A DNA stretch of 64,000 nt, from the IMG/VR virus record IMGVR_UViG_3300021256_000065, one strand, 5' to 3'. Of the stretch, positions 1 to 64,000 are shown one piece after another. How positions within the stretch are numbered: position 1 is the first letter of the stretch; each line of letters opens with the position of its first letter. The notes below the pieces were generated by a model that was not told the origin of the DNA, ran no database searches, and saw only the letters and a list, made by a program, of their open reading frames with translations. Origin of the DNA: a virus. Both the position numbers and the translations under genes were made by a program.

Positions 1-1745
1 ATATAAAGAACCCCTGTGCCTATTCTATTAAGACTAGTATTAAACACTACATCTTCTGTTCTGTTATACGCCCACCCTATATTTAGAAATTCATCTTGTA
101 TTTCTTCAATAAATTTGTTGTGATATTCACTGGGTTTTTGCTTTTCATCATATACATCCGATGCTATTGATTTAAATTCATTAACCACAGATGGATGAAT
201 AGTAACGGTAGATTGGCTACGCATTATTTCATATTTTGGATTACTATTACTTATATATTCGTATCTTCCATGATACTCACGAACATAAAACAATCCTATT
301 TGCGTACAACCGTCTGGTATTGTTATAGATACATATTGGAGCTTTCCAAAACCACTTATATCTGTTGTTGGCTCCTCAATCGGCTCTAAGTCATACTCTG
401 TTACATATTCAGATGAAAGATTTACTCTACCAGGAGAATCATTTCCGTTACCATCATACATTCCGATAATTGCTGAGCTATATTGGTCAGATAATGATGT
501 CTTTTTTATAGTAAACAAACCAAAATCATATAAATTAACAATGTCTCCTGCATTAACCGGAATTAAATCACTAATTGCATAATATGTATTTCGTAACGAT
601 TCTAACGGATTTGGAGTAACATCAACTAGACCTCCATTTCCCCAATAATAATTTTGAATATTTTCGTCATCGTTGCCAACATATATTGTTCTTGTATTGT
701 TTGAAATATAAATAGCATTTGCACCAATGTTTTCTCTTGCCTGAAACTTGTTTTCATCCGTTAAAGTTTGTGCAGTATTATATCTAACTGCCCCGGTTAT
801 AGTATCCGATGGGACAACCATGCCATCACTTCCAACAATAAGTGCTTTCCCTGCATTTTCTACGCCCTGTTGTTTATCAATTTTCCCGTTTCTTGCTACC
901 GTATCTTTTGCCGTTAATACATCAACTGTTTCATGACTTATTACCGTCATTTTTTCCAGTTTTGGCTCAAACACCTTATTAATCGTAAGTCCTTGAGCAA
1001 CTGTGATATGGATTTTATAGGTTGTTGTTTCCGGTACATCAAAAACAGCACCTTCTCCGATATCTCTAAAAAGCGCACCTCCGCCAGATGCATATCTGAT
1101 TGTAAGACTATATCCATCAGATGCGGCTCCACCTGTCGGGCATCCAGTAAGCCTGTATTTTTCTCCGGCAGTAAGCGGAATTGTCAACTCAGCCGAAGAT
1201 GACCTTATTCCAAAAATGATGCCTGTGGTATGAGTATTTGTTCCGACTGCAGAAATTGTTCCGTCATTGTTTTGAGTAAATACAACACCATGGTTCGTCC
1301 AACTACCTTCGCCAAGATTAAATTCTACTGGAGTATACTCATAAATATCTTTTGTTTCTGTATCTACAACTTCGGATATCTGTTCTAAACGTTCATTTAG
1401 TTCACTGAGTTCATCCCCGGTTTTCTTCGCATCTGCTGCCGCGCCCTCCGTTGTTAAACTTGAATCTACTATTACAGCACTTCCAACAGGAGTAACATAA
1501 GTATTCAGCCAATTAGTCACATCAGTGCTAATTTCATCTCTTAAATATTGCGCTAACGCTTCATCATCAATTTTTTCATTTAACTGTGCTTGCACAGTTC
1601 CTTTAGACATATCTATATTACCTAATATATCTACTAGATTGTGAGAATCATCCCATAAAATATACTCAGCTAATGTACTTATTGGTATCTCATCTGAATA
1701 AGTACCATCATCATACTTAATTCGAATAGCTGTTAATTTATTCAT
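1..1745 (-). CDS. Tail fibre / receptor-binding protein. 5' end is at 1745; the 3' end lies beyond the window start.
   Basis: The minus-strand frame is open from 1745 to 1 with no TAA, TGA or TAG. The ATG at 1743-1745 follows an AAAGGAGAA RBS. The N-terminus MNKLTAIRIKYDDGTYSDEIPISTLAEYILWDD...AAADAKKTGDELSELNERLEQI is paralogous to the N-terminus of gene 5554..8604. It is absent from the ORF track because it has no in-window stop. Confidence 0.55.
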   Translation of the reverse strand, partial: MNKLTAIRIKYDDGTYSDEIPISTLAEYILWDDSHNLVDILGNIDMSKGTVQAQLNEKIDDEALAQYLRDEISTDVTNWLNTYVTPVGSAVIVDSSLTTEGAAADAKKTGDELSELNERLEQISEVVDTETKDIYEYTPVEFNLGEGSWTNHGVVFTQNNDGTISAVGTNTHTTGIIFGIRSSSAELTIPLTAGEKYRLTGCPTGGAASDGYSLTIRYASGGGALFRDIGEGAVFDVPETTTYKIHITVAQGLTINKVFEPKLEKMTVISHETVDVLTAKDTVARNGKIDKQQGVENAGKALIVGSDGMVVPSDTITGAVRYNTAQTLTDENKFQARENIGANAIYISNNTRTIYVGNDDENIQNYYWGNGGLVDVTPNPLESLRNTYYAISDLIPVNAGDIVNLYDFGLFTIKKTSLSDQYSSAIIGMYDGNGNDSPGRVNLSSEYVTEYDLEPIEEPTTDISGFGKLQYVSITIPDGCTQIGLFYVREYHGRYEYISNSNPKYEIMRSQSTVTIHPSVVNEFKSIASDVYDEKQKPSEYHNKFIEEIQDEFLNIGWAYNRTEDVVFNTSLNRIGTGVLY

Positions 1746-2230
1746 TGATTTCTCCTTTCTAATTTATGCTATTTAAATAATCTAATATATTCATGATTAA
1801 CACACTAACATGCGGTTTTAGTCCTTCCATTTTGAAACTATGGATTTTTTTCACAATATTGTGTGTATTGTTCAATGTCATCTAATATTTGTTCAAAATA
1901 ATCTTTACTGTGACCCACATTAGAATATAACTCATCTGAGAATCTTAAAATGCGGGTTCTTGCGGTTGTTGCTTTATCCTACTAAATAGATGCTTTTAAT
2001 TTATCTATTTTTTCATTGGTTTCTGCAACAGCTTTTAAAATATCTTTTGTAATATCTTTTTTCTAATCATTTCTTTTTATAATAAATTGTATAAAGGCAA
2101 AAATGCCGCCGCTCCCGATTAGGAGAGCAAGAATGTTGAGGATTGATATTTGCAAATATTGATCACCTCCATTAGGGCAGCCTTAAGGCTGCCCTAACAA
2201 CTTTGTTGCTATTTTATGCGGTTTAAAATA

Positions 2231-5200
2231 TTAGTTAGTACAGAAACCAAGAACAATATAATAATTACTTTGGTCATAAAAAACAACAGAATCACTTACC
2301 GACATACACCATTGTTCTCTAACTGCATAACTTGTTCTTAACCAATAAATAATAGCTTGACCGTTTAGGTATTTTATACGTTTTGTTTGTCCATTTTCAT
2401 ATGTGTAATATCCAACACCTGTAGTCTCACTACCACTTCTATTGCTCACCATTTCATGACGTGACGGAATCCAAATATCTTCACTAGATTCTACATTATC
2501 GACAGATGCACCAGTTATATCTATAATATTTGAATATTTTTTAACTGTTACAATACCATTACGAATCGATTGAGGAATAAGTGGCATTATATCACTCATA
2601 ATATATGCACGAAGTTCAGATTTTGCGTATCCGCCAATTGCCCCAGTTCCCTATGTATATGGAGCTGAGTTTGAACCCATAGGGTTGAATCTGTGCGGCG
2701 TATTCAACGCCGTTTTGCTCAACCATGTAATGCCAGCTTTACCATTTCCATCAGCCTTGTCATCAGCGTTGAAAGCAACAATTTCCATTAAATGTTTTCC
2801 TTCAGTGCCTAAATCAAGCATCTTCGTGTCACCAACCTTGTAATCCGTTGCATAATTTGGATTAGCAAGTATGGTTTCCCAACTATCAGAGATCGTTTCT
2901 TGCTCGAGACCGAGGCAGAATCCAATAACTACAGCATTATCATTGCCTTTATTGCTATGATTAAAATCTCCTGTATCACCATCTACAGCTAATGCATCAT
3001 TAGAATTATAAGTATAGTTCTCTCTTAAACAATACCATCTTTTCCAACTTGCATATTGATAATCACTTCTTTTTCGCTTATCATCAGTATTAATTACTTT
3101 AGAATATACAATTCCTGCTGCTCTATCAGAAGCATAGTTACCTTCACCCTCTCCAATTTCTCTTGCAGAAGGAATCCATATATAATTATATACATAGTTT
3201 GTCTGATCATAATATTTTTTAACAGGATTAATATGAATTTTTATATTGGTACTAAATGAATTATATAATTCTGTGTTTAACATTACTGATAAAGAACAAT
3301 TGTTCCAAAGAGATTGACTACTACTATTACGATATTTATATTCCCCTTTAATGCATTTCATACTAATAAACGACAATGGCACAGTATTTTCATTTTTATC
3401 AATATCTAAATCCATCCCAACTATCTGCATATTGAATGTTCCATATGTAGATCCAAGATCAAGTGGCTTATAATTACCAAGTTTATATTTAGTTTTGTAC
3501 GTGCCATTCTCAATATTTGTAATAATAGTATCCCAACTATCTGTAATTTCAACTTCCTCTACTAAAGCTACAAAAGCAGCATATACGGTCTTATTACTTT
3601 GTATATTAGTAAGTGTAGCATTCGCACTACTAGAATTCATACTATTAGACCATCCTAAGAACTTAGTTTGATCAGCATTAGTAGGTGTTGTTCCAGTATA
3701 AGTTGCAGTATTACCTTGAATAACTTTCTTAGTTTGAAGTGTAGTAGCACCATCTTGTGACTTAAATGTTACAGTATAAACTGGTTTATACGTTGCGGTA
3801 TATGTTGTATTACCAGTAACTGAAGCAACTGTAGGTGTCCATGTAACAAATGGCGAACTATTTCCAGAAGGATCTACAGGTGTAGAACCATTGTAGGTAG
3901 GAGTTGTTCCATATGGCACGTTATTATCTGTTTCAAGAGTTGTACCATTCGAGTTCTTCCATGTTATCGTATATTTTCTAAGTGTATTACTATAACAAGC
4001 ATACACATTTCTATCTGCTACAACTGCAGTTAATGCATCACTATCAACTGTGTTATCATTAGTCTTTGACCACCCGGCAAAACTATATGTATACTGAGCA
4101 TCTTGTGCTTTGGTAGGTGTAGAACCACTATATGTAGCATTGCCGCCATCATTTACACTAACAGTAGTAAGTAATGTGCTTCCATTGTAAAAATATACAT
4201 TACTGCTAATATGTTGATATTCAATCTAAATATATGGATATCTAGCCTTCATCGCAGAATACCATGCTCCAGTAATTGTATCAAGTCCAGTAATTGTTCC
4301 AGATACAACAGCTGTATCAAGGTTATTACCCGCTTCATCTAATCCACGCATAGTATCCAAATAATCATAAAAATCTTCTACCTCATCCGTTGTTGAAACA
4401 GCCATGCTAAAACCAATTAATCTTACACGACTATTTGCAGGCATTTCCGCAAGTATATCATCAACAGGAATAAGGTTACTACTATTTTCAACTCTTAAAG
4501 TAGTAATCGAAGAATAATCATCATCTTCTATTTCAAAAGAAGTAAGTGCTCTCTGATTTAAAACTGTCAAATTCGTAATAGTTTTTGGAAGATGTAATAT
4601 TTTTAATACACCACCATTTGGTAAAGAGACACCCGCAATTTTAGTTCCTTCAAAATAAACATTTTCAATAATAGAACATCCTGATAAATCAACAGTAGTC
4701 TGCGTATGACCTTGCATTGTTGTATCACCAAAACCAGAACAATTTCTAACATCAACTGTTTTTAATAATACATTATTACCAAAGCTCATACTATACAAGT
4801 TGAAATTATCATAACTACTACTAGCATCTCCGACTTTTAATGCTTGCAATCTAGTTGCACTACTAATATCAATCTGTCCAACTTTTAAAGGAGATAAATC
4901 TCCAACATCCGCAAGCTGAGATGCACTATAAATATTAACAATATTACCATTCATCTATTGATAAGGACAAATCAATGTTACTGTAGTGTTGCGGGCCGCC
5001 CTTTCTTGTGTAATAGTCGCGTCCCATGCTACAGTAGCATAGATATCGGCATATGGTCTTACTGTAATATTTGCTGCGGCATATGGACGTAAAAAAATTG
5101 AGTCATTTCTTGCATCACCCGCCACATATTTTGAATCAATATATCTAAATCTATTATAGAGCCACCATTTTCTTTGTTCTTCTTTACTTCCAAGAAGCAT

Positions 5201-5557
5201 ATATAAATAGTTAGCATTATTTTCTATAAAAGGATTAATATATTTAAATTGAGCATCTTCATTAAAAATGGCTTCAGTCCATTTTCCTTGATGCTCTTCA
5301 AAAGCATTTTCTATAGCTTCATAGGATAACGCACCAGATGAACGCAAATTACGATACATAGTAGCTAATTCATCAGGGAACGCCGCCCTTATATTTTTCC
5401 AAATAACCGAGTCTTGCCCATTAAATATAGGCGCTCCGCCTTGCTGATGATCAATATCTTCTAACCTATAGTCAAAAACTAATTGACCATCATTGTTAAT
5501 TCCGATTGCTGTATCCATATCATACGGCAACCAGACCACTTTTTTCTTTACACTCAT
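2231..5557 (-). CDS. Tail-associated adhesin-like protein with LRR-like repeats and Listeria-Bacteroides (InlB B-repeat-like) repeats. Read through 3 in-frame TAG codons.
   Basis: ORF-track fragments 4955..5557, 4226..4954, 2651..4006 and 2231..2599 are all in one frame. They are joined by TAG at 4955-4957, 4226-4228 and 2651-2653. I translated 4007-4225 and found no stop. The real stop is TAA at 2231-2233. The ATG at 5555-5557 overlaps the TGA of the upstream gene (ATGA). Repeats such as ATYSGSTPTKAQDAQYTYSFAGWSK and NTATYTGTTPTNADQTKFLGWSN match the GYxFxGW pattern of List_Bact_rpt. The alternative that TAG-ATG at 4954/4955 is a true gene boundary is not excluded. Confidence 0.5.
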
Positions 5558-8500
5558 ATAGTAACCTCCGTGCCCATGAAGGATGGAAATGCGTTCTTTG
5601 CTCTGGAGTCAACCATTAAGAACAATTCAGTAAACAAATAATAAAATAATGTCGATTGAAGTTCCATATATTCTCCAGCTTCTGCGCGGAATTTTGCAAG
5701 TCTATATTCAGCAGTATCTTTAGTATATGTTACTCCATCATAAGTAACAGATGCAGGTAAATTAGCATTTGTTGCTTGAGTTGTGTCAGTACTAACCGCC
5801 CATTCAGCAAAAGAAGCAAGTTGTTCTGTATCAACATATGGGGGATCAGTATCAGGATAACGAGCCTCAAAATCTGATTGCCAAGCTGTACCAGAGAAAT
5901 CTGCGCTTTGCCATAACGCACGACCAGGAGCATTGTTTAAAGTCTCCCAAGACTCATCATCGCCGCTTAAACCAAACACATCTTCTGTAGATTTATCATT
6001 ATTAAAATTATATTTACCTAAGAAAGTAGTTTCTCCTGCTGAAGTATTATTCCAAAAGATTATCATAGGAAATCCTTCAATCCCTTGTCTTACCTTACTA
6101 TTTTCTACCTGCGCGGGAGTCTTGTATGGACAGGCCGCATTATATAAATTAACAAGTTCAACATTGTTTGCGCCTTCTGATGAAGCAAAGTCAGCTTTCA
6201 TACAGAAAGTCTTTACTGGAATACTATTAGCACTCATAGCATATTTAGATTCTTGCGTACCATTCTGCATCCTAAATCCGCCATTAAACTTCATTTTATA
6301 GTTTTTACGAGGATAATACTGTGAAGATGTACCTTGAACATCAATTTGACAATCTTCAAAAGTAAAACTCTTAGAAGGAGACATTGGATTAACAAAAGAA
6401 CCACTACAAGTTTTCTTATCTCCTTTTGATTGAGGAAGCTCTGGACAAGAAATAATCATATATGGCAATTCACTTGGTAAATTTGAAATTACAATATTAC
6501 CATATTCATCAAATACATTATTTCTAACATATCTGTTAAGCATTAATCCACCATCTTGTGTATCAGCAATCCAGTTATTTACAACCTGGAAACGGGTTAA
6601 GTCATTATCATAAATACGAATATTATAAATATCAATAGTACAATCATTAGAACCAATACTAATATTTACTGGTGTCTGTTGTGAAAAGTCATCATCCGCA
6701 GGATACTGAACAGCACCAGAAACAATACCATTAATATAAATTAAAAGCATACGATGTTCAGTTCTTTTTTCACACACAAAAGCAATCCTTACATGTTCAT
6801 CTTCTTTATATTGAGTACCTATTTCTGACTGCTCAGATTTAAGATATGCTTTTTGCGCGGTGACTGAAAATCCTCTGTTTCCGCTCATACAAGACAACAC
6901 AACAGAATCATAATCAAGTACATTTTTAGTAGCAAACTAAAACTCGATAGTCTTACCAGTTGTTCTAAAGTCTTGAGCAAATGGCTTATATGGAACAGTT
7001 ACTCGCGCATCGCCAGATACACGAAGTACAGTAACACCATCCGCATCTTTTTGCCATCCATCAGATGAGAAATTAAAGTCCGTAAGTGTCGCAGATATAT
7101 TATTATACGACCAAGTTTCAGGATGTTCCTCTTGATTACTCCTTCCTTGTGAAGTTAGATGAAGTACAAGATTCTCTGTTTCAGCTTCGACATCTATTTG
7201 AGATTCTATAATATTCAAAGTTATTGTTTTAGATTTTGTTCTTGATCCAGTTCCACCTTCAATACGAATTGTTAATGTGCCTGCATTATTAGCTCGATAT
7301 GAATAAACCTGCTCTGTTCTATCGACTGTCTGAGTTGATACAAGAGTATTATTTATATATATCTTAGCTTCTGTTGTAAGCGCAGTCGGATCGTATATTG
7401 TAAATGGGATTGGAATTGTTGCATATTGATTTTCACTTGTTTTATCAAAAGAGCTTATAATAATAATATTTTCATTTCCTTCTTCAAGGCAAATAAATTC
7501 ATAATATAATTCATTTGATCTTACCAGTTCTCCATTAACTTCTGCATCAAAATATACTCTTAAACTATGCGAACCATGACTTTGTGCAGGGATAGAATAA
7601 GAAACCTGTCTACCAGAAACAGTTGTTGATTGAGTTGGTAAAACAGTTCCATCCAATATAAAATGAACTGTTTTAGTAACTGCACCAACAGGTGTATAAT
7701 TAAATTGTATTAATCCAGTAAAAGGTGCGGTTGTCACAAAAGAACTGCTAATTGTTAATGCCACAACAGTAACACTATAATTAATAGATCTCATTTGCCC
7801 ATATATATCTGAAACTTGAACTTTTACAGTATTAGATCCATTTGATAAATATTCAGAAACATCAACAGTAACATTTCCTTGAGAAATTTCTCTCGAAGTT
7901 TTAAAAACATTATTTACTAAAATTCTTAAATTACCATTACCAGTTGCAAGATCATCTTCAATAGAAGTCCAGTTAAAACTGATCTAACAAGGTGCTCCTG
8001 CGGAAATTGTTTTAGATAGCCAACCTGAGGTATTTGTAACGGTAAGGACTGCAGAGGTTTCACTACCTCCTCCTCCACCGCCACCTCCGCCAGAAAATGG
8101 GCCCAGCGGACCTACAACAATTTCACCATCAGATACCATATACAAAAATCCATCTTCTACATACGCGTCATCAATCTTACTTGTTAAAGAAACGCCTAAA
8201 TTATTTAATGAATTTTGTAATTCTTGAATTTCTGCGTTACTTGACTATATAGCATCACCTGTTGCTTTTGCATCTGCGGCCGCCCCTGATATATTTAAGG
8301 ACGGATCTATGATTACTAAATCTCCGCTAATTGGATTTATATTAGTATCTAACCAATCTGTAACCTCATCAGCAATTAAATTAGCAACATAATATCTTAA
8401 CTGTTCTATATCAATTTTCTCTGTAAAAAGAGTATCTAACTGATCCTGAACAGAACCTTTCGTATTTATATCAATTTCGCCAAGGACATCTACTAATGTA

Positions 8501-8604
8501 TTTTTCTTATTCCATTTTACATACTTAGATAAAATACTTATTGGAATCTATTTAGAATAAGTTCCATCTTTATATTTTATCTTTATGGTTGATAAAGTTT
8601 CCAT
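5554..8604 (-). CDS. Large tail protein (fibre or baseplate-associated), ~1016 codons, read through 4 in-frame TAG codons.
   Basis: ATG at 8602-8604. In-frame TAG at 8548-8550, two further TAGs in the N-terminal ~300 codons, and TAG at 6937-6939. Terminates with TGA at 5554-5556. Fragments 6937..7794 and 5554..6900 share this frame. Contains a poly-Gly linker (GPLGPFSGGGGGGGGGS). The N-terminal ~110 aa are paralogous to gene 1..1745. Confidence 0.5.
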
Positions 8605-8621
8605 AAAAATATTGTCCTTTC

Positions 8622-8936
8622 TTAAAAATTACTTAGTTTGTTAAAAACTTTATTTGTTATATAAACAATCTCTTCTCCATAAGTGGAGATTATATCTGCT
8701 ATAATTTCCTACTGTTCAACAGTAAGAGATACATTATACGAAAACATTGCAGCGTGCGTGATTTCATGACATAACACCTTTTTTAAAAGGTCACCGGTCA
8801 GCGTCTCATTTATATATATAGTTCTTGTCAAGTTATCACACGCACCTATAGAATATTCCCCAGACAACCTTCTAAGAAGAGGGAAGTCTGGGGAAACAAA
8901 CGCAAGTTTCCAATAGACGTTGTTAATAAGAAACAT
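8622..8936 (-). CDS. Small HExxH zinc-metallopeptidase-like protein (IrrE/ImmA-like motif).
   Basis: ATG at 8934-8936 overlaps the TAA of the upstream gene. Contains motif CHEITHAAM. TAG at 8709-8711 is followed by 28 more sense codons to TAA at 8622-8624. Ending at the TAG instead cannot be excluded. Confidence 0.35.
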
Positions 8937-9526
8937 TAGCCTATCTTACTTGCTAACGTTGTCATCTTTTGATGCAACGTAGCTCTTTCTTCGGGAGACG
9001 CATCCTTAATCATTTCAGTAATATCTGTAGAAAGTTCTTGAAGGTATGCTTCTAATTCATGAAGCTGTGAATTAGGATCATTGTGCATCTCCTTACCTTC
9101 CATATACATGCGGCGACGCATTGGACTTCTGCCCTCGCGGGGGTCCCGTCTCATGACGTTAGGCATCTAGGTATAGTAGCTCATGCCACCACGGTTACCG
9201 CCTTCACCACCCATTCCACGATCATTTCCGTTGGTGGGATAATACATGTAACCGCCTGTCCGCTCCACATCCCTGTAATCAGGATACATTTTATTATAAT
9301 ATGGAGTGGTATAATAATTTATATTTGTTTCACCTTGATATTGCCCCTCGCTACCTTTTTCCATAGCATCAGTAATAGTGCAATAATAAATAGCTTCCGC
9401 CAAATCTTTTATCATATCAACTGCTTCGCCCAATTCATGAGCATCTGCTTTTGAAAGATCTCCAAGTTGACCTTGAACACAACTTACAAGTTGTTCCTTC
9501 ATCATTTTTAGTGTTTCTGTTGCCAT
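8936..9526 (-). CDS. Hypothetical structural-module protein. Gly/Tyr-rich with two HExxE-containing helices (weakly CotF/ferritin-like). 1 in-frame TAG.
   Basis: ATG at 9524-9526 follows TAAGGAGGATAAAG. TAG at 9167-9169 is immediately followed by ATG in the same frame. Ends with TAA at 8936-8938. Confidence 0.4.
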
Positions 9527-9539
9527 ATCTTTATCCTCC

Positions 9540-10001
9540 TTATGCTACTCTTGTTACTGTTAATGAAGCTTCACGTCTTACTAGAATAGATGGAGTAGGT
9601 GTCGTAGCTGGATCATCTTCCGTTCCATCCACATATGCACCAGATACAGTTACACAGCATCCGCAAGGAACCGTGATAGAAGCTGAAGTATTTATATGCC
9701 AGTAATCTTCTACTGCGGCTGGAGTTACGATAGCAACACTCTAAGGAATAGTTACTCCATTAAGAGTAATTCCTAATGCTATTGGAGTAACCGCACCACC
9801 TGTAGGAATTTGAATATTTCCCTGAAGTTTAACTTCATATCTTGCAAAACGATTAGAAGTGTTGCCATTTAAGTTAAGAACCCCAGGAACAAGGGGAACA
9901 ACGTTCCCCTTATTACATGGAATAGAAACACTATTAAAAGGAATTGTACCATTTAATGCGACTAAATTGTCAGCAGTCGTTACATAACTAGCCATAAGCA
10001 A
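9540..10001 (-). CDS. Hypothetical virion protein, 1 in-frame TAG.
   Basis: M at 9999-10001. TAG at 9741-9743. The frame continues (SVAIVTPAAVEDYWHINTSAS...TRVA) to TAA at 9540-9542. Sequence is Gly/Val/Thr-rich and beta-rich. Confidence 0.4.
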
Positions 10002-10010
10002 CCTCCCTTA

Positions 10011-10793
10011 TTAATTATAGAATCCATTCCCATTGCATCCACAATTATTCCAATTACCGCAATTGCATCCATAAGGATTTGCAACTACATACGCGGGAAT
10101 TGGTGCAGGATTTAATGCTCTAAGTAATGCAGTTGTTTGAGCCGCATTGTCATTTAAAATCTGACCAGTCTGAGCATTCTGGGAAGCCGCAAGACTTGCA
10201 AGATAACCTTGCATCTGAAGCTGTTGATTCTGTGTCTTAAGAGCATCAATCTCTTGCTGACAAAGCTTATCAAGAATAGCCTGTGTATTTGCTGTATTAG
10301 AAGCAATTACATCACGAAGCGCATCTGTCACAGCAGAGCGATCAGCGCATGCTTCAGTAGCTACTGTATATTTAAGATCAGCCAGTCCTGCGCGATTTTC
10401 ACAGCAACAGTTCTGCTGATTCATAGCAATAGTATTAAGTTGTGTAGAAAGATTTGCTTGATTATTATTTAAGGTTTGAAGTACGTTTGCTTGCGCGTTA
10501 CAACGAGATACTTCTGCATTGGAGAAACCAGTATTGATAGCACTAGCAATACCACTTAAACCACCAATAACTGCACTTTGATCAAATCCTCTTTGAATAT
10601 CAGCAGTCATATAACCAGCTCCACCGCCGCCATATCCACCGTATCCATTTCCCCATCCTCCTGCGAGAATAAGGATAAATAAAAGAAGAATCCAACCGCC
10701 ATCGTTTCCACCAAAACCAAAACCACCATTATTATTATTGCCAGTAGCAGCCGCAATGTCTGCTAAAGAATAACCATTATTGTTGTTAAACAT
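10011..10793 (-). CDS. Gly-rich membrane-anchored protein with a Q-rich coiled coil and a Cys-rich C-terminus.
   Basis: The likely start is the internal ATG at 10791-10793 behind AAGAGGAGATTAAAA. Stop is TAA at 10011-10013. Hydrophobic segment GGWILLLFILILAGGW. C-terminus CNCGNWNNCGCNGNG. No TAG. Confidence 0.45.
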   Translation of the reverse strand: MFNNNNGYSLADIAAATGNNNNGGFGFGGNDGGWILLLFILILAGGWGNGYGGYGGGGAGYMTADIQRGFDQSAVIGGLSGIASAINTGFSNAEVSRCNAQANVLQTLNNNQANLSTQLNTIAMNQQNCCCENRAGLADLKYTVATEACADRSAVTDALRDVIASNTANTQAILDKLCQQEIDALKTQNQQLQMQGYLASLAASQNAQTGQILNDNAAQTTALLRALNPAPIPAYVVANPYGCNCGNWNNCGCNGNGFYN

Positions 10794-11104
10794 TTTTAAT
10801 CTCCTCTTACTTTCCAAATAAGCCATCAAAAAGTTGTTACACAATGATTAATGAAATTGATTTTTAAAATTTGCAAACTCTTTATCAAAGTCTAATCCCC
10901 TTTGGGCAGCGAGGTTTCGTGCCAATGCCTATAGTCCTGGTGCATTTCCATTCTAAGCTAAATTCATTGCATTATTTAAAATAGGATTACTTTGACTTTT
11001 CTGTTGAAGGATATTCATTACTAATTGTTGTGGGTTCTGCCCGCCCTTAATTAATTGTATTAATTGCATTGGATTCACATTCATATCATATTTTCTCCCC
11101 TTTA

Positions 11105-11581
11105 TCAAAAATTAGTTACAACAGCCTTTTTCTCTTCCGCTTGTGGCGGCGCCTGAGGCTGCATAGATGCCATTAACGCTTGTATTACTTTGTTAAATTC
11201 ATCTTTTGTAACATACTAATTTGAATAAGGACTTTCATCTTCTGTGAAAACATATGTTTTAAAAGTGGCAGTCCCATCATTGTTAATTTGTTTAGTATAG
11301 ATTTTCCCATTGCCAACATCAGTAAAAACCCACAGGGAACCATCTAAATCAATTTGATATGCTCTAGCTTCATCTTTTGATGAAACTGGTCTACATTTTA
11401 AAAATTGATTAGATAACAAATTTTGAGAACCATTCATTCTTCCCATATAATTATCATATGGGGTATTACTCAATAACATGTTATTGTTCCCATAGGGAAA
11501 CTGGATTGGAGTTTGCTGCTGTTGGCTCATTACATTAGGCATTTGTTGTATACCTAAATTTTGATTATTGTAATTTGCCAT
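11105..11581 (-). CDS. Hypothetical Q/N-rich protein, 1 in-frame TAG.
   Basis: ATG at 11579-11581. TAG at 11216-11218. The frame continues to TGA at 11105-11107. Confidence 0.4.
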
Positions 11582-11715
11582 CGATCTCCTCCTTGCGCGC
11601 TTAAAAAATTTTAATAAGTACTCTTTCGCGAAAACATAGGAACATAATATTTCCTACATTTATATATTAAAATTCATCTTAACAGATTATCTAGTTTTGA
11701 CCTATATTTTTTCAT

Positions 11716-11744
11716 TTGACAATTATAAAAATTTTTAGTATAAT
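11716..11744 (+). promoter_or_regulatory. Consensus sigma-A promoter for the RuvC-like gene.
   Basis: TTGACA 11716-11721, 17-nt spacer, TATAAT 11739-11744. RBS and ATG ~30 nt downstream. Confidence 0.6.
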
Positions 11745-11772
11745 TACCCCAAGAGAAAGGAGATTGGTATAA

Positions 11773-12264
11773 ATGAAAATACTATCATTAGATTTATCTA
11801 CTAAATCATCTGGTTGGTGCATAGGATAGGATGGAAAATTTGAAAAATCTGGATGCGTTGCGGCGGCCTCTAAAAATGTAAATGCACGAATTATTAAAAT
11901 TCGTGATGAAATATCTAAAATAATTAAAGAAAATAATATAGATAAAATTGTTATGTAGTAGGTGCGGCCTGAGTACAATTCTCATACTAATAAAGTATTA
12001 ATGTGGTTACAGGCTGCGATTGTTCTCGCCGCTTATGAAATTAATCCAAAAATTTAGTGTGAATTTATTGGAGCTACAGAATGGCGGGCCGCATTAAAAA
12101 TAAAACAGGGACGCGGCATAAAGAGAGAAATGCTCAAACCGCAAGATATAAAATACGTAGAAGATAAATACTCAATTAAAGTCCAAAATGATGACTAGGC
12201 TGATGCAATTTGTATATTTGACGCCTATTGGGAAAAGAATGATAATGAAATTAATTGGGAATAA
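11773..12264 (+). CDS. ruvC: RuvC-like Holliday junction resolvase with 5 in-frame TAG codons.
   Basis: N-terminus MKILSLDLSTKSSGW resembles the RuvC ILGIDPG box. C-terminal DD-TAG-ADAICIF resembles the RuvC DAADALAIA box. Tandem TAG-TAG sits in IVM**VRPEY, aligning with the catalytic IEQ region of E. coli RuvC. Preceded by a consensus TTGACA-17-TATAAT promoter and a GAAAGGAGA RBS. TAA at 12262-12264. Confidence 0.6.
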
Positions 12265-12265
12265 A

Positions 12266-12302
12266 AAAAATGGGTAATGATTATTAATCATTACCCATTT
12301 AT
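12266..12302. terminator. Bidirectional intrinsic terminator between convergent genes.
   Basis: AATGGGTAATGAT…ATCATTACCCATT, a perfect 12-13 bp stem, flanked by A-run and T-run. Confidence 0.6.
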
Positions 12303-12306
12303 TATT

Positions 12307-12720
12307 TTATTCTTTATTACATAAAATAGATTGTAATTGCATTATTTCTCTTGGTGTGAGGATATCATATTTATCATCACTGTAATCAAATATAGAAATA
12401 TCATCTAGTGTAGATAATTTAATTTCTACTTCTATATTTAATAATTCATTAATTTCTGCAATATAATCACTCATATGTTCATCATCAACTTGGGGGATTC
12501 CTGTTGCAGTATAAATATATTCACCTTTGTCATTTTTAATAATAAAATCTTTGTAAGTTTCAATAATTTTATTCAACATTTTGGTATAACAATCTACATC
12601 ACCTTGAATATTTAATGCATTTTTAACAATTAAATATGAGATTTTTTGTGGTAATTTTTTTGTAGAATATTTATTTAATATTTGCATCATGCTAAGTAAT
12701 TCTATATTTTTAATTTTCAT
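12307..12720 (-). CDS. Hypothetical protein.
   Basis: ATG at 12718-12720 after AGAGGA. TAA at 12307-12309. No TAG. Ends at a bidirectional terminator. Confidence 0.4.
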   Translation of the reverse strand: MKIKNIELLSMMQILNKYSTKKLPQKISYLIVKNALNIQGDVDCYTKMLNKIIETYKDFIIKNDKGEYIYTATGIPQVDDEHMSDYIAEINELLNIEVEIKLSTLDDISIFDYSDDKYDILTPREIMQLQSILCNKE

Positions 12721-15700
12721 ATACAATATCCTCTAATTCTTTTATTCTTTTTTGTTGTTTTTGTAATACTGCAATAATAGGAGCAATAAATTGATCATAT
12801 GACAAACCCCATGATAATAAATTATCATCAACCTATTCACCAAAATAAGGTTCAACTTCTTCATCAGGATCATTACTTTTATAACTTGCAGCTACTACTG
12901 ATAAATTTTGATTTAAATTTTTACACACTTTTGCAACATCTTGTGCAATAAATCCCATACGAGTTCTTCGATGATCTCCCTTTTTCCACATAAAAGAAAT
13001 TGGCTATAAAGACATTATAAAATCTTCTGCAAAATCAATCTATCCTAAAATATCTTTTAATTTTCTATCTGAGGATGTATCTACATTTAAACAAAAAACA
13101 TTATTAAATCTATAACCGTCCTGAGTATCTCTTCCTAAATCTACTACTGCTGTATCATGTGTAGGGACTAATCGTGGACTTTGTCCAGATATTCTAATTT
13201 TAGTTTTTTGTGTATTAAATTCTATATGACCAGAGTATTTATCAGGTTTGTTCATTACTCCAGTACTTAATCTTACATCTCCATATGCATCCTATATTTC
13301 AATATCATGTTCCGTTTGATCGTCATTATATCCAACATATAAATTTAATCCTAAATAACTAGTTAGCTGAGTAGCGCCACCAGATCCTTTTAAATTTAAA
13401 CTACTCTTTGGTGTATATAATTGAATATTACCTGTTGAAGGACGTCCTGGCGAATCAGAACCAACCATTACATCCAAATTACCATTTACCCATATCGTTG
13501 AAGACTGATCGCAAAACATCCCCCATTTATGGCTAGAAAAACTCCAAGGAGTTGAATTAGAATAATCAAGTGTGGGAGGCACATATCCAAGATAAATTCC
13601 TTGTGTGCTACTTGACGTAGAGGTTTGATCATTTCTTATTCCTATGTAAGATCCATGATTTGTAATTGCATAAAATGAATTTTTATATAAATCTGGTGTA
13701 CTAGAAACATACAATTTATCAGGTCTTATTTCAACTAAAGAGCCATATGTTAATCCTCCATATGATTGAGGTGGAGTCGTAGTTAAATCTGGATTTGGAT
13801 TATAATCTTCAAAACTAAAACCACCTATATGACCAGTGCCATCTGCATTAAGAGAAAAAGCATTATTACTTGACTTTATTCCATTATTTAATAAATCTAA
13901 TCCACCAATTTTACCTGCAGAAGCATAAATAGTTCCATATATAATTGCATTACTAGCAGTTAATAATCCATTACTAGAAACAACAAAAGTGGTTAATGAA
14001 GAATCTTCTTCCCAATATGTAGTATTTGGCGGCTTGTTACTTTGCGCAGAAGTATGCGCTAAAATACATTTATAAATTTTTCCATTGTCACGAACAATAT
14101 CATCTATAGCATATATGGCATCTTCCTACCAAAGCGGCAATGGCCCACCAACCACGCCATTTTCTTTAATGTACCCGCTCAGTTCATTTTGTAAGCCATC
14201 AACTTTTTCAATAGGAATAGTTGCATTATTTCCCAAATTTAAAGTAGTTGCAGTAATAACACCAGATATATTTGCTTCTTCGGCATGTAATATTCCTTGT
14301 GAATTAACTGAGAACTTACCATTTCCAAATCTGATTTCAGGAGCAGTTAAATTAATTAATAATCCAGCTCCAGCCTATCCTGATGATGTATAATCAATAG
14401 GTAATCCATCCTATCCATAATTAGTAGATTCCCAAAAATTATGACTATAAATCATAGCTTTTTGTGCGATTGGATCTATAATAATTTGACCATTATCTGC
14501 TTTACCAAAAATAGCAGAGCCATTCTAACTATTTAAAAAGAATGTGCGGGCGCCACTATTATACCCAAATAAACCAGACTATGGCTCGCTTTTATCTGGA
14601 GACCGTACCTATCCCATAAGCACGCCAGTAAAACTATTATCATTTTCTTTCCGTCCTGCGCCGACCTGTGGACTAAGAATAAAACCGCCTTCATCATCAA
14701 TTTGAACACTATTGCCATCCCATTCATTTATATGAGATAAGCCATATTTATTTAATAAAAAATGAATAGGAACATTTATTTTACCAATTATTACATTATT
14801 CTGTTTATATATACAACAAACTGCATTATTAACACATAATCCATTATATTTTGATTTTGGACGAATTATACATTGATTTTTTTCATATCCATTATTTGGA
14901 AGAATCTCTAATAAAAGAGAATTAATTGCCGCTCCATCTTTAGATAAATAATTTCCAATAACAGATGGTTCATAAGAAATTGCATGGATACCAGAAACCA
15001 GTGAAATATCTTCCCAAGTGTTATCAATAGATTCTTCACAAATAAATTCAAAAGGACTGGCATCGTCATACTGCGGTGAAATACCATCTGAAGTATATAT
15101 TACATACCTAAATCCAGTATAATCTTTTAATTTTACTCTATATTTTTCATCACTAGTCCAAGCTGTTACTATAGGAATTGTACCATAATAAGTTTTGCTT
15201 TCCCAATCAATACTACATTTAATAATATTTGCTAAAGGTGTATTTAAATTAGAATCTAAATGATCTCCAGTATATTTAATTTGCCCATTATTTGCATTTA
15301 CTATTTCAAAAGCAGATGCATCAGAGTATGTATTATTATATTTATTTTTTAACACACTCCAAATGACACTTGAAGGCTGGGTTAAATTGTCTTGAGCAGT
15401 ATCTGTCATAGAATTACCTTCCCATACCAATTCTCCACTATGCCATAATTGTGCCTTAAAAAATTTATAACTATTATTAATAAGAAGTTCAGTTTCTGCG
15501 GCGGAAGTTCCTAATCCATAGTTTAAAATATACTTATTTCCAGCTTTAGTAATCATTGGAGCCAATGGAGGAACGCTCATTGTTGTATTTGGAACTAATT
15601 TTACTATATATTCAGTTCCATTTGTACCAGGCTCTCCCTGCTTAGCAAAAGTAAAGTTGGTTTCCGCAGATAAACTTAACCCTTTATATCTTACTGTTAA

Positions 15701-17755
15701 TTTTATTTGATTTTTTTGTTTTTGAATATAATATCTTTGTGAAATATTATAAAACAAAGTTGGTTTATCATCATAATATCTATAATTTTCATCTTCATCA
15801 AAGTCTAATCCATTTTCCTATGAATCGACTAACATAGTATTTGTTTTAGGAAATTCCCATTTAATTCTGCAATTATTTATATTTTCCAAAATATCTTCCT
15901 AAATAGGCTGACCTAAATTGTCATATATTGCAAAACTAAGCGGCAAAATTTCTTGCGGCGAGTCCAGACTCTTACTATTTGGAGCAACGCCATTTTCATT
16001 ATATTGAAAAACTTGTGTACCATTATTAATAACAAGAGAATAAAGATCTTCTCCACTTAAAGTATTTTCTAAAGTTATTGATGGAGTACCTAATAAAATA
16101 CCATTCTCATTAACGACAGTACATTTAAAGGTTCTACTATCTGTAATATCATTGATTTGTACATTATAGATTTTATTGCCTTCTACTCTTTGAATAGAAT
16201 TAAAAGCTTTAACATTATTCTATAATGTAGTTAAATTCTCTTTCTACGCATTTTCAAACTTAGTTCCTGAAGCAATCGCATCCTAAAGATTCGTTAATGC
16301 AGTAACCGCTGCAGTATATGCAGTATTTTCTGATGTAGTTTCTGGCAATTCTTCAAGCACCTAATTGTCAGATACATACGCCCAATAGTAATGATAGTTC
16401 TGAGGCTATGTTCCATTAACCTTACAAGTTAAAGTTGGATGTCCAATGTCATAATAAAATTTTGTACCATTACTTGATTCTATTGTCAACTATGGTGTTT
16501 CTGCACATAAATTCTTAATATTAACCTATTTAGATGCGGTGTTTCCATTATAAACAACTACAACTTTAATTTTATTGTCACTTACGGTTGCCGCGGTGAA
16601 ACTCATTTTATATATATTCCCCGCAGGTACCCATTCTATAATAGCATTAGGATCATTAGGAACAGTAGGATCGGCATCAATAATATTACTTTGATTTAAA
16701 CACTACCAACCTCTCCCTAAATGTTTATTATAATATCTATTATTAGCCATGACTTGATTATTTTCTCTTCCCCAATAGAAAGAGAAATTTTTATCAATCG
16801 CTACTTCTTTTCCTTTAATTCTAACTTTTGCGGTAATTGTTTTATAATCAGCTGTTGTAGAATCATCTTTAAAAATAAGCCCTTCTGGGACAGAAAGAGA
16901 AATAGAAAGTCCATTTAATTCAGATTCAGATAATTTTGAAGTTCCAAAAAACTTCAAATTAGTAATTTCTATATCCCCTGTTTCTAATCGTCTATCTGTA
17001 ATAACTCCATTAGCACCAGGGAATTCCTTATTGAAAATCTCTATAGACTCAATACGAATAAAATTCTATCCATCGATTTTAAAATATTGTGATTGTTCTG
17101 TCCCATATGCCAATCTATATGGGTTATCTTTCATGTTATCTTCATTGATTGTATATGAACGAATAACCTCTTGGTTAGAAGTATTATCTAAAAATCTTAA
17201 ATTATAAGTGATACCATAATGACCTCTAGTCTGTCTTTCAGGCGCGATAGAGGTTTTAAAGGTTGCGGCAACCTTAATAGAAGAAGATCGTCTTATATAA
17301 TAAGCTAAGGCCAGATCATCTAATGAAATATCACTAGGTTCTCCATATTGATAAATTGTATATTTATAATCTCTATTTAATGTATTTAAATAAAATTTGT
17401 CAATATCATTAACATTAATGCAATTAGTACCATTAATATCATAAACTGCCTAATTGTCTAACTAACTAATATAACTTACCCCAGACCGCGTAGTTGAACC
17501 TAAGATAGTCTTATCTTTTGACATATCATTGCCTGGAACAAGAATATTAACATAAGAGCCATTAGTATATGTTGTATCTATATTATTAGAATAAGCATAT
17601 ATAATAGCATCTTGATAGCGGCATCTATATTTTCCGATAGACGCGTCCTCACATGAAATAATCTGCGCTTGGATTGTTGTATTATAATTAGCTTTTTCTA
17701 CTTTTGAATTTGCTAATAATTCAATAGCATCCAAAATCGTCTAATTTACATTCAT
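12710..17755 (-). CDS. Tail fibre protein (~1680 codons) with a C-terminal intramolecular chaperone / peptidase S74 auto-processing domain. About 25 in-frame TAG codons.
   Basis: ATG at 17753-17755 after AAGGAGGAAATTATAC. Fragments 17462..17734, 16703..16957, 14609..15757, 13292..13714 and 13040..13255 are all in one frame and all end in TAG. I hand-translated 13715-14608 and 12710-13040 and found only TAG. Stop is TAA at 12710-12712. The C-terminus TSSDRKLKDILG*IDFAEDF...MGFIAQDVAKV...LSYDQFIAPIIAVLQKQQKRIKELEDI matches the endosialidase-type chaperone domain (SDxxLKxNI ... GxIAQE ... coiled-coil tail). Confidence 0.65.
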
Positions 17756-17834
17756 GTATAATTTCCTCCTTATATCTCTAATATAAAAATAAATTTATAT
17801 TATATTAATAGTATAACATATTTTTTTCATTTTT

Positions 17835-18011
17835 TCAACTCTACTATTTCAATATTCTTCTTTTTTCTTCCTAAATACTTTTATAATTATATCTTGTAAT
17901 TTCAAAAAAATCTTTTTCGGTTATTTCTTTTGACTATACCAATTTTGATAATTCTTCTAATCCATATACACCTGTATCCCATTTATATTGTAATATTGTT
18001 AAATTTTCCAT
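17835..18011 (-). CDS. XkdX-like small phage protein.
   Basis: MENLTILQYKWDTGVYGLEELSKLV*SKEITEKDFFEITRYNY fits the XkdX pattern (LVxxGxITxExYxEIT). Contains TAGs including a TAG-TAG pair near the end. TGA at 17835-17837. Confidence 0.4.
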
Positions 18012-18034
18012 ATTTTGCCTTTCTTAATATAATA

Positions 18035-18058
18035 TAAAGAGGGAATAACCCCTCTTTA
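18035..18058 (-). terminator. Intrinsic terminator after the tape measure gene.
   Basis: AGAGGG-AATAA-CCCTCT hairpin with a T-rich tail on the minus strand. Confidence 0.4.
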
Positions 18059-18060
18059 TA

Positions 18061-21000
18061 TTAATTTCTTAATGCTCTTTGAATTGCCATATTCGCAAGT
18101 TCATAGAATGCATCTTCAATTTCTTTTCTAGTATTAACATTTGGAAATACTGCTTCAATATTCACAGTTTGTTCAATACTTTCACCATTAGTATTATCAA
18201 ATAAATTACTAAAACCGCCTTTGATATTATTTGCTCTTGAGTATAAAGAACCTTCTAATGAAGTCTTTAATTCCTCTAAGATAATAGCCATAGTGCTAAC
18301 TCGCTCATTTAATCTATTTATTCGTTCATCACTTGATAATGAATCCATTGTAGCATCTTCAAAGATTTGCATCATTCCAGATAATTGTGAACCATACACT
18401 GTACTATCGGCTTGATCTAATCCATTAAGAACCTGATCTTTTGCGGCATCCCAAGTACCAAGTCCAATAGATTTATCATCTATTTTATTAAAATCATTTG
18501 TATCATTTGCGGATTTCAGATTTGTTTGCTGAAGGAGATCATGTATAGTACCACTTGTAATCATTGCATTTTTAGTAACTTCTTTATAAGCTTCTGCAAG
18601 AGAATGAATATAATCTCTTAAACTAGCAACTTTTGTCATTTCTTTATCCATGTTTGTCATAAGAGCATCATTAGCAGTAATTAATTTACTAGTCTATTCA
18701 GCTAAAGCACTAACACCTTCTTTTGTTTTTTCAAAATCAGTTCCCGCGCTTTCCGCAGTTTCTTTTACATCATTTTTATATTCTTTAGATGCTTCACCAA
18801 CTTTTTCAAAAGCCTACTGACAAGTTGGAACAAAACCGCCCTCTTTAGTCATAGCATCCATCATTGCCTGAATACCACTATCCCAAGTAGGAACTAAATC
18901 TTTCATTATTAAGTCTTTTTCTTCAATGGATAAATTCTTATAATGTTTTGCATCTTCATTATTAAGTAACGCATAATCTTGTAATGCTGAATCAGTTAAA
19001 TTACCTCTAATAACTTCATTCTAAGCAAGTTTACCATTAATATATTCTGCATACTGCTGTTGTAATAATGCAGCCTATCTAGCTTGATCTTCCTAACTCT
19101 TTGACATATCAGACATAATTGCTTTATACTAAGATTGAAAATCTTTCCAAGCCTGTAATGCATCAGATAAATTAGAATTATATCTTTCTTTATCAAAGTT
19201 ATATAAATCATTATTAAGCTAAGCTAATCTTCGCTGAGTCTATAAAATATCATCATCATCCGCAATATATTCATATGAATAGTTGCCTTGAGAATCTCTC
19301 TTTAATCTCATAGTAGTTTTTGCAGCTTGTGCATCTTCTAATGCAATTCTGGCTTGTTCTAATTCCAACAGCTTCTGAGCACGCTCGACATCATACTCAG
19401 TTAACTTATCTTTATTTTCAAGATTAGTTAATTGTTCATCCATCAATCGTTTTAATGCCTGTTGATTTTTTAAATCTTTAGTATCATTAATAGCCTTATT
19501 AAACTATCCTCTTAAATCTTGAAGCGCAAAAGCAGCATTAATAGTATCATAATACTCGTCTGCATTTTTATTCAACAGATCCCATTCTTTTTCAACAAAA
19601 TCAGAGCCTTTTCCGTCACTAATTCTTCTATCTAACTCATCAAAGATTTTATTAATAGAATTAATGTATTTATCTTGAATAGTTTGAATAGATTGTCCAA
19701 TCATACTATTTAAATTGCCAATAGTCTAACGATAATGTTGTTCAAACTTTTCTGCGGCATTGGTATCTCCTGCGTCAACGGCGGCCTGCCATCTTTCTTT
19801 CCACCACGCCGCCTGTTGCCTTAAGAAATCTATTTGCTTATTAGAATTTTCATTAAGCTAAGTATAATATTTATCCATCGCCTCATAGTTTTGATCACCA
19901 TATAACAATGATAATAAATCCATATCATGAGTTAACAACTATTCTACAAAACCATAATTCTACATTTGTTTATTAAATTGATTATCAATTTCATCAATAG
20001 TTGAAAGATATGCCTAATCAACTTCATCAATAGAAGATAACATCCCTTCTAACTGATCTTGTAATGATGCTAAATCAGTTTTTAAATTTTCTAAGGCTTT
20101 TTCTTTATCCTTACCATAAATGTCAGAACTTTCACCTCTATTAATTTTTTCAATTTCCGCTTGAGTTTTGATTAATTGATTTGTTATTGTTTCAATCGAG
20201 CCTGCTGTATCACCGTTACCAAAATATGAGAAGAAATCTTTACTACTCTTTGCGGCGTCCGCAAATATTTTATCAAAGTTGCTATCTTTAACAACATCAG
20301 CTTTATCTATTACATTACGATAAAAATCATTCCAATCTCTTTGAGCTGCGCTCATATCAAGATGAACATCAATTGTTGTTCTAAATCTCTAAACATTTTT
20401 TTCAATTCTTTCTTGCTCTGCTTCATTAATATCATCTTTTGAGTCTTCAATCGCTTCTCTTAACTCGTCATAATCTTTTATTTTATCTTTTAAATTCTAT
20501 AGACTATCACTAGCTTTATTAATTTGCTTATCAAGTTTCTATAATCTTTCTTTTAATTTATCTTTTTTATTTTTATTTGTTTCTTTATTATATTCTTTAA
20601 CTAATTTATTATATTTATCAGTTTTCTTATTAACCTAATCTTGCTGTTTACCAACTATTTTCATATAATTGGTAATATTACCATAAGCATCAAAAGTTAC
20701 TCCAAGCCCTTTTAATGCTTTTTGCTGAGAAGCTAAATCTTTCTCTTGAAGTTTTAATTTTTCCTCAAGTTTTTTCTTCTGCTCTTCTAACAGTTTTGAT
20801 TGCTATCTTAAATTATCTAAAAGATCTTTACCATATAAATGGTCTTGCTTCTTTTGTGCGCGGTCAAGGTTTCGATTGATTTTTTCAATTTGGATATTTA
20901 TATCATGATAAATATCTCTTTCATCTTCAATCTTCTTTTTCTTATCTTTTTTTCCTTTATCAGGTTTTGCAGTAGATCCTTTACTGCCGCCTTTGCCACC

Positions 21001-24000
21001 TTTACCGCCTCTTCCGCCGCTGCCACCAGAACCAGCACGACGAGCAGAGCCTGCAGAGCCGCCACCATTTGAAGCTTGTTTAAACTTAAAACCGCCGCCA
21101 GAAGATTTATGAGCAGATGTCACTTTTAAAGAAAAAGCAGAATTTTCTTTTGTATCAGTAGTTGTAGTTGTTCTTGGAATATATTCACTATCATAAACAG
21201 TATACTAAATAGGAGCTGTACGAACTTCCATATCCTAACCGCGACCAGAAATAATAGGAACCTAACCTACTCTTGTCTAAGGAATAAGTTCACTATCAAA
21301 TCCAGTGATAGTTTTATTCTAAGTTCCCTGATTTTTTTGCTCAACAACCTCAGCATCAATACCCATAGAAGCCAAATAATCAGTTGCTTGCTCGGCAGTC
21401 ATATGGGCAGCATTTACTAAATCTCCTAATTCTTGTAAAAAATTATCTTGATTTAAATCTGCGCCAATTTCAAGGGTTTGAAAGTTCATAAGATCTAATG
21501 AGTTTTGAACAGTATCTAATGATGACATAAAGTCTTCATACATACCTTCATCCCATTTAATGTGACCAATGATATCCTGCTGCGCGGCAATCATTAATCT
21601 ATCATATGCCTAAGTATCACCATCAATGGCGGCTTTCATATCATTTAAATTATCTGTATTAGATAAAAAGTCTTCTGATAAAGAGCCTCCATCTAAATCA
21701 AGTAAATCAGCATAAGCCTCTCTCATTTCTGACATTGCTTGTACTTGATCTTGGATAGAACCACTTTCTAATGCTTTTGTCCAATTCTTATAACTTTTTA
21801 CAACATTTTGACAAGCATCATCAAATCTTAATATTTCTTCAGAAAGTTTTTCAGCACCTTTTCTATCTGTCTATAAACCATTATGTAATTCTTCTGTTTC
21901 ATCAGCAACGTCTTGAATATGATCTGCCAAATTTTCCCACTAATCAGTATCAACATCTGCATCTAATTTTGTTTCGCTGATTTGCTATTGTAAGGCTAAT
22001 CTTTCTTTTCCTTTTTCTATAAGCTAAGTCTAAATTTGATTTAATTCTTCATCAGCTTCTATCTACGCTTTTTTAGCAGATGCAGCATCTGATTCAGCTT
22101 GCATTACTTCGCCTTGACTAAATTGTCCTTCATTTTCAACTTTAAAATTTGCTTTTGCATAATCCTATTGACTTTGTTTTTTAATCTCTTCTAATTCAGT
22201 TTTTCTATTCTATAACTATTGAATATGTTTTTCATTCTCCGCCAACAATAGTTCTTTTGTTACTTCTAATTCAGACTATTTTGCAGCAATTATTTGATTA
22301 AGAACGTCAAGGTATTCTTTTGAATTTACTCCATTCTAAGCTGCTTCATTTAAAATAGAATATTCTTTCCCAACTGTAAATAAAGCAGACATTTGTTCAT
22401 CGCTTAGCTCTCCACCTTTAGCTAAAGTATCTCTTGCAGATGTTAGTGTAGAAACTTCTTTTTTATCAGTTTGAAAATTATCAAAAGAAGAACTAGTTGA
22501 TGAAGCTCTTTCAACCTATTTTTTAAAATCTTCTGCATTAAAAGTACCATTTTTTAATGCTTCAGAAATTTTATTAATATTATCAATAATCCATTGATAA
22601 TCTGTGTCCACTCCAAGAGAAGCGAATAACTCATTTAAAGTTTGTAAATGTCCTAATGCCTAAGAATCTTTAACAGCGGCTTGCGCATTTTTATAATCTT
22701 TTAATTTATCCTTTGCACTATCTACTGCTTTTTCTAATTTACCAAGATTTTCACTTTCTTTATATAAATTTAAAGCAGCCTATTTAGTCTAATTGGAATT
22801 AAAAGCTAAATTATTTGCTTTTGCAAACTATTCTAATTTATCTTCTGTTAAATTAAGTTGCTTTACTTCCTATCCAAAAATATCATTCCATAAAGCTTGA
22901 TATTCAGCTGGACTAATTTTAGATTTTAACTACTATAATTTTTCAAAACTAGTAGCAAGGATTGATAACCCTTCTGCTCTTTGCATAGAATCAGAAGTTG
23001 TTAAAACTGCGTCTTCAAAATCTTTTAATAATTGTTCAGTATCTTGAAGTTTAGAAGGATCGACCTAACCCTCATATAAATTAGATAATAAATTAGTTTT
23101 TTCTTTATATGATAAATCTTTTCCAGATTGAACTTTTTGAATAGCGGAAGAAACTTTATCAAAATTTTTAATAATATTATTAACATTATTATCTTGAGCG
23201 TCTTGAGCAAGAAAATTTTGAATCCATTGTTTCGCTTCTTCAAGAGTTTTAAACTATGGTTTAAATTTATTAATTTGCTAATTTATTTTATTTAATTGTT
23301 CTTCAGAAAAATTCTAAGTTAACCAATTTTGTAAAAAATTTTTAGCATGAGTATCTGTATATCCAGAAATACCTTCTTCAATAGAATCATTTAAAGTTGA
23401 AGCAATTTCTTTTCCCAAAGAAGTTCCTGCAGTAAAGACTTTAAAAACTTCTCGAACTCCATCTTTAAATACAAAATTTAAATTATCTAATCCATAAATA
23501 GATTTAATTAAATTAATTATCATATCTTTTTGCTCTGGATTATTTAACATCTATTGAATCTATGGATTATTAAGCCAAATATTATTTATAGACTATATAA
23601 TTGCATCTGAAATCTGTTTGACACTTTGATCATTATTAGCAAAAATTTCTTCAATATCTTTAATACTTTCATTTTCAGCACTTTTTATTATCTAACCGCT
23701 TTGGACTAAATTATCATAAATCAATTTAATTTTATCTACCATTGATTGATAAACCTAATCCACAGGGATGTCATCGGTTGAGCTAGTAATAGTATCTATT
23801 AATAACATTAATAAATCTTTTTGATTCCAACCAACTTTAATAAATTCTTCTTGTAAATTATCATATAATTCTCTATTTACATCATCAATGCTAAAAGCTC
23901 TTAAAAGCGCATCGGCATCTTCTTCAGTGTAATAAGTTTTTTCTTCTTGCTTTTTTGTTGCATCATCTAAAGCTTGTTTCTTCTCATCAACTGCTGCTTG

Positions 24001-42698: not shown

Positions 42699-45041
42699 AT
42701 GCAAAATGATTTAACAAAAGAATTAGGTACAAATTTTATAGAATATGCTGTTGCAGTTAATACTGATCGAGCTATCCCTAATGCGAAAGATGGATTAAAG
42801 CCTGTTGCAAAACGAATTTTATGGGGCGCAGAAGATAAAACTAAATGTGTATCAAGTAAACCACATGTAAAAGCAGCAAAACTTGTTGGTGATATTATGG
42901 GTACATATCATCCGCATGGTGATAGCTCCATTTATGGCGCTCTTGTGCGTCTTTCTCAAAATTGGGTTATGCGTTATCCATTAATTGATTTTCATGGAAA
43001 TAATGGTAATATTATTGGCGATGGCCCCGCACATATGCGTTATACTGAATGTAGATTGAGTAAACTCGCGGAGGATGGATTACTTCAAGGAATAAAGAAA
43101 AATAATGTTGATTTTATTGATAATTATGATGAAACAACAGAAGAGCCAGTATCTCTTCCAAGTGTTTTTCCTAATTTACTTTGTAATCCTAATAGTGGCA
43201 TTGGTGTAGCTATGGCTTGCTCCTGGGCACCACATAATCTTGGTGAAGTGGCCGCGGCAATTAACCAATATTTATCTGGAGAAGAACCCATGTTGCCTGG
43301 TCCAGATTTTCCAACAGGTGGAATTATTATTAATCAAAAAGAAATTCCTGCAATTATGCGAACTGGACATGGTAGCGTAAAAGTTCGTGGTAAGTTTGAA
43401 ATTGATAAGCAAAAAATTATTTTTACAGAAATTCCTTATGGAACATCTGTTGAAGGATTGATGACTGAAATTGGCGAAGTTTCAGATGCAAAGGAAATTG
43501 AAGGCATTGATAATATTCGTGATGAGTCTAATAAAAAAGGTGTTAGAATTATCATTGAATGCGATAAAGGTATCAATCCTGCAAATATTGTAAATAAACT
43601 TTTTGCAAAAACAAATTTACAAAGTTCATTTAGCTATAATCAGGTTGCTCTTGTCGATAAAGTGCCAACTGAATTAAATCTTAAAGATTGTATTAAAATC
43701 TATGTTGACCATAATATTGATTGCATAACAAGAGAAACTAAATTTGATTTAGATAAGGCCATTGATAGACTTGAAATTGTTAATGGTTTACTGCGGGCAC
43801 TTGAGGATATTGACAACATCATAGCGCTGATTAAAGGCTCCGAAAATGCAACTGCCGCAAAAGAAGCATTAATTAAGAAATATCAGTTCACAGAAAATCA
43901 AACTAAAGCAATTTTAGCTATGAGACTTTCTTCTCTTGCAAAACTTGAAAAAGTTGAATTAGAGAAAGAAGCCGAAGATTTAAAAAATAAAATTTTTATG
44001 CTTAATCAGATTTTAGATAGTCGAGATGAGCAAATCGGAATTCTTAAAGTGCGACTTCAAGGGCTAGTAAATAAATACGGTGATGCTCGTCGTACTGAAC
44101 TAACTAATATTGAAGTAAAACCAGAAGATAAAATTATTGAGGAAGTTACTCCAGAAGATTGTGTTGTAATTCTTTCTCAAACTGGAGATATTAAACGTAT
44201 ACCTAAAAATAATTTTAAAATACAAAGAAAAAATGGTAAGGGCGTAAAAACAAAAGATGATGTAATTATGTCTACCATTTCTACTAATACTATTGATAAT
44301 CTTCTTCTTTTTACAAAAAAAGGAAAAATGTTCAAAATTCTTGTTGATGAGGTACCAGTAGGCACTAATATATCAAAAGGATCTCATGTTGGAACTTTAA
44401 TTAATATGGATCAAGATGATGAAGTGATTGCTATCACTTCTTTGGCAAGAAGTAATACTGCAAAATATGTAGTATTCTTTACTAAACAAGGTTTGATGAA
44501 AAAAACTCTTCTTGATGAATATACAAAAGTGAAACGTAGTACAGGAATTGCTGCCATTAAATTAAACGATGGTGATTCTATTGCCAATGTAGAATTTATG
44601 AACGAAGAAGATATTCTTATTATTACTAAAAATGGAATGTCTATTCATTTTGAAAGCAAAAATGTTAATCCTATTGGTAGAGTTGCGGCTGGGGTAAAAA
44701 CTATTAAATTAGATGAAAATAATGAAGTTGTTGTAGGACTTCCAATCCATTCAGATAGTGATACTGTTGCTATTTTCTCTACAAAAGGATATGGTAAAAA
44801 GACTTCAATTAAAGAATTTACAGTTCAGGGCAGAGGCGGAAAAGGTTTGGTAATTTATCGACCAAGTGCGGTATATGGTGAAATTGTAGGTGCGGCGGTT
44901 GTATCAGATAAAGACGCCATTCTTCTTTCAGGCCAGCCTAATTCTATATGCATTGCCGCAACTGATTTACCATTATTAACTAGAACTAGCTTTGGTAATA
45001 TCATGGTAAAATCTAATATTTCATCAGTGGTAAAAATATGA
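42699..45041 (+). CDS. Type IIA DNA topoisomerase cleavage subunit (GyrA / T4 gp52-like).
   Basis: HMRYTECRLS active-site Tyr box and winged-helix region. RBS TAAAGGAGATTAAAAATG. Confidence 0.8.
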   Translation: MQNDLTKELGTNFIEYAVAVNTDRAIPNAKDGLKPVAKRILWGAEDKTKCVSSKPHVKAAKLVGDIMGTYHPHGDSSIYGALVRLSQNWVMRYPLIDFHGNNGNIIGDGPAHMRYTECRLSKLAEDGLLQGIKKNNVDFIDNYDETTEEPVSLPSVFPNLLCNPNSGIGVAMACSWAPHNLGEVAAAINQYLSGEEPMLPGPDFPTGGIIINQKEIPAIMRTGHGSVKVRGKFEIDKQKIIFTEIPYGTSVEGLMTEIGEVSDAKEIEGIDNIRDESNKKGVRIIIECDKGINPANIVNKLFAKTNLQSSFSYNQVALVDKVPTELNLKDCIKIYVDHNIDCITRETKFDLDKAIDRLEIVNGLLRALEDIDNIIALIKGSENATAAKEALIKKYQFTENQTKAILAMRLSSLAKLEKVELEKEAEDLKNKIFMLNQILDSRDEQIGILKVRLQGLVNKYGDARRTELTNIEVKPEDKIIEEVTPEDCVVILSQTGDIKRIPKNNFKIQRKNGKGVKTKDDVIMSTISTNTIDNLLLFTKKGKMFKILVDEVPVGTNISKGSHVGTLINMDQDDEVIAITSLARSNTAKYVVFFTKQGLMKKTLLDEYTKVKRSTGIAAIKLNDGDSIANVEFMNEEDILIITKNGMSIHFESKNVNPIGRVAAGVKTIKLDENNEVVVGLPIHSDSDTVAIFSTKGYGKKTSIKEFTVQGRGGKGLVIYRPSAVYGEIVGAAVVSDKDAILLSGQPNSICIAATDLPLLTRTSFGNIMVKSNISSVVKI

Positions 45042-45274
45042 GTAAAAATTTTGAAATTATAAATAGAGAAAATATTTATATTGAAGATAAGCCTCAATAT
45101 ATTACTCTTTTTTATAAGAATAAAGCATATACATTTATAATTGAAAGAACTGGATATAAAGACTTTAATTTTTATTATTCTAGTGATTCAATTCCTGATG
45201 ATATTACAAAAAAAGAAATTGAAAATTTTTGTTACAATTATTTTATAAATTATGAAGATTGGAATAAAATATGA
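45038..45274 (+). CDS. Hypothetical protein.
   Basis: ATGA overlap with the upstream gene. 78 aa. Confidence 0.35.
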   Translation: MSKNFEIINRENIYIEDKPQYITLFYKNKAYTFIIERTGYKDFNFYYSSDSIPDDITKKEIENFCYNYFINYEDWNKI

Positions 45275-45430
45275 ATAAATTAAATTGTCCTAACTGCGGA
45301 GTGCCAATCTCCGCAGATAATTATAAAACTTAGTGGTGTAAAAAAATAATATTAAATTAATTAGAATATCAATATAAACAATTAGACACTTTAACTATAG
45401 ATGATTTAATAATATAATGGGTGATTTAAT

Positions 45431-47383
45431 ATGACAATGCGTGGAATAATAGATATGCTTAATTATCATACTGCATTATATGATAAAGGTAAAAGTGTAT
45501 GGTCTGATAAAGAATGGGATGAATTATATTTTAAACTTCAAAAATTAGAAAAAGAAACTGGTATTATTTATCCAGATTCACCAACTCAAAAAGTTTATTT
45601 TGAAAAAGTTTCTGAATTAAAAAAAGTTAAACATAATCATCCAATGTTGTCTCTTGATAAAACAAAAGATATAGAAGATATCAAATCTTTTATAAAAGAA
45701 CATGATTGGGTGGCCATGGCAAAAATGGACGGATTAACTTGTTCATTACGTTATGTTGATGGAAAACTGGTTTCCGCAGAGACAAGAGGAAATGATATAG
45801 AAGGAGAAGATATTACTCATAATGCTTTAATAATTTCATCTATCCCTAATCAAATTAATTATAAAAAAGAATTAATTATTGATGGAGAAATTATTTGTAC
45901 TTACAAAAATTTTGAAAATTTTAACACTGAGTATAAAAATCCACGAAATTTTGCGAGTGGCAGTATTAGACTACTTGATTCAAAAGAATGTGTAAAAAGA
46001 AAATTAGATTTCATTGCATGGGATGTAATCAAAGGGTTTAATAAAAAGACTTTGACAGAAAATCTTATTGAATTACGGCAGATTGGTTTTACAACAGTTC
46101 CATTAACAATTAAAAATTTAATAACTCCAGATATTAATTCTGCAATAAATTTTTTAAAGGAACATTGTGAATTAAAGTCATATCCTATTGATGGGATTGT
46201 ATTTAAATATGATAATGTTAAAGAGTATGAGGCAGCCGGCCGCACAGATCATCATTTTAAGGGCGGCTTAGCTTATAAATTTTATGATGAAACATATGAA
46301 ACTAATTTAAAAAATATTGAATGGAGCATGGGAAGAACTGGAATTCTTACTCCCGTTGCTATTTATAATGACATAGAGATAGAAGGAACTGTTTGTAATC
46401 GAGCAAGTTTGCATAATTATAGTATTATGAAAGAACTTTTTCATAATCAAATTCCTATAGTTAATCAAGAAATTACAATATTTAAAAGTAACCAAATTAT
46501 TCCTCAAGTAAAAAGTGCAAAAGAATATGAAATAAAAGATAATGAGGAATATCAGTTTTTACCAGCCCCAACTATTTGCCCTTATTGTGGGAAGCATACT
46601 AAAATAAGAAAAGATAATGATAGCGAGGTATTATACTGTACAAATGCACAATGTGAAGGAAAATTAGTTAACAAACTGGACCACTTTTGTGGGAAAAAAG
46701 GACTTGATATTAAAGGACTTTCAAAAGCTACTCTTGAAAAATTTATTGAATGGGGATGGGTAGAATCTATAGAAGACTTATATAACTTATCCGAAACACA
46801 TAGGATGGAATTTATACAAAAACCTGGTTTTGGAATTAAATCAGTTACTAAAATCTTAAATGCAATAGAAGAATCAAAACATACTACACTTGATGCTTTT
46901 ATATCTGCGATTGGTATTCCCCTTATAGGGCGGACAGTTGCTAAAGATTTAACAAAATATTTTAAAACATATGAAGAGTTTCGTGATGCAGTAATGGATG
47001 ATACATATAATTTCTTTATCTTAGATAATTTTGGTGAAGAAATGAATAATAGTATTAAAAATTTTGATTATGCGGAAGCTGATAGAATTTTTAAACTTTT
47101 AATTTTTGAAACCCCCATTGTTAACAACATTCAAATAAATAATAATCTTATAGGGAAAACCATAGTTATTACGGGAAAACTTACTACATTTAAAAATAGA
47201 GCTGAATTAAAAACTGTTATTGAATCTCATGGTGGAAAGGTATCAGATTCTATTTCTGGTAAGACTGATTTATTAATTAACAATGATGTAAATAGTATAT
47301 CATCTAAAAATAAAGCTGCAAAGGCACGCAATATACCTATTGTTTCAGAACTAGATTTTATAAAGCAATATATTGAAAACTAA
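45431..47383 (+). CDS. ligA: NAD-dependent DNA ligase.
   Basis: KMDGL adenylation motif. CPYCG…CTNAQC zinc finger. HhH and BRCT-like C-terminus. Confidence 0.8.
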   Translation: MTMRGIIDMLNYHTALYDKGKSVWSDKEWDELYFKLQKLEKETGIIYPDSPTQKVYFEKVSELKKVKHNHPMLSLDKTKDIEDIKSFIKEHDWVAMAKMDGLTCSLRYVDGKLVSAETRGNDIEGEDITHNALIISSIPNQINYKKELIIDGEIICTYKNFENFNTEYKNPRNFASGSIRLLDSKECVKRKLDFIAWDVIKGFNKKTLTENLIELRQIGFTTVPLTIKNLITPDINSAINFLKEHCELKSYPIDGIVFKYDNVKEYEAAGRTDHHFKGGLAYKFYDETYETNLKNIEWSMGRTGILTPVAIYNDIEIEGTVCNRASLHNYSIMKELFHNQIPIVNQEITIFKSNQIIPQVKSAKEYEIKDNEEYQFLPAPTICPYCGKHTKIRKDNDSEVLYCTNAQCEGKLVNKLDHFCGKKGLDIKGLSKATLEKFIEWGWVESIEDLYNLSETHRMEFIQKPGFGIKSVTKILNAIEESKHTTLDAFISAIGIPLIGRTVAKDLTKYFKTYEEFRDAVMDDTYNFFILDNFGEEMNNSIKNFDYAEADRIFKLLIFETPIVNNIQINNNLIGKTIVITGKLTTFKNRAELKTVIESHGGKVSDSISGKTDLLINNDVNSISSKNKAAKARNIPIVSELDFIKQYIEN

Positions 47384-47517
47384 AGAAAATTTTTATATAA
47401 TATAATTGTAAATAAGATGAATAGTTACGAAGAGTTGTAGTCGGAAGCAAAGAAAACAAAAATTAAAAATAATATTTATTTCACCTGTTATTTTTCTTGA
47501 TTTTTTAAAAAATTTTT

Positions 47518-47526
47518 GATATAATA
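47518..47526 (+). promoter_or_regulatory. Extended -10 promoter (TGATATAAT). A weaker TATAAT lies at 47396-47401.
   Basis: AAAAAATTTTTGATATAATAAAAAT. Confidence 0.45.
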
Positions 47527-47604
47527 AAAATACAGATGATAAATATAAATTCATCTTAATTAAATAATAAACAAATATATATATAATTACAAGGAGAAAA
47601 AAAT

Positions 47605-47892
47605 ATGTTAAAAGAAAATAGTAAAATTGTTTATGATTTTGTAAAAGCACACGATGGAGAAGATTTTACTGCACAGGATATTGCAGATGCAACAGGACTT
47701 TCTGTTCGTTCGGTTAATGGTATTGTGACTTCTGCTTTCCAGCGTCATAAGGATAAGGATAAGAACGAAATTCCTCTTATGGTTCGTGTTCCTGCAGAAA
47801 TTGAAGATCCTGAAACAGGACTTCATAAGGCAATTAAGTTTATTCAGCTTACAGATGCAGGCCGCGAATTCGACCCTGACGCCGAAGATTAA
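47605..47892 (+). CDS. Small wHTH-like protein (possible transcription regulator).
   Basis: FTAQDIADATGLSVRSVNGIV helix-turn-helix. RBS ACAAGGAGAAAAAAAT. Strong terminator downstream. Confidence 0.35.
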   Translation: MLKENSKIVYDFVKAHDGEDFTAQDIADATGLSVRSVNGIVTSAFQRHKDKDKNEIPLMVRVPAEIEDPETGLHKAIKFIQLTDAGREFDPDAED

Positions 47893-47906
47893 TCTTAATT
47901 ATATTG

Positions 47907-47942
47907 TGAGGGTTAGATAAAATTTATCTAACCCTCTTTTAT
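47907..47942 (+). terminator. Intrinsic terminator.
   Basis: GAGGGTTAGATAAA…TTTATCTAACCCTC then TTTT. Confidence 0.6.
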
Positions 47943-47954
47943 ATTGGAGAAAAA

Positions 47955-48848
47955 ATGTTATTTATAATATTAAGTTTTATTTTTTTAATATTTGGTTTAA
48001 TTCTTTTTTACAAAGCCAATCAAATAAAAATTAATAAAAATGAATAGCAAGAAGAATATAAACAAATATTAAAAAATCAAATTACTCAATTAAAAATTGA
48101 GATTGATGCTTTAAAGCAATCTCAATTTAAAAAACAAAAAGAAATTGATTAGTAGTTAATACAATGGCAGGCTAATCGTAAAAAAGAAATTGAAGTATAT
48201 ATAGAAAGTCAAAAACAATTAGCCGATCAAACTGTAAATACAGTATATGAATCTGCCCAAAAGCAAATTTCAGATATTAATAATGATATTCAAAGTACTC
48301 GTAATATAGCATTGCAAGAAAAAGAATAGATACAAACTGAAATTAATAAATTAAAAGCCTCATTAAATGCGGGTGTTGAAGCTCGTCTCCGCGAACAATA
48401 GAAAAAAGATAAAATTAATTTTTATAAACTTTCTATTTCTGAAGCAGATTTAGCTGATGTAAAAATGCTATAGAATTTAAAATCTTCTTTTCATAAACCT
48501 GTTGTTTTAAGTAAACTTATATGGACTCAATATTTCCAAAAACAAATGACAGAATTATGTGATAGAATTTTAGGAAAAAAGACTGTTTGTGGCATTTATA
48601 AAATTACTAATTTATTAACAGAACAATGTTATATTGGTCAAAGTGTTAATATTAGTGATAGATGGAAGCAACATTGTAAATGCGGTTTAGGTATTGAAGC
48701 ATCCGCAACAAATGTTTTATATAATGCCATGCAAAAAAATGGAGTATGGAATTTTAGTTTTGAATTATTAGAATAGTGTTCAAAAGATCAATTAAATGAA
48801 AAAGAAAGATTTTGGATATAGATGTATCAAAGTAATAAATTTGGTTTA
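47955..48848 (+). CDS. Membrane-anchored coiled-coil protein with a C-terminal GIY-YIG (T5orf172-like) nuclease domain. 8 in-frame TAG.
   Basis: N-terminal TM (MLFIILSFIFLIFGLILFY). Coiled coil. GIYKITNLLTEQCYIGQSVNISDRWKQH is GIY-YIG motif A. FELLE-TAG-CSKDQLNEKERFWI-TAG parallels the I-TevI ILEEIPYEKDLIIERENFWI region. TAA at 48846-48848. Confidence 0.55.
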
Positions 48849-48870
48849 AATACTACAAAGGGGAATTTAT

Positions 48871-49100
48871 AATGATTAAAGTTTTTACTTTAAATAAAAA
48901 TAATAAAATTGAATTAACTAAATAGGAATTACAAAAGTTATTAGATGAATCTTATTGGGAGGGCAGAAATTCAGTTTATATCTCACCCTCTTGGACATAT
49001 GTTTCTCCAACTAAATGGACTTATGATACCACAACAGAACCATTATCAACAAACGCAGCAACCGCAACAATTATAGTAGGAGATAATAAAAATGAAATTT
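48871..49100 (+). CDS. Small hypothetical protein with 1 TAG.
   Basis: ATG at 48871. Ends with TGA, overlapping the start of the next gene. Confidence 0.2.
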
Positions 49101-49979
49101 GAAAATACACAAGTTTGGGGATTTGAACATGCAATACGAGGTATGAGAAATCCTAAAAATAGTTGGGATAAAAGCGATAGTTATTTTAATATTACAGATG
49201 ATTATGATGAAGGGGTTCTTGATGTAGCTGACGCCTGGATTTATCAAAATTATCCTGAGTTGAATGGACATGAAGATACTAAAGAATTTTTTAATTTAGA
49301 AGATAAATGTTGTAATTGGTTACTTACAGAAGGAATTTTAAAAGAATCTAAAGATTATCAGTATAGGGATAATGCTTTTATCGGACCTAATGATATGAAA
49401 CTTGCCCAAACATTGATTAAGGCCGGTCCTGAACATCGTAAATTTTTACGACAAATTTTTGTATCAGTTGATATTACAGCACCATTATATTGGTGGAAAT
49501 AGATGGATACTTATAAAATTGGAACAACCGCCAATAGCACATCTACGATGCACAAATTGACAAGCAAGCCTATCACTATTGATTGTTTTGAAACAGATGA
49601 TTGGAATCCTGATTTAATATATTATAGCATCTCAGAATACGCATGTGGACCAGCTGAAAATAATATTTATATGTTCTCTGAACTTTTAATTGAACAACTT
49701 GAATTTCTTCGTCAAAAATATATTGAAACAAAAGATAAAAGATATTGGAAAGAACTTGTGCGGTGGCTCCCAGAAAGTTGGCTTCAAACTAGAACCTGGA
49801 CCGCAAATTATGAAGTCCTTCATACTATTGTTCATCAAAGAAAAGATCATAAGCTAAATGAATGGAGCGGACAGGATGACCAATCTAAAAATAATTTTAT
49901 TAAATGGGTGCGTGAATTACCTTATGCTCAATATTTAATTTTTGATGATAAAAATATTCCTTTTCAAATTGAAAAATAA
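49092..49979 (+). CDS. ThyX-like (flavin-dependent thymidylate synthase fold) protein, divergent. 1 in-frame TAG.
   Basis: Fragments 49092..49502 and 49503..49979 are joined by TAG at 49500-49502 directly before an ATG. EHRKFLRQIFVSVDITAPLYWW resembles ThyX …KFLRHISFTFHVKAPIFVARQW, but the following RHRxxS motif is absent. Confidence 0.3.
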
Positions 49980-49988
49980 AAAATAATA

Positions 49989-49997
49989 TGTTATAAT
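49989..49997 (+). promoter_or_regulatory. Extended -10 promoter (TGTTATAAT).
   Basis: AATATGTTATAATATA. Confidence 0.45.
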
Positions 49998-50045
49998 ATA
50001 TTTATAAAGATAGAAAATATATTATAAATGAAAAGGAAAATGATT

Positions 50046-50420
50046 ATGACAAAAAGAGAAGCATTTATTGAAATTGTAGAAGAAATTTTTAGTAGACCAG
50101 ATATATATGCAGAAAATTATCCAGATACATATAAGTTAGCAGATGAATTTTGGGAAGAATTTAAAAATGGAAAGGCAAAAAATTCAGGAGCTATGACGGA
50201 AAATGGTAAGAAGTTACTTTCTTGGATGCAAGAGAATGTAGATACAATGTCTAATGTTTTTACATCTAAAGAGGCAGCAGAAGCTCTTTTTACTAGCGGC
50301 CGCTCCATCGCAGGCTCTATGCGTAAACTGGTAAATGATGGATATGTGGAAAAAACTGGCAAAGATCCTGTCCAGTATTCTCTTACTGAAGCTGGTAAGA
50401 GTTATCAATTTGAAAAATAA
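50046..50420 (+). CDS. Hypothetical protein (possible wHTH).
   Basis: RBS AAAAGGAAAATGATT. 125 aa. Confidence 0.3.
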   Translation: MTKREAFIEIVEEIFSRPDIYAENYPDTYKLADEFWEEFKNGKAKNSGAMTENGKKLLSWMQENVDTMSNVFTSKEAAEALFTSGRSIAGSMRKLVNDGYVEKTGKDPVQYSLTEAGKSYQFEK

Positions 50421-50429
50421 AAAAATTTT

Positions 50430-50438
50430 TGTTATAAT
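50430..50438 (+). promoter_or_regulatory. Extended -10 promoter (TGTTATAAT).
   Basis: AAAAAATTTTTGTTATAATATA. Confidence 0.5.
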
Positions 50439-50478
50439 ATAAAGGTAAAAGTTGATTAATAAAAAGGAGAAAAATTAA

Positions 50479-51462
50479 ATGAAAGCAAACGCAAGATTTA
50501 TTAACACAGAAAAAATTGAAGGATATGTTTATAGTACAGGTAGTAATTTTAATCAGCTTTCTGAAAGGGTTTCTGGAGAGAACTCCAAAAATCCTGGTAC
50601 TAAATATATTGCAGGTGATCTTGACATTGCAGTAGATGAGGCTGGTTTGAACGTAATCAGCATTCATTATACTTATGTAACTGAAACTTATAAAAGTGGT
50701 CAGACAAATAATACATATACCGCCCTTAAAAAGATTATTGATAACCCCGAAAAGACCTGGGTAAATGGCGGAAAAGAAAATGCTTTCAAAGTCCAGTGTA
50801 CTGGAACAGCTCTCGCAATTAATGATTTTATTGCAGCAGATGGATCAAAAGTTGCCGCAGTAAGAAATGAAAATGGATTCTGTTCTATCGTGAATGAACT
50901 TGGACCAGAGGCAGAGAGAAATACTTTTACAGCAGATATGTTGATTACAAAAGTAACTCATGTAGACGCTGATCCCGAAAAGAATATTGCTGAAGATTTT
51001 GCAACTATCAGCGGAGCAATTTTTGGATATGGGCCAGTTCTTTTGCCTGTTTCTTTCGTTGTTCGTAATGAAATGGGAATGAATTATTTTGAGAATCTTG
51101 ATGCCACCCCTTCTAAGCCTGTTTTCACAAAGGTTTGGGGACGTATTAATTGCATGACCATTAAGACTGAAAGAACTGAAGAATCTGCATTTGGTGAAGC
51201 GGCGGTTCAGACTTATGAAAGAAAAAGTCGTGAATATGTTATCACTGGCACTGCAAAGGTTCCTTATGATTTCGGTGATGAGGAAGTTCTTACTGCAGCA
51301 GATGTAAATAAGATGACTCAGGATCGTCAGGTTATGCTAGCAGAAATTGAAAAGAGATATAATGAGCGTCAGGCTAATAAGGCCACGGGTGGAGTTAATT
51401 TCAATGCGGCTGTCGCAACAAAGGCTGCTCAGGCTGTACCTGAAGGTGGATTTGTATTTTAA
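50479..51462 (+). CDS. Hypothetical replication-module protein (possible SSB/DUF2815-like).
   Basis: RBS AAAAGGAGAAAAATTAA. It lies immediately upstream of the AAA_24 ATPase, as in Sak4-type modules. Terminator downstream. Confidence 0.3.
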   Translation: MKANARFINTEKIEGYVYSTGSNFNQLSERVSGENSKNPGTKYIAGDLDIAVDEAGLNVISIHYTYVTETYKSGQTNNTYTALKKIIDNPEKTWVNGGKENAFKVQCTGTALAINDFIAADGSKVAAVRNENGFCSIVNELGPEAERNTFTADMLITKVTHVDADPEKNIAEDFATISGAIFGYGPVLLPVSFVVRNEMGMNYFENLDATPSKPVFTKVWGRINCMTIKTERTEESAFGEAAVQTYERKSREYVITGTAKVPYDFGDEEVLTAADVNKMTQDRQVMLAEIEKRYNERQANKATGGVNFNAAVATKAAQAVPEGGFVF

Positions 51463-51464
51463 TA

Positions 51465-51495
51465 AAAGGGGGATTAACTCTCCCCTTTTCTTTTA
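51465..51495 (+). terminator. Intrinsic terminator.
   Basis: AAGGGGGA-TTAACT-CTCCCCTT then TTCTTTT. Confidence 0.5.
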
Positions 51496-51514
51496 AAGAA
51501 AGGATATTATAATT

Positions 51515-52555
51515 ATGGCAGATATTGATATTTTTAGTATCCAACCACATCAGGTAAGTCGTGATCTTCGCGGTTATTCTGTATTTTTCTACGGTGGTTG
51601 GAAAACTGGTAAAACCACAATCGCATCAAAATTTCCTAATGCACTTCTTCTTGCCTTTGAAAAAGGTTATAATGCATTGGCAGGTGTTCGTCCACAGCCA
51701 ATTAATTCTTGGGCAGAATTTAAGAAAGTTTTACGCCAGTTAAAAGATGCCCGAGCAAAAGAAATGTTCGAAACTATTATTGTAGATACTGCGGATATTG
51801 CTTATGACTATTGCACAAAATATATTTGTGATAATGCGCAAAGATCTGATGGCGGATATGGAGTAGATTCTATTTCAGATATTCCATTCGGAAAAGGATA
51901 TGGAATGGTTGAAAAGGAATTTGACACAGCTCTCCGCTCAATCGTTCAGATGGATTATGGTCTTGTAATTATTTCGCACGAAACTGATAAAACCTTCACA
52001 GATGAAGCAGGAAATCAGTTTAATAAAATTGTTCCTACTCTTGATAAAAGGGCAAATAATATTTGTGCAAGAATGTGCGATATTGTTGGTTATTCAAGAG
52101 CAATCACTGATAAGGATGGGAATCTTACCACTAAATTGTTTATGCGTGGAACCCCACGTTATGAAGCTGGTTCAAGATTTAAATATACTCCAGATTTTAT
52201 TGATTTTTCATATGATAATCTTGTAAATGCTATTGCGACTGCTATTGATAAACAAGCAGAAGAAGATGGCGCGCAGTATTTTACAGATACTCGTAAGAAT
52301 GCATATGAAGATACTACTAAAGACCTTAATTTTGATGAATTAATGAAAAATTGTAATAATCTAATTAAGGAAATGATTGATAATAATTCTGAGGAAGTCT
52401 TTAAAGAGTTTTATCAACCTCGTATTGTTCAGATTACAGATAGGTATTTGGGCAGAGGCCAAAAAATGAGTCAATGTTCAAGAGAACAGGTAGAAGCTCT
52501 TTCCTTAATTTATGATGATCTCCTCTTACTTTCCAAAGAGACCGACTTAGAATAA
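51515..52555 (+). CDS. AAA_24 / Sak4-like RecA-fold ATPase.
   Basis: Walker A YGGWKTGKTT. Walker B IIVDTAD. Confidence 0.5.
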   Translation: MADIDIFSIQPHQVSRDLRGYSVFFYGGWKTGKTTIASKFPNALLLAFEKGYNALAGVRPQPINSWAEFKKVLRQLKDARAKEMFETIIVDTADIAYDYCTKYICDNAQRSDGGYGVDSISDIPFGKGYGMVEKEFDTALRSIVQMDYGLVIISHETDKTFTDEAGNQFNKIVPTLDKRANNICARMCDIVGYSRAITDKDGNLTTKLFMRGTPRYEAGSRFKYTPDFIDFSYDNLVNAIATAIDKQAEEDGAQYFTDTRKNAYEDTTKDLNFDELMKNCNNLIKEMIDNNSEEVFKEFYQPRIVQITDRYLGRGQKMSQCSREQVEALSLIYDDLLLLSKETDLE

Positions 52556-52566
52556 TTATATATTAA

Positions 52567-52610
52567 GGACTTGTCAAAGATTTATTTCTTTGACAAGTCT
52601 TCTTTTTTTT
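52567..52610 (+). terminator. Intrinsic terminator.
   Basis: GACTTGTCAAAGA…TCTTTGACAAGTC then TTCTTTTTTTT. Confidence 0.6.
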
Positions 52611-52618
52611 GTTATAAT
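52610..52618 (+). promoter_or_regulatory. Extended -10 promoter (TGTTATAAT).
   Basis: Follows the terminator at 52567-52610. Confidence 0.5.
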
Positions 52619-52651
52619 ATAATTAGAGAATTTTTAAAAGGAGAATTGTAA

Positions 52652-53170
52652 ATGGCTCATCATTATGTAAAATGCTTATATTGCGGTGAACAATTTGATA
52701 GAGATACTGAACCAACAAAACAAGTCTCCGCACGTAGATATGCTCATATAAAATGTTGGGAAAAACATATTGCTAATATGTCCCAAGAGGAAAAGGACAT
52801 TGAAGCATTTTATGATTATACAAAAAAATTATTTGGAGAAGATTATAATTATGTATTAACTAAAAAACTTGCTGAAAGATATGTAAAAGAAAATAATTAT
52901 ACTTATAGCGGAATGTTAAAAACTCTTAAATGGTATTATGAAAAAGAAGGTAATTCTTTAGACAAAAGCAATGGTAGCATAGGAATCATTCCATACATTT
53001 ATAAGCAAGCATTAAATTATTATTATGCATTATATCAGGCACAATTAGTAAATAAAGAAAAAGATATCACTAACTTTACAATACCAAAAGAAAAGATAGT
53101 AGAAATTGAATCTCCACGTGTATATGTACGGCCGCTGCGCATGTGGTTAGAAGAGGAGAAAAATGAATGA
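52652..53170 (+). CDS. Zn-finger protein (possible helicase loader / replication initiation factor).
   Basis: CLYCGEQF…HIKC. It directly precedes the DnaB-like helicase. Confidence 0.35.
   Translation: MAHHYVKCLYCGEQFDRDTEPTKQVSARRYAHIKCWEKHIANMSQEEKDIEAFYDYTKKLFGEDYNYVLTKKLAERYVKENNYTYSGMLKTLKWYYEKEGNSLDKSNGSIGIIPYIYKQALNYYYALYQAQLVNKEKDITNFTIPKEKIVEIESPRVYVRPLRMWLEEEKNE

Positions 53171-64000: not shown

What the first reader, a model, noticed from the sequence alone, without database searches (positions are those of the whole stretch)
2231..5557. Internalin-like tail protein: LRR-like region followed by Listeria-Bacteroides (InlB B-repeat) modules
Residues around 4226-4954 show leucine-rich-repeat-like periodicity. 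The segment 2651-4225 contains at least three ~70-aa repeats ending in a GYxFxGW-type motif (…TYSFAGWSK, …KFLGWSN, …PFVTWTP). Such repeats are typical of surface adhesins. They are unusual as the receptor-binding part of a phage tail and suggest binding to a cell-wall or glycan receptor of a Gram-positive host.
Basis: partly seen in the sequence, partly recalled or inferred. Interest (0 to 1): 0.5.

Follow-up and report, generated by a model that had tools for sequence, protein, structure and literature searches.

The report
Recoded, split phage tail-fibre gene
The four apparent ORFs are one 1,108-residue distal tail-fibre protein of a gut Clostridia phage that reads TAG as an amino acid (apparently glutamate rather than the expected glutamine). 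Its LRR-like and InlB-B-repeat-like modules are real but ordinary stalk modules in front of two lectin-like heads.

Summary
Window 4229-4954 encodes an LRR-like solenoid. Window 3572-4207 encodes three ~65-75-aa β-grasp repeats of the Flg_new / InlB B-repeat type. No HMM hits the window copy directly; the support comes from homologous segments and confident AlphaFold models.

Window 2231-5557 (minus strand) is one 1,108-codon gene, interrupted only by three in-frame TAGs that uninterrupted homologues read straight through. The whole late-gene block uses TAG as a sense codon, including 85 TAGs in the tape-measure gene.

The gene starts inside a CotH-kinase-like domain. The first two-thirds of that domain end the upstream gene (5554-8604). 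Relatives carry either a fused gene or a split in any of the three relative frames, always with stop, Shine-Dalgarno and ATG. This indicates gene fission, not frameshifting.

The C-terminus is two DUF6273 (C-type-lectin-fold) domains, which are the likelier receptor binders. The family has more than 2,300 homologues and occurs mainly in Clostridia phages and prophages, so it is not unusual.

A by-product is the main point of interest. TAG aligns with conserved glutamate, not glutamine. The clade's tRNA(CUA) lacks glutamine identity marks and resembles the phage tRNA-Glu.

The parts
2231..5557 (-). Gene B: distal tail-fibre protein, 1,108 codons plus a TAA stop (2231-2233). It is one reading frame with three in-frame TAG sense codons.
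   Evidence: Translation. Homologues of 1,077-1,123 aa cover 100% of it without interruption. TAG sits at the same positions in close relatives.
5565..5569 (-). GGAGG Shine-Dalgarno sequence, 7 nt upstream of the ATG of gene B. That ATG overlaps the TGA of gene A as ATGA (5554-5557).
   Evidence: Sequence. The same stop / Shine-Dalgarno / start arrangement is found in all 24 split relatives.
4955..4957 (-). In-frame TAG (codon 201 of B), at the boundary between the CotH-like part and the LRR-like part.
4226..4228 (-). In-frame TAG (codon 444 of B), at the boundary between the LRR-like module and the repeats.
2651..2653 (-). In-frame TAG (codon 969 of B), inside the second DUF6273 domain.
4958..5557 (-). 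C-terminal third of a CotH-kinase-like domain (B residues 1-200). It contains the invariant PYDMDT motif (5510-5527).
   Evidence: PF08757 is hit only when the C-terminus of A and the N-terminus of B are joined (26 bits, curated cut-off 23.8). 22 of 23 fused homologues hit CotH. Invariant columns are listed.
4472..4954 (-). LRR-like β-solenoid (B residues 202-362).
   Evidence: AlphaFold2 pLDDT 92.1. The top 50 Foldseek matches are all LRR proteins but have E ≥ 0.02. 3 of 23 homologues hit LRR_4, best E 1.8e-4.
4229..4471 (-). α/β subdomain following the solenoid (B residues 363-443).
   Evidence: DSSP on the model: H164-170, E176-185, H189-200, E216-222, H230-238.
3980..4207 (-). Flg_new / InlB-B-repeat-like β-grasp repeat 1 (B residues 451-526; motif YTYSFAGW).
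3788..3976 (-). Flg_new-like repeat 2 (B residues 528-590; motif PFVTW).
3572..3781 (-). Flg_new-like repeat 3 (B residues 593-662; motif KFLGW).
2909..3553 (-). DUF6273 domain 1. The fold is C-type-lectin-like according to the literature.
   Evidence: PF19789, 38 bits against a cut-off of 23.5. Fold and role as a DGR target: PMC10743442, PMC11792537.
2234..2908 (-). DUF6273 domain 2, the C-terminal head.
   Evidence: PF19789, 36 bits.
5554..8604 (-). Gene A: proximal tail-fibre protein, 1,016 codons with four in-frame TAGs (8548-8550, 8245-8247, 7984-7986, 6937-6939). Its parts are an N-terminal anchor domain (8218-8604) shared with the next fibre gene, a Gly8 linker (8068-8091), β-rich domains, and the N-terminal two-thirds of the CotH-like domain (5557-6537, including DSRAKN at 5593-5610).

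Best explanation
Window 2231-5557 is a single gene for the distal half of a long tail fibre. The phage is a large SPβ/phAss-like siphovirus of gut Clostridia that decodes TAG as a sense codon in its late genes.

The fibre is made from two polypeptides. Gene A (8604-5554) supplies the virion-anchoring N-terminus, β-rich shaft domains and the first two-thirds of a CotH-kinase-like domain, including the catalytic-loop motif D-x4-N. Gene B is translated from its own Shine-Dalgarno sequence and ATG, which overlaps A's stop as ATGA. It supplies the last third of that domain (the D-x-D motif). B probably docks onto A by completing the CotH fold.

B then continues as an LRR-like solenoid, a small α/β domain, three Flg_new/InlB-B-repeat-type β-grasp modules, and two C-terminal DUF6273 (C-type-lectin-fold) domains. 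The LRR and β-grasp modules most likely act as a conserved stalk or accessory binding region. The exchangeable DUF6273 heads most likely recognise a cell-surface glycan or protein of the Gram-positive host.

Shown: the gene structure, TAG read-through, domain composition, the split, and the family's distribution. Inferred: non-covalent A-B assembly, which module binds the receptor, and whether the CotH-like site is enzymatically active.
For: One frame with only TAG interruptions.

More than 2,300 homologues exist, and many of ~1,100 aa cover 100% of B.

Treating TAG as sense raises the total length of long (≥150-codon) ORFs in the window from 38.4 to 56.4 kb. It yields ORFs of 3,121, 1,695, 1,126 and 1,025 codons, while the replication genes on the + strand contain no TAG.

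Close relatives keep TAG at the same sites.

A and B hit consecutive parts of one PHROG profile. CotH is detected only across the junction. Some relatives have A and B as one ORF.

Of 77 related loci, 53 are fused and 24 are split. The splits occur in relative frame 0, +1 or -1, always with a stop, a Shine-Dalgarno-like sequence and a start; one has a ~100-nt spacer.

Flg_new assignment. LRR-like assignment. DUF6273 in two copies. Its lectin fold and role as a DGR target.

The closest relative is 91% identical over only the N-terminal 53% of B and then has a different DUF6273-bearing C-terminus.

A shares its first ~125 residues with the neighbouring fibre gene (48% identity, E 9e-32).

The family is found mainly in Lachnospiraceae, Oscillospiraceae, Ruminococcus, Blautia and Eubacterium genomes.

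CotH domains fused to hypervariable C-type lectin domains have been noted in phages but are unstudied (PMC8008677).
Against: No direct HMM hit for LRR or Flg_new in the window protein.

The Foldseek LRR matches are not significant.

The CotH match is weak (26 bits) and no solved CotH structure is found by sequence profile.

No structure was predicted for the DUF6273 or CotH parts here. The lectin fold is taken from the literature on other family members.

Nothing here shows that A and B associate, which module contacts the host, or that the protein is in the virion.
Confidence: 0.78

Rival explanations
1. One reading: an internalin-like adhesin in which the LRR region and the Flg_new repeats are themselves the receptor-binding part of the tail.
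For: LRR and B-repeat modules are binding modules in InlB and other surface proteins. The folds are supported. The closest Foldseek matches of the repeats are surface-binding proteins of Gram-positive bacteria: R. gnavus Ig-binding protein, YwfG, SHIRT and MUB.
Against: These modules are internal and conserved (91% identity to the closest relative). The C-terminal DUF6273 part is the one exchanged. DUF6273 is a lectin-fold domain repeatedly targeted by DGR hypermutation in phage receptor-binding proteins. The internalin cap-LRR-inter-repeat architecture is absent.
Confidence: 0.2
2. A and B are joined into one ~2,124-residue polypeptide by a programmed -1 ribosomal frameshift, or the split is an assembly error.
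For: B is in the -1 frame relative to A. The CotH-like domain runs across the junction, and some relatives have a single ORF.
Against: There is no X XXY YYZ slippery heptamer in the ~50-nt stretch where both frames are open. The A-run lies after A's stop codon. In split relatives the relative frame is 0, +1 or -1, but a stop, a Shine-Dalgarno-like sequence and an ATG/GTG are always present. One relative has a ~100-nt spacer and three have an in-frame stop followed by a new ATG. The junction sequence is near-identical (one substitution in the 104 nt shown) in two independent assemblies.
Confidence: 0.08
3. The TAGs are real stops, so the region holds four separate small genes or a decayed pseudogene.
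For: Under the standard code the region reads as ORFs of 200, 242, 451 and 122 codons. No tRNA is present in the window.
Against: All pieces are in one frame and collinear with uninterrupted homologues. TAG positions are conserved in relatives. The window contains 85 TAGs in the tape-measure ORF and 24 in the tail-protein ORF. A tRNA(CUA) is present in the same phage species.
Confidence: 0.02
4. TAG is decoded as glutamine (NCBI code 15), as in all previously described TAG-recoded phages, and the glutamate signal is an artefact of E/Q similarity.
For: Published surveys report only TAG→Gln in phages. The distantly related phage phAss-1 was assigned Gln. Q is the second-best or third-best fit in the likelihood tests. 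The tRNA(CUA) of the window's own species has a 5-nt variable loop, unlike most of the phage tRNA-Glu genes parsed.
Against: See the novel case. Where TAG falls in a strongly conserved column of the tape-measure core or gene A, that column is E and never Q, and E is also the best overall fit in the tail protein. The 'Q' residues in those columns checked in a relative are TAG codons written as Q by the gene caller. TAG exchanges with GAA, not CAA/CAG, among close recoded relatives. The tRNA(CUA) lacks the weak 1-72 pair (U1-A72 or A1-U72) and the G73 that the phage tRNA-Gln genes have.
Confidence: 0.3

Closest known systems
[quoted passage not shown] 2021 (PMC8008677) and in DGR surveys
   Same: A CotH-like domain lies upstream of C-type-lectin-fold (DUF6273) domains in a phage structural region of gut Firmicutes phages. 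Such proteins are described as unstudied.
   Different: Here the CotH-like domain is split between two genes. An LRR-like solenoid and three Flg_new repeats are inserted between CotH and the lectin heads. There are two tandem DUF6273 domains. No DGR template/variable repeat pair was found in the 64-kb window.
Listeria InlB (LRR + inter-repeat region + B-repeat) and the Pfam Flg_new / List_Bact_rpt family
   Same: Each repeat is a ~70-residue β-grasp unit with the aromatic-x-F/W-x-G-W motif. It superposes on the InlB B-repeat (2y5p, target-normalised TM about 0.7). Twelve of 30 orthologous segments hit PF09479.
   Different: The window copy falls below HMM detection. There is no signal peptide / cap / inter-repeat / GW-anchor architecture. 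The protein is part of a phage fibre, with the repeats in the middle of the chain.
DUF6273 receptor-binding proteins of Faecalibacterium and gut phages (DGR targets; PMC10743442, PMC11792537)
   Same: Both C-terminal domains pass Pfam's curated threshold for DUF6273. They occupy the C-terminal position and vary between relatives.
   Different: The domain is tandemly duplicated. It is attached to a very long multi-domain fibre rather than a 230-300-residue protein. No DGR was seen.
TAG-recoded gut phages (genetic code 15; Borges et al., Peters et al., phAss-1)
   Same: In-frame TAG is confined mainly to late and structural genes. Replication genes are compatible with the standard code. A tRNA(CUA) sits in a large phage tRNA array. 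The hosts use the standard code.
   Different: The amino acid at TAG fits Glu better than Gln. The suppressor tRNA lacks the Gln marks seen in the same phages' tRNA-Gln genes.

Membership tests
Pfam Flg_new (PF09479, Listeria-Bacteroides repeat / InlB B-repeat) | Significant match of the protein itself to the family HMM | tested here: not met
   No hit at E ≤ 10 in Pfam or NCBIfam, for the whole protein or for the isolated 224-residue segment.
Pfam Flg_new (PF09479) | Orthologous segments of close homologues match the HMM (transitive homology) | tested here: met
   12 of 30 aligned homologous segments (51-94% identical to the window copy) hit PF09479, best E 1.1e-10. Three hit Flg_new_2. The precomputed PF09479 annotation is present on P0002, P0026, P0034, P0079, P0096 and P0101.
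Pfam Flg_new (PF09479) | β-grasp fold of ~70 residues superposable on the InlB B-repeat | tested here: met
   Model pLDDT 94.4, three units of four strands. Against 2y5p chains A, C and D: target-normalised TM 0.64-0.71, rmsd 3.1-4.0 Å, probability 0.99-1.00. The Foldseek E-values are modest (0.08-0.26) because the target is a single 72-residue domain.
Leucine-rich repeat (Pfam LRR clan) | Match to an LRR HMM | tested here: inconclusive
   The window copy gives none. Three of 23 homologues hit LRR_4 (best E 1.8e-4). Single weak hits occur to LRR_8, LRR_1, LRR_6 and LRR_EndoS. The PF13306 annotation on four homologues was not mapped to this segment.
Leucine-rich repeat (Pfam LRR clan) | Solenoid of short parallel β-strands with a ~20-25-residue period | tested here: inconclusive
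   The model has pLDDT 92.1 with about 13 short strands in 160 residues. All 50 best PDB matches are LRR proteins, but the best E is 0.021 and TM is about 0.3. A profile search against PDB sequences gives only non-significant LRR hits (E 0.25-0.35).
Internalin family (Listeria InlA/InlB type) | N-terminal cap + LRR + Ig-like inter-repeat region, secreted and wall-anchored | tested here: not met
   The LRR-like part is preceded by a CotH-like half-domain and followed by an α/β subdomain containing helices, not an Ig-like inter-repeat region. The gene lies in a phage tail module between the tape-measure/tail genes and a second fibre gene. A signal peptide or anchor was not specifically searched for.
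CotH kinase family (PF08757) | HMM match above the curated threshold | tested here: met
   Met only for the joined A C-terminus plus B N-terminus: 26.0 bits against 23.8, E 7.9e-6, profile positions 157-321 of 322 spanning the junction. Neither gene hits on its own. 22 of 23 fused homologues hit, best E 3.6e-9.
CotH kinase family (PF08757) | Conserved catalytic-loop D...N and metal-binding D-x-D motifs; kinase activity | not testable with these tools
   D310, R312, K314, N315 (DSRAKN, in gene A) and D336, D338 (PYDMDT, in gene B) are invariant in 23 sequences. Their equivalence to CotH catalytic residues rests on my own knowledge of CotH, not on a structural alignment. No PDB hit was obtained by sequence.
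DUF6273 (PF19789) | HMM match above the curated threshold | tested here: met
   Two copies, 38.0 and 36.0 bits against a cut-off of 23.5. The whole protein scores E 2.4e-16.
Stop-codon-recoded phage, genetic code 15 (TAG = Gln) | In-frame TAG in genes whose homologues are uninterrupted, with a gain in coding length when TAG is treated as sense | tested here: met
Stop-codon-recoded phage, genetic code 15 (TAG = Gln) | TAG positions align with glutamine in standard-code homologues | tested here: not met
   Tape-measure core columns: E 67/119, 83/119, 97/120, 110/120. Gene A codon 556: E in 60 of 62. Tail protein: E is the commonest residue at 13 of 19 columns. Log-likelihoods: E -77.0 against Q -81.9, and E -49.4 against Q -53.2. 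Conserved Q columns never carry TAG.
Stop-codon-recoded phage, genetic code 15 (TAG = Gln) | Phage-encoded suppressor tRNA(CUA) with glutamine identity | tested here: not met
   A tRNA(CUA) exists in a contig that is 95-99% identical in nucleotide sequence to the same phage species (L361 13529-13602; Rfam tRNA 68.3 bits). It has G1·U72 and A73. The tRNA-Gln(UUG) genes of related phages have A1-U72 or U1-A72 and G73. In three relatives the suppressor follows tRNA-Glu(UUC) and tRNA-Glu(CUC) and shares their 4-nt variable loop and 18-nt D-arm. No isotype-specific tRNA model was available, so the identity call is by inspection.
Programmed -1 ribosomal frameshift site | Slippery heptamer in the overlap and a conserved frame relation | tested here: not met
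   No heptamer upstream of A's TGA. The frame relation varies (0, +1, -1) among 24 split relatives, each with its own Shine-Dalgarno sequence and start.

The most novel reading that the evidence does not exclude
In this clade of large SPβ/phAss-like Clostridia phages, TAG is decoded as glutamate rather than glutamine. The decoder would be a phage tRNA(CUA) with a Glu-type body.

Proposed mechanism (my inference): the host GluRS charges the tRNA, and the GatCAB amidotransferase does not convert it because it lacks the U1-A72 pair.

If so, the 'code 15' translations now written into public protein databases for these phages carry the wrong residue at every TAG. That would be about 1.7% of residues in the late proteins here. 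Published surveys state that only TAG→Gln and TGA→Trp are seen in phages.

A second, smaller novelty is that a kinase-like CotH domain is split between two fibre genes at a loop between its catalytic-loop and metal-binding motifs. This split arrangement is seen in many relatives.
Probability: 0.6. Interest if true: 0.8.

Novelty: new variant of a known kind. Interest (0 to 1): 0.55.

Why it matters
As an 'internalin-like tail protein' the finding is ordinary. It is one member of a very large, uncharacterised family of modular fibres of gut Clostridia phages.

It matters for three practical reasons.

1. Annotation. Standard-code annotation shatters this gene and its neighbours, so domain- and host-prediction pipelines misread them.

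2. Architecture. The fibre consists of an anchor, a split CotH-like domain, an LRR-like solenoid, β-grasp repeats and exchangeable lectin heads. This gives a concrete map for engineering or predicting the host range of phages that infect Lachnospiraceae and Oscillospiraceae, for which few isolates exist.

3. Genetic code. If TAG really means glutamate here, this would be a reassignment that published phage surveys do not report. It would also mean that code-15 translations of this clade in public databases are systematically wrong. It is directly testable by proteomics on existing faecal samples.

Tried and rejected
- Direct Pfam, NCBIfam and PHROG scans of the window protein for LRR and Flg_new found nothing.
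- Sequence and profile searches of PDB with the repeats, the LRR segment, the DUF6273 pair and the CotH region gave no significant hit.
- blastn of the fibre region against GenBank phages gave one weak hit only.
- An apparent 400-900-nt insertion at the A/B junction in some relatives had suggested an intein or intron. Motif anchoring showed it to be a BLAST HSP artefact.
- A DGR search for a template/variable repeat pair found only promoter-like repeats.
- Inferring the TAG amino acid from the closest homologues was rejected, because their gene caller had written Q for TAG ('translates_to_query: no').
- Inference from the three TAG sites of gene B alone fails, because they lie in variable linker or loop columns.
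A TAG-free stretch was used instead.
- The tRNA search in the window and in 60 fibre-region loci found no suppressor.
It was recovered from a 95-99% identical ENA contig instead.
- Overall pairwise identity of the suppressor to other phage tRNAs was uninformative: 0.53-0.70 to Glu, Gln, Lys and Asp alike.
- The tape-measure protein of phAss-1 has TAG at columns conserved for S, R, D, E and Q. Column conservation alone can therefore mislead in more distant phages.
Full report
**1. What is at 2231-5557**

On the minus strand the four ORFs listed under the standard code (5557-4955, 4954-4226, 4006-2651, 2599-2231) lie in one frame. They are separated only by TAG codons, at 4955-4957, 4226-4228 and 2651-2653. 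The frame ends at a TAA at 2231-2233.

The upstream ORFs behave the same way. From an ATG at 8604 to a TGA at 5554-5556 there is one 1,016-codon frame ('A') with four in-frame TAGs.

Treating TAG as sense across the window raises the total length of long (≥150-codon) ORFs from 38.4 to 56.4 kb. It produces ORFs of 3,121 codons (tape measure, 85 TAGs), 1,695 codons (tail protein with a Peptidase_S74 end, 24 TAGs), 1,126 and 1,025 codons. Treating TGA as sense gives no comparably long ORFs. Treating TAA as sense inflates ORFs indiscriminately in this AT-rich sequence (99 ORFs, longest 863 codons) and is uninformative.

The + strand block from about 28 kb encodes topoisomerase II subunits, an NAD-dependent ligase, a DnaB-like helicase, a Dda-like helicase, an RNA ligase and similar proteins. 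These genes contain no TAG.

A database search with the 1,108-residue product ('B') returned more than 2,300 homologues. Many are 1,077-1,123 aa long and cover 100% of B without interruption. The two closest relatives have TAG at the same codons.

This is one gene read through TAG.

**2. The observation**

*Repeats.* Three tandem repeats are present at B residues 451-526, 528-590 and 593-662 (window 3980-4207, 3788-3976, 3572-3781). They carry the quoted motifs.

The window copy gives no hit to Flg_new (PF09479), Flg_new_2 or TIGR02543-type models, even at E ≤ 10.

Two other lines of evidence support it:
- Of 30 aligned homologous segments (51-94% identical to the window copy), 12 hit PF09479 (best E 1.1e-10) and 3 hit Flg_new_2.
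- An AlphaFold2 model (pLDDT 94.4) shows three four-stranded units. Its Foldseek matches are tandem β-grasp surface proteins, including the InlB B-repeat (2y5p: target-normalised TM 0.64-0.71, rmsd 3.1-4.0 Å, probability ~1.0; InlB392 entries at 26-28% identity).

*LRR-like segment (4229-4954).* There is no direct HMM hit. Three of 23 homologues hit LRR_4 (best E 1.8e-4). The confident model (pLDDT 92.1, pTM 0.88) has about 13 short strands followed by an α/β subdomain. All 50 best PDB matches are LRR proteins, but at non-significant E-values (≥ 0.021) and TM about 0.3.

I accept 'LRR-like solenoid' as a description of the fold, not as family membership.

**3.

*A CotH-like half-domain.* B residues 1-200 are the C-terminal third of a CotH-kinase-like domain. 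PF08757 is detected only when the end of A and the start of B are joined (26.0 bits against a cut-off of 23.8, profile positions 157-321 across the junction). Of 23 fused homologues, 22 hit CotH (best E 3.6e-9). A and B also match consecutive parts of one PHROG profile (positions 501-1305 and 1532-1993 of phrog_14959).

*Two lectin-fold heads.* B residues ~669-883 and 884-1108 are two DUF6273 domains, each above Pfam's threshold (38 and 36 bits). The literature describes DUF6273 as a C-type-lectin-fold globular domain. It is a recurrent target of DGR hypermutation in receptor-binding proteins of gut phages (PMC10743442, PMC11792537). CotH domains fused to hypervariable C-type lectins have been noted in phages as unstudied (PMC8008677).

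No DGR-type repeat pair exists in this window.

*Module exchange.* The closest relative is 91% identical over only the first 53% of B and then has a different, shorter DUF6273-bearing end. Dozens of homologues show the same 53-54% coverage. The break therefore falls at about residue 590 of B, near the end of the second β-grasp repeat, by my arithmetic; it was not mapped residue by residue. The lectin heads are thus the exchangeable, specificity-determining candidates. The LRR and β-grasp modules are the conserved stalk.

**4. The A/B junction**

B's ATG overlaps A's TGA as ATGA (5554-5557). B is in the -1 frame relative to A and has a GGAGG 7 nt upstream.

Some relatives have one continuous ORF across this point (P0117, P0014 and others). 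Among 77 IMG/VR loci anchored on the DSRAKN and PYDxDT motifs:
- 53 are fused in frame.
- 24 are split: 3 in frame with a stop and a new ATG, 7 in the +1 frame, and 14 in the -1 frame.

Every split locus has a stop, a Shine-Dalgarno-like sequence and an ATG/GTG. One has a ~100-nt spacer. No slippery heptamer precedes A's stop.

This pattern fits gene fission with independent, probably coupled, initiation. It does not fit programmed frameshifting.

The split lies in a variable loop between the invariant D-x4-N motif (in A) and the invariant D-x-D motif (in B). If the domain is functional, its active site is assembled from two chains. That the two chains dock by completing the fold is my inference.

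A also carries an N-terminal ~125-residue domain shared with the next fibre gene downstream (window 1745→1; 48% identity, E 9e-32). This is consistent with a common attachment site on the baseplate.

**5. Host and phage**

Homologues occur mainly in Lachnospiraceae, Oscillospiraceae, Ruminococcus, Blautia, Eubacterium and related Clostridia genomes and MAGs. These include the isolates Zongyangia hominis, Hespellia stercorisuis, Dysosmobacter and Sporofaciens, and Blautia producta in the protein database. Some related loci end at a tRNA or tmRNA gene, which may mark prophage integration sites.

The tape-measure protein is distantly related to those of phage phAss-1 (31% identity) and of the Enterococcus EF1 and Bacillus SPβ-type phages. 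A recoded relative carries YomU/YomV/YomW/YonB-type structural genes.

The window is 99.75% identical over its last 1.2 kb to IMG/VR contig 3300021399_000007 (133,873 bp).

The inference of a Gram-positive host is supported. The claim of unusualness is not.

**6. Which amino acid is TAG?**

This question arose in passing but is the most interesting result.

The Q found at TAG positions in the closest database homologues is not evidence. Those proteins do not translate from their DNA under code 11, and the codons are TAG.

*Independent evidence:*
- In the conserved TP901 core of the tape measure, TAG columns show the following in 119-120 homologues. Column 185: E 67, D 20, Q 12. Column 223: E 83, D 25. 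Column 261: E 97, Q 11. Column 282: E 110, Q 10. Column 344: G 56, E 50.
- The Q entries cluster in the closest homologues. In the one checked, they are TAG. Where the window has TAG, that relative has GAA.
- Gene A codon 556 aligns with E in 60 of 62 standard-code relatives.
- In the tail protein, against 150 representatives, E is the commonest residue at 13 of 19 TAG columns.
- Column-profile log-likelihoods favour E over Q in both proteins: -77.0 against -81.9, and -49.4 against -53.2.
- Conserved-Q columns never carry TAG (0 of 13 in the tape-measure core and 0 of 9 in the tail protein). In the tape-measure core, 2 of 12 conserved-E columns do. In the tail protein, none of the 8 conserved-E columns does.
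- Among close recoded relatives, TAG swaps with GAA (2 sites), GAT (2 sites), AAA and TTA, and never with CAA or CAG.
- Between two recoded tape measures, the partners of TAG are E 19, K 11, Q 8.
- In the A / fibre-2 paralogue pair, TAG19 aligns with E.
- Codon usage also fits. GAA+GAG+TAG is 77.5 per thousand in late genes, against GAA+GAG at 75.3 per thousand in early genes. CAA+CAG+TAG would be 60.7 per thousand against 30.2.

*tRNA evidence.* No tRNA lies in the window. The same phage species has a tRNA array beginning about 22 kb beyond the window's right end, by my mapping of the walked loci onto the contig. In a contig 95-99% identical to it there are 14 tRNAs confirmed by Rfam, including tRNA(CUA) (68.3 bits).

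That tRNA has G1·U72, A73, U8-A9 and an 18-nt D-arm. The tRNA-Gln(UUG) genes of related phages have A1-U72 or U1-A72, G73 and a 16-nt D-arm. Several of the phage tRNA-Glu(UUC) genes parsed have G1·U72, A73 and an 18-nt D-arm.

In three relatives (79% identical sigma factor) the gene order is tRNA-Glu(UUC), tRNA-Glu(CUC), a 130-nt gap, then tRNA(CUA). There the suppressor shares the 4-nt variable loop AGAC with tRNA-Glu(UUC).

*Caveats.*
- E and Q are similar residues.
- The identity call on the tRNA is by inspection.
- The suppressor of the window's own species has a 5-nt variable loop.
- Overall tRNA identities are uninformative.
- In phAss-1, TAG sits at columns conserved for S, R, D, E and Q.
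- Published surveys report only TAG→Gln in phages. UAG→Glu is described in ciliates in papers held in the searched library (from titles and term counts only).

I put TAG = Glu at about 0.6.

**7. Verdict**

The fibre itself is a new member of a large, known-but-unstudied kind. The split CotH-like domain and the apparent TAG→Glu decoding make it a new variant worth a proteomic test.

Noticed in passing
Window 1-28000 (minus-strand late genes); strongest at 18061-27417 and 12710-17755: TAG sense codons align with conserved glutamate, not glutamine, in standard-code homologues. They exchange with GAA in recoded relatives. Database homologues show Q there only because their gene caller used code 15.
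   Followed up: yes
L361 13529-13602 (ENA ERZ28612969 scaffold_4852, 95-99% nt identity to the window's phage); L282 13151-13505; L284 13108-13461: The phage tRNA array contains a tRNA(CUA) lacking the glutamine marks (it has G1·U72 or G1-C72, and position 73 is not G). In three relatives it directly follows tRNA-Glu(UUC) and tRNA-Glu(CUC) and shares their 4-nt variable loop and D-arm length.
   Followed up: partly
L361 14894-14966: A second tRNA, confirmed by Rfam at 53.5 bits, has the anticodon UUA according to ARAGORN, which would make it an ochre suppressor. Yet TAA is the usual stop codon of this phage's genes. This is unexplained.
   Followed up: no
Window 5554-5610 and 77 related loci: The CotH-like domain is split between two genes at a loop between its D-x4-N and D-x-D motifs. 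Relatives are fused or split in any of the three relative frames, each with its own Shine-Dalgarno sequence and start.
   Followed up: yes
Window 1-1745 (minus strand, runs off the window start): A second fibre gene with no TAG in its 581 visible codons. Its first ~123 residues are 48% identical to the N-terminus of gene A, suggesting a shared anchor domain. It gives no Pfam hit.
   Followed up: partly
Window 1742-2182 (minus strand): A small ORF between gene B and the second fibre gene. It has six in-frame TAGs and a hydrophobic N-terminal segment (ISILNILALLIGSGGIFAFIQFII). It gives no Pfam hit, and its function is unknown (perhaps a holin-like or assembly protein).
   Followed up: no
Window 18061-27417 (minus strand): A tape-measure protein of 3,118 residues with 85 TAG codons (2.7% of codons). 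It has a TP901-type core (PF10145 in homologues).
   Followed up: partly
Window 28056-28109, 29197-29250, 33292-33345, 35133-35186, 47497-47550, 60055-60108 and others on the + strand: A repeated promoter-like consensus, TTGAyttttt...TGTTATAAT (extended -10), lies upstream of the TAG-free early and replication genes. The late minus-strand block has only one weak (71%) match to one of these repeat families, at 2052-2093.
   Followed up: no
L263 18571-19518 (= IMG/VR contig 3300021399_000007, about 86 kb): A full-length sigma-70-family sigma factor gene (regions 1.2, 2, 3 and 4) sits inside the phage tRNA array. It is highly conserved: thousands of homologues were retrieved, and most of the 120 best listed are 73-82% identical.
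   Followed up: no
L083 (phage phAss-1, OQ749652.1 2411-9736): In the phAss-1 tape measure, TAG falls at columns that are 90% or more conserved for S, R and D, as well as E and Q, in homologues. This is hard to reconcile with any single decoded amino acid. The paper reports three tRNA(CUA) genes in that genome.
   Followed up: partly
Window about 27400-28100: A divergent switch point: GC skew changes sign and the coding strand flips between the TAG-rich late block and the TAG-free early block.
   Followed up: no

Follow-up and report, generated by a model that had tools for sequence, protein, structure and literature searches.

To our knowledge, stop codon recoding in phages occurs only as TAG to Gln, TGA to Trp and TGA to Gly. 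Reassignment of TAG to Gln has been described for Lak megaphages, crAss-like phages and phAss-1 ('Phassvirus') (PMC8346664, PMC9523058, PMC10607447; Borges et al., 10.1101/2021.08.26.457843), and among phages with a code unlike that of their host only TAG-to-Gln and TGA-to-Trp changes were reported by Borges et al. (10.1101/2021.08.26.457843). Occasional alignments of TAG with Glu in Lak phages were explained as GAG-to-TAG mutations under a TAG=Gln code, while among 180 phage suppressor tRNAs surveyed elsewhere the predicted isotypes were Gln, Trp, Ile and Tyr, and none was Glu. Our full-text searches of the literature retrieved reassignment of UAG/UAA to Glu in ciliates only, and none in phages. 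The peritrich ciliate nuclear code (NCBI table 30) assigns both UAA and UAG to Glu. Furthermore, tRNA-Glu and tRNA-Gln have both given rise to amber suppressors in the laboratory (E. coli supE and engineered tRNA-Glu(CUA)): a tRNA with anticodon CUC (Glu) or CUG (Gln) needs only one substitution, at position 36, to read UAG, and in E. coli, GlnRS tends to charge the suppressors that have U35.

The 64,000-nucleotide stretch of viral DNA analysed here (IMGVR_UViG_3300021256_000065; hereafter the window) belongs to a phage that resembles code 15 phages in carrying TAG in late/structural genes, in the presence of a phage tRNA(CUA) in its relatives, in its TAA/TGA stops and, presumably, in a standard-code host. 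It is of the same genome size class as phAss-1, whose tape measure protein comprises 3,149 aa, and the two phages probably belong to the same broad family. In code 15 phages TAG specifies Gln, whereas TAG in the window behaves as if it encoded Glu, and the tRNA(CUA) of the relatives does not resemble tRNA-Gln. The assignment of UAG would thus match that of the peritrich code, which is, however, eukaryotic, nuclear and genome-wide and includes UAA, whereas the window phage is a virus of bacteria in which UAG alone is reassigned, in a stage-restricted manner, and UAA is the main stop. The position-36 change is shared with the laboratory amber suppressors, although the Glu signal observed here implies that the context provided by the host or the tRNA prevents Gln charging or transamidation. 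Based on the sequence comparisons presented below, we estimate a probability of roughly 85% that TAG is read as glutamate in the lineage of the window phage, i.e. as a codon synonymous with the regular Glu codons. If so, TAG-to-Glu would add a new code to the natural ones known from bacterial translation systems.

The window phage and its relatives

The phage is a roughly 134-kb SPbeta/EF1/phAss-like siphovirus from the sheep or cow rumen. IMG/VR contig 3300021399_000007 (133.9 kb) exhibits 97–99% protein identity to the window, many further relatives were identified, and contigs from a sheep-rumen series encode proteins that are 100% identical to those of the window. Among isolates, Enterococcus EF1/VRE9-type and SPbeta-type phages come closest, at 31–42% identity. 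Segments of the window measuring 14 kb and 9 kb had no Megablast match among GenBank phages; in tblastn searches of a phage collection, RuvC and PolIII matched distant EF1/SPbeta-type phages alone, and GyrA matched bacterial-like sequences alone (<41% identity).

Proteins encoded by the window include GyrA/B, an NAD-dependent ligase, PolIII alpha, DnaB, a primase, a Thg1-like enzyme and an RNA ligase. The latter two are located in the early block, the Thg1-like tRNA-His guanylyltransferase at 29886-30713 (plus strand; PHROG 4717, E=2e-87) and the RNA ligase at 35395-36666 (plus strand; PHROG 968, E=7e-59), which suggests tRNA repair or maturation alongside recoding.

Among the 348 loci of the wider phage family (L009–L347), 159 were classed as TAG-readthrough, 58 as TGA-readthrough and 131 as standard or early-region. 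Sequence comparison indicates that standard-code, TGA-recoded, TAG=Gln and TAG=Glu lineages occur together in this one family, and sister lineages in which one codon carries differing meanings would offer a rare opportunity to study how genetic codes change. One locus classed as TAG-readthrough (L321; IMGVR_UViG_3300028805_000058, 146 kb) displays Trp at four conserved sites opposite TAG, so that TAG has a third meaning in this family or else the locus is misclassified.

TAG as a sense codon concentrated in late genes

TAG is a sense codon in the late genes of the window phage, as the first-pass annotation had assumed. Under the standard code, 54.0 kb is covered by ORFs of ≥100 aa, the longest being 837 aa; when TAG is read through, coverage rises to 72.1 kb and the longest ORF extends to 3,121 codons, 85 of them TAG. 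This ORF corresponds to the tape-measure-like protein (18061..27417, minus strand; 3118 codons), the frame of which contains no other stops, while a further 24 TAGs are present in the gene of a large tail protein (12710..17755, minus strand; 1681 codons). In the late block (minus strand, 1–28 kb) TAG represents 126 of 8,833 codons (1.43%), compared with 21 of 10,215 codons (0.21%) in the early/replication block on the plus strand above 28 kb, which is almost free of TAG between 28100 and 47900. Genes of the window phage end in TAA or TGA, TAA being the main stop. Two early ORFs, 37784-38326 and 38403-38675 (both plus strand), have a TAG 4 and 0 codons, respectively, ahead of their TAA, and the few TAGs near such 3′ ends are probably still stops in a tandem TAG...TAA arrangement. 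An ORF of 146 codons at 1742-2182 (minus strand) contains six TAGs and no ATG, and is 100% conserved, TAGs included, in locus L004.

That the in-frame TAGs are untranslated, as remnants of pseudogenes, as sequencing or assembly errors, or through RNA editing to GAG, is scarcely credible given the uninterrupted tape measure frame. Independent assemblies from different samples moreover have 121–124 TAG positions in common with the window, and both the restriction of TAG to late genes and the dedicated tRNA(CUA) genes described below argue against such explanations.

Individual TAG sites and their counterparts

The analysis started from an in-frame TAG at 8548..8550 (minus strand; CTA on the plus strand), which is codon 19 of a tail-fibre-like late gene (5554..8604, minus strand; 1016 codons, four in-frame TAGs). 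The first-pass annotation had noted that TAG lies opposite acidic or amide residues in three comparisons, and had proposed Glu or Gln as the encoded residue, with Gln as the default. The first of these comparisons is borne out by the sequence: GTYSK-TAG-IPIS in the fibre gene corresponds to GTYSDEIPIS in a paralogous fibre gene, the TAG-free N-terminal part of which lies at 1..1745 (minus strand) and runs off the window, with TAG opposite E. A second paralogue position (GDELSE versus GDAI-TAG-SS) is likewise present. Since the relatives vary at codon 19 (D in three, TAG in two, P in two, E and K in one each), this site is uninformative on its own. In the gene for a small HExxH protein (8622..8936, minus strand), the TAG at codon 76 is opposite E in 22/22 of the sense codons of relatives.

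In the GIY-YIG endonuclease-domain gene (47955..48872, plus strand; eight TAGs), the TAG at 48774-48776 (FELLE-TAG-CS) aligned with E63 of I-TevI and that at 48819-48821 (FWI-TAG) with K80 (HMMER, E=7e-7), in agreement with the correspondence proposed earlier. Taken alone, the three comparisons would be anecdotal; weight comes from the large-scale tabulations.

TAG at the catalytic glutamate of a RuvC-like resolvase

The third comparison concerned a RuvC-like Holliday-junction resolvase gene (11773..12264, plus strand), in which TAG occurs in frame five times, as codons 19, 62, 63, 95 and 142 (11827-11829, 11956-11958, 11959-11961, 12055-12057 and 12196-12198, plus strand). The tandem TAG-TAG (IVM-TAG-TAG-V) that had been assigned to the catalytic Glu region is real and is located at 11956..11961, ~15 nt from the position first given for it (around 11940-11945). 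A RuvC family profile ('i-l-e-e-v') aligned to A-I-E66-Q67-V of E. coli RuvC (1HJR), a match that was the top one in the PDB even though it was weak (E=0.14), and that places the first TAG on catalytic Glu66, without the shift by one residue that had been considered earlier. The single RuvC-like sequence gave no match when searched against the PDB with phmmer. With its TAG positions rendered as X, the protein scored 16.4 bits against the Pfam RuvC model (cut-off 22.2), while many of its homologues (67–77% identity) have precomputed PF02075 or PF07066 matches.

RuvC and phage RuvC-like resolvases (PF02075, PF07066) have as their common signature a D close to the N-terminus, an h-h-h-E motif and D-x-A-D. 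Of the catalytic acids (D7, E66, D138 and D141 in E. coli), D7 is found in the window gene within LSLDLS and D-x-A-D is present, whereas the E66 position is TAG; the complete catalytic set is thus obtained only if TAG encodes Glu. As a difference from these known resolvases, the window gene writes both the catalytic and a second family-invariant Glu codon as TAG, the latter in the N-D-D-x-A-D-A motif (12196..12198, plus strand).

Full-length database homologues of this protein were rejected as evidence for Gln, as TAG is written as Q in them by convention: P0001, the database copy of the window RuvC, shows Q at every TAG, including at the catalytic Glu. Because such Qs are a translation convention, loci were compared at the DNA level, using 69 distinct homologues. 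The catalytic column (the first codon of the tandem) was E in 40/40 relatives without TAG recoding, and E in 19 and TAG in 10 of the TAG-recoded sequences. For the second tandem codon the corresponding figures were 25 E, 7 K, 6 D and 2 Q versus 17 E and 11 TAG, and for the N-D-D-x-A-D-A column E in 39/40 versus 18 E and 9 TAG. TAG occupied 34% of the cells in E-invariant columns and ~0% of those elsewhere (Fisher p ~1e-21, the cells not being phylogenetically independent), and it was present in 0/29 sequences at the conserved Q column. In the TAG-bearing columns GAA/GAG occur, while CAA/CAG essentially never do.

These observations bear on the reading of TAG as glutamine (genetic code 15), under which Glu alignments would reflect conservative E-to-Q replacement through GAG-to-TAG mutation. 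This is the sole TAG reassignment reported for phages, yet it would place Gln at the catalytic position of the resolvase, would leave unexplained why Gln codons are virtually missing from the columns in which TAG alternates with GAA/GAG, and would not account for the invariant Q column being free of TAG.

Tabulation of residues opposite TAG

When TAG sites of multiple genes were tabulated against relatives without TAG recoding, an acidic bias far beyond chance was observed. Opposite TAG, the standard-code relative L007 presented E at 14 sites, D at 12, K and S at 10 each and Q at 8. With an empirical substitution log-likelihood, comparison of the window with L007 and with two recoded relatives ranked E first in each case, ahead of Q by 11.5, 32.7 and 15.8, respectively. 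For the window alone (91 sites), E was the most frequent counterpart (23.1, followed by K with 11.2, D with 8.3 and Q with 5.7) and the best-scoring residue (log-likelihoods of -237 for E, -263 for K and -271 for Q). For the whole clade of the window, covering 1,226 sites in all genes compared with non-TAG relatives, the log-likelihood of E exceeded that of Q by 333.

Genes of the closest relative's contig that had not been used before showed the same pattern, with E at 17/20 conserved unique sites opposite TAG and Q at 0/20; the genes concerned include those for TerL, portal, tail tube and NrdG. At each of four sites in TerL, E was found in 39–46 relatives, and E was likewise present in 52/53 at a tail tube site and in 36/40 at the NP-x-TW site of NrdG, although such homologue-based counts cover related sequences and are not independent events. 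Decoding of TAG as Gln would convert these 17 conserved positions to Gln as well.

A comparable result was obtained from near-identical pairs with identical flanks. Among 44 exchanges of TAG at ≥95% identity, 34 involved GAA/GAG and 5 involved CAA/CAG; at 85–95% identity the corresponding figures were 333/449 and 33/449, so that near-identical genomes exchange TAG with Glu codons ~7–10 times more often than with Gln codons, contrary to what a Gln code would predict. The share of exchanges involving GAA equals its background codon usage, and the one-step neighbour GAG is not enriched, an observation that speaks against a simple Glu code and is compatible with a minor degree of ambiguous decoding. 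GAA was exchanged with TAG about four times as often as GAG even at ≥95% identity, although it is two mutations away; this excess may stem from a strong pressure towards A/T or from recombination among genomes that circulate together.

Several observations remain in favour of Gln, namely a few window sites opposite conserved Q (codons 98 and 1059 of the large tail protein and codon 2733 of the tape-measure-like protein) and a CAG fraction of 0.23 in late genes, slightly below the 0.29 of early genes. Amino acid composition and codon usage within the window were weak indicators and did not discriminate between the readings. On balance, a Gln meaning appears very improbable for the window lineage and may be regarded as largely refuted. 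The initial proposal is accordingly retained with respect to the acidic or amide residues opposite TAG, while the data favour Glu over its default of Gln.

Five window TAGs are positioned opposite a Lys that is conserved in 15–18 relatives: codon 351 of the tail protein and codons 2205, 2307, 2343 and 2638 of the tape-measure-like protein. The excess of conserved Lys opposite TAG exceeds that at true Glu codons, and these sites may represent AAG-to-TAG replacements or minor ambiguous decoding.

A sister lineage in which TAG behaves as a Gln codon

The same pipeline returned the opposite result for a second TAG-recoded clade (L035, L036, L037, L062 and L064), in which the log-likelihood of E minus that of Q was -166 over 268 sites, indicative of Q. 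Further relatives of this type (L194, L205, L248 and L296) again gave Q. In near-identical pairs from the Q-type lineages, TAG was exchanged with CAA/CAG in 11/12 and 28/31 cases. By these sequence criteria the sister clade of the same family serves as a built-in positive control for the canonical code 15, and the fact that the same tests yield Q there is a further argument against a Gln meaning in the window lineage.

The suppressor tRNA(CUA)

No tRNA and no Rfam match was detected in the 64 kb of the window, nor was any tRNA found within ±10 kb of the RuvC, tail, PolIII, tail tube and TerL genes in >300 loci of relatives. In the closest relative's contig, of which 91.4–101.7 kb was seen in part (L378 covers the homologous stretch), the only tRNA cluster seen adjoins a sigma-70-type gene. 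The relative with 97–99% identity to the window encodes a tRNA with anticodon CUA at L331:17996-18069 (Rfam tRNA, 64.7 bits), which adopts a canonical cloverleaf. The same cluster and the same tRNA(CUA) body, with another acceptor stem, were found at L378:13529-13602, on a 23-kb contig from the sheep-rumen series that also yielded the window-identical contigs. Pattern scans of genome collections for the arms of the suppressor gave 0 matches, and a metagenome scan in the tRNA search produced a single 2.7-kb contig that added nothing.

The tRNA(CUA) of the relatives is characterized by A73, a C1-G72 or G1·U72 pair, U11-A24, U35, A37 and U20a/U20b in the D loop. A73 and an enlarged D loop are likewise features of the tRNA-Glu genes of these phages, whereas their tRNA-Gln genes exhibit G73, a weak 1-72 pair and a short D loop. 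The nearest non-suppressor neighbour of tRNA(CUA) is tRNA-Glu(CUC), at 62% identity, and the suppressor of a more distant relative (L341/L342) possesses a 4-nt variable loop and U13·G22, which are typical of tRNA-Glu. The first-pass annotation had expected the family of the suppressor tRNA to distinguish the two residues; the tRNA(CUA) proved not to be tRNA-Gln-like, which counts against Gln.

Identity of E. coli tRNA-Glu is determined by U34, U35, C36, A37, G1-C72, U2-A71, U11-A24, U13-G22:A46 and the absence of nt 47 (PMC9976931). Measured against this set, tRNA(CUA) retains U35, A37, U11-A24 and A46, and departs from it in having C34 and A36 rather than U34 and C36, G13·A22 rather than U13-G22, and no G1-C72/U2-A71. 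The variable loop comprises 5 nt in the L331/L378 type, which keeps nt 47, and 4 nt in the L341/L342 type. The full E. coli tRNA-Glu identity set is therefore not carried, and glutamylation of tRNA(CUA) is presumptive.

Bacterial GatCAB requires U1-A72 and refuses tRNA-Glu by means of an extra D-loop base (PMC2811023; PMC9976931). The features of a GatCAB substrate (U1-A72 and no supernumerary D-loop base) are absent from the tRNA(CUA) of the relatives, which also lacks the G73 of the tRNA-Gln genes, and both properties are difficult to reconcile with TAG encoding Gln.

Proposed decoding of TAG as glutamate

In the model we favour, TAG, which makes up ~1.4% of late-gene codons (tape measure, tail, fibres, terminase, portal and resolvase), would specify Glu through a phage-encoded tRNA(CUA) whose cluster would lie outside the window. 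Host GluRS, possibly a non-discriminating enzyme that tolerates changes at position 36, is proposed to charge this tRNA with Glu. Host GatCAB would not convert the attached Glu into Gln, a prediction made because tRNA(CUA) is without U1-A72 and has the extra D-loop bases U20a/b. With TAG confined to late genes, translation of these genes would depend on prior expression of tRNA(CUA), a timing model that has already been proposed for TAG=Gln phages.

Ambiguous decoding, in which TAG would yield mostly Glu with some Gln (through partial transamidation), Lys or another residue, is an unlikely alternative that draws on the conserved-Lys excess, the atypical identity set of tRNA(CUA) and a well-scoring UUA-anticodon tRNA in the same cluster, a candidate second decoder of UAA and UAG. 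An efficient reader of UAA would, however, also suppress the main stop of the phage, the Lys signal consists of five sites in two fast-evolving proteins, and the presence of TAG at catalytic and invariant Glu positions in a third of the sequences argues for Glu as the dominant product.

Returning to Glu as the meaning of TAG in the window lineage, we tentatively propose, as one possibility that falls somewhat short of even odds, that the rumen/gut siphovirus family of ~130–145-kb genomes has changed its code repeatedly, and that features of the suppressor tRNA alone set UAG to Glu or Gln. The 1-72 pair and the size of the D loop would then decide whether GatCAB amidates the Glu placed on the tRNA by a position-36-tolerant GluRS. 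Should this be correct, it would provide the first natural UAG-to-Glu code on bacterial ribosomes, and with it a natural experiment on the constraints that the indirect Gln pathway imposes on the reassignment of codons.

Application of table 15 by gene callers and databases would, if TAG encodes Glu, render ~1.5% of the residues of late proteins wrong, the catalytic Glu of RuvC included, to the detriment of structure prediction, active-site inference and proteomic searches. The presumed gain of Glu and avoidance of Gln by the phage tRNA(CUA) can be tested through the anticodon tolerance of GluRS and the GatCAB antideterminants, and tRNA(CUA) may serve as a natural Glu-inserting amber suppressor.

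Additional features of the tRNA clusters

A gene for a full, four-region sigma-70-family factor is located immediately upstream of the cluster containing the suppressor (L331:15158-16105; L378:10001-10915), and is 73–100% conserved over hundreds of relatives. The clusters also contain the aforementioned tRNA with anticodon TTA (L331:19362-19434 and L378:14893-14967; 51 bits with Rfam, G73), of the ochre type that could read both UAA and UAG. In L331 it is situated directly upstream of tRNA-Leu(TAA); its presence is odd given that TAA is the main stop of the phage.

Two tRNA-like genes of 98 nt with 8-nt anticodon loops (L286:4052-4149 and L300:4390-4487, minus strand) were rejected as amber suppressors. 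ARAGORN assigned the anticodons 'gaag' and 'aaag' to these genes, which adjoin tRNA-Leu(CAA) and may represent quadruplet-type tRNAs or tRNAs with an insertion.

A sub-threshold YrlA (Y-RNA-like) match was obtained over tRNA genes at L331:19727-19838 (30.5 bits versus a gathering score of 69), and a DUF2828-type ORF is present just downstream of the tRNA cluster at L378:19483-20915. At L331:20240-20537, a sequence resembling the 5′ half of a tRNA (gggggtcatagctcagttgggagagcgc...) is followed by the apparent start of a coding region, and the tRNAs of L378 and L380 are interrupted by PDDEXK_5 and HNH genes. Together, the half-tRNA and these genes suggest the presence of homing endonucleases or introns in the cluster.

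What the first reader, a model, noticed from the sequence alone, without database searches (positions are those of the whole stretch)
11716..12302. RuvC-like resolvase cassette embedded antisense in the late operon
This is a self-contained unit: a perfect TTGACA-17-TATAAT promoter, an RBS, a 163-codon RuvC-like gene and a bidirectional terminator. It sits on the opposite strand between late structural genes. It carries 5 TAG codons, including a TAG-TAG pair at the position of the catalytic Glu box. It looks like a moron-like insertion that nevertheless evolved, or arose, in the recoded background.
Basis: partly seen in the sequence, partly recalled or inferred. Interest (0 to 1): 0.55.

Follow-up and report, generated by a model that had tools for sequence, protein, structure and literature searches.

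The report
Resolvase gene exposing amber-as-glutamate code
A conserved phage gene for a DNA-junction-cutting enzyme carries five in-frame TAG 'stop' codons exactly where relatives have glutamate, including the catalytic one, which indicates that this gut-phage lineage reads TAG as glutamate and not as the glutamine assumed for recoded phages.

Summary
A 163-codon gene lies on the + strand at 11773-12264. It has a perfect TTGACA-17-TATAAT promoter, a GGAG ribosome-binding site and a 15-bp two-way terminator hairpin. It sits between minus-strand late genes and carries TAG at codons 19, 62, 63, 95 and 142.

The protein is a RuvC-fold Holliday-junction resolvase. It is conserved, with its own promoter and terminator, across a large family of roughly 115-145 kb phages, so it is not a recent moron-like insertion.

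The main result is what TAG means. Codon 62 aligns with the catalytic Glu66 of E. coli RuvC. In 79 resolvase genes aligned from 80 related loci plus the window, this codon is GAA/GAG or TAG, never CAA/CAG. Genome-wide, 96 TAG sites in 36 genes align mainly with Glu, and Glu beats Gln by 98.7 log-likelihood units. The same pipeline returns Gln for a sister TAG-recoded clade and Trp for TGA-recoded relatives.

The near-identical genome encodes a conserved tRNA(CUA). Its sequence does not reveal which amino acid it carries.

The best reading is an amber-to-glutamate code. Active nuclease can then be made only once the suppressor tRNA works. I found no report of this code in phages. All evidence is comparative, and proteomics is needed.

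The parts
11716..11744 (+). Sigma-70/SigA-type promoter: TTGACA, 17 nt, TATAAT
   Evidence: 12/12 consensus match. The same motif is conserved upstream of orthologs in most related loci.
11756..11763 (+). Shine-Dalgarno site AAAGGAGA
   Evidence: Read from the sequence, with GGAG at 11759. AGGAG/GGAGG is conserved in relatives.
11773..12264 (+). RuvC-fold Holliday-junction resolvase gene: 163 sense codons plus TAA, with 5 in-frame TAG
11791..11793 (+). Codon 7 GAT, catalytic Asp (aligns with E. coli RuvC D7)
   Evidence: Invariant in alignment A1. Aligned to D7 of 1hjr.
11827..11829 (+). TAG codon 19, a variable E/K/N/D/Q column
11956..11961 (+). TAG-TAG, codons 62 and 63. Codon 62 is the catalytic Glu position (E. 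coli RuvC E66). Codon 63 is mostly Glu in the family.
   Evidence: At codon 62 the aligned genes carry GAA/GAG 68, TAG 11, CAA/CAG 0. Profile alignment to 1hjr. TAG and GAA alternate among close relatives.
12055..12057 (+). TAG codon 95, an E/K/T column
12193..12204 (+). D141-TAG142-A143-D144. The two C-terminal catalytic Asp codons flank a TAG at a column that is Glu in 61 of 62 non-TAG sequences.
   Evidence: The motif lies at the start of the last helix of the model. Correspondence to RuvC D138/D141 is inferred from motif and fold.
12268..12300 (.). 15-bp hairpin acting as a two-way intrinsic terminator, for the resolvase (+) and for the gene 12307-12741 (-)
   Evidence: Hairpins follow the ortholog in most relatives.
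11105..11659 (-). Flanking late-block gene on the opposite strand (2 TAG)
12307..12741 (-). Flanking late-block gene on the opposite strand (0 TAG)

Best explanation
The cassette is a conserved core gene of a family of roughly 115-145 kb gut and rumen phages. These phages probably infect Bacillota and resemble the 'Agate' clade. The gene encodes a RuvC-type Holliday-junction resolvase that would debranch replicated and recombined DNA before packaging.

The gene is its own transcription unit. It has a consensus host-type promoter, a Shine-Dalgarno site and a two-way terminator.

Its five in-frame TAG codons are sense codons that stand for glutamate, not glutamine. One of them is the metal-binding catalytic Glu.

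A phage-encoded tRNA with anticodon CUA lies elsewhere in the near-identical genome and presumably reads these codons. Until that tRNA is made and charged, ribosomes stop at codon 19, and any read-through that does not insert Glu lacks the catalytic Glu. Active nuclease therefore appears only after the code switch.

Shown: the gene, its fold class, its conservation, the signals, the positions of the TAGs, the Glu signature of TAG genome-wide, and the presence and conservation of the tRNA(CUA).

Inferred: junction cleavage itself, the timing lock, and which synthetase loads Glu. My guess for the last is the host GluRS. The tRNA would escape GatCAB amidation because it lacks the U1-A72 pair.
For: Identity of the protein:
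- phrog_159 and phrog_827 Holliday-junction resolvase families match at E 2e-18 and 1e-15.
- The model of homolog P0005 has pLDDT 90.7.
- Its top 14 PDB matches are all RuvC, including Lactococcus phage bIL67 RuvC, at TM 0.69-0.80.
- The profile aligns family D7 with RuvC D7 and family E62 with RuvC E66.

Conservation of the cassette.

TAG = Glu:
- In 79 resolvase genes aligned from 80 related loci plus the window, codon 62 is GAA/GAG in 68 and TAG in 11, never CAA/CAG. Codon 142 is GAA/GAG in 68, TAG in 10 and ATT in 1.
- Residues opposite TAG-bearing columns of the resolvase alignment are E far above K, D and Q.
- Genome-wide, opposite TAG sites: E 47.7%, TAG 15.6%, K 6.7%, D 5.4%, Q 4.5%. 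Of 23 TAG sites in conserved columns, 21 are E.
- In the one-vote-per-site test, 96 sites in 36 genes give E 52, K 10, Q 6. Log-likelihood favours E over Q by 98.7. Stop codons in relatives face W 5.35%, E 2.14% and Q 0.47% of the time.
- Among close relatives (at least 80% identity), TAG exchanges with GAA/GAG in 384 of 571 and 626 of 873 cases. It exchanges with CAA/CAG in 38 and 92.
- Codon 62 alternates between TAG and GAA among close relatives.
- Controls with the same pipeline: the sister clade L027/28/30/55 gives Q (19 of 54 sites, E 3), and TGA-recoded relatives give W (140 of 245).
- HMM scores are highest with E substituted: phrog_159 scores 67.5 bits with E, 53.5 with Q and 48.8 with X.

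The tRNA:
- tRNA(CUA) lies at L297:19364-19437 in contig IMGVR_UViG_3300021399_000007, which is locally near-identical to the window.
- The same 74-nt tRNA occurs in 12 further viral and metagenome loci (two of them the same contig in both collections), always with CTA. The acceptor stem shows compensatory changes.
- It never has U1-A72, which the phage tRNA-Gln genes have. It always has A73, whereas the phage tRNA-Trp genes have G73. The phage tRNA-Glu genes also have A73.

Late-like recoding level:
- TAG makes up 5 of 17 Glu sites in the resolvase. That is similar to the rest of the - block (121/603, p=0.36) and unlike the + block (20/754, p=1e-4).

Host:
- The gene has a Shine-Dalgarno site and a SigA-type promoter.
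- The DnaE-type polymerase is 40% identical to those of Enterococcus and Bacillus phages.
- Resolvase relatives sit in MAG bins of Bacilli, Clostridiales, Ruminococcus and Acholeplasmatales.
Against: - All evidence for Glu is comparative. There is no peptide evidence.
- The tRNA(CUA) sequence does not look like a tRNA-Glu. Its best matches are weak: tRNA-Trp at 48-50 of 74 nt, and His, Asp and Glu at 46 of 74. The charging step is therefore a guess.
- The window protein scores 21.5 bits on Pfam RuvC even with E substituted, just under the 22.2 cut-off.
- The alignment to E. coli RuvC is weak (E 0.2, N-terminal part only).
- The tRNA genes are also preceded by host-type promoters. The delay would then come only from tRNA accumulation, which is unproven.
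- Some TAG sites align with K, Q, S or N. This is expected at variable positions, but it does not exclude a degree of mixed decoding.
- About 9 kb of the reference genome (contig positions about 90.7-99.9 kb) was not seen.
- The window is not base-for-base the same as that contig: the resolvase is 94% identical to it.
Confidence: 0.75

Rival explanations
1. Standard phage code 15: TAG is read as glutamine. The protein then has Gln at the catalytic position and is a junction-binding but non-cutting protein, or it uses another acidic residue.
For: - TAG=Gln is the published assignment for recoded phages (Borges et al. preprint; phAss-1 paper PMC10607447).
- Public protein databases already hold this protein translated with Q (P0001-P0004).
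- A sister clade of the same family does show a Gln signature.
- Codon 19 is CAA in a few relatives.
Against: - CAA/CAG never occurs at codon 62 or 142 in the 79 aligned genes, while TAG and GAA alternate there among close relatives.
- 21 of 23 conserved TAG columns genome-wide are Glu, and the log-likelihood gap is 98.7.
- TAG exchanges with GAA/GAG about 7-10 times more often than with CAA/CAG.
- The pipeline can tell Q from E, as the control clade shows.
- From established RuvC work (my own knowledge), carboxylate-to-amide changes of the catalytic residues abolish cleavage.
Confidence: 0.06
2. TAG is decoded ambiguously. The suppressor tRNA would be charged with a mixture (Glu plus Gln or others), or two tRNAs (CUA, and the UUA tRNA-like gene of this genome) would both read it. 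Only a fraction of molecules would then be active.
For: - The tRNA(CUA) has no clear isotype signature.
- A tRNA-like gene with a UUA anticodon lies in the same cluster (L335:2898-2972).
- A minority of TAG sites align with K, Q, S or N.
Against: - Selection has placed TAG at strictly Glu-only columns in several essential proteins, including TerL and the resolvase. That would be costly if much non-Glu were inserted.
- The UUA tRNA-like gene has a poor acceptor stem and is absent from the relatives examined.
- TAA remains the main stop codon.
Confidence: 0.12
3. A recently acquired moron-like cassette, foreign to the late operon, that later picked up TAG codons.
For: - It has its own promoter and terminator.
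- It lies on the opposite strand between late genes in the window.
Against: - It is present with the same signals throughout the family, including standard-code, TGA-recoded and TAG-recoded members.
- Its G+C equals that of its surroundings.
- In most relatives it ends a co-directional block, so the antisense position is derived.
Confidence: 0.05
4. Antisense noise or a decaying pseudogene interrupted by real stop codons.
For: Under the standard code the frame is broken five times.
Against: - The frame, its length (161-174 codons) and 48 invariant residues are kept across relatives.
- The TAGs fall at Glu columns, not at random.
- Neighbouring genes need TAG as a sense codon too.
- TGA-recoded relatives carry TGA at Trp columns of the same gene.
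Confidence: 0.01

Closest known systems
RuvC Holliday-junction resolvases (E. coli 1hjr, T. thermophilus 4ld0, D. radiodurans 7xhj) and Lactococcus phage bIL67 RuvC (4ktw)
   Same: - Same fold (TM 0.69-0.80).
- Similar size, about 160 residues.
- Asp at the end of strand 1 and Glu at the end of strand 4.
- Two Asp residues three positions apart at the start of the last helix.
   Different: - Only 14-21% sequence identity.
- The window protein is just below the Pfam RuvC cut-off.
- The catalytic Glu is written as TAG.
- There is a family-specific, near-invariant Glu between the two C-terminal Asp residues.
Phages with TAG recoded to glutamine (NCBI table 15: crAss-like, Lak, phAss-1 and others)
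   Same: - In-frame TAG concentrated in late, structural and nuclease genes.
- TAG-free replication genes.
- A phage tRNA(CUA).
- A host that presumably uses the standard code (papers read).
   Different: The amino acid is different. Here TAG aligns with Glu, whereas a sister clade analysed in the same way aligns with Gln. Borges et al. state that only TAG-to-Gln and TGA-to-Trp were seen in phages whose code differs from the host's.
'Agate' clade of alternatively coded phages (Borges et al., 10.1101/2021.08.26.457843)
   Same: - Genome size class.
- Animal-gut and cattle sources.
- Standard, TGA-recoded and TAG-recoded members within one family.
- Several recoded modules, and recoded homing-type nucleases.
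   Different: Membership could not be tested because no Agate sequence was available to me. That paper treats TAG as Gln.
Eukaryotic nuclear codes with TAG/TAA = Glu (peritrich ciliates, NCBI table 30; Blastocrithidia, table 31). This comparison rests on my own knowledge.
   Same: The amber codon is assigned to glutamate.
   Different: - Those are whole-genome nuclear codes of eukaryotes that also reassign TAA.
- Here only TAG is reassigned, in a virus, and only in part of the genome.
- The host presumably still uses TAG as stop.
Late debranching nucleases of phages (T4 endonuclease VII, T7 endonuclease I). Functional analogy from my own knowledge.
   Same: A junction-resolving nuclease needed before packaging, whose untimely activity would harm replication intermediates.
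   Different: - Unrelated folds.
- Their timing is set by transcription. Here it would be set by the need for a suppressor tRNA.

Membership tests
RuvC-family Holliday-junction resolvase | RNase H-like RuvC fold | tested here: met
   Model of the 76%-identical homolog P0005: pLDDT 90.7, pTM 0.87. The top 14 Foldseek PDB hits are all RuvC, with E 1e-8 to 9e-7 and TM 0.69-0.80.
RuvC-family Holliday-junction resolvase | Catalytic acidic tetrad Asp-Glu-Asp-Asp | tested here: inconclusive
   - D7, D141 and D144 are invariant.
- The Glu position (aligned to RuvC E66) is a TAG codon in the window.
- The feature is met if TAG = Glu, as searches indicate, and not met if TAG = Gln.
RuvC-family Holliday-junction resolvase | Score above the curated Pfam PF02075 cut-off | tested here: not met
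   Scores are 21.5 bits with E, 19.3 with Q and 16.4 with X, against a cut-off of 22.2. Many close homologs carry precomputed PF02075 or PF07066 hits. PHROG resolvase families match strongly.
RuvC-family Holliday-junction resolvase | Dimeric, Mg-dependent symmetric cleavage of four-way junctions | not testable with these tools
   Needs biochemistry.
Code 15 (TAG = Gln) recoded phage | In-frame TAG in many genes and no gene ending in TAG | tested here: met
Code 15 (TAG = Gln) recoded phage | Phage-encoded tRNA with anticodon CUA | tested here: met
   L297:19364-19437, in the contig that is locally near-identical to the window. It is not in the window itself.
Code 15 (TAG = Gln) recoded phage | TAG positions correspond to glutamine in homologs | tested here: not met
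   Glu is the plurality residue at 52 of 96 sites and Gln at 6. Of 23 conserved columns, 21 are Glu. The control clade gives Gln.
Moron (autonomous accessory cassette in a late operon) | Own promoter and terminator | tested here: met
Moron (autonomous accessory cassette in a late operon) | Sporadic presence among close relatives, or foreign composition | tested here: not met
   The gene is present across the family. Its G+C is 32.7%, against 33.7% locally.
Agate clade (Borges et al.) | Phylogenetic placement by terminase with named Agate genomes | not tested
   No Agate sequences were available. There is only a resemblance in size, habitat and mixed codes.

The most novel reading that the evidence does not exclude
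A clade of large gut and rumen phages has reassigned the amber codon TAG to glutamate, read by a conserved phage tRNA(CUA) of unclear ancestry. This code has not been described for any phage or bacterium. It coexists within one phage family with TAG-to-Gln, TGA-to-Trp and standard-code clades. The resolvase's catalytic Glu written as TAG is the cleanest single-site witness. It also makes the nuclease strictly dependent on the code switch.
Probability: 0.8. Interest if true: 0.85.

Novelty: new variant of a known kind. Interest (0 to 1): 0.78.

Why it matters
1. It would add a third amino-acid outcome to phage stop-codon recoding, which is currently thought to yield only Gln and Trp. It would also show that one phage family can hold four different codes, so code change would be even more fluid than proposed.

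2. It raises a sharp and testable mechanistic question: which host synthetase is hijacked to put Glu on a CUA tRNA? In hosts that make Gln-tRNA through GluRS plus GatCAB, does the choice between Glu and Gln simply depend on whether the suppressor is a GatCAB substrate?

3. There is a practical consequence. Gene callers and databases translate these genomes with table 15, so every TAG site is currently mistranslated as Q. Examples are P0001-P0004 here, including catalytic residues. This degrades annotation, structure prediction and proteomic searches.

4. A catalytic residue written as a recoded stop codon is a neat natural 'safety lock' on a nuclease. Such tRNAs may also be useful parts for genetic-code engineering.

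Tried and rejected
- I first assumed a crAss-like phage with TAG=Gln. I rejected this because the polymerase is DnaE-type and closest to Enterococcus and Bacillus phages. The genes also have SD sites and SigA-type promoters, and TAG aligns with Glu.
- Near relatives in GenBank phages: none by megablast. There were only distant resolvase hits by tblastn.
- Sequence searches of the PDB with the single protein found nothing. The profile gave only a weak RuvC hit.
- Search for the suppressor tRNA:
  - None was found in the window.
  - None was found in about 300 loci around the resolvase, polymerase, portal and early genes.
  - It was found only after walking the reference contig to about 88.8 kb.
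- Inferring the tRNA's amino acid from its sequence gave no decisive result. I tried BLAST against annotated phage tRNAs, pairwise comparison with the phage's own tRNAs, and acceptor and discriminator features. Features are compatible with Glu, unlike Gln (no U1-A72) and unlike Trp (A73 instead of G73).
- I searched for the same tRNA body with a sense anticodon in viral and metagenome collections. All 13 homologs found have CTA, so its ancestry stays open.
- The G1.U72 pair shared with the phage tRNA-Glu genes turned out to be common among these phage tRNAs and is not diagnostic.
- The metagenome search with the window's left-end tail protein found nothing, so contig positions about 90.7-99.9 kb remain unseen.
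- None of the conserved-column TerL TAG sites lay in an obvious catalytic motif.
- No aminoacyl-tRNA synthetase or release factor was found among the window ORFs scanned.
Full report
**1. The observation**

- The + strand has TTGACA (11716-11721), a 17-nt spacer and TATAAT (11739-11744). This is the only 12/12 match in 10500-13500. The total number of promoter-like sites there equals the shuffle expectation, so the match alone is weak evidence.
- AAAGGAGA lies 10 nt before an ATG at 11773.
- The frame runs to TAA at 12262-12264, giving 163 sense codons. TAG occurs at codons 19, 62, 63, 95 and 142.
- A 15-bp hairpin at 12268-12300 scores as a terminator on both strands.
- The neighbouring genes 11105-11659 and 12307-12741 are on the - strand.

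The whole window is TAG-recoded.
- Reading TAG as sense raises the longest ORF from 837 to 3121 codons.
- The - strand block 1-27423 is TAG-rich, and the + strand replication block is almost TAG-free.
- No gene ends in TAG.

**2. What the gene is**

- With X at the TAG positions, the protein matches the PHROG Holliday-junction-resolvase families. With Glu substituted, the scores rise to 67.5 bits, E 2e-18.
- 599 database proteins match it, most of them 161-163 residues long.
- D7, D141 and D144 are invariant.
- An AlphaFold model of the 76%-identical homolog P0005 has pLDDT 90.7. Its top 14 PDB matches are all RuvC proteins, including the RuvC of Lactococcus phage bIL67, at TM 0.69-0.80.
- A family profile aligns to E. 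coli RuvC so that family D7 matches D7 and family E62 matches E66. The match is weak: E 0.2, N-terminal part only.
- D7, E66, D138 and D141 are the established catalytic residues of E. coli RuvC (my own knowledge). The motif D141-x-A-D144 at the start of the last helix fits D138/D141 by position. That correspondence is inferred.
- The window protein stays just under the Pfam RuvC cut-off: 21.5 bits against 22.2.

**3. Not a moron**

- I fetched 80 related loci from viral contigs. The gene is standard-coded in 32 of them, carries TGA at Trp columns in 17, and carries TAG in 31.
- The TTGACA-17-TATAAT promoter (often with a TG extension), a strong Shine-Dalgarno site and a downstream hairpin recur across the family.
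- In most relatives the gene is the last of a co-directional block that converges on the late genes. Only in the window's subclade are both flanks on the opposite strand.
- The gene's G+C (32.7%) equals the local value.

It is therefore an old core gene with its own signals. The 'embedded antisense' position is a later rearrangement.

**4. What TAG means**

This is where the finding becomes interesting. The evidence comes from the resolvase itself, from the rest of the genome, and from controls.

*In the resolvase*
- In 79 resolvase genes aligned from these loci plus the window, the catalytic codon 62 is GAA/GAG in 68 and TAG in 11. It is never CAA/CAG.
- Codon 142 is GAA/GAG in 68, TAG in 10 and ATT in 1.
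- Across all TAG-bearing columns of the resolvase, the partner residues are Glu far above Lys, Asp and Gln.
- Codon 62 switches between TAG and GAA among close relatives, in the manner of synonymous codons.

*In the rest of the genome*
- I translated all ORFs of the window, plus three loci from a reference contig that is locally near-identical to the window, with TAG as X. I compared them by tblastn with all fetched loci.
- Opposite TAG sites the residues are Glu 47.7%, TAG 15.6%, Lys 6.7%, Asp 5.4% and Gln 4.5%.
- Of 23 TAG sites in conserved columns, 21 are Glu. These include six in the large terminase.
- With one vote per site, 96 sites in 36 genes give Glu 52, Lys 10 and Gln 6. The likelihood of the votes under the empirical Glu profile beats Gln by 98.7 natural-log units.
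- Conversely, stop codons in relatives face Trp (5.35%) and Glu (2.14%), but Gln only 0.47% of the time.
- Among alignments of at least 80% identity, TAG is replaced by GAA/GAG in 384 of 571 cases and by CAA/CAG in 38. In the reverse direction the counts are 626 and 92 of 873.

*Controls*
- Gln sites in conserved columns have a Gln majority in 162 of 166 cases. Glu sites have a Glu majority in 308 of 311.
- TGA-recoded relatives give Trp at 140 of 245 sites.
- A sister TAG-recoded clade of the same family (L027/28/30/55) gives Gln at 19 of 54 sites and Glu at 3. In its resolvase, TAG avoids the Glu columns.

The method therefore separates Glu from Gln. The family holds both a TAG=Gln clade and TAG=Glu clades. 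The latter comprise the window clade, L012-22, L195 and L065/66.

**5. The decoder**

- Neither ARAGORN nor a permissive Rfam scan finds a tRNA in the window.
- The window matches contig IMGVR_UViG_3300021399_000007 (133,873 bp). One protein is 100% identical and the resolvase is 94% identical, but the two are not base-for-base the same.
- I walked that contig with successive protein queries. At about 86-90 kb I found a tRNA cluster: Ile(TAT), Asn, Lys, Asp, a tRNA with anticodon CUA (L297:19364-19437), Met, and further on a UUA tRNA-like gene, Leu and Asn. A sigma-70 family gene lies inside the cluster.
- The CUA tRNA is 73-74 of 74 nt identical in three other viral contigs. It also occurs in eight metagenome loci, one of which is the same contig as a viral locus, always with CTA.
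- Three acceptor-stem versions differ by compensatory changes, so it is a real and selected tRNA.
- Its ancestry is unclear. The best matches are tRNA-Trp at 48-50 of 74 nt, and His, Asp and Glu at 46 of 74. In GenBank phages it matches tRNA-Trp and annotated suppressors.
- It always has A73 and never U1-A72. The phage tRNA-Trp genes have G73, the tRNA-Gln genes have U1-A72, and the tRNA-Glu genes have A73.

The tRNA sequence therefore neither proves nor contradicts Glu.

*Working hypothesis for charging (inference)*
- The hosts are probably Bacillota. The evidence is SD sites, SigA-type promoters, a polymerase closest to Enterococcus and Bacillus phages, and MAG bins of Bacilli, Clostridiales and Ruminococcus.
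- Many Bacillota lack GlnRS and make Gln-tRNA through GluRS plus GatCAB. GatCAB uses the U1-A72 pair as an identity mark (my own knowledge).
- A CUA tRNA charged by GluRS but lacking U1-A72 would stay as Glu-tRNA and insert Glu.

**6. How the cassette most likely works**

- The gene has a host-type consensus promoter, so it can be transcribed independently of the opposite-strand late genes.
- Translation stops at codon 19 unless the suppressor is active. Without Glu at codon 62 the enzyme lacks a catalytic carboxylate.
- TAG occupies 5 of 17 Glu positions in the gene. This is the highest share in the window, level with the 3121-codon late ORF and a GIY-YIG nuclease. It is statistically like the late block and unlike the replication block.
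- This fits the published idea that recoding delays production of late and harmful proteins (Borges et al.). Here it is applied to a nuclease that should act only when DNA is ready for packaging.
- The timing is inferred. The tRNA genes also have host-type promoters, so any delay would come from tRNA accumulation.

**7. Comparison with what is known, and novelty**

- RuvC-type resolvases in phages are known (bIL67). Recoding with TAG is known, and recoded nucleases are known.
- What I could not find is TAG read as Glu in any phage. Six full-text searches gave nothing.
- Borges et al. state that only TAG-to-Gln and TGA-to-Trp were seen in phages whose code differs from the host's. They note that TAG aligned best with Gln 'in most cases'.
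- The phAss-1 paper on a distantly related Bacillota-phage group assigns Gln.
- TAG=Glu is known in some eukaryotic nuclear codes (my own knowledge).
- The library searched does not cover subscription journals, so a prior report cannot be excluded.

**8. Verdict**

- The cassette itself is a new member of a known enzyme family.
- Its recoded catalytic Glu, backed by genome-wide and control analyses, points to a new variant of phage stop-codon recoding: amber to glutamate.
- Confidence that TAG is mainly Glu in this clade is about 0.8. Confidence in the full mechanism, including the timing lock and GluRS charging, is lower.

Noticed in passing
window 29886-30710, 35395-36663, 28139-28894, 34314-35144: A Thg1-like gene (tRNA-His guanylyltransferase family, 104 bits), an RNA ligase and two metallophosphatases form what looks like a tRNA repair or 5'-end editing module. 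Many tRNAs of this phage family have G1.U72 with T at -1 and A73, which might be connected.
   Followed up: partly
L027, L028, L030, L055, L057 versus the window clade: Within one phage family, one TAG-recoded clade shows a Gln signature and others a Glu signature. There are also TGA=Trp and standard-code clades, making four codes in one family.
   Followed up: partly
window 47910-48872, 39604-40404, 58110-59978: In the otherwise TAG-free + strand block, TAG codons are concentrated in nuclease-like genes: a GIY-YIG protein (8 TAG, 27% of Glu sites), a 266-aa protein (3 TAG) with no Pfam match that I take to be endonuclease-like, and a RecJ-like exonuclease (3 TAG).
   Followed up: partly
window 18061-27423 (-): A single ORF of 3121 codons with 85 in-frame TAG, unannotated. 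A second large ORF at 12710-17794 has 1695 codons and 24 TAG.
   Followed up: no
window 30747-33257: An 830-aa protein with a major-vault-protein 'shoulder' domain (81 bits), unusual in a phage.
   Followed up: no
window 57309-58106: A microbial-type poly(ADP-ribose) glycohydrolase-like domain (91 bits).
   Followed up: no
L335:2898-2972: A tRNA-like gene with anticodon UUA (ochre type) in the window's reference genome. It has a Glu/Gln-like D arm (my own reading, by eye) but a weak acceptor stem, and it was not seen in relatives.
   Followed up: partly
L195:2300-2901 (-): A relative's tRNA cluster holds a tRNA-like gene with only a 3-nt anticodon loop and U1-A72, and a 96-nt tRNA with an 8-nt loop. 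A GC-rich stretch of about 230 nt, which looks structured by eye, lies nearby.
   Followed up: partly
L335:3244-3317; L337:3446-3519; L338:2557-2630; L345:2597-2670; L344:5094-5167: One tRNA body (TGATGGG...CCCATCA, A73, U1-A72) is called with different anticodons (GTT, TTG, GTA, GTG) in different relatives. This is either anticodon switching or mis-parsed loops.
   Followed up: no
L297:16560-17473: A sigma-70 family gene lies inside the tRNA cluster that holds the suppressor.
   Followed up: no
L164:1830-2720: An ORF-free stretch of about 900 nt between early genes of the reference genome, with no Rfam match.
   Followed up: no
P0001-P0004 (public protein database): The closest database entries for this resolvase are translated with Q at every TAG position, including the catalytic one. 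Public pipelines evidently apply table 15 to this clade.
   Followed up: yes

What the first reader, a model, noticed from the sequence alone, without database searches (positions are those of the whole stretch)
12710..17755. Tail fibre with self-cleaving intramolecular chaperone domain whose conserved motifs are interrupted by TAG
The C-terminal ~130 residues (…TSSDRKLKDILG-TAG-IDFAEDFIMSL-TAG-PISFMWKKGDHRRTRMGFIAQDVAKV…FGE-TAG-VDDNLLSWGLSYDQFIAPIIAVLQKQQKRIKELEDIVYEN) match the peptidase-S74 / endosialidase chaperone domain. Its autocleavage site is the Ser in SDxxLK. Three TAG codons lie inside this conserved domain. This is strong internal evidence that TAG is translated. It also gives a convenient place to infer the decoded residue by alignment.
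Basis: partly seen in the sequence, partly recalled or inferred. Interest (0 to 1): 0.5.

Follow-up and report, generated by a model that had tools for sequence, protein, structure and literature searches.

The report
Phage tail fibre; TAG read as glutamate
A phage tail-fibre gene with a self-cleaving folding domain really is interrupted by 24 TAG "stop" codons that must be translated, and comparison with about 250 related phage segments indicates this lineage reads TAG as glutamate, not as glutamine as is assumed for all such phages.

Summary
Window 12710-17755 (minus strand) is one 1681-codon frame with no TAA or TGA and 24 TAG. It lies just downstream of a 3118-codon tape-measure gene with 85 TAG. 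The last 120 residues are a genuine Peptidase_S74 intramolecular chaperone domain: Pfam gives 37.5 bits against a cut-off of 22, the invariant S-D-x-K-x-K motif is present, and a homologue model matches PDB 3GUD, 3GW6 and 4UW8. Three TAGs lie inside the domain, so TAG is translated. They sit in variable columns, so the domain cannot identify the amino acid (Pfam scores: E 43.4, Q 43.4, K 43.7). A codon-level comparison with 249 related loci can. TAG's substitution profile equals that of Glu. At 102 independent sites the majority partner is Glu at 58 and Gln at 6, and Glu beats Gln by 123 nats. Of 39 site entries with a strongly conserved partner, 37 are Glu and none Gln. In a 98%-identical relative, TAG encodes the catalytic Glu of the GH73 endolysin. 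A sister lineage shows TAG opposite Gln and other relatives show TGA opposite Trp, which serve as internal controls. The relative carries a tRNA(CUA) about 11 kb beyond the window. The fibre finding itself is ordinary, but amber-to-Glu decoding appears undescribed. It needs proteomic confirmation.

The parts
12710..17755 (-). Tail-fibre / tail-tip gene: 1681 codons plus a TAA stop, with 24 in-frame TAG at codons 5, 98, 102, 230, 351, 410, 422, 450, 465, 491, 504, 512, 619, 646, 1049, 1059, 1077, 1115, 1127, 1210, 1488, 1572, 1584 and 1641
   Evidence: All 24 TAGs are conserved in the 98%-identical relative. It is the first large gene downstream of the tape-measure gene. A TAG-free homologue exists in L007.
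12713..13072 (-). C-terminal intramolecular chaperone domain (Peptidase_S74), residues 1562-1681. It is predicted to be released by autocleavage before Ser1562.
   Evidence: Pfam PF13884 at 37.5 bits. PHROG tail-fibre profiles match 1538-1676. Alignment with 151 diverse homologues. Fold of the 55%-identical homologue P0002 matches 3GUD, 3GW6, 7DC3 and 4UW8.
13055..13072 (-). Catalytic motif S-D-R-K-L-K: Ser1562 (13070-13072), Asp1563, Lys1565, Lys1567 (13055-13057)
   Evidence: Ser, Asp and both Lys are invariant in 143-146 aligned homologues. Sequence read.
13040..13042 (-). TAG codon 1572, inside the S74 domain
   Evidence: The family column is D 51, S 23, E 18, N 16, Q 1.
13004..13006 (-). 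TAG codon 1584, inside the S74 domain (L-TAG-P)
   Evidence: The family column is K 57, E 27, N 26, R 13, Q 11.
12833..12835 (-). TAG codon 1641, inside the chaperone domain (FGE-TAG-VDD) but beyond the Pfam core
   Evidence: The family column is D 54, E 40, N 15, K 12, Q 2. This TAG is conserved in L002, L004 and L005.
14012..14131 (-). CBM_5_12 carbohydrate-binding module, residues 1209-1248, with TAG at codon 1210
   Evidence: Pfam PF02839 at 29.6 bits against a cut-off of 26.2, and 36.9-37.5 bits on the isolated segment.
18061..27417 (-). Context: tape-measure protein gene, 3118 codons with 85 in-frame TAG
   Evidence: I read the TP901-type core motif by eye, with no profile test. TAG codons 223 and 261 lie opposite Glu in 14 of 19 and 14 of 15 relatives.
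12307..12720 (-). Context: downstream 137-aa gene whose ATG overlaps the fibre gene's last codons (11-nt overlap). It has no TAG.
   Evidence: matches phrog_1401.

Best explanation
The gene encodes a large (1681-aa) late structural tail protein. It is a fibre or tail-tip protein encoded directly after the tape measure. It has a conserved N-terminal and central body, a CBM5/12 sugar-binding module and an exchangeable distal part, and it ends in a Peptidase_S74 intramolecular chaperone domain. By analogy with endosialidase and T5 pb1, three chaperone domains would drive trimer folding, and each would then cut itself off before Ser1562 using the Ser1562/Lys1567 dyad (inferred). The gene can only be expressed if UAG is decoded, because the first TAG is at codon 5. 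In this phage TAG is a sense codon confined to late, structural and lysis genes and absent from the core replication genes. Decoding is presumably done by a phage tRNA(CUA), which is seen in the 98%-identical relative about 11 kb beyond the window, inside a tRNA array that also holds a TAG-free sigma-70 gene. The amino acid inserted is most likely glutamate, not glutamine. Shown here: the reading frame, the domain, the motif, the TAG distribution, the tRNA in the relative, and the Glu-like evolutionary behaviour of TAG. Inferred: autocleavage, temporal gating, and how the tRNA is charged. My hypothesis for charging is that a host non-discriminating GluRS glutamylates the tRNA, and that GatCAB does not then amidate it because the tRNA has C1-G72 rather than U1-A72.
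For: Frame and TAGs. S74 membership. TAG is restricted to late genes, and no selected ORF needs TAG as its terminator. tRNA(CUA) at L249 15233-15306: ARAGORN and Rfam at 64.7 bits. TAG = Glu: (i) The partner profile of TAG across relatives (E .66, Q .067, D .061, K .051) matches sense Glu (E .726, D .061, K .042, Q .035), not sense Gln (Q .678, K .066, E .051). (ii) With one vote per site over 102 unique sites, the majority partner is E at 58 and Q at 6; log-likelihood is E -190.5 against Q -313.3. Using only the window's own 35 sites, E has 16 and Q 3, with -78.8 against -106.8. (iii) Of 39 site entries with a strongly conserved partner (some sites are counted twice through overlapping reference loci), 37 are Glu and none is Gln; they lie in TerL, the portal, a virion protein, the TMP and the DHH/RecJ-like protein. 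(iv) In the relative's endolysin, TAG aligns with AtlA E212 / Auto E122, the strictly conserved catalytic proton donor of GH73. (v) Internal control: a sister lineage at ~52% identity shows TAG opposite Gln (for example 1 E: 15 Q), and other relatives show TGA opposite Trp (275 cases). (vi) With TAG = Glu, the late genes' Glu content (7.48%) equals that of the early genes (7.57%); with TAG = Gln, late-gene Gln would be 6.01% against 3.06%. (vii) The S74 family columns favour E over Q by 18:1, 27:11 and 40:2.
Against: There is no protein-level evidence. The tRNA(CUA), the sigma factor and the GH73 site are in a 98%-identical relative, not in the window, and about 24 kb of that relative was never seen. 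The tRNA body resembles tRNA-Trp, and from my own knowledge the classical E. coli tRNA-Trp amber suppressor is charged with Gln. The only TAG change between the window and the 98% relative is TAG<->CAG. L004 has CAA opposite TAG-1572. E-lineage relatives still show 0-5 Gln per locus opposite their TAGs. For the fibre gene alone the signal is weak: BLOSUM sums are E 31, N 31, D 18, Q 17. No aaRS or release factor was found, so there is no explanation yet for how RF1 is overcome at 85 TAGs in the TMP. The label 'tail fibre' rests on gene position and on the C-terminal module only; the central region has no named homologues.
Confidence: 0.75

Rival explanations
1. Standard 'code 15': the same gene and domain, but TAG is decoded as glutamine, as in crAss-like, Lak and other recoded gut phages.
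For: All published phage amber reassignments are to Gln (Borges et al.; Peters et al.; phAss-1). The one TAG change against the 98% relative is TAG<->CAG. There is CAA opposite TAG-1572 and opposite two L004 TAGs. Gln is enriched 4.3-fold opposite relatives' TAGs. The tRNA body is Trp-like, and from my own knowledge such suppressors take Gln in E. coli.
Against: Glu beats Gln by 123 nats (all sites) and by 28 nats (window sites). None of 39 strongly conserved site entries is Gln. TAG sits at the catalytic Glu of GH73, where I would expect Gln to inactivate the lysin. The same method does recover Gln for a sister lineage, so it is not blind to Gln. Most of the Gln enrichment comes from that sister lineage.
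Confidence: 0.1
2. Ambiguous decoding: the tRNA(CUA) is glutamylated and only partly amidated, or two tRNAs read UAG, so a mixture of Glu and Gln is inserted.
For: E-lineage loci retain 0-5 Gln against 4-32 Glu opposite TAG. Glu-to-Gln conversion on tRNA is the normal route to Gln-tRNA in many bacteria (my own knowledge). A second candidate reader, tRNA(UUA), exists in the array.
Against: The residual Gln fraction (.067) is only about twice that seen for ordinary Glu codons (.035). TAG at a catalytic Glu argues for mostly Glu. TAA is not found in-frame, so the tRNA(UUA) is probably not an efficient reader.
Confidence: 0.1
3. The TAGs are genuine stops: the locus is a decayed pseudogene or a string of small genes, and the S74 match is a relic.
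For: Under code 11 the region breaks into many short ORFs. No tRNA is present in the window.
Against: The chance of a 1681-codon frame free of TAA and TGA is about 10^-49. All 24 TAGs and the frame are conserved in a relative that has about 40 amino-acid changes. Domain hits span the TAGs. A full-length TAG-free homologue exists. The same pattern holds in the TMP, and in TerL, the portal and the lysin of the relative.
Confidence: 0.01
4. The protein is not a lateral tail fibre but the central tail-tip protein (Tal-like) or a tailspike that happens to carry an S74 module.
For: It is the first large gene after the tape measure, where Dit and Tal genes usually sit (gene-order rule from my own knowledge). 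The N-terminal ~1300 residues are conserved with L007, while the C-terminus is swapped. The PHROG 'tail fiber' hits come only from the C-terminal module.
Against: There is no Dit, Tal or gp27-like Pfam or PHROG hit in the N-terminal part. S74 modules are typical of fibres and spikes.
Confidence: 0.3

Closest known systems
C-terminal intramolecular chaperone domains (Peptidase_S74): PDB 3GW6 and 3GUD, which I recall as endosialidase endoNF of phage K1F and the phage GA-1 neck appendage (the tool describes both only as 'intramolecular chaperone'); phage T5 L-shaped tail fibre pb1 (4UW8); and MyRF ICA (7DC3)
   Same: It sits at the extreme C-terminus of a long fibre-like protein. The invariant Ser nucleophile and the Lys five residues downstream are present (S-D-x-K-x-K). 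The Pfam score is above the gathering threshold. The fold of a 55%-identical homologue matches these structures with probability >=0.99.
   Different: Sequence identity to the solved domains is only 13-19%. The coding sequence holds three TAG codons. The upstream part is unrelated to endosialidase and carries a CBM5/12 module. Cleavage has not been shown.
Stop-codon-recoded gut phages using code 15 (TAG to Gln): crAss-like, Lak, Agate and phAss-1
   Same: It is a low-GC phage of ~134 kb. TAG occurs in frame in late, structural and lysis genes but not in replication genes. There is a phage tRNA(CUA). Relatives within the same clade use different codes (Borges et al.).
   Different: In this lineage TAG behaves as Glu, not Gln. 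Borges et al. state that only TAG-to-Gln and TGA-to-Trp reassignments were observed in phages. Proteomic validation exists only for crAss-like phages.
E. coli su+7 (my own knowledge): a tRNA-Trp with a CCA-to-CUA anticodon change that is charged mainly with Gln
   Same: The tRNA(CUA) here has a Trp-like anticodon arm, and its best annotated matches are phage tRNA-Trp genes and other suppressors.
   Different: The evolutionary evidence says Glu is inserted. The tRNA has C1-G72 and A73 and a 3-bp D stem. The host is probably not a GlnRS-containing proteobacterium (weak hints).
Peritrich ciliate nuclear code (NCBI table 30, TAA/TAG to Glu; my own knowledge)
   Same: UAG is read as glutamate.
   Different: That code is eukaryotic, genome-wide and also covers TAA. 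Here only TAG is reassigned, only in late phage genes, in a host that presumably uses the standard code.

Membership tests
Peptidase_S74 / C-terminal intramolecular chaperone domain | Match to PF13884 above the curated gathering score | tested here: met
   37.5 bits against a cut-off of 22 on the full protein; 38.2 bits with X at the TAG positions; 43.4 bits on the isolated segment.
Peptidase_S74 / C-terminal intramolecular chaperone domain | Ser nucleophile and Lys general base five residues downstream, in the S-D-x-x-x-K motif | tested here: met
   Ser1562, Asp1563, Lys1565 and Lys1567 align with columns that are invariant in 143-146 homologues.
Peptidase_S74 / C-terminal intramolecular chaperone domain | Domain at the extreme C-terminus of a long fibre or spike protein | tested here: met
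   The domain covers residues 1562-1681 of 1681. In 150 listed homologues the match ends at or near the C-terminus of proteins of 82-2031 aa.
Peptidase_S74 / C-terminal intramolecular chaperone domain | The chaperone fold seen in 3GW6, 3GUD and 4UW8 | tested here: met
   Tested on the TAG-free homologue P0002 (55% identical), because TAG-containing window sequence is not accepted by the tool. The model has pLDDT 91.1. The top 13 PDB hits are all intramolecular chaperone domains (probability >=0.99, TM 0.50-0.63), and the next hit has probability 0.07.
Peptidase_S74 / C-terminal intramolecular chaperone domain | Trimerisation-dependent autocleavage that releases the domain | not testable with these tools
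   This needs protein expression and mass spectrometry.
Stop-codon-recoded (amber) phage | Reading TAG as sense restores long, homologous ORFs | tested here: met
   Total ORF length rises from 13,314 to 20,007 aa and the longest ORF from 830 to 3118 aa. Domain hits span TAGs.
Stop-codon-recoded (amber) phage | Recoded codon concentrated in late, structural and lysis genes and absent from early replication genes | tested here: met
   TAG is 1.52% of codons in late genes and 0.00% in 22 early genes. The endolysin of the relative has 7 TAGs.
Stop-codon-recoded (amber) phage | Phage-encoded suppressor tRNA with anticodon CUA | tested here: inconclusive
   None is present in the window. One is present in the 98%-identical relative at L249 15233-15306. 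The corresponding part of the window's own genome was not available.
Genetic code 15 (TAG = Gln) | TAG aligns with Gln in homologues | tested here: not met
   The majority partner is Glu at 58 of 102 sites and Gln at 6. None of 39 strongly conserved site entries is Gln. TAG lies at a catalytic Glu. A sister lineage does meet this criterion.
Tail fibre | Encoded in the tail module and carrying receptor-binding or fibre modules | tested here: inconclusive
   It lies directly downstream of the tape-measure gene. It has a CBM5/12 module and an S74 module. The PHROG tail-fibre hits come from the C-terminal module only. The central region has only unnamed homologues.

The most novel reading that the evidence does not exclude
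This lineage of ~134-kb gut or rumen phages uses a genetic code not described for phages, in which UAG means glutamate. The code is switched on for late genes by a phage tRNA(CUA). Sister lineages of the same clade use UAG = Gln or UGA = Trp, so one clade would hold three different stop-codon reassignments. Current gene callers, which translate phage TAG as Q, would then mistranslate every late protein of this lineage, including catalytic residues.
Probability: 0.72. Interest if true: 0.85.

Novelty: new variant of a known kind. Interest (0 to 1): 0.72.

Why it matters
Amber recoding of late phage genes is well known, and an S74 gene broken up by recoded stops has even been used as a textbook-style example, so the fibre finding itself is ordinary. 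What matters is which amino acid is inserted. The field, and the gene-calling pipelines behind public proteins such as P0001, assume TAG = Gln for all such phages. If this lineage inserts Glu, four things follow. (1) Public protein sets for it carry systematic E-to-Q errors, including at active sites such as the GH73 catalytic Glu. (2) Suppressor charging in phages is not limited to hijacking GlnRS or TrpRS. (3) The result suggests a testable link between the host's route to Gln-tRNA (a direct GlnRS, or GluRS followed by GatCAB) and the code a phage can adopt. (4) Closely related lineages with UAG = Glu, UAG = Gln and UGA = Trp would form a natural system for studying how genetic codes change.

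Tried and rejected
(1) A DNA search of the 16-kb structural block against 50,697 phage records found nothing. phmmer of the C-terminus against PDB sequences gave only weak hits.
The Pfam score does not separate E, Q and K, and the closest homologues give mixed residues (Q/E/T, T/N/R, S/N), so this route was rejected as uninformative.
(3) The fibre gene against its TAG-free homologue L007 gave a mix of polar partners and is not decisive alone.
(4) Public protein P0001 seemed to show Gln at TAG-1641, but the DNA has TAG there, so the Q is a code-15 gene-calling assumption.
(5) I searched for a suppressor tRNA in the window and in about 240 related loci. All were negative until the last walking step into the relative. 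ARAGORN was validated with a positive control.
(6) The left-end ORF 3-1745 has no relatives and no family hit.
(7) The first AlphaFold run, on a 4-sequence alignment, was unusable (pLDDT 49.5) and was replaced by a 48-sequence alignment.
(8) I tried to identify the tRNA(CUA) isotype by similarity. There is no match in E. coli genomes, and the phage matches are tRNA-Trp genes or other suppressors, so the charged amino acid cannot be read from the tRNA body.
(9) Pfam scans for an aaRS, release factor or amidotransferase in 10 window ORFs and 9 ORFs of the relative found none.
(10) Host inference from the sigma-factor gene gave scattered hits, mostly in Bacillota MAGs, which is only a weak hint.
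(11) The metagenome scan with the conserved central motif gave a single locus.

Full report
**1. The observation**

The finding's coordinates are exact, but the gene is on the minus strand. From ATG (17755-17753) to TAA (12712-12710) there is one frame of 1681 codons with no TAA, no TGA and 24 TAG. With the gene's base composition (A .36, T .33, G .18, C .13), 6.45% of random codons would be TAA or TGA. The probability of 1681 codons free of both is therefore about 10^-49. The other two frames of the same strand contain 72 and 205 such codons.

The three TAGs are codons 1572 (13040-13042), 1584 (13004-13006) and 1641 (12833-12835).

**2. The chaperone domain**

Pfam Peptidase_S74 (PF13884) matches residues 1562-1614, covering profile positions 1-56 of 58, at 37.5 bits (cut-off 22). 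The match spans two TAGs, and with X at the TAGs the score is 38.2 bits. The code-11 fragment between the second and third TAG alone scores 24.2 bits. Neither the fragment ending at TAG-1572 nor the 40 residues after the last TAG gives an S74 hit. PHROG tail-fibre families 5481 and 1980 match residues 1538-1676 and span all three TAGs.

An exhaustive HMMER search with the TAG-free homologue P0002 found 1,256 relatives. The domain is almost always at the very C-terminus of proteins of up to ~2000 aa. In an alignment of 151 of them, Ser1562, Asp1563, Lys1565 and Lys1567 are invariant. This is the S-D-x-K-x-K motif holding the Ser/Lys(+5) dyad; the dyad assignment is from my knowledge of endosialidase.

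A first AlphaFold model was unusable (pLDDT 49.5). With 48 sequences, the P0002 model reached pLDDT 91.1. Its 13 best PDB matches are all intramolecular chaperone domains: 3GUD, 3GW6, MyRF ICA 7DC3 and T5 pb1 4UW8. Probabilities are >=0.99, and the next hit drops to 0.07. Membership of the family is therefore well supported. Cleavage itself is inferred.

**3. The rest of the protein and its neighbourhood**

The only other Pfam hit is a CBM5/12 module at residues 1209-1248.

The upstream neighbour (18061-27417) is a 3118-codon frame with 85 TAG. By eye it shows a TP901-type tape-measure core and long coiled coils. The gene in question is therefore the first large gene after the tape measure.

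L007 (a metagenome contig) encodes a TAG-free 1665-aa homologue that aligns over ~1300 residues at 40% identity but has a different C-terminus without S74. The distal end is therefore modular.

The central region has only unnamed, mostly fragmentary homologues. 'Tail fibre' is thus reasonable but rests on position and the C-terminal module. A central tail-tip role cannot be excluded.

**4. What kind of genome**

Minus-strand genes from 1 to 27,976 are structural and carry TAG. Plus-strand genes from 28,139 onward are a replication and nucleotide-metabolism module: topoisomerase II, NAD-dependent ligase, DnaB, Dda, RNase H, RNA ligase, PNK and Thg1. These are almost free of TAG. TAG is 1.52% of codons in ten late genes and 0.00% in 22 early genes. 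No selected ORF needs TAG as its terminator.

An exact-match probe found IMGVR_UViG_3300021399_000007 (133,873 bp), which is 98% identical over window 8253-23599. All 24 TAGs of the fibre gene are conserved there despite about 40 amino-acid changes.

Other probes revealed a large clade of ~100-145 kb contigs.

**5. How TAG is decoded: the tRNA**

The window has no tRNA by ARAGORN or Rfam. About 240 related loci were also negative, and ARAGORN was validated with a positive control.

Walking along the 98% relative eventually reached a tRNA array at contig ~86-92 kb, about 11 kb beyond the window's left end (14 tRNAs by Rfam, 13 by ARAGORN). It includes a tRNA with anticodon CUA (L249 15233-15306; Rfam 64.7 bits; anticodon loop C-U-CUA-A-A; C1-G72; A73; 3-bp D stem). 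A TAG-free sigma-70 gene lies inside the array.

The most similar annotated phage tRNAs are tRNA-Trp genes and other suppressors. There is no match in E. coli genomes.

Pfam scans of 19 ORFs found no aaRS or release factor. About 24 kb of the relative remains unseen.

**6. Which amino acid**

The S74 domain cannot tell. Its three TAG columns are variable, and the Pfam score is 43.4, 43.4 and 43.7 bits for E, Q and K.

I therefore ran tblastn with all TAG-readthrough ORFs of the window and of the relative (TAG = X) against 249 loci (3.9 Mb), read the actual codons opposite each TAG, and kept only well-aligned contexts. The results were:

- **Profile.** The TAG partner profile is E .66, Q .067, D .061, K .051. 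Sense Glu gives E .726, D .061, K .042, Q .035. Sense Gln gives Q .678, K .066, E .051.
- **One vote per site.** After removing duplicate references, 102 sites give a majority partner of E at 58 and Q at 6. The log-likelihood under empirical substitution profiles is -190.5 for E and -313.3 for Q. The window's own 35 sites give E 16 and Q 3, with -78.8 against -106.8.
- **Conserved columns.** There are 39 site entries with at least 8 partners and at least 80% agreement (overlapping reference loci count some sites twice). Of these, 37 are Glu and none is Gln. Examples are TerL 55/55, 63/64 and 40/40, a virion protein 53/53, TMP codon 261 at 14/15, and the DHH/RecJ-like protein codon 244 at 31/37.
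- **Partner codons.** GAA 839, GAG 238, CAA 93, CAG 24.
- **Lineage split.** Relatives at >=63% identity have TAG opposite Glu (for example 32:4, 31:2, 28:3). A sister lineage at ~52% identity has TAG opposite Gln (1:15, 5:17, 2:13), and other relatives have in-frame TGA opposite Trp (275 cases). The method can therefore see Gln when it is there.

**7. Function-based evidence**

The relative's endolysin (Amidase_2 plus GH73 glucosaminidase, 7 TAGs) reads AAQCCL-TAG-NGYG. In phmmer alignments to 7QFU (AtlA) and 3FI7 (Auto), the TAG aligns with the Glu of AQAIV-E-SGWG and AQAAL-E-SNWG. That Glu lies 34 residues before the W-E-Y glutamate, so it is AtlA E212 (= Auto E122). The literature describes E212 as strictly conserved in GH73, essential, and the catalytic proton donor.

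Composition agrees. With TAG = Glu, late-gene Glu content (7.48%) equals that of the early genes (7.57%). With TAG = Gln, late-gene Gln would be 6.01% against 3.06%.

Within the S74 family, the three TAG columns hold E:Q at 18:1, 27:11 and 40:2.

**8. Evidence on the other side**

- The single TAG change between the window and the 98% relative is TAG<->CAG.
- L004 has CAA opposite TAG-1572, and two of its own TAGs lie opposite window CAA.
- E-lineage loci retain a few Gln opposite TAG.
- For the fibre gene alone, E ties with N (31) ahead of D (18) and Q (17).
- The tRNA body is Trp-like, and such suppressors take Gln in E. coli (my own knowledge).

None of this outweighs sections 6 and 7, but partial ambiguity cannot be excluded, and no protein data exist.

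**9. Mechanism proposed (inference)**

Early and middle genes, the sigma factor and the tRNA array are TAG-free and can be expressed with host machinery. Once the tRNA(CUA) accumulates, late genes become translatable: TMP, fibre, TerL, portal and lysin. The fibre's first TAG is at codon 5 and the TMP's at codon 27, so no product is possible earlier.

For charging, I propose that a host non-discriminating GluRS glutamylates the tRNA. It normally accepts tRNA-Gln with anticodon CUG or UUG, one base away from CUA. GatCAB, which requires U1-A72 (my own knowledge), would ignore this tRNA because it has C1-G72.

The lysin type, NrdD and the sigma-factor relatives hint at an anaerobic Bacillota host, and such bacteria typically lack GlnRS (my own knowledge). 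How RF1 is overcome at 85 TAGs is unknown.

**10. Comparison with what is known, and novelty**

Recoded late genes, suppressor tRNAs and mixed codes within a clade are all described (Borges et al.). A fragmented Peptidase_S74 gene has even been used as an illustration of recoding. The original finding is thus a new member of a known kind.

Borges et al., however, state that only TAG-to-Gln and TGA-to-Trp were observed in phages. phAss-1 and others are annotated with table 15. Proteomic validation covers only crAss-like phages. Six full-text searches found no report of amber-to-Glu in phages (related reading). The library is incomplete, so prior description cannot be excluded.

The public protein P0001 shows Q where its DNA has TAG, which illustrates the practical consequence.

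**Verdict**

The interesting result is the likely UAG = Glu code.

Noticed in passing
Related loci L203, L224, L229, L197, L200, L239 (TGA) and L206, L214, L216, L217, L219-L223 (TAG opposite Gln): Within one clade of ~100-145 kb phage contigs, three different recodings appear. The window's lineage has TAG opposite Glu, a sister lineage at ~52% identity has TAG opposite Gln, and other relatives have in-frame TGA opposite Trp (275 cases).
   Followed up: partly
L249 13868-13940 (minus strand), in the 98%-identical relative: The array holds a tRNA with anticodon UUA, which would read UAA. Rfam scores it 51.3 bits, but it is 33% GC with a weak acceptor stem. TAA is the main terminator here and is essentially never found in frame, so its role is unexplained.
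   Followed up: partly
L249 17203-18144 (minus strand): A TAG-free sigma-70 family gene with regions 1.2, 2, 3 and 4 sits inside the tRNA array that holds the tRNA(CUA). It is a candidate late-transcription switch that would be co-expressed with the code switch.
   Followed up: partly
window 2231-8604 (minus strand): ORFs 5554-8604 and 2231-5557 match consecutive parts of one long PHROG (14959). What looks by eye like a CotH-like domain appears split across an ATGA stop/start overlap. The whole ~6-kb cassette is replaced by an unrelated ~2.8-kb segment in the 98%-identical relative, which suggests a swapped receptor-binding module.
   Followed up: partly
window 18061-27417 (minus strand): The tape-measure protein is 3118 aa long with 85 TAG codons (2.7% of codons). 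Full-length synthesis requires near-complete suppression at every site, yet no release-factor countermeasure was found.
   Followed up: no
window 11773-12264 (plus strand): A conserved plus-strand gene is embedded in the minus-strand structural block. It has 5 TAGs, including a tandem TAG-TAG at codons 62-63, and both of those lie opposite Glu in 22-29 relatives.
   Followed up: partly
window 37784-38326 and 38403-38675 (plus strand): These two early genes have their only TAG four codons and zero codons before the TAA. TAG may still act as the terminator for early genes, with TAA as a backstop once suppression starts.
   Followed up: no
window 28139-37554 (plus strand): A dense RNA-repair set is present: a Thg1-like tRNA-His guanylyltransferase (29886-30713), an RNA ligase (35395-36666), a polynucleotide kinase (37060-37554) and several phosphoesterases. 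This fits a phage that depends on its own tRNAs.
   Followed up: no
window 30765-33254, 57309-58106 and 33896-34318 (plus strand): Three unusual early genes stand out: an 830-aa protein with a major-vault-protein shoulder domain (81 bits), a microbial-type poly(ADP-ribose) glycohydrolase, and a pyrimidine-dimer DNA glycosylase.
   Followed up: no
L005 (ENA contig encoding public protein P0001): The database protein reads FGEQVDD, but the DNA has TAG at that position. Public gene calls for this lineage have been made with code 15, and if TAG = Glu they carry systematic E-to-Q errors.
   Followed up: yes
L250 (JAZDGF010000001.1, 142,870 bp, labelled Candidatus Levyibacteriota MAG): The best genome-collection match to the phage sigma factor (51% identity) is a contig of phage-like size binned into a CPR bacterial MAG. 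It may be a mis-binned relative of this phage clade.
   Followed up: no
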